Part shown: one piece after another, positions 1 to 24,690 of the stretch
How positions within the stretch are numbered: position 1 is the stretch's first letter
Layout of the letters: every line of letters starts with the position of its first letter
DNA from: a virus
Lineage: Duplodnaviria; Caudoviricetes
Reading direction: 5' to 3' (one strand)
IMG/VR virus record: IMGVR_UViG_3300005764_000083
Location: 1-24,690 of that record
Length of the DNA: 24,690 bases
Program-made: the position numbers and the translations under genes
The notes under the pieces: generated by a model
Told to the model about the DNA's origin: nothing
What the model saw: the letters and a program-made list of their open reading frames with translations, nothing else
Databases searched by the model: none

Positions 1-570
1 CGGCTCTTGCGCGGGTGGGATTTTGGGCAAGTGTGCCCCGTGACGCTCTTTGCGCAGCTCGACGTGCATGGGCGGCTCGGCTTTGTCGGCGAGCTCGTGC
101 TCGAGCACAGCAATTTGACGAGTCAGATTGAGGCGACCAAGGCCATGACGATTGAGCTCGTCGGCCCGGGCGCGAATTGCTTTGACGCCGGCGACCCCGA
201 GGCGTTGCACGAGATGGAGCTCGGCTCGATTCGCGCCGTGCTGTTGAAGCACGGGATTGTGCTGCAAACCTTCGCGCGCAACAGTGACACGTCGTACAAT
301 AACCTCCGTGACCGGCTCCTCCGCCGCGTGCGCATTCCCGGCGAGGAGCTCCCGAGCCCCGCGCTCATCGTCGACCCGCGGTGCCCGATTCTCCATAGCG
401 CGTTAAGCGGCGGCTTTGCGCGCCATCCGAAAACCGGCAAACCGATGCCGACGCATCCCTATAAAGACGCCGTCGACGCCGCCCGCTACTTGCACGACAA
501 CCTGCAAGGCACGAGCTCGGAATGGATGCTCAAGCTACAAGCGATCGCACGCGCCGATTGCGCATGGTGA
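1..570 (+). CDS. terL: Terminase large subunit, C-terminal nuclease domain (5' partial)
   Basis: Frame open from the window edge. GWDFG (RNase H-like acidic motif) and C-terminal HPYKDAVDAARY resemble the terminase D-x-G and DxxDAxRY motifs. Lies upstream of the portal. Confidence 0.85.
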   Translation, partial: RLLRGWDFGQVCPVTLFAQLDVHGRLGFVGELVLEHSNLTSQIEATKAMTIELVGPGANCFDAGDPEALHEMELGSIRAVLLKHGIVLQTFARNSDTSYNNLRDRLLRRVRIPGEELPSPALIVDPRCPILHSALSGGFARHPKTGKPMPTHPYKDAVDAARYLHDNLQGTSSEWMLKLQAIARADCAW

Positions 571-758
571 GCGAGGCGGCGCTTGAGCGGCTCCGCGCCG
601 AGCTCCCGCCGGTGCTCGAGGTCCCGCTGTGCCGCCACGGGCACGGGCCGCTCAACGGATGGCGGGCCCGCGGGCGGCGCCGTGGGCGCTATTGCCGCGC
701 GTGCAACGCCGCGGCGTTTCGGCGCTGGTACGATGCGCACCGCCGCACGGGACATTGA
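567..758 (+). CDS. Small Zn-finger-like protein (CRHGH...CRAC)
   Basis: GTGA overlap with the terL stop (alternative ATG at 564). The CxxGH-x17-CxxC pattern resembles Zn modules seen alone or attached to phage HNH proteins. Confidence 0.6.
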   Translation: MSEAALERLRAELPPVLEVPLCRHGHGPLNGWRARGRRRGRYCRACNAAAFRRWYDAHRRTGH

Positions 759-793
759 CGGCAGGGGGGGGCGCCCGCTACACGGGCCGGCCC
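755..793 (+). promoter_or_regulatory. Putative promoter motif, copy 1 (TTGACG-N18-TACACGGGCCGGCCC)
   Basis: Intergenic, upstream of the portal ATG. A related motif occurs at 4505-4544. Confidence 0.45.
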
Positions 794-805
794 GAGGCTA
801 ACGGG

Positions 806-3328
806 ATGGCGCGCGGAGCTCGAGGAGGAGCGGCGGCGGCGACACTCTCGCCGGCACGTGGCGACGCGCCGAAAAATCTTGTCCTCGACCCGCAAATCGA
901 GGCGCGCGTGCGCAACGAGCTCGTGCCGCTCGTGCGCCGCACGCGGCAAGAGCGCAACGGCGTCTTGCGCGAGCGTTGGTTGCGCTACTACCGCATATGG
1001 AGCGTGCGGCACGATCGCCAAGGCTACATCGGGCGCTCGAATGCGTATTTCCCGGTCGGCCGGCGGTGGATAGAGCAATGGGTCACGCGCTTGAAACGCG
1101 ACCTCTTCCCCGACCAGGACTGGTTTGCGTGCAAGGCGTTGCGGGAAGATTTTGAGGCGCGCGTGCCGGCAAAAGTGGCGCTCCAAAAGTATTGGATGCG
1201 CCGCCACATGCGGCTCCGGAAACACGCGCTCCCGTGGCTCCGCCAGCTTGTCATGTATGGCACGTCGCCCGTGCGCAACGTGTGGCGCGCCGTCGAGCAT
1301 GACCAAACGGTCTTGCGCGACGTCCTCGACGACGACGGCACGCCGTCGGGCAAAACGATTGCGCAAGTCGAGAAAGTCGCCGACTTTTTGGGGCCCACGT
1401 TTGAGCCGGTCGACCTGTTCGCGTTCTACGTGTGGCCGCCGACGGCCGCCGGCTTGGATGAGTGCACGCTCGCCTTTGAGGACCGTTGCGTGCCGCGGAG
1501 CCGTGTCTATGCGCTGGCAAGGAAGCCGCTCGACCCGAGCGACCCGAAAGCCGGCAACGTGTATGAGGGCGTCGACGAGCTCGTCGACCTCTACGACCAA
1601 GCGATTGCCGGGCGCACGGGCGGGCAAGCCGGGCGCAATCCCGAGAAATACGACGCGCTCGCGATTCGGTTAGCGGATAAGGGATTCACGGCGCCGCTTG
1701 ATTTTAACGTGCCTGCGGCGCTCCGCCCGCTCGACGTGACCGAATGCGTGTGGACGGTCGACCTCGAGGAGGAGGAGCCGGCGCGCTATCTCGTCACGCT
1801 CGGCGCCGACGAGGTTCCGTTGCGCGTGCAAAAGCGGCCATTTTTCCACGGCGGTACGCAATGGCTCGTTGGCCGCTTTCAGCAGATACCGGAAGAATTT
1901 TACGGCCGCGGCTTGTGCGAGCTGTTCGATTACATGCAGTATTTCGTGAACGACCTCGGGAACCAATCGGGCGACGCGTTTGTCTGGTCAACCAACCCGA
2001 TTGCGGTCGTCGATATCGGCGCGGTACAGGATCCGACGTCGCTGCGCATGGCGCCGGGCGCCAAGTGGCTCGCCAATCCCGCCGGCGTGCAATTCACGAC
2101 GCCGCCGCAAGGGGCCGCCACCGCCGGCTTTGGCGCCGTGCAAGGGTATATCGGGCTCGCCGATACGCTCGTGGCGCCGACGCCGGCGCGCCCGATGGCG
2201 CCGGCGCAGCAAGCCCCGGCGCAAGATTCGGCCGGGCTCGCCGCACAGCTCGCCGATTCGGCGGTCGATATCCGTGCCGTCATTGAAGACCTCGAGGATG
2301 ACGTCATGGTACCGCTCCTCGAGCGGAGCGACATTCTCACGCAACAGTGCCTCGACCGCGACATTATCTTGAAAGTTGCCGGGGCCGACGGCCTCGAGCT
2401 CGTCGAACATCCGATCACGGTCGCCGACTTGGTCGGCGAATATGAATGGGAATGGCTCGGGACGACCAACGCGCTCAACCAACAAGTGCGCGCGCAACAA
2501 ATGGTGCAAGGCATCGCGCTCATGACGCAAGTCCCGCAAGACCAGCTCGCGGCGCAAGGCGTCACGGTCGATTGGCCGTATATCCTGCGCACGTTTTGGT
2601 CGGTCGGGCTCGGCTTGCCCGACGCCGACCGGGTTATCAAAACGGCCGACTTGGCGCCGAATGATTGGCGCTGGGAAAACGCGCTTGCGCGCGTCAACCG
2701 CGCCGGCGAGCTCCGCGTGTCGCCGCAAGATGACCACACGGCGCATGTGCAAGGGCATCAACATTTGCTCGAGAGCGACACGCTTTCCGACGACGCGCGG
2801 CTTGGGCTTGAAACGCATGTGCACCAGCATATCGGCTTGCAGATAGCCGCCGAGGCGCAAGCGCTCGCGCAAAGCATGGCGACGCTGGCGCCCCCCGGCG
2901 GGCCGCCCGGCATGCCCGGGCCGCCGCCGGGAGCGCCTCCGCCCGGCCTCGGGCCGCCGCCGCCTATCCCCGGCGGGCCCCCGGGCCTCCCGCCGGGGGC
3001 GCTCCCGCCGGCCGGCCCCCCGCCCGGGCCGCCGCCCATGGGGCCGCCCCCGGGGCCGCCGCCCATGGCGCCCCCGCCCATGGTCGGGCCCCCGCCGGGG
3101 CCGTTCATGCCCGGCGTGCCCGGCGCCGGCGTCAATGCGCTGGCGCGCCTCCTCGGGCCGGCCACGGGCCCGCGCGGCGCCGGCCCCGCGCGGCCGCATA
3201 GCGACGCCCGCAACAAGGCAAAAGCGCTCCTCGGCATTCGGCCCCCGGCGCCCCTTGGGCAAGGTCGCGTCGGCAAAACCCGCAACGTGTCGGATCTCTT
3301 CCGCGGCCTCCCGCGGCTCCCGCGGTAG
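806..3328 (+). CDS. Portal protein (P22-like podoviral size class) with Pro/Gly-rich C-terminal tail
   Basis: 840 aa from ATG 806 (the ORF track's upstream extension overlaps the previous gene). Follows terminase. Motifs LVMYGT, EPVDLFAFYVWP and FYGRGLCE are typical of podoviral portals. Confidence 0.88.
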   Translation: MARGARGGAAAATLSPARGDAPKNLVLDPQIEARVRNELVPLVRRTRQERNGVLRERWLRYYRIWSVRHDRQGYIGRSNAYFPVGRRWIEQWVTRLKRDLFPDQDWFACKALREDFEARVPAKVALQKYWMRRHMRLRKHALPWLRQLVMYGTSPVRNVWRAVEHDQTVLRDVLDDDGTPSGKTIAQVEKVADFLGPTFEPVDLFAFYVWPPTAAGLDECTLAFEDRCVPRSRVYALARKPLDPSDPKAGNVYEGVDELVDLYDQAIAGRTGGQAGRNPEKYDALAIRLADKGFTAPLDFNVPAALRPLDVTECVWTVDLEEEEPARYLVTLGADEVPLRVQKRPFFHGGTQWLVGRFQQIPEEFYGRGLCELFDYMQYFVNDLGNQSGDAFVWSTNPIAVVDIGAVQDPTSLRMAPGAKWLANPAGVQFTTPPQGAATAGFGAVQGYIGLADTLVAPTPARPMAPAQQAPAQDSAGLAAQLADSAVDIRAVIEDLEDDVMVPLLERSDILTQQCLDRDIILKVAGADGLELVEHPITVADLVGEYEWEWLGTTNALNQQVRAQQMVQGIALMTQVPQDQLAAQGVTVDWPYILRTFWSVGLGLPDADRVIKTADLAPNDWRWENALARVNRAGELRVSPQDDHTAHVQGHQHLLESDTLSDDARLGLETHVHQHIGLQIAAEAQALAQSMATLAPPGGPPGMPGPPPGAPPPGLGPPPPIPGGPPGLPPGALPPAGPPPGPPPMGPPPGPPPMAPPPMVGPPPGPFMPGVPGAGVNALARLLGPATGPRGAGPARPHSDARNKAKALLGIRPPAPLGQGRVGKTRNVSDLFRGLPRLPR

Positions 3329-3337
3329 GGGGGAAAA

Positions 3338-3541
3338 ATGAGGCGAGCGGCTCACTCTGGCACGCATCCGGAAGGATGCCCCTCGTGTATTACGGCGGCA
3401 GAAAAAAAGCGCATGCCGTGGCACAAAAGTTACCACGACATTTTGGCAACGCCGACCTATCGCCGGCAGATAGAGGCGAAGCATACCGCGGCGCTGCGCC
3501 GGGGCGCGGCACGGCTCCGCGCCGGGCAGCTCAAATTTTGA
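3338..3541 (+). CDS. Hypothetical basic protein, 67 aa
   Basis: Fills the gap between the portal and the next gene. G-rich RBS before the ATG. One CxxC. Confidence 0.5.
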   Translation: MRRAAHSGTHPEGCPSCITAAEKKRMPWHKSYHDILATPTYRRQIEAKHTAALRRGAARLRAGQLKF

Positions 3542-3551
3542 AGGGGCGATC

Positions 3552-4097
3552 ATGGCGGAAAAGTGGATCCAAGGCGCCATCAAGCGGCCCGGGGCGTTCA
3601 AAGCCAAGGCGAAAGCCGCGGGCAAGTCGACCTCGAGCTATGCGCGGCAAGTCTTAAAGCCGAGCTCGACGGCGTCGACGCGCACGAAAAAGCAAGCCGC
3701 GCTCGCGCAAACCTTGAGCAAACTGCGCTCGGGCAAGGCAAAATTCCTTGTGCCGCTCGTGCTCCTCGTCGCGACGGCGGCGCATGCGGCAACCAAGACA
3801 TGCCCGAGCGGCACGCTCGCGCCCGCGCCGATCACGGCGACAGGGCCGACAACCGATATCATCGTCGCGCGCGCGGCGCCCGCGCTGGTCATGCAAGCCT
3901 CGGGTACCGGGACCGCAACGGTGGTTATGGAAATGTCCTGTGACGGGACCAATTGGGCGCAAGTGACCAACTCGAGCATGAGCGTGCCGCCGAGTCAGGT
4001 TGTTTCCGTGTTGCAGCCAACGTGTAGTTATCGGGCGAATGTGACGGCGTGCACGACGTGCTCCATTACGGTGATCTATGCGTGCTCGGGGCCGTAA
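3552..4097 (+). CDS. Hypothetical protein: basic N-terminal domain, internal signal-peptide-like segment, Cys-containing beta-rich domain
   Basis: RBS AAGGGG. N-terminus KWIQGAIKRPGA...AALAQTLSKL, then FLVPLVLLVATAAHA, then a Thr/Val-rich region with 6 Cys. Confidence 0.75.
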   Translation: MAEKWIQGAIKRPGAFKAKAKAAGKSTSSYARQVLKPSSTASTRTKKQAALAQTLSKLRSGKAKFLVPLVLLVATAAHAATKTCPSGTLAPAPITATGPTTDIIVARAAPALVMQASGTGTATVVMEMSCDGTNWAQVTNSSMSVPPSQVVSVLQPTCSYRANVTACTTCSITVIYACSGP

Positions 4098-4368
4098 CGT
4101 GCTCGTGCTCGCGGTGCTCCTCGCCGCGCGCGTCGCCTCCGGTCAAGCCGCTGCGGGCTGCGGCCCGACGCACCATGGCTGTGGGCCCGGCGGGCGGGGC
4201 TCGTGTGGGGTCGGGAAACACGGGTGCGGCCCGGGCGGGGCCGGCACCCCGGTCAAGCGCGCGGGAGGGGGAGAGTATGCCCTTAATTCAATTGATCGTC
4301 GTGCTTATCGTCATTGGCCTGATTCTCTACTTGGTCGAGACGCTCTTGCCGCTCGACCCGGCGATTAA
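4078..4368 (+). CDS. Possible secreted Gly/Cys-rich peptide
   Basis: Signal-like MRARGRNVLVLAVLLAARVASGQAAA followed by GCGP repeats. Fills the 4098-4276 gap but overlaps both neighbours. Confidence 0.4.
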   Translation: MRARGRNVLVLAVLLAARVASGQAAAGCGPTHHGCGPGGRGSCGVGKHGCGPGGAGTPVKRAGGGEYALNSIDRRAYRHWPDSLLGRDALAARPGD

Positions 4369-4492
4369 GCAGGTGCTCCGGGTCGTGATTGTCATTGCGG
4401 TAATTCTCTGGTTGCTTTCCTTGGTTGGCTTGATTCCGGCTCGGATTAGCCGCGCCGACGGCGTTACGCCGCAAACTTGGGGCGTTACCTAA
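4277..4492 (+). CDS. Small two-TM membrane protein (Thivi_2564-like; holin candidate)
   Basis: Strong RBS GGGAGGGGG. MPLIQLIVVLIVIGLILYLVETLLPLDPAIKQVLRVVIVIAVILWLL gives two hydrophobic helices around a P-x-D-P-x-I-K loop. Confidence 0.8.
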   Translation: MPLIQLIVVLIVIGLILYLVETLLPLDPAIKQVLRVVIVIAVILWLLSLVGLIPARISRADGVTPQTWGVT

Positions 4493-4504
4493 GCCGCCCC
4501 CCTC

Positions 4505-4544
4505 TTGACACGCCCCCGGGGGCTCGTGGCACACGGGCCCGCCC
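4505..4544 (+). promoter_or_regulatory. Putative promoter motif, copy 2 (TTGACA-N19-CACACGGGCCCGCCC)
   Basis: Perfect TTGACA in an intergenic gap. The downstream element matches 780-793 at 13 of 14 positions. Confidence 0.45.
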
Positions 4545-4547
4545 ACG

Positions 4548-4928
4548 ATGGCACGCAAACGCGGCGCCGTGGGGAATGGCAAGGCGAAAGCGCTTGTGCC
4601 GCCCATGAAAGGCGCCAAGGCTCCGCCGGCCGGGCCGCCCCCGCGCGCCATGCGCGGCCGGGTCGCGCTCGCCATCCCCGTGCTGCGCGCGACGCCGACC
4701 CGTGGCCGCCCGGGGCCCGTGCCGACGCCGGGGCGCATGCCGCCCGGGCGCCTCCCGCCGCCCCCGCCCGTCGGCCGACGCGTGCCGATGGCGGCCGAAA
4801 CGCCGCGTGCCGAGCGCCTCGAGGCGCCCCCGATGGGGCCGCGGCCCTCGAGCACGTCGCCCCTCATGCGGCAACGCGGCGCCCGGCAAACGATGGCGGC
4901 CATGCGCCGCGGGAGCGTGCCTTTCTAA
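4548..4928 (+). CDS. Basic Pro/Arg-rich low-complexity protein
   Basis: ATG just after the promoter-like motif. TAATG coupling to the next gene. Confidence 0.65.
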   Translation: MARKRGAVGNGKAKALVPPMKGAKAPPAGPPPRAMRGRVALAIPVLRATPTRGRPGPVPTPGRMPPGRLPPPPPVGRRVPMAAETPRAERLEAPPMGPRPSSTSPLMRQRGARQTMAAMRRGSVPF

Positions 4929-5263
4929 TGCTCGGGGCCCCCGCCGGCGTCGACCCGCACGAGCTCGCGCAGCTCGTCGGCGAGCTCGAGGCGAGCGGGT
5001 ATCACGCCGCGCTCCGCGCCTACGTCGACGCGCGCATTGCGGTCCTCCTCGTCGACGACGTCACGGATCCCTACGTGGCCATGAAACGCCGCGGGCAAGT
5101 CGAGGAGCTCCAACGCCTGATTGTGCCGCTTTTCGTCAAGTCGCTGGCGCTCTCGGCGCTGGCCAAACGCGCCGAGGCACGCGCCGGGCTCGAGGCCGCC
5201 CGACCCGTCGAGCCGCGCCGCGAGTGGTGGCACGACCCCATTGTTGACGACCCGATACCCTAA
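4928..5263 (+). CDS. Hypothetical helical protein preceding the scaffold
   Basis: TAATG overlaps at both ends. 111 aa, MLGAPAGVDPHEL...DDPIP. Confidence 0.75.
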   Translation: MLGAPAGVDPHELAQLVGELEASGYHAALRAYVDARIAVLLVDDVTDPYVAMKRRGQVEELQRLIVPLFVKSLALSALAKRAEARAGLEAARPVEPRREWWHDPIVDDPIP

Positions 5264-6012
5264 TGGCTGACGAGCACCCAACCGCCCCCGCCCCCGAGAG
5301 CCCCACCCCCGACGCGCCGGCCCCCGAGGCCGGCGCCCCGCCGGCGGAGGATTGGGGCGCGCGGTTTTCGAAACTCGAGGGCGAGCTCGCGCATGAGCGC
5401 GCGCAGCGTGCGGCCCTCGAGGGCACGTTGCGCCTCCTCGCCCCGCAACCGCAAATGGCGCAGCAAGGGCCGCCGCCGCTCGTGCGCCTCCCGCGCGACG
5501 CCGCGCAACGGATTGCGGCCACGCTCGGCGGGCAATGGAACGAGGAGGCCGTGCAATCGCACGCGCCCATCTTCGCGGCATTCGGGCAGGAGCTCTTAGC
5601 ACCGCTGCTGCAAGGTATCGAGGGCATGGCCGATGTCGTCGACCTCTTACAAGTGCGGCAAGAGATTCCGCAATACGAAACGCAAGCCGAGGAGGCCGAC
5701 CGCGTGCGCATGGAGTACCGGCAACGCGGCCAAGTGATTACGCGCAAGCAAGCCGTTGCGCTCGTAAAGGCACGCCGCATGGACGACCCGAAATATGTTG
5801 ACACGTTGGTTGACGAGCGCGCCCGCGCTCGCTCCGCCGAGCACGCGCAGCGTGCCGCGGCCGCCGCTGGCGCCGTGACGGAGGGCGGGGCGAGTGCGCA
5901 GAAAGCCGGCCCCGAGCCGACCAAGGGCCCGCGCACGCCGCCGACGCGTGAGCAATTCGCGAATATGACGCTCGAGGAGAAACGTAAAGCGCTCGAGGGC
6001 GCCACGATCTAA
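5263..6012 (+). CDS. Capsid scaffolding protein (putative)
   Basis: Directly upstream of the capsid gene. Acidic/Pro N-terminus, coiled-coil character, C-terminal FANMTLEEKRKAL helix. Confidence 0.75.
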   Translation: MADEHPTAPAPESPTPDAPAPEAGAPPAEDWGARFSKLEGELAHERAQRAALEGTLRLLAPQPQMAQQGPPPLVRLPRDAAQRIAATLGGQWNEEAVQSHAPIFAAFGQELLAPLLQGIEGMADVVDLLQVRQEIPQYETQAEEADRVRMEYRQRGQVITRKQAVALVKARRMDDPKYVDTLVDERARARSAEHAQRAAAAAGAVTEGGASAQKAGPEPTKGPRTPPTREQFANMTLEEKRKALEGATI

Positions 6013-6024
6013 GAGGAGGCCGCC

Positions 6025-7356
6025 ATGCCCGGCAGTACCTATAGCTACAGTGATCCGGGGCTTAGTACCTCAACCACCCTCGTCAATGACCTCGCGCCGC
6101 TTTGGTTACAAGACGAGCTCTTGGCCATCGCGCAAAAGTTGACCGTGTTTCAGGACATCGGCGACTTGCCCAACATGCCCGATGGCGAGGGCAAGACGTA
6201 CAGCGCGCAGCGATACGAGCGCCTCCCGCTCCCGAATGCGCCGTTGAGCGAGGGTATCACGCCCGATAGCACCGCGTTGATTGTCAACAAGGTGACGGCG
6301 ATTCTCGAGCAATGGGGCATGGTCGTGTCGCTTTCCGACGTCGCCTTGATGACAACCAAGCATCCGGCGCTCACGGCGGCAAAAGACCGGCTCGGCAATG
6401 CGAGCGCCGAATTGCAGGACCGGGAAATCCAAAAGACGCTCATGGGTTCCGGCGTCGTCGTGTTCCCGGGTGGCAAGACCTCGAGGAGCACGCTCGCCGC
6501 CGGCGACGTGCCGACCACGGATTTCGTGTCGGGCATCGTCGCGACGCTGCGCCAGCTTGGCGCGCCGGTCTTTGCGGGCAGTCAGTACGCCGGCGTCGTC
6601 GACCCGTACCACGAGCAAGACCTCGCCAAGGATCAAACATTCGTCCTCTCGCATCAGTACGCCGAGACCACGGCGCTCATGAATGCCGAGATTGGGCGGT
6701 GGCGCGGCGTGCGGTGGAAGCGCTCGAACCTCCTCCCAATCATGGCGAGCCTCCCGACTGGCGCCGGCGGTGCCTCGGCAACCAACGCCACGCCGGGCAC
6801 GGGGGAAACCGGATTCACGGCCGGCTCGACGGTCAAGGTCACGGTGGCACTCGCCGACCCGATAACGGGGCTCGATACGAAGCAGATTGCGACGGCCAAC
6901 GTGACCAACGCGGCGGCGTACACGGTCAGCTACACGATCACGGCGACGGCCCCCGAGGGGCGGTACAACGTGTATGTGAGCGCGGAGGGCGGCACCGTGC
7001 CGACCTATCAAACGACCGTGCTGAAGCCCGTCGGCGCACAGTACGTCGGCGTGGTCGCCAAGGCCGTGACGAGCGCCGCCGCGGTCACGTCGGTCGGCTA
7101 CAGTGCGACAGGCGCCCCGGCGCAAGCGGATCCGCCGGCGACCGGCAACGTGCACGTCGGATACATTTTCGGCAAGAGCGCCTTTGCGGTGCCCGCGCTC
7201 GGCTCGCGCGTGGAAACGACCTTGACGCCGGCGACCGCGAGCGATTCCGACCCGCTCAAACAGCGGCGCAAGTGCGGATTCAAGTTCATGACCAAGACGT
7301 GCATTCTCAATACCGACTTTTTCCGGCGCTTCGAAGCCATGAGCGCCTTTGGTTGA
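6025..7356 (+). CDS. Major capsid protein, N4-gp56-like family
   Basis: RBS AAGAGGAGG. Motifs PLSEGITP, LEQWGMVVSLSD, EIGRWRGVRW and DSDPLKQRRKCGFK are characteristic of this HK97-fold family. Confidence 0.92.
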   Translation: MPGSTYSYSDPGLSTSTTLVNDLAPLWLQDELLAIAQKLTVFQDIGDLPNMPDGEGKTYSAQRYERLPLPNAPLSEGITPDSTALIVNKVTAILEQWGMVVSLSDVALMTTKHPALTAAKDRLGNASAELQDREIQKTLMGSGVVVFPGGKTSRSTLAAGDVPTTDFVSGIVATLRQLGAPVFAGSQYAGVVDPYHEQDLAKDQTFVLSHQYAETTALMNAEIGRWRGVRWKRSNLLPIMASLPTGAGGASATNATPGTGETGFTAGSTVKVTVALADPITGLDTKQIATANVTNAAAYTVSYTITATAPEGRYNVYVSAEGGTVPTYQTTVLKPVGAQYVGVVAKAVTSAAAVTSVGYSATGAPAQADPPATGNVHVGYIFGKSAFAVPALGSRVETTLTPATASDSDPLKQRRKCGFKFMTKTCILNTDFFRRFEAMSAFG

Positions 7357-7361
7357 TTCCG

Positions 7362-7904
7362 ATGGGACGCCCCCCCGGTCGCCCTCGTATGACGCCGGCG
7401 GGCGCGGTGCCGCCGGCGCCCGAGGAGCTCGACGGCGCCGAGGAGCTCGACGGCGCCGAGCTCGAGCCACTCGAGCCGCTCACCCCAGAGGACCTCGCCA
7501 CCGAGGCGCTCGAGGGGCGCCGCCGCTTGACGCCCGAGGTCGTGCGCGCGCTCAACGAGACGTGGCGCGACCTCGTGCAATACGACGACGACGCGAGCAA
7601 GCAACGCGCCCGGCGCATTGTCGGCATTCTCCGCCGGGCCAAGCATATCGAGCTGCACCCCGGATGCGCGCGCGTCCTCATCGACGTGCCGATGCTTCCC
7701 AACAAGCAATTTGTACGCGTCAACGAGCGCGTGTTTTACGGGAGCCACGAGGTATGGGAATGCGAGGCGCGCACCATTCTCGGGCTCGTGCATTGGGCCC
7801 GCGTCGTCGAGGCGCAACGGATGGACGACCGGCGGAGCGAGCACCCGACCATTGACCTCGATTCGCCGCTCGCCGAGCGGGCGCGGGCGATTCAACGCGC
7901 ATGA
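7362..7904 (+). CDS. Hypothetical protein following the capsid gene
   Basis: ATG 5 nt after the capsid stop. N-terminal GRPPGRPR, acidic EELDGA duplication, ATGA coupling to the next gene. Confidence 0.75.
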   Translation: MGRPPGRPRMTPAGAVPPAPEELDGAEELDGAELEPLEPLTPEDLATEALEGRRRLTPEVVRALNETWRDLVQYDDDASKQRARRIVGILRRAKHIELHPGCARVLIDVPMLPNKQFVRVNERVFYGSHEVWECEARTILGLVHWARVVEAQRMDDRRSEHPTIDLDSPLAERARAIQRA

Positions 7905-8257
7905 TGCCGCGAGGACCCGCCGCGCGGAACGGCTCGCCCGTGCCGCCCTTTTCCGGGCAGCTCGTCAAGGTGACGGGCGACGGCGAGCACGTCACGATTG
8001 CGTTTACGGCGCGCACGCCCGAGGAGCTCGAGGCCGCGCTCGCCGTTGCCGGCAACGCCGCCGTGCGCCGGTTGCACGCCAATAACGCCGCCGTGTTGAG
8101 CGCCGGCGAGCAATTCGAGCAACGGCAACGCCAAGTGTACCACAACGCGGTCGGGCAGCTCCGCCGAGAGCTCGGCTTGCCCGACCCGCCCGCGGAGGAG
8201 GACGCGACTCGTGCCGACAATCCCGCCGGGGCGGTACACGCGGCAGAAAATCCGTGA
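7901..8257 (+). CDS. Hypothetical protein, 118 aa
   Basis: ATGA overlap with the upstream stop. Protein-like composition. Confidence 0.65.
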   Translation: MMPRGPAARNGSPVPPFSGQLVKVTGDGEHVTIAFTARTPEELEAALAVAGNAAVRRLHANNAAVLSAGEQFEQRQRQVYHNAVGQLRRELGLPDPPAEEDATRADNPAGAVHAAENP

Positions 8258-8903
8258 TCTCGCGTTAAACCGCGCGGGCAATCGCGCCCTCGACGCCGAC
8301 GCCGCCGATTTTCTCGCCCAGCATCTTTTCGAGCTCTACACGCTCGCCGATTGGCCGTTTCTCTATGTGTCGGCGCCGCTCACGCTCACGGGCCCGACGG
8401 TCAACTTGCCCGCCGATTTTGTCACGGCGCAAGATGACCATGGGTTTCAAATCGTGGCGATTGACGGGAGCCCGCAAGCAAATTGCTTTGCGCTCGAGCT
8501 CTCGCCCGAGGAGCTCGCCGCCATCACGCCGGCGCGCGGCTCGAGCACGGGCGGCGTGCCGCTCTTTTGGGCCGTCTCGAGGAGCGACACCACGGCGACC
8601 GTGGCACCCGACCCGACGGGCCGGCGGATCGACGTCCTGTTGCGCTACAAGCGGCTCCCGCCCGACCCCGTGCCGGCCGACGAGCCCGCCGATATTCCGG
8701 TTTTCCCGTACCACAATTACCTTGTGCAAGCCGTGTTTGTGTTTGCGCTCGAGCACGAGCGCGACGCGCGCGCACAAGCGGAGGCCGCGGCCCGTGACAA
8801 TTTGCTGGGGATGATTCGCCGCGGCGCCGCGCCGCTGCGCTCGCAACGCGCCGATATTCCGCTCGACCCGGCCGTGTTTCGCCGGCCGTTCCGAGGCGAC
8901 TAA
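8211..8903 (+). CDS. Head-tail adaptor / tail tubular protein A-like
   Basis: RBS GGAGGAGG before the GTG. Helical N-terminus (IRDLALNRAG...DWPFL). Size and position before the nozzle gene fit. Confidence 0.7.
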   Translation: MPTIPPGRYTRQKIRDLALNRAGNRALDADAADFLAQHLFELYTLADWPFLYVSAPLTLTGPTVNLPADFVTAQDDHGFQIVAIDGSPQANCFALELSPEELAAITPARGSSTGGVPLFWAVSRSDTTATVAPDPTGRRIDVLLRYKRLPPDPVPADEPADIPVFPYHNYLVQAVFVFALEHERDARAQAEAAARDNLLGMIRRGAAPLRSQRADIPLDPAVFRRPFRGD

Positions 8904-10885
8904 TGCCGGGCGCGCCCGACCGCGAAACGCCGATTCCCGTTCGACGCTTTCAGGGAACCATGCTCGCGATTGACCCGGCGTTTGTGCCGCTCGGCTTTCT
9001 CTCGCGGTGCAACAATTGGATTCCCGACCCGACGTATGTGCTCACAAAGCGCCTCGGCTCGACCGTATGGCAAACCTTCCCGGGCGGCACGCGCATTGAC
9101 CCGCTCGTCTATACGACCGGCTCGGATGGGCACCGCTACCTCTATGCCGTTGCCGCGCCGGCGAGCGGCGATACCGGCGGCTCGCAAATTTATGTCTCAA
9201 TCGACGACGCCCCATTTGCCGCCGTGTCGAATGGCAAGTTTGCGACCGCAGCGCCGCGGCACGGCGTCGCCGGTATCGGCGACAATATCTTTTTCGGCAA
9301 CGATAGCGACCCGATTAAACAAGTGCCGCTCGGCGCCGCGGCGATTGACCTCGTCCAGCTCGGCGTCGCGAACGACACCGGCGCCACCGCGGTTTTCGTC
9401 GACGATCCCAACAGCAACTTGATTGCGGGCACGTATTCCTATCGCTGGGGCACGTACAACCAAAGCACGTTGCGGTGGACGGGGCTCGCGACAACCAAAA
9501 TGATCGCGACGCCGTCGACGAGCCGCGCCCGCCTCGTGTTCCGCGCGCCAACCGGCGGCCTCGCCGCGAACGAATTGTGGCACTTGTTTGTCGCCGGCGC
9601 CGACCAAATGATTGAGGGCGCGCACGACCAAACGCCCAACGGCCTCCCCGTCTCAACGGGCGCCGACCAATTCGCGTTGTATGACGACCCGTCGATTGAC
9701 GGCGACCCCGTGCCAATTCCGAGCACGGTCACGCGCCGCGGGTCGCATTTGGTCGGGCACCGCGGTTGCTTGTGGGGCGCCGGCGGCGTCGGGTCGGCGA
9801 AGCAACGCGCGTGGAGCTCGAGCGTCATTGTGCCCGGCCTCGAGCAAACGATTTTCAACCAAGGCGTGTTTTTTCCCGCCACCGCGTTGACGCGCGACTT
9901 AAATGACCCCGTAACGGCGCTCGCCGTGATTCCGCAATCTTCGGGCAGCATGCAACCGACGGCGCCACTCGCGATTTTTACCGCGGTGCAAACGTGGCTC
10001 TTTCAAGGCGATATGGTCGGCGACGCGTCGGCGTCGCTCACGCAAATGTCGGCCGAGGTCGGATGCCCGAGTGACCGCACGATCGTGGCGACGCCGGTTG
10101 GCGTGATCTTTTGCGGCAAGCGGAGCGTGTATCTCTTGTCGCCCGCGGCCGCCGAGCCGCGCGACATTGGCTGGCCGATTGAAAGTGCAATCCGCCAGAT
10201 TCCCGCCGTCGGCCGGGCCGTGTGTTGGGCCGTCTACCACCGCGGCTTTTACAAACTCGCGATTGTGGAGCCGGGCGGCGTCGAGCCCTCGGCATACTGG
10301 TGGCTTGACCTCCGCCGCGGCCTTGGCGACCCGCCGTCCTGGTGGGGGCCCCATACGATTCCGGCGTACACGGCGAGCACGCGCGCGCCGAATCATCCGA
10401 GCGAGGATGATCGGCAATGGGCCACGCTCGGCTCGAGCTCGACGGCGCCCGCGCAAATTTTGCGCCTCGACCAAACCGACGAATATACCGAGGACGGCGT
10501 GCCGCCCGTGCCGATCCAATCACGCATGACCTCGGCATACCTCGACGCTAACGCGCCGCTCACGCCGAAACTCGCGAAACGGGCGCGCGTGATTGCGCGC
10601 GTCAGTGCGAAAACGTCGCTCGCCGTAACTGTCTCGGGCGATGAAGCGACCTCGGCGAGCGGCCTCCTCCCGCTGAATGCGTCGCTCGGCGGCGTGTGGG
10701 ACCAAAGCGCGTGGAATACGGCGCAATGGGTCGTGTCGGCGCTCGTGTTAGCGGAATGGGAATTGCCCGTGCCTGAGATTCGCGCGCGCGCGTTTCAAGT
10801 CAGCTTGGCGCATACCGACGCCGTGCGGTGCGACCTCCGTGATTTTGAGCTGCGCGTACAACCGTCGGCGAGGGAAACCCGCTAA
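8903..10885 (+). CDS. Tail nozzle / head-stabilisation protein (P22 gp10 or T7 gp12-like, beta-propeller)
   Basis: 660 aa, beta-rich. N-terminal NNWIPD...LTKRLG and VGCPSDRTIV...GVIF motifs. TAATG coupled at both ends. Confidence 0.75.
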   Translation: MPGAPDRETPIPVRRFQGTMLAIDPAFVPLGFLSRCNNWIPDPTYVLTKRLGSTVWQTFPGGTRIDPLVYTTGSDGHRYLYAVAAPASGDTGGSQIYVSIDDAPFAAVSNGKFATAAPRHGVAGIGDNIFFGNDSDPIKQVPLGAAAIDLVQLGVANDTGATAVFVDDPNSNLIAGTYSYRWGTYNQSTLRWTGLATTKMIATPSTSRARLVFRAPTGGLAANELWHLFVAGADQMIEGAHDQTPNGLPVSTGADQFALYDDPSIDGDPVPIPSTVTRRGSHLVGHRGCLWGAGGVGSAKQRAWSSSVIVPGLEQTIFNQGVFFPATALTRDLNDPVTALAVIPQSSGSMQPTAPLAIFTAVQTWLFQGDMVGDASASLTQMSAEVGCPSDRTIVATPVGVIFCGKRSVYLLSPAAAEPRDIGWPIESAIRQIPAVGRAVCWAVYHRGFYKLAIVEPGGVEPSAYWWLDLRRGLGDPPSWWGPHTIPAYTASTRAPNHPSEDDRQWATLGSSSTAPAQILRLDQTDEYTEDGVPPVPIQSRMTSAYLDANAPLTPKLAKRARVIARVSAKTSLAVTVSGDEATSASGLLPLNASLGGVWDQSAWNTAQWVVSALVLAEWELPVPEIRARAFQVSLAHTDAVRCDLRDFELRVQPSARETR

Positions 10886-11889
10886 TGGCCGTCATTCAAC
10901 GCCCCGCCAAGCAAGGCAATGCGACGACGTATCAAGGCAAAGTCGCGCAAGGCTACACGGGCATTTTGGCCGCCGAGGTCGACGCCGACCTAGACACGAT
11001 TTACGCCGCATGGAATGGCGGCGTCGATACCGTCAACATTGCCGCGGGCTCAATTACCGCCGACAAAATTGCGCCGAATCAAATCGGCACGCGCGAGCTC
11101 GCCGACCTCGGCATTGCAACCGGCGATCTTGGCAATCTACAAGTCACGACGCCGAAACTTGCCGACGGCGCGGTCACGCTCGCGAAACTGGACCCGGCCG
11201 TGAAAACGGCGGGCGGCGATTTGAGCGGCCAGTATCCCAACCCGGCGGTCGCGACAATCAACTCGGGCGTGCTCGAATATGCGCCGCGCGGTTCCGTGAG
11301 CGCTTGGTCGGGCGGCTTGGATTTTATGGCCAATGGCTCGGGCTCGCCGAGCCAAGACAATACAAAAACCGCGTGGATATGGCGCCTCGCCTATCCAAAT
11401 GACCAAGTCGAGCTCTACCGCGCGCCCGCCGGCGGTTTCAATTACGTGAATATCTTTTCGATCAACAACGCCGGGAAAATCAGCGGCGGGGCGGCAACCG
11501 GCGCGCGACAACACTTCAGCCCGACCGCACTGACGATCACGACGTATGACGTCGTCGTGCTCTGCTACACGTTGCCCGCGATCACGACGCGGGGCGGGGC
11601 GGTGCACCTCCATTTTCTGCATTCGTTCTACTACACGTCGTCATCGACCTCGGGAAACGTCATGATTACGACGGCCATCTGGCGCAATGGCGCGCCGGTT
11701 GTCTCGTTCGGGCAACGCATCGGGAGCGGTGGGGCACAAGTCGTGGTCCCGGTGTCGCCGATTTCGTGGGTCGATAACGTGGCGGCTGGGACCTATACCT
11801 ACGACCTCCGTATCCAAGTACAGAGCGGGACCGGGGCCTCCATCATCGCCACGCAATACGGGGACCTCGTAGCGCAGGAGATTGGCTAA
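10885..11889 (+). CDS. Tail fibre / receptor-binding protein
   Basis: AEVDADLDTI head domain, 10-residue repeats (ITADKIA, IATGDLG, VTTPKLA, VTLAKL), GGDLSGQYPNP motif, beta-rich C-terminal domain. Confidence 0.75.
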   Translation: MAVIQRPAKQGNATTYQGKVAQGYTGILAAEVDADLDTIYAAWNGGVDTVNIAAGSITADKIAPNQIGTRELADLGIATGDLGNLQVTTPKLADGAVTLAKLDPAVKTAGGDLSGQYPNPAVATINSGVLEYAPRGSVSAWSGGLDFMANGSGSPSQDNTKTAWIWRLAYPNDQVELYRAPAGGFNYVNIFSINNAGKISGGAATGARQHFSPTALTITTYDVVVLCYTLPAITTRGGAVHLHFLHSFYYTSSSTSGNVMITTAIWRNGAPVVSFGQRIGSGGAQVVVPVSPISWVDNVAAGTYTYDLRIQVQSGTGASIIATQYGDLVAQEIG

Positions 11890-12086
11890 TGGCGACGACG
11901 TTTACGTGCGCGACGTGTGGCGCAACCACGGAGGACCCGAGCGGGTGGGCACGGGCGCAGATTGTGCACACACATTACGTCTCGGGCGACCCGGTCACTG
12001 TGACGGCCGACGATAGCCTCGTCGTGCTCGACTTTGACACCGACGCGTGCCGCGACGCCTGGAACGCGCGCACGGGGCCGGCATGA
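11889..12086 (+). CDS. Small hypothetical protein (CxxC...C)
   Basis: TAATG and ATGA coupling on the two sides. Confidence 0.7.
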   Translation: MATTFTCATCGATTEDPSGWARAQIVHTHYVSGDPVTVTADDSLVVLDFDTDACRDAWNARTGPA

Positions 12087-12274
12087 CGGCGGAAGATCTA
12101 AACGGCGGCGAGCGCCTCGAGGCCCTCGACCGCGCCACGATTCGCGCGCGGCGTGACGCCGTGCACGCCGAGCTCCTCGTGCACATGCAAAGCGTCGAGC
12201 GCTACCGCGGCGCGCTCGCCATTCTCGACGAGCTCCTCGGGCTCGCCGACCCGGGCGAGGTCGTGCCGCCGTGA
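12083..12274 (+). CDS. Small helical hypothetical protein, 63 aa
   Basis: ATGA and GTGA coupling on the two sides. Confidence 0.7.
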   Translation: MTAEDLNGGERLEALDRATIRARRDAVHAELLVHMQSVERYRGALAILDELLGLADPGEVVPP

Positions 12275-12900
12275 TTCGCCGCGCCGTCTTCGCCGACGTG
12301 CCGGCCCTCCGCCGGCTGTATGCGGCGCTCCTCGCCGACTTGGCCGCCACGGAGGCGCCGACATATCCGGCGTATGGGCCGGCCGACCTCGACAGCTTTA
12401 CGCTGTGGGCCGCGCGGCACGTTGAGCAAGATCCAACCGTGCTCCTCTATGTCGCCGTTGACGACGACAGCGGAGAGCTGGTCGGGTTTCTCGGCGGAGA
12501 GATCTCTGAGCGTATGATGGGGGAGCCGCGCGTGTTTGGCTCCGCGCATTGGCTCTATATCGCGCCGACGCACCGCGGCCGCGGCCTCGCCCGCGAGCTC
12601 GTTGCGCTCGGCGTCTCGGACCTCGAGGCGCTCGGCGTGTCGCACGTCGAGCTCGCGACCATCGCGGGCGACACGCAATGGCAAGCCCGGGGTTGGGTGC
12701 CCTTCCTTGTGCACCATGCCTTGCCGCTCGAGGCCGTGCGGGCCGGCGTCGCCGAGCGCCCCGCCGTCGACCAACCCACCTCGGCGACCTCGACGGCGCC
12801 GGCCCCTCCTCCTCCGCCCGCGGCCGCGGCCCCGCGCAAACGGCGCCGGCGGCGGCGGGCGGCCCCGCGGCCGAAACTCGTTGCCGGGGGCCGCGCGTGA
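12271..12900 (+). CDS. GNAT family N-acetyltransferase 1, with Pro/Arg-rich C-terminal tail
   Basis: IRRAVFADVPAL start, LVGFLGG strand, acyl-CoA-binding motif A WLYIAPTHRGRGLARELV. Confidence 0.88.
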   Translation: MIRRAVFADVPALRRLYAALLADLAATEAPTYPAYGPADLDSFTLWAARHVEQDPTVLLYVAVDDDSGELVGFLGGEISERMMGEPRVFGSAHWLYIAPTHRGRGLARELVALGVSDLEALGVSHVELATIAGDTQWQARGWVPFLVHHALPLEAVRAGVAERPAVDQPTSATSTAPAPPPPPAAAAPRKRRRRRRAAPRPKLVAGGRA

Positions 12901-13409
12901 GTCTCGTGATCCGCACCGCCGAGCCAAGCGACCGGCATAACCTCGAGCTCTTACTCGCCGCTCTCATGCGCGAGCATCAACGCACCTTCCCGGCCGCGTA
13001 TCCGGTCTTTCCGCACGTTGAGGAGGCCGCCGCCTATGTCGCCGCCGGCTACGCCGAGCGGCTTGCACATGATTCCAGCTTGGTCGCCGTGCTGGCCGCC
13101 GACCGCGCGCCCGTGGGGTTGCTCGTGGGGGAGGTATGCGCGCGTCCCGTCGGCCGGCCGGCGACCGTGTGTTTCGTCGAATGGTTCTACGTCGAGCCGC
13201 CGGCGCGCGGGCAAGGGATTGGCCGTGAGCTCGTGCGCGCCGGGCTCACGATTCTTCGCACCCACGGCGTGACGCACGTTGAGTGCCAAAGCGTGCCCGG
13301 CGACCGGCAATGGCAACGGCGTGGGTGGCAAGAAACCGCGCGCCGCTATGTGGCGCCATTCGGCGACGTGGCCACATGGTGCGGCCTCGAGGAGCACGAC
13401 CATGCATGA
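12897..13409 (+). CDS. GNAT family N-acetyltransferase 2
   Basis: GTGA overlap. IRTAEPSD start, motif A WFYVEPPARGQGIGRELV. Visible paralog of the upstream GNAT. Confidence 0.88.
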   Translation: MSLVIRTAEPSDRHNLELLLAALMREHQRTFPAAYPVFPHVEEAAAYVAAGYAERLAHDSSLVAVLAADRAPVGLLVGEVCARPVGRPATVCFVEWFYVEPPARGQGIGRELVRAGLTILRTHGVTHVECQSVPGDRQWQRRGWQETARRYVAPFGDVATWCGLEEHDHA

Positions 13410-14727
13410 GGATAGCCGCCGCTATCATCGCACGCGGCCGCCCACGTTTACGCGGGCGTATGGCTCGCAACAAACGACGCCACAGGTTGTCTCGCCGTAT
13501 GGCGGCCTCCCGGCACAGATTGCCGGGCGTATCAGTCGCCAGCAGCTCTCGCCGCTTCTCCTCGGGCTCGGCGCCGGTCAGGGGCCGAAATATCAGAAAC
13601 TCATGGCCGACATTCGAAGCGGCCGTGCCTCGGGCCCGCTCGCGTCGGCCATTCAGCAGATCCAAGGGTTTGCGCCCGGCGTGATTGGCGGCGCAACCGA
13701 CATTGGCAAGCAAGTTTCCGCCATGGGCGGCCCGGCGACGCAGCAGTTACAAGCCGCCATTACCGCCGCACAAGCACAAATGCCGCAGTATCAGCAAGGT
13801 ATCAACCAAGCGTTCAGCGCCGACCAAGCGGCCTTGCAGCAAGCGCAAAACCTCTATGGGCAAGCGTCGGCGATGCTCCCGGGTTTGCAGCAAACTGCCG
13901 CGCAGGGCACGGCGGGCGCGCAGCAAGCCTTGACGGCCGCGCAGGGCTACATGACCGGGCCGCAGATGCAGGCCGCGCAAGCGCAGCTCGCCCGTGCGCA
14001 AGGGCTCTTGCAGGGGGGCCAAGCCGAAACGGGCGCGGGGCAAGCGCTCACGCTGGCGCAGCGCTACGCGCAGCAAGCCGCGTCGCCAATTGCCAACGAG
14101 GACCTCTATCAGATGGCGGCCCGGCGCGCGCTCGCGCAAGTGCGCCCCGGGCTCGCCGCGCGCGGCCTCGAGGCCGGCGGCGCCGGCGTGCAAGCCGAGA
14201 GCGACGTGTCGCGCGATCTCGCTTACCAGTTTGCTCAGAATCAAGCCGCGCAGCGGCAAGCGACCTTGCAGGGGTTGACGGGCGCCGCCAGCGGCCTCGG
14301 GAATATCCAATCGCAAGCACAGCAAAACGTCGGCGCCGCGGCGGGGAGCCTCGGCAATTTGCAGCAGCAAGGCCTGCAGGGGCTTGAGGGCGCAAGCACC
14401 AACGTCCAGCAAGCGGCACAGAATCAAGCCGCGCTCGGGCAAACTATGCTCCCGTATTTGCAGGCAATTCAGCAAGGCGGCGGGCAGCTCGGGCAAGCCG
14501 CGCAGCAAGGGGCGGCGATGGCCATGACCGGCCCCGAGCTCGCGCAGCAGCAATTTAATGCCATTCAACAGTATGGCAACACGCTCATGCAGCAATATCA
14601 ATTGCCCATGCAGGCAGCGGGCAATCTCACAAACTTGCTCACGGCGGGCATGTCGCCCGGCTTGTCCATGCTGCAAGCGACGTCGCCGCAAGTCGCGAGC
14701 TCGAGCAAGCAACAGCAATACCTATGA
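13402..14727 (+). CDS. Probable internal virion / DNA ejection protein 1 (Gln/Ala/Gly-rich) with N-terminal leader
   Basis: RBS GAGGAG before ATG 13402. Long Q/A/G-rich helical sequence at the position of podoviral ejection genes. Confidence 0.72.
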   Translation: MHEDSRRYHRTRPPTFTRAYGSQQTTPQVVSPYGGLPAQIAGRISRQQLSPLLLGLGAGQGPKYQKLMADIRSGRASGPLASAIQQIQGFAPGVIGGATDIGKQVSAMGGPATQQLQAAITAAQAQMPQYQQGINQAFSADQAALQQAQNLYGQASAMLPGLQQTAAQGTAGAQQALTAAQGYMTGPQMQAAQAQLARAQGLLQGGQAETGAGQALTLAQRYAQQAASPIANEDLYQMAARRALAQVRPGLAARGLEAGGAGVQAESDVSRDLAYQFAQNQAAQRQATLQGLTGAASGLGNIQSQAQQNVGAAAGSLGNLQQQGLQGLEGASTNVQQAAQNQAALGQTMLPYLQAIQQGGGQLGQAAQQGAAMAMTGPELAQQQFNAIQQYGNTLMQQYQLPMQAAGNLTNLLTAGMSPGLSMLQATSPQVASSSKQQQYL

Positions 14728-15323
14728 GGCACGACGATTCCCGGCGGTATCATCGCACGCGGCGCCCGCCGCATGCGCGGGCGTATGGGATGCTCGGCGC
14801 CATTGGCAGCGGCCTCGAGAGCGCCGCCGGCGCCGTCGGGAGCGGGCTCGAGAGCGCTGCGGGCTCCGTGCTTGGGGGCGCTGGCAAGACCGCGCTCTCG
14901 GGGCTCGAGAGTGTCGGGCAAGGCGTGCAATCGCTCTTTAGCGCGGCCCCGACCGAGGCCGAGCGGATCGCGGCCCTCGGGCAAACGGTGCCCGAGGGCG
15001 TCGACCTTGTCGGCCCGAGCCCGACGTTTACGGGCCCCGGGTTTCTGCAAAGTGTGGCGCAGGGCTTTGTGCACGGGCCGCAGCAGTATGCCAACCCGAG
15101 CGCCGCGACGAGTCTCGGGCAAGGCGTTGGCGGCCTCTTGCAAGCGCTCGACCAAATGAACGCCGGGCGGCGCGGCGGCGCCGGCATGTCCTTCCAGCCG
15201 ATTGTCGGCGGCGTCACCGGCGTGCAACCGTTGCAGGGGCCGAAAGTGGTCGCGGGCGGCGCGCCCCCGATGGGGTCGGGGCCGATCATGAGCATGATTG
15301 GCCAGCTGTTCAAGGCGTTCTAG
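14724..15323 (+). CDS. Probable internal virion / DNA ejection protein 2 (Gly-rich amphipathic) with the same leader
   Basis: ATGA overlap. Repeats of GSGLESAAG. Leader shared with the 13402 gene. Confidence 0.72.
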   Translation: MRHDDSRRYHRTRRPPHARAYGMLGAIGSGLESAAGAVGSGLESAAGSVLGGAGKTALSGLESVGQGVQSLFSAAPTEAERIAALGQTVPEGVDLVGPSPTFTGPGFLQSVAQGFVHGPQQYANPSAATSLGQGVGGLLQALDQMNAGRRGGAGMSFQPIVGGVTGVQPLQGPKVVAGGAPPMGSGPIMSMIGQLFKAF

Positions 15324-18011
15324 ATGGGCGACTCACCCGTTTTTGACACGCTCAAGAACGTCGCCGGCTACGGTGTCGGCACGCTCGCGGCGCTCACCAC
15401 GATTAAGTCGGGCGGGCTCGGCAACTACTTAATGAATCGGCAGCGCATGTTGCAGGACCCGAATTTCCGGGCGTCGCTCGAGGGCTCGCCGTTTGCGGCG
15501 GGCGTGTTTGGCGTGTCGGGCTCGAGGGGTGCGGCACCCGCATTGCCGCAGCTCCCCGCCCCGGGCGGCGTCGCGCCCCCGAGTGACGCCCTCGGGCCGC
15601 CCGCCGCGGGGCAGCCCGCCGCGGCAGCGGGGCCATGGGCCGGTGGCTACGTCTACCCAGGCGTCGGCGGGGCCGGCCCGCCAGCGCCCGGCGTGCAACC
15701 GCAGCTCCCGACGCCGACGGCGCAAAACGTCCCCGGCTACGAGCCCGGCACGCCCCGCATGTGGCACCCGTACTTGTCGCCCTACGCGCCCAAGACCGCG
15801 CTTGAGGAGCAAGGGCTGGCGACGACGGAAATCGGCGTGACGTCGCCCGACCCCACGCAACGCGCACAGTTCAAAATGGCGGGCGGCATCCCGCTCAACG
15901 CGCAAGAACAGGACGCGGCCGTGAGGGCCGCCCAGCGGATGCAAGCCCTCGGCGGCCCGGGCACGGTCGTCAAGCTGGATATCCCGGGCATGACCACCAA
16001 CGTCGGGAGCCCATACAATTTCTCGGCGGTTACGTCGGAAGAGTATCCGACGTATGCCTCGGCAGCAGCCGCCGCCGCGGCACGCAATGCGAATATCCCG
16101 GCCGGGAATCCGCAGTGGCAAGTCGTGCCCTCGGGCCGCGGCACGTTCTTGCTCTCGCAGCCCGCGACGCAACAGCAAGTGACGCCGCCGGCGCAACCGC
16201 CCAACGTGCAACAGGCCGGCGCACCGCCCGCGACCCCGCCAGCCACCGCGCCGCGGCCGCCGGCGACACCACCCGCGCGCCCGCCGACGCCACCACCGCA
16301 GCCCGGGCCATACGCGGGCGGCTATGCCTATCCGCAGACCCCGCCGCAGCAGCCCGCGCCGCCACCGGCCGCACCACCTCCGCCACCGCCCGCCGCCGCC
16401 GCACCGCCACCGGCGCCACCACCGCCGCCCCCGTCGTCGCCATTCGACCGCGACGCCATCGTGCCGCATGTCGAGCTCGAAAGCGCCGCCCCACCACCCG
16501 CCGCTGCGCCAACTCCCGCGGCAGCAAACGTTCCGATCTATCCCGCCCCGCAAGGGTTTGTGTTCCACCATTCCGGCGGCACGACGCTCGCAGGATTGCG
16601 CGCGACGCTGCAAGACCGCGGCCTCGGCTCCGAATATCTCATGGACCGAGACGGAACGATTTACGCCTATGGCGCGCCCGGGTCGCCGCACATGCAGCCC
16701 AACGACCGCTGGGGCGGCATCGCGCCCGGGCTCTCGAATCGCAACGCGCTCGGGATGGAGCTCGTGGCCCGCGACAACAACGACGTGACGCCCGCGCAAA
16801 TCGCCTCCGCCCGGAACTTCATTGCGACCAACTACCCGAATACGCCCGTCTACGGGCACGGCGAAGTCAACCCCGGGCACAAGCAAGCAGATGAGGGGAT
16901 GGCGCCCGTGAACGCGATTCGGAGCGACCGCGCTGCCCCCGTCCAGCTCGCAGCGGCCGCGCCGGCGGAGGACCGCACCATCGCGTTTCCGTCGGCCGGG
17001 TTTGTCGATACGGGACCGACCGCCCCGCAGCTCAACATTCCCACCGTGCCGCAACCGCCCGTCGTACAGTCGCCGACGCCCCCTCCGCTGCCACCACCCC
17101 GGCCGGCCGCGACGGGGCCGACCGTGCTGACGGGGCCGCAGAATTATCCGCCCGGGCAACAAATGCCTATGACGGGCGAGACCCGCCGCACGGCCGAGGG
17201 CGAGCAAACCTTCCGCGCACCCGACGCGAGCAACGCCGATGTGCGCGCGAATCTCACGTGGAACGGGATTACCAACCTCGATACCGCAAACCAGCAACAG
17301 GTGTGGAATTACTGGCAAACGCAGCGCTACCTTGACCGGCAAAAGCTGACGGATACGGCGGAGATTCAACGCACGCAAAAGGCCATGCTCGAGGGTGGCG
17401 GCCCGGGGTATCTGGCGCTCACGACCACACGCGACAATCTCAATAAATTTCTGACCGATTTCCCCGACGCGGCGACCCGCTCGCACTATCTTGGGCTCCT
17501 CCGCCACGGGGGCCAAGAGCTCAAGCAGGTCTGGGCCGCTGACCCGGCCGTGGCGCGCTTCAATAGCGACCTCGCGTTACTGGGCGTCCCGGTCGAGGGT
17601 GGCTCATGGATCGGGGAAAAACTCGGGCTCCCGAGCGGGAGCTCCCTCATGCCGAGCGAGCGTACGGCCCTCAAGAGTGTGCTCCCAAGCGCGTGGCAGG
17701 AGCCAGCAACCTTCGAGCAAAACTTACAAAACTATCGTGACAGCATCGACAGTTCAATTCAGTTGCGGGATTTCCTCGCCGGGCGCACCGTCGGCTCCAC
17801 AAGCAGCAAAGACGTAGACGCCTATCTCCAAAACATGAATGATGAGCGGAAACAGCGTCGGCTCGATTCCTTCCAAACGACGCAGCCCCCGAGCGCCACG
17901 CCACCCACGACGACACCCCCAAGTACAACGCCACCGACCACCACGCCGCCGGCCGCGTCCCCGCCCGGCGCGCCCGCATGGTCGCCGACGGCCACCTGGA
18001 CGATTCAATAG
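15324..18011 (+). CDS. Probable DNA ejection protein 3 with an internal N-acetylmuramoyl-L-alanine amidase (Amidase_2-like) domain and Pro-rich linkers
   Basis: 895 aa. FVFHHSGG, YLMDRDGTIY, NRNALGMEL, TPAQIAS and VYGHGEV occur in Amidase_2/PGRP motif order (about 16530-16900). Confidence 0.8.
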   Translation: MGDSPVFDTLKNVAGYGVGTLAALTTIKSGGLGNYLMNRQRMLQDPNFRASLEGSPFAAGVFGVSGSRGAAPALPQLPAPGGVAPPSDALGPPAAGQPAAAAGPWAGGYVYPGVGGAGPPAPGVQPQLPTPTAQNVPGYEPGTPRMWHPYLSPYAPKTALEEQGLATTEIGVTSPDPTQRAQFKMAGGIPLNAQEQDAAVRAAQRMQALGGPGTVVKLDIPGMTTNVGSPYNFSAVTSEEYPTYASAAAAAAARNANIPAGNPQWQVVPSGRGTFLLSQPATQQQVTPPAQPPNVQQAGAPPATPPATAPRPPATPPARPPTPPPQPGPYAGGYAYPQTPPQQPAPPPAAPPPPPPAAAAPPPAPPPPPPSSPFDRDAIVPHVELESAAPPPAAAPTPAAANVPIYPAPQGFVFHHSGGTTLAGLRATLQDRGLGSEYLMDRDGTIYAYGAPGSPHMQPNDRWGGIAPGLSNRNALGMELVARDNNDVTPAQIASARNFIATNYPNTPVYGHGEVNPGHKQADEGMAPVNAIRSDRAAPVQLAAAAPAEDRTIAFPSAGFVDTGPTAPQLNIPTVPQPPVVQSPTPPPLPPPRPAATGPTVLTGPQNYPPGQQMPMTGETRRTAEGEQTFRAPDASNADVRANLTWNGITNLDTANQQQVWNYWQTQRYLDRQKLTDTAEIQRTQKAMLEGGGPGYLALTTTRDNLNKFLTDFPDAATRSHYLGLLRHGGQELKQVWAADPAVARFNSDLALLGVPVEGGSWIGEKLGLPSGSSLMPSERTALKSVLPSAWQEPATFEQNLQNYRDSIDSSIQLRDFLAGRTVGSTSSKDVDAYLQNMNDERKQRRLDSFQTTQPPSATPPTTTPPSTTPPTTTPPAASPPGAPAWSPTATWTIQ

Positions 18012-18020
18012 GCCACGCCC

Positions 18021-19607
18021 ATGGCCGTCCAGTTTTCCTACATGCAGCAAAATCCCGACGGCTCCGTCAGCACGCAAGGGGGGGTCGCCGACCGCGCGCC
18101 GACGTGGGGCGAGCTGCAAGACCATGTCGCCTCGACGGGCGCTACGCTGCTGCCCGCGACGCCCGCCGCGCCATCCGTGTCGCGCCAGCCACCCGACGCC
18201 GCGCCCCCGCCCGAGGCCGCCGCGTCGCCCGCGCCCGCGTGGGCGCCGACGCGTGGGGAGCAAGCTGCGGCGAGCGCCGCGCAAGCGGTCGAGCAAGCGA
18301 TGCCCGCGCGACCGACGGCGCGCTATCTCGTGCCGTCCAGCTTGGCGACCGCCGGTGCACTCGCGCTCCCCGCCGTCGCGACGATGTTTCTCGGGCCGCT
18401 CGGGCCGTTTGCACAAGCCGGGTTAGCCGCGCTCGGGGCCGGCCTCGGCGGTGGCGCGGGCGAGTACGGGCAAGCAAAAGGCGAGGAATACCTCTACGGG
18501 CCGCCGCCGCCCGGGTCCCCGACGCCATTCGAACGCGCGGTCACCTTTGCCAACACGGTGGCGCCCGTCGAGGCCGGCGTGCAAGTCGCGACCCCGCTCG
18601 TGCTCCCGGCCGCGCGGAAGATTGCGGCGCCCCTTGGGAGCGAGGCGGTCTCAGGTGCCGCCAACGCCCCGGTGCTGACCACGGGCGCGTTCGGGGGCGA
18701 GCCCGGCACGATCCGGGCCGGGCAAAGCGCCGCACGCGCCGTCGCGCAGGATATCGAGGCGGGCCACGCGACCACGTCTATCCGGGTCGGGACGGCGGCA
18801 CCCGACGCGCCCATCAATACCGACAGCTTGCCGCCCCTCGTCGCGCAAACGCGGGCGGCACTGGCCCGCCAAGGGGCGACCGACGCCGAGCTCGCCACGT
18901 TTGATAAAAACATGACGCCGATCTCGCAAGGCGGCCCGCAACCGCTCACAAACGTGCTCAGCGCCGAGCGGCACTTGAACACGTGGGCGTCGCGCGTGCC
19001 GAGCGACGCTCAAATCCCCGAGCTGAACACACTGGGGACCAACACGCGCAACGCCATTTCTGCCGGCGTTGAGGGCACGCCCGCGGCGCGACCGTGGCAA
19101 CAGTACTTGAGCGACCAAGCCGGTACCGGGCCGACGCGGAGCGTGCTCCACCAAGCGGCCGACGCGGCTCCTGAGCAATTCCAGCCGTGGCTTCACGCCG
19201 AGGGCCAGCAAGGGCTTGACGCCATCGTCAACCAGGGGACCCCCGAGGCCCGCGCCGCCGTCGGGCGTGCGTGGCTCGCCTCCGTGCGGCAAGGGGCGCG
19301 CACCGCCGTCGACCCCGTCAAGTACGTCGGCGATGCCTACGAGGCGCTCCCGGTCAACTATCGCACGGCACTCTTTGGCGACCAATCACCCGACATTGCG
19401 CAGCTCATTAGCGCGGCGCAGAGCTCGCCGAAGTTCTTACTGCCCAAGATCGGCGTCCCGATCGCGCAACCGTGGGCGCGTCAGGTCCTCATGTCGCCGA
19501 CAGCAGCGGCCGTCACTCGCGGGGCGACCGGGCTTGCGACTGGAGCCGGCAGGACGGCGCTCTATACGGCGGCGGCGGAGGCAAACGAGCCGAAGCCCCA
19601 GCCCTAG
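18021..19607 (+). CDS. Probable DNA ejection protein 4 (Ala-rich with hydrophobic Gly-rich segment)
   Basis: Last gene of the + operon. Segment LATAGALALPAVATMFLGPLGPFAQAGLAALGAGLGGGAG is typical of membrane-interacting ejection proteins. Confidence 0.68.
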   Translation: MAVQFSYMQQNPDGSVSTQGGVADRAPTWGELQDHVASTGATLLPATPAAPSVSRQPPDAAPPPEAAASPAPAWAPTRGEQAAASAAQAVEQAMPARPTARYLVPSSLATAGALALPAVATMFLGPLGPFAQAGLAALGAGLGGGAGEYGQAKGEEYLYGPPPPGSPTPFERAVTFANTVAPVEAGVQVATPLVLPAARKIAAPLGSEAVSGAANAPVLTTGAFGGEPGTIRAGQSAARAVAQDIEAGHATTSIRVGTAAPDAPINTDSLPPLVAQTRAALARQGATDAELATFDKNMTPISQGGPQPLTNVLSAERHLNTWASRVPSDAQIPELNTLGTNTRNAISAGVEGTPAARPWQQYLSDQAGTGPTRSVLHQAADAAPEQFQPWLHAEGQQGLDAIVNQGTPEARAAVGRAWLASVRQGARTAVDPVKYVGDAYEALPVNYRTALFGDQSPDIAQLISAAQSSPKFLLPKIGVPIAQPWARQVLMSPTAAAVTRGATGLATGAGRTALYTAAAEANEPKPQP

Positions 19608-19812
19608 GCAACGGCCCAAAGTAGCGGCCTCGAGTGCGCAGCCGCTCGCGGTGGCCCTCCTGGAGCCCGTAGACGAGCATGACAAGCGGGCTCAGGAGCA
19701 CGCCCAGCACGAGGAAGGGCACAAAGGCCGCAGCGACGACAGCATAGAGCGCAATCACCGCCGAGTACGCGACGACAAAGGCGGAGACGAGCCAGACAGC
19801 AAGCGCGACCAT
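19513..19812 (-). CDS. Small membrane protein
   Basis: About 48 consecutive uncharged, mostly hydrophobic residues followed by a basic tail. Its 3' end overlaps the convergent gene. Confidence 0.55.
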   Translation of the reverse strand: MVALAVWLVSAFVVAYSAVIALYAVVAAAFVPFLVLGVLLSPLVMLVYGLQEGHRERLRTRGRYFGPLPRAGASARLPPPPPYRAPSCRLQSQARSPRE

Positions 19813-19854
19813 ACCCTCTAGACGCTACCTGTTACGCTAACGGGTCGGCAAGCC

Positions 19855-20010
19855 CTAGGGGCCATCGTGGCGTCGGCGGAAGGCCTCGAGTACCCACGCG
19901 ATGCCCACAACCAAGGCACCCCCCGCCACCACGGCGACGTAGACCAGGCCGACCGCCGCCAAGGCCACGGCGCCCCACGCCACGACGTGGAGCGCGAGGC
20001 CGAGCGTCAC
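19855..20010 (-). CDS. Small membrane protein, 51 aa
   Basis: GTGA overlap with the upstream stop. MTLGLALHVVAWGAVALAAVGLVYVAVVAGGALVVGIAWVLEAFRRRHDGP. Confidence 0.6.
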   Translation of the reverse strand: MTLGLALHVVAWGAVALAAVGLVYVAVVAGGALVVGIAWVLEAFRRRHDGP

Positions 20011-20189
20011 CCGCCCCCGCCTTGGCGGATGCGCCACGCCATGACGCGGCAGCGGGGCGAGCAGTAGCGCGCGGTCGAGCGCTGGGCATGGAAGCGTTGC
20101 CGGCAGCGGGCGCAAAGTTTGGTCGCACCCTGTAACACATTGCATGGCTCCTGTACGCTCCGCGCGACCCGGGGGGCATCCTGACTCAT
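20007..20189 (-). CDS. Small Zn-ribbon protein (CARC...YCSPRC)
   Basis: CxxC-x12-YCSxxC motif common in phage proteins. Coupled on both sides. Confidence 0.7.
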   Translation of the reverse strand: MSQDAPRVARSVQEPCNVLQGATKLCARCRQRFHAQRSTARYCSPRCRVMAWRIRQGGGG

Positions 20190-20416
20190 GCCGCCCCCTG
20201 CGTACGCTTTCTAGCCGTAACTGGGGGCCTTCCCGGGGCACTCTCGTTGCCATCCCGACCCTGGCAGCGCCGCAAATGCGTCTCGAGCGCGTCGGCAACC
20301 CAATCGCGCAGACTGACCTCCTCGTCAATCGCCGCCAGTTTGATGGCGTGGTGGAGCGGGCTCGGGATGCGCGTCGCGAGCTGGACGCGGTCGGCGTCGA
20401 ATTCGACTCGAGGCAT
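20186..20416 (-). CDS. Ribbon-helix-helix DNA-binding protein
   Basis: RBS AAGGAG. VQLATRIPSPLHHAIKLAAIDEEVSLRDWVADAL fits the RHH pattern. Confidence 0.78.
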   Translation of the reverse strand: MPRVEFDADRVQLATRIPSPLHHAIKLAAIDEEVSLRDWVADALETHLRRCQGRDGNESAPGRPPVTARKRTQGAA

Positions 20417-20936
20417 GGGCGGCTCCTTCCGTGCGGGTCGCCGCGACGTACGCGGCGAGCAAGAGGGCCTCGGCGGGGCCCTCGTCGGCGGGCGCAATCG
20501 CCCCGACGAAGGGAAAGCGCTCTTGCGCCCGGAGCCGCGAGGCGTGTTTGTCGGCGCCGAGGAGCCCGGCGTGCGCTTTCCAGGCTTGCGGCGTGACTAC
20601 GTGATACGCGACCCGGGCCGAGACGAGGAGCCCGAGCCACAAGCCAAAGCCGACGCCCGTGCGATAGCTCGAGGCGACCCCTTGCCCGGGCCGGGCCCCT
20701 TGCGCCTCGAGGCCGACGGCGACGGCATGCAGCGGCACGGGCCGGCCGTCGATGGTGCGGGCGAGGAGCTCGCGCATGGCCGCCGGGTCGTAGTCGAGGC
20801 GCCGTTTGCGGTTGCGCACGACCTCGACCCGGGGCGTTTGGTAGAGCTCGGCGGCAAAGGCTTGCCCGTGCTCGTCGAGATCTAAGACCGCAAGGCCGCC
20901 GAGGGCGCCCGGGTCGATACCGAGAACCCGCCTCAT
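20325..20936 (-). CDS. RuvC-like Holliday junction resolvase
   Basis: VLGIDPG, GLE, VTPQAWK and DEGPAEALLLA match phage RuvC-like acidic motifs. Confidence 0.85.
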   Translation of the reverse strand: MRRVLGIDPGALGGLAVLDLDEHGQAFAAELYQTPRVEVVRNRKRRLDYDPAAMRELLARTIDGRPVPLHAVAVGLEAQGARPGQGVASSYRTGVGFGLWLGLLVSARVAYHVVTPQAWKAHAGLLGADKHASRLRAQERFPFVGAIAPADEGPAEALLLAAYVAATRTEGAAHASSRIRRRPRPARDAHPEPAPPRHQTGGD

Positions 20937-21079
20937 GGGCGGCCGTAGCGCGGGCAGATAAGCGCATGGCGCCACCACCGCCCGCACCGCCCGCAATAGA
21001 GCCCGAGGAGGACGGCGAGGGCCCGCCACCGCGGCGGGCGGCGGAGCTCGACCAGCACGACCGGCCGTGAGCCGTTCAC
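20933..21079 (-). CDS. Small Cys/His-containing hypothetical protein, 48 aa
   Basis: GTGA and ATGA coupling. Contains YCGRCGRWWRHALIC. Confidence 0.55.
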   Translation of the reverse strand: MNGSRPVVLVELRRPPRWRALAVLLGLYCGRCGRWWRHALICPRYGRP

Positions 21080-21594
21080 GAGCATATGCGCCGCTGGCCT
21101 CGCCGGGCGAGAGCCCACTCGATAAGCCGTTTCTCGGCCGCCTTCGTGAGCGGCTCCCCGCCCGCGAGCCAGTCTTGCCACAGCGCCTCTCGCTGCGTCA
21201 CGGTGCCGCCCCAACCCTCCCGCCGCCGGGCCGCCTTCCATGCCGCCTCGAATGTCGGCCGGGCGCTCCCATGGTCGGCGTCGGTATCGCGCCACGGGCC
21301 GAGCGCGGTCACGACCGCTTGCCGCACGCGCTCGAGGGCGACGTCGGACAGCGGGGCGTCGGCCGCCGTCACGGTGCCGCCGGCCCGTTGCCGCAGCTCG
21401 GCGGGGGTCGGAAAGCGCGTCCCCGCCTCCGCCGTCTTGACGAGCCGGTGGAGCGCCCGCAGCAGCGCCCCGAGCTCGAGGTCGTGAAGCGCCCGGAAGT
21501 AGGCCTCGATCACGTCGTCAGCGAAGCGGCGGCCCAGCACCGCCGAGGCGGCGCGGAGCTCGGTGGCAAAGCTGGGGAGATCTTCGGCCGTCAT
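21076..21594 (-). CDS. Replicative helicase loader/inhibitor-like protein
   Basis: ATGA overlap with the initiator and RBS GAGGAGG. YFRALHDL...FPTPAELR resembles proteins found after phage initiators. Confidence 0.62.
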   Translation of the reverse strand: MTAEDLPSFATELRAASAVLGRRFADDVIEAYFRALHDLELGALLRALHRLVKTAEAGTRFPTPAELRQRAGGTVTAADAPLSDVALERVRQAVVTALGPWRDTDADHGSARPTFEAAWKAARRREGWGGTVTQREALWQDWLAGGEPLTKAAEKRLIEWALARRGQRRICS

Positions 21595-22364
21595 TGTGCC
21601 GCCTCCTCGGCTTTGAAGCGGGCCACCATCGCGGCCATGGGGTCGGGGGGGCGCTCGTCTTCCCAGCGCCGGCCATTCAGGTACGTCGCCGGATAGGGAA
21701 CATATGCGCCGTCGTCTTTGCGCCAGTCGGGTAGCTCGCGCTGCCACGCGAGCGCCTCGAGGATCGCCCTGAGGGGCGGCGGGCGCAGCTTCGCCCACGC
21801 TTTGCGTGCGCGTTGCTTGTCGCATTTGCGCGGATACGCATCCCAGAATTCGTCAAACTCATGCGTGAGTGCGCACTGCGCACTGCGCAGCGGTGCGCAA
21901 GCGAGCGAAGCGAGCGTTAGTTCTTGAGGTACGGGTACGGGTACGGGTACGGGAACGCCCGTTACAGTCGCGTTAGTAACGGCGTTACGTGCGCGTTTCC
22001 GGTGTCGCGCAACCCGGAGGCGCCGCCGCTCACGCTCTGCGAGCACGTCGGCCCGCGTGCGGTTGTAGTCAAGGAAATCATGCAGTTCCCATGAGACACC
22101 ATGGTCGTGCCAGAGGCCAATCCGCACGAGGTCCTCGGCGACGTCGCTTGTGGATAACCCGTGCCGCACGCGCCCGGGGGTCGCCTCGCTCACGCGCAGG
22201 CTCCCGAGGTCGAGGAGCTGCGTCACCCGGCGCTTGGGGATAAACCCGTCAGTGAGGTTGCGGGCGCACCACGTAATCGCCGCGACATGGAGCGCAAACC
22301 CCAAGGGGCCCGCCGCGATGATTTTCGGGTTGTCCAAGATGGCGTCATCCAACCGCGCCCACAT
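21591..22364 (-). CDS. Phage replication initiator protein
   Basis: RBS GGAGG before ATG 22364. WARLDD...NPK and NLTDGFIP N-domain, low-complexity linker, C-domain FDEFWDAYPRK...YPATYLNGRRWEDE. Confidence 0.85.
   Translation of the reverse strand: MWARLDDAILDNPKIIAAGPLGFALHVAAITWCARNLTDGFIPKRRVTQLLDLGSLRVSEATPGRVRHGLSTSDVAEDLVRIGLWHDHGVSWELHDFLDYNRTRADVLAERERRRLRVARHRKRARNAVTNATVTGVPVPVPVPVPQELTLASLACAPLRSAQCALTHEFDEFWDAYPRKCDKQRARKAWAKLRPPPLRAILEALAWQRELPDWRKDDGAYVPYPATYLNGRRWEDERPPDPMAAMVARFKAEEAAQ
21870..21990. repeat. Short-repeat cluster in the initiator linker (candidate replication origin)
   Basis: TGCGCA x4 (21870-21899), GGTACG x4 (21928-21951), several GTTAC/GTAAC. Lambdoid-type origins lie inside the initiator gene. 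Confidence 0.45.
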
Positions 22365-22415
22365 GGCCGCCGCCTCCGCGTCATAGGGATCACTTCCGAC
22401 CCGTGTTTCGGACAA

Positions 22416-22442
22416 TCCTGCAACCACGCTGCAACCACGAGG
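22416..22442 (+). repeat. Integrase arm-type site pair, left of the core
   Basis: TCCTGCAACCACGCTGCAACCACGAGG, 26/27 identical to 22665-22691. Confidence 0.7.
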
Positions 22443-22560
22443 GCGCCGAGCCGTGCGGCTCGGGCCGGGGCGGCGCCGGTTACCGGGGGCGGGTCGTGAG
22501 CAATGCCGCGCATTTAGCGACCCGCACCCGCCGGCTCGGCCGAGCCGGTCGGGCCTCGCA

Positions 22561-22609
22561 CTGACTCTTAATCAGCGGGTCGGAGGTTCGATCCCTCCGC
22601 GGCCCACTA
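22561..22609 (+). other. attP core: 3' half of tRNA-Lys(CTT)
   Basis: Anticodon arm CTGA-CTCTTAA-TCAG, T arm GGAGG-TTCGATC-CCTCC, acceptor 3' strand GCGGCCC-A, then CTA rather than CCA. No D arm or properly placed 5' acceptor strand upstream. Lies downstream of int. Confidence 0.88.
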
Positions 22610-22628
22610 ACGAATCCGAGGGCTTGCG

Positions 22629-22826
22629 TCATGCCCGACCCCGCCGGCGGCCCGTTTTAGCGTTTCCTGCAACCACGCTGCAACCATGAGGCTCGAGCCG
22701 CGCGCCGCAGCGGCCGCAGCGGCCCCGCCACGGCGGCATCCGATGCCACCCAAGCAGACACCGTAGGATCGTGCGCCAGCGCAGGCCCCACCGGCGCATG
22801 GTCTGTACGCTCGCGCGGCCTTTCAT
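22629..22826 (-). CDS. Small Cys/His protein (LRCLLGWH...CGRCG, DUF1660-like pattern)
   Basis: ATGA coupling. C-x3-G-x-H...CxxC motif. Ends in TGRRRGRA. Confidence 0.55.
   Translation of the reverse strand: MKGRASVQTMRRWGLRWRTILRCLLGWHRMPPWRGRCGRCGARLEPHGCSVVAGNAKTGRRRGRA
22665..22691 (+). repeat. Integrase arm-type site pair, right of the core
   Basis: TCCTGCAACCACGCTGCAACCATGAGG, a direct repeat of 22416-22442. Confidence 0.7.
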
Positions 22827-23017
22827 GCCCGCCCCCGTCGGCCCTTGGTTGCAGGGATGGTTGCAAGGGGCGTGCTCGTGCGGTGCGCCTCGGCGAGCCG
22901 CTCGAGGCTCACGCCGAGCCGCGTCGCGCAGGCCCTATGCTTGTGGCACGAGCAACACATGCCGCCCTCGCCACGTTTCCGACAGCGGCAATTCGCGCCG
23001 CAAATTGGGCAAGCCAT
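22823..23017 (-). CDS. Small Cys-rich protein, 64 aa
   Basis: CPICGANCRC...CCSCHKHRAC (8 Cys). Coupled at both ends. Ends in ATIPATKGRRGRA. Confidence 0.6.
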   Translation of the reverse strand: MACPICGANCRCRKRGEGGMCCSCHKHRACATRLGVSLERLAEAHRTSTPLATIPATKGRRGRA

Positions 23018-23058
23018 TACGCCCTCGCCCGTCGGCCCTTGGTTGCAGGGTTGGTCAT
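23017..23058 (-). CDS. 13-codon minigene MTNPATKGRRARA
   Basis: Its ATG overlaps the upstream stop (ATGA) and its TAA overlaps the downstream ATG (TAATG). It consists entirely of one repeat copy. Confidence 0.4.
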   Translation of the reverse strand: MTNPATKGRRARA

Positions 23059-23375
23059 TCGTTGCTCCACGGCTCGGCGTCGAAGGCGGCGAGCAACTTG
23101 GTCTCCCCGGGGGTCATTTTCCCAACCGGCATCACGGAGCGAAACGCGGCCGCGAGCCGCCGCGCCAGCGCCCGCGCCTCGTCGCGCTCACGGATGGCAT
23201 CGCCGAGTTGCGCCCGGAGATTCATGACCAGCGGATGATATTCCGTGTCTGCAGTGGGGTCGTACCGTGCAAGTTTCGCCCGCGCCTCGTCGCGTTCGCG
23301 CCGGGCCGTGACGACCTCCGCCGTTAGGCGCCAAATATCGTGGAGGTCGCGATCTTCCTGTTGCCGATCGCTCAT
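23055..23375 (-). CDS. Hypothetical coiled-coil protein, 106 aa
   Basis: ATGA overlap with the int stop. Twice-repeated RERDEARA heptad motif common in small phage proteins. Confidence 0.72.
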   Translation of the reverse strand: MSDRQQEDRDLHDIWRLTAEVVTARRERDEARAKLARYDPTADTEYHPLVMNLRAQLGDAIRERDEARALARRLAAAFRSVMPVGKMTPGETKLLAAFDAEPWSNE

Positions 23376-24574
23376 GCCCGCCCCCGCCGGCCCGTGGTTG
23401 CAGGGTTGGTTGCAGGGGCCGCGTCGTCGAGCGCGGCGACGCCGGCCCGGTCCTCAAGCGGGAGCCCGGAGCCGTAGAGGTCGACGGTCGTCGCGACGCT
23501 CGCGTGCCCCATTTGCCGTTGCACGTAGACAGGCGACTTGCCCGCGGCAATGAGCTGCGAGCCAAACGTGTGCCGGAGGTCGTGCGGTCCGAGGCCGCGC
23601 CCCAGCCCGGCGTGCCCGGCGAGCCGAGCGAGGGCGCGGCGCACGTTCCGCCCGTCGAGCATCGTCCCCGCCTCCGAGGGGAATAGCCACTCGACGACCG
23701 GCGCCCCGTCCTCGAGGCGCACGACCTTGACGAGCCCGGCACTATGGGCGTCGAGGATGGCGGCGAGCTGGGGCGAGACGTCGACGACGCGGGCGCCGTG
23801 TTTCGGCTCCTCCTCGCGCTTGTGTGTGGCGTTCCATGCCCGCTCGACCCGGAGCGTGCGCGCGGTCGGGTTGTAGTCCCCGAGGCGCAGCATGAGCGCC
23901 TCGCCGAGCCGCACGCCGGTCCGGGCGAGGAGGAGCACGAGCGGATACCATGCGGCCTCGGCGGTGCGGCAATGCTCGAGGAGTCGCCGCGTTTGCTCCC
24001 GGTCGAGGGCCCGTTTGAGAATGGCCGCAAGCCGCGCCTTTTTGCTTGGGTGCAAGTGCAAGACTTTGCCGAGCCGGGCGGCGGGATTGTCGGCTCGCAA
24101 ACCGTCCTCGATTGCGGCGTTGAGCATGGCGCGCACCGTCGCATACACCGCGTAAATCGAGCCGGTCGCGAGGGGCCGCGGGGCCCGGTTGCGGGTCGGG
24201 TCGCCGACGCCGCGCTTGCGGCATTGCACGAGAAAGGCGCGCAGCTCGGGCCGCGTGAGCTCGGCAACCGGCCGACCCCCGAGCCGCGGCCGAATGTAGC
24301 GCGCGAATTGCTGTGCGTAGCTCGCGAGCGACCGCGCCTTAACGGCGCCCTCGAGTGCCTCGAGCCAGTGCGCCCCGTACACGGCGACCGTGCTCGACGG
24401 GTCGACGAGCGGCACGAGGCCGCGGGCCGCGCGGAGCCGCCGACCGTGCGTCTCAAGCCACGCGGTGGCCTCGCGGTGCGTCTTGAACGCCGGATATTTC
24501 TGGCGGCCGTCGGCGTCGCGGTACTTGACGTAAAATGGCAAGGCGCGCGGCCCTGCCCACTTGCTAACCTTCAT
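23372..24574 (-). CDS. int: Tyrosine integrase
   Basis: N-terminal arm-binding-like YVKYRDADGRQKY. Catalytic RTGVRLGE, K(HG), HDLRH, MGH, DLY. ATG 24574 preferred because it is coupled to the upstream gene (alternative ATG 24619). Confidence 0.95.
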   Translation of the reverse strand: MKVSKWAGPRALPFYVKYRDADGRQKYPAFKTHREATAWLETHGRRLRAARGLVPLVDPSSTVAVYGAHWLEALEGAVKARSLASYAQQFARYIRPRLGGRPVAELTRPELRAFLVQCRKRGVGDPTRNRAPRPLATGSIYAVYATVRAMLNAAIEDGLRADNPAARLGKVLHLHPSKKARLAAILKRALDREQTRRLLEHCRTAEAAWYPLVLLLARTGVRLGEALMLRLGDYNPTARTLRVERAWNATHKREEEPKHGARVVDVSPQLAAILDAHSAGLVKVVRLEDGAPVVEWLFPSEAGTMLDGRNVRRALARLAGHAGLGRGLGPHDLRHTFGSQLIAAGKSPVYVQRQMGHASVATTVDLYGSGLPLEDRAGVAALDDAAPATNPATTGRRGRA

Positions 24575-24690
24575 GCGCCGCCGCCTTTCGGCCGCGGGTC
24601 GCCTTGCGGGTCGGCCCATGCGCCTTGATTAGGAGCCCAAGGCTCGCCGCGGCGAGGGGCGTTACTGCGCGGGCGCCTTGCTCCCAGCGC
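24564..24690 (-). CDS. XRE-family helix-turn-helix protein, C-terminal part (5' partial)
   Basis: Manual translation from 24689 gives RWEQGARAVTPLAAASLGLLIKAHG...HEG*. RWEQG is the typical end of the XRE recognition helix. Not in the ORF track. Confidence 0.6.
   Translation of the reverse strand, partial: RWEQGARAVTPLAAASLGLLIKAHGPTRKATRGRKAAAHEG

Follow-up and report, generated by a model that had tools for sequence, protein, structure and literature searches.

A leader shared by two predicted ejection proteins of a short-tailed phage, best read as a host-trimmed propeptide

In a 24.7-kb virus record from an uncultured soil phage (hereafter the window, by which we mean the whole stretch of DNA analysed), two adjacent and otherwise unrelated predicted ejection proteins, E1 and E2, begin with the same leader. 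Our best reading, by analogy with P22 gp7, is that the leader is a propeptide trimmed by the host and lying beside the usual helper GNAT; judging from its distribution among relatives, it is probably not a docking site for the adjoining GNATs, the role that an earlier note made from the DNA alone had proposed for it. We give slightly less than an even chance to the specific proposal that the shared 21-residue peptide is an optional propeptide, cut by a host peptidase near the junction of [YF] and [GS] to leave a small-residue N-terminus on the predicted ejection proteins.

Results

The window and its predicted ejection genes

Together with an integrase, the window carries a short-tailed-phage virion module that includes portal and adaptor (both SU10-type Pfam), major capsid, fibre, two GNATs and four long low-complexity ORFs, E1 to E4 (Table 1). 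Both ORFs upstream of E1 are GNATs of PF00583, as the earlier note had them, and the stop of the second overlaps the start of E1. We call E1 to E4 predicted ejection proteins from gene position, composition and the muralytic domain in E3, not from a family match: E1, E2 and E4 matched no Pfam family, E1 and E2 matched no PHROG, the Atlas search gave no score above 0.77 for E2, and for E1 it gave a lead rather than a match (score 0.92, to a cluster with 21% P22_gp7 members).

Table 1. Features of the window, with strand and the basis of each assignment
Feature	Position	Strand	Basis
Upstream virion module (portal, scaffold, capsid, adaptor, nozzle, fibre)	629..11889	+	SU10 portal/adaptor Pfam; PHROGs for major head and tail fibre; position alone for scaffold and nozzle
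GNAT1, 209 aa	12271..12900	+	PF00583, E 1e-9; phrog_1249; pLDDT 87.9
GNAT2, 170 aa, GNAT1 paralogue	12897..13409	+	PF00583, E 1.2e-10; pLDDT 89.2; fold matches
E1 leader, 21 codons	13402..13464	+	Consensus D[ST]RR[YL]H-x8-R-x-[YF]-[GS]
E1, 441 aa, Gln/Ala/Gly-rich, predicted first ejection protein	13402..14727	+	Position after nozzle, fibre and GNATs
E2 leader, 22 codons, clade A only	14724..14789	+	Putative copy, gained once; E1 tree with outgroups
E2, 199 aa, Gly/Ala-rich, hydrophobic start after leader, predicted ejection protein	14724..15323	+	No family match
E3, 895 aa, amidase domain, no leader, starts MG here	15324..18011	+	PF01510, E 6.8e-7
E4, 528 aa, predicted last ejection protein, no leader	18021..19607	+	Leader profile finds nothing on E4

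Several features of the module are recorded here in their own right. In the ORF at 3552-4097, a basic N-terminal peptide (phrog_20603) is fused to a segment resembling a signal peptide and to a domain with Cys, and a similar fusion occurs in G001. E3 swaps muralytic domains, with an amidase in the window and an SLT transglycosylase in G002 (loci include L170:12151-14634), and at L288:13359-14717 an amidase-like stretch opens a separate ORF. Host labels conflict: a contig that the nozzle profile found in a Gaiellales bin holds a clade-B module (L290), while an E1 homologue (P0082) is labelled Steroidobacteraceae. The E1 profile found no relative among genome contigs.

A leader shared by E1 and E2

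By translation the leaders read MHEDSRRYHRTRPPTFTRAYG (E1) and MRHDDSRRYHRTRRPPHARAYG (E2), and their 18-residue cores are identical at 14 of 18 positions; the runner-up ungapped 18-mer among 120 N-terminal pairs from 16 window proteins, a match of 8/18, lies between the GNAT paralogues. Past the leader, BLASTP returns weak low-complexity matches only (best E 0.048), which bears out the earlier claim that two otherwise unrelated predicted ejection proteins share it. A 60-nt DNA repeat (78%; D3) underlies both leaders, and the synonymous differences named earlier are present, with Ser encoded by AGC in one copy and TCC in the other and Arg-Arg by CGC CGC and CGG CGG. An alternative start of E2 at ATG 14790 was rejected as unlikely, because the start at 14724 overlaps the E1 stop (ATGA) and because 8 of the 34 leader-bearing E2 have a residue other than Met directly behind the leader.

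The leader is kept in homologues, a point on which the earlier note had staked its case. Its Asp, His and Gly are invariant in a 63-row leader alignment (A4), and its RR varies, DTRHLH, DSSRYH and DSQRYH all being seen. In a fixed 18-codon register with all codons counted, pN/pS is 0.14 for the E1 leader (35 rows) and 0.31 for the E2 leader (32 rows, two of the 34 E2 leaders having been excluded for a one-residue deletion); these values come from rows picked by pattern, which favours conserved rows, and from pairwise counts that are not independent. Synonymous sites are free to vary (pS 0.46-0.56 vs pN 0.06-0.17). Together these comparisons support a leader that is translated, conserved and under selection at the protein level, as the earlier note had argued from the synonymous differences. 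The two leaders do not evolve in concert: E1 and E2 leaders are as similar between genomes as within one (0.719 vs 0.719, p 0.45, 27 genomes), so homogenisation of the copies was rejected.

The search that the earlier note recommended places the leader on these two families. A 25-position leader profile, so short that its reach is limited, matched 10 proteins at E <= 0.001 among 1.84 billion representatives, all of them E1 or E2 family by inspection, and this search found no host protein bearing the leader. Across the window and two complete relatives, the profile matches E1 and E2 only and finds no leader on capsid or scaffold. A degenerate DNA scan for the leader gave 48 stretches, of which 16 were inspected: all belonged to E1 or E2 except five, which matched by chance and ended in a stop.

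Distribution in the near family

E1 homologues number 131, and among the 120 listed the leader is present on 108 (104 by pattern and four by eye), the remaining 12 being truncated or called from a later start. At the junction of the 104 pattern-matched leaders the residues are YG in 68, FG in 30, FS in five and WG in one, so that the residue following the aromatic is Gly in 99 and Ser in five. After reduction of 121 locus records to 81 distinct E1 loci, E2 is leader-bearing in 34 and leaderless in 27, another ORF takes its place in three, and 17 loci stop before E2. The leaderless E2 start with MG (17), MA (9) or MS (1). In the place of the leader, leaderless homologues carry nothing but Met in front of Gly, Ser or Ala. 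Leader-bearing E2 continue after the junction with G-M-L, G-I-L or G-L-L, and leaderless E2 often start with G-F-L, A-F-L or A-W-M, though several begin with G-D, G-G or G-S rather than with G-hydrophobic.

Among loci in which a pattern assigned the E1 leader to a type, the state of E2 follows that type. With a type A leader (...TFxRAYG, then S or Q), E2 bears a leader in 29/29 clade-A loci; with a type B leader (...ERLRxYG, then K), E2 is leaderless in 20/20 clade-B loci, starting MG in 13 and MA in seven. Both clades retain two GNATs. The third predicted ejection protein behaves differently: the earlier observation that it starts MG stands for the window and does not extend to relatives, in which E3 starts MG in 18, MD in 27 and otherwise in four of 49. 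The argument that processing would place an N-terminal Gly on all three ejection proteins therefore fails.

Some loci depart from the common arrangement. A third, longer E1 leader type has an H-S-S-R-A-L-H core and ends R-x-F-G-K (L157:5986; P0084, P0098, P0101), and it comes with a leaderless E2 starting MS. Two loci (L017:8607 and L098:1271) carry a 208-215 aa ORF, HNH endonuclease-like by eye, between E1 and E2, with MG at the start of the ORF that follows. An in-frame fusion of GNAT2 with a leader-bearing E1 (P0078, 579 aa) is a single record and possibly a sequencing slip at the overlap. One 54-kb viral contig (L046 and L048) holds two related but distinct GNAT-E1-E2 modules about 37 kb apart, which represent either two prophages or a chimeric assembly. 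On a short contig (L107:530) E1 has an in-frame stop after about 115 codons, probably an assembly error.

Distant relatives and the history of the leader

The nozzle profile reached six distant phages with nozzle identities of 31-39%, each of which has one GNAT of the window's GNAT family directly before its E1 homologue (profile E 1e-23 to 1e-36). In three of the six, E1 is leaderless and starts MGSGG, MSGNA or MSGSS (start context checked); in two (L287 and L288), E1 bears the same leader beside a single GNAT; and in L286, E1 has a different leader, rich in Arg and again with R-G-Y-G at its end. Outgroup E2 could be read in two cases (L283 and L285), both leaderless.

In a quick E1 tree built with leaders removed, clade A forms one side of a branch with support 93, and L287, L288 and the leaderless L289 fall together with support 100, in a tree that carries long-branch and composition warnings and an outgroup sample of six on long branches. 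Given this grouping and the leaderless outgroup E2, the simplest history is that E2 acquired its leader once, on the clade-A stem. Use of the GNAT paralogues as root (also a quick tree) does not confirm this direction, for it places the GNAT1 root inside clade A, at odds with the E1 tree.

The GNATs

GNAT1 consists of a GNAT domain of about 160 aa, a Pro/Ala linker and an Arg-rich tail; its end (window 12750-12900), a Pro/Ala linker followed by an Arg/Lys run, looks like a separate basic tag. The motif A signature R..G.[GA] is present in 45/45 aligned rows of GNAT1 and 43/51 rows of GNAT2. Both GNATs also have D-x-Q-W-x-x-R-G-W (48/51 and 45/45 rows in alignments A2 and A3), with the Trp kept in the outgroup L220; in many GNATs this position is the catalytic Tyr. 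Structural models of GNAT1 and GNAT2 are confident (pLDDT about 88 and 89), and the fold matches are generic acetyltransferases that point to no particular substrate and no long acyl chain. The GNAT1 model matches a GNAT of Roseobacter phage CRP-4 (E 6e-6), and a tblastn search of annotated phages with GNAT2 found nothing.

The window's GNATs have the fold, and the place between the tail genes and the first ejection gene, that mark the podophage helper (T7 gp13, P22 gp14, cobavirus pc40), and they are likely to be this usual helper seen before podophage ejection genes. P22 gp14 (DUF2824) presumably has the GNAT fold as well. By sequence, the GNATs gave no Pfam match to gp13 (PF11090) or gp14 (PF11039), and hhalign of shallow GNAT profiles against single P22 gp14 and T7 gp13 sequences was non-significant (E 0.08-0.17).

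GNAT1, GNAT2, E1 and the leader state of E2 co-segregate as a block, and the nozzle does not: of 18 nozzles from clade A, 12 share just 48-57% identity with that of the window, below most clade-B nozzles. This allows for a coupling between GNAT and leader, and adjacency and linkage account for the block too. A predicted complex of both GNATs with two CoA and residues 1-45 of E1 (score 0.01, mark 0.32) weighs neither way.

Discussion

A removable propeptide

The closest known arrangement is that of P22, in which gene 14 lies directly before gene 7 and the first 20 residues of gp7 are cut off by host OpdA (record annotation). As in P22, a small helper gene precedes the first ejection gene, whose product carries a leader of about 20 residues. 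In excerpts of the P22 literature, mature gp7 starts KGGKG and deletion of the leader still permits a burst of about 60% (PMC8402733), and the cut precedes assembly (PMC4992974). The gp7 leader is thus optional and needs no phage protease, and we propose the same for the leader of E1 and E2. The two systems also differ: P22 cuts between E and K, and gp7 alone carries an annotated leader, whereas in the window two proteins share one; the helper in the window is a duplicated GNAT, unlike gene 14; and the E1/E2 leader has no sequence likeness to that of gp7, nor are the proteins matched (no Pfam match of E1 or E2 to PF25688, hhalign probability 0.2 between E1 and gp7). The leader arrangement would thus work like that of P22, yet E1 is outside the gp7 family by sequence.

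The exchange of leader for initiator Met before a small residue fits a cut between [YF] and [GS]. A host peptidase would remove the leader near this aromatic-small junction and so give E1 or E2 the same small N-terminal residue that Met removal would give their leaderless relatives; until assembly the leader may mask the N-terminus, or solubilise or chaperone it; it would have been copied once, from E1 to E2; and any modification by a GNAT would recognise the mature N-terminus and not the leader. We infer a host enzyme because no Prp protease was found in two complete relatives, and because the 66 ORFs selected from G001 and G002 yielded no prohead or other stand-alone protease, only S74 chaperone domains inside fibre genes. 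Some observations fit a P22-like propeptide less easily. Strict analogy with P22 would put the cut one residue later, which in clade-B E1 falls between G and K and leaves no N-terminal Gly. Purifying selection on the leader is stronger than a nearly dispensable P22-like leader would predict, and the invariance of Asp and His, far from the junction, suggests a binding surface rather than a cut site alone.

Two other phage systems bear on this reading. The capsid and scaffold of the staphylococcal phage 80alpha share a leader that host Prp cuts between an aromatic and a small residue (PMC9405229, excerpt). The leader described here resembles it in being common to two virion proteins and in its junction, and differs in that the L27-type motif MLxx(D/N)LQ(F/L)F'A(S/H)KK is absent and that neither capsid nor scaffold bears it. 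In T4, one short N-terminal peptide targets IPI, IPII and IPIII to the capsid and is removed at maturation (PMC9026906, excerpt). Here, too, the same peptide stands on dissimilar internal-type proteins, and in contrast to T4, whose tag has 10 residues and which uses its own protease gp21, no such protease was found among the 66 selected ORFs and some homologues lack the tag.

Other roles for the leader

The T4 precedent raises the alternative that the leader is a capsid-loading tag, which binds the portal, the scaffold or another core protein, was copied to load E2, and is perhaps cut later. This is possible, although on balance unlikely. Its invariant Asp and His agree with a tag, as does its restriction, across the window and two complete relatives, to unrelated proteins of internal type. 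The 27 loci with leaderless E2 and the three distant phages with leaderless E1 belong to otherwise similar modules, however, E3 and E4 have no leader, no prohead protease was found among the 66 selected ORFs, and P22 gp7 itself binds procapsids through residues 21-154 and not through its leader (PMC8402733, excerpt).

Alternatively, the leader could be retained uncut, as a basic arm that helps to order ejection by contacts within the virion, either with DNA or with an acidic surface of tail or portal. Its Arg-rich composition, the extra Arg kept in the E2 linker and the failure to find a protease in the ORFs and relatives surveyed above are what such an arm predicts. We nonetheless regard it as improbable, since the fixed aromatic-small junction and the leaderless Met-plus-small starts fit processing better, and the different leader of L286 converges on the same R-x-Y-G end.

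The earlier note had suggested a RiPP-like system, in which the leader docks the GNAT pair and the pair acylates the Gly exposed by cleavage. Several observations are in keeping with it: two GNATs directly precede E1 across the near family, motif A, which binds CoA, is preserved in them, leader type segregates together with the GNATs and E1, and the junction of the 104 pattern-matched E1 is always an aromatic followed by Gly or Ser. Set against these, leader and GNATs are separable. A GNAT stands before a leaderless E1 in three of the six distant phages, leader goes with a single GNAT in two of them, and clade B has two GNATs and one leader, so that the number of GNATs does not follow the number of leaders and the proposed dependence of GNAT on leader is not supported. 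The frequent MD starts of E3, and fold matches to generic acetyltransferases with no pointer to a long-chain acyl pocket, weigh in the same direction, and we consider this role quite improbable.

Finally, the view that the repeat acts as DNA or RNA (in translation coupling, in recombination or as a conversion tract) or encodes a Tat-type export signal, the peptide being incidental, is largely refuted and scarcely credible, because, for all that there is a direct repeat, that both copies overlap the upstream stop and that the S-R-R triplet resembles the Tat motif, synonymous sites are free, the copies are not homogenised within genomes, RR is not invariant and E1 continues after the leader with polar residues in place of a hydrophobic segment. 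A Tat signal peptide has an invariant twin Arg followed by a hydrophobic segment, and that identity was rejected for the leader.

Implications for the helper GNAT and for ejection

Helper GNATs of this kind have been noticed before. The cobavirus pc40 GNAT, beside internal virion genes, has already been likened to T7 gp13 (PMC6775973, excerpt), and such a GNAT has also been treated as a metabolic gene (PMC6918029, excerpt). The window shares with these the adjacency of GNAT and internal virion genes and differs in having two paralogues. T7 gp14, which has no leader, starts MCWAAAIP, by eye like the leaderless E2 starts. The literature searched held no report of a substrate for the helper GNAT, and a search that reached few subscription papers gave no report of acylated ejection proteins; the available parts of PMC9728967, PMC8954989, PMC4837284, PMC7824862 and bioRxiv 10.64898/2026.05.18.726046 make no mention of ejection-protein acylation.

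A removable propeptide would be compatible with a further step, gated N-terminal acylation, which we think rather unlikely: Met removal or host cleavage of the leader would expose a Gly, Ser or Ala amine, and the adjoining phage GNAT would acylate it, priming the protein for membrane entry, with the leader as a timer that was copied to the second ejection protein. If this were true, the long-unexplained gp13/gp14-type helper gene would gain a substrate, and a GNAT beside ejection genes is common in short-tailed phages. The window's family offers natural matched pairs, in which the same ejection protein occurs with a leader or with Met-Gly/Ser/Ala and beside one or two GNATs, and these permit a direct test of whether the GNAT acts on the exposed N-terminus and of whether the leader serves for cutting, for loading or for both. 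If the system is merely the biology of P22 gp7 again, it would still add a new family of leaders and a clear-cut example of one virion protein's leader being copied to another, unrelated one.
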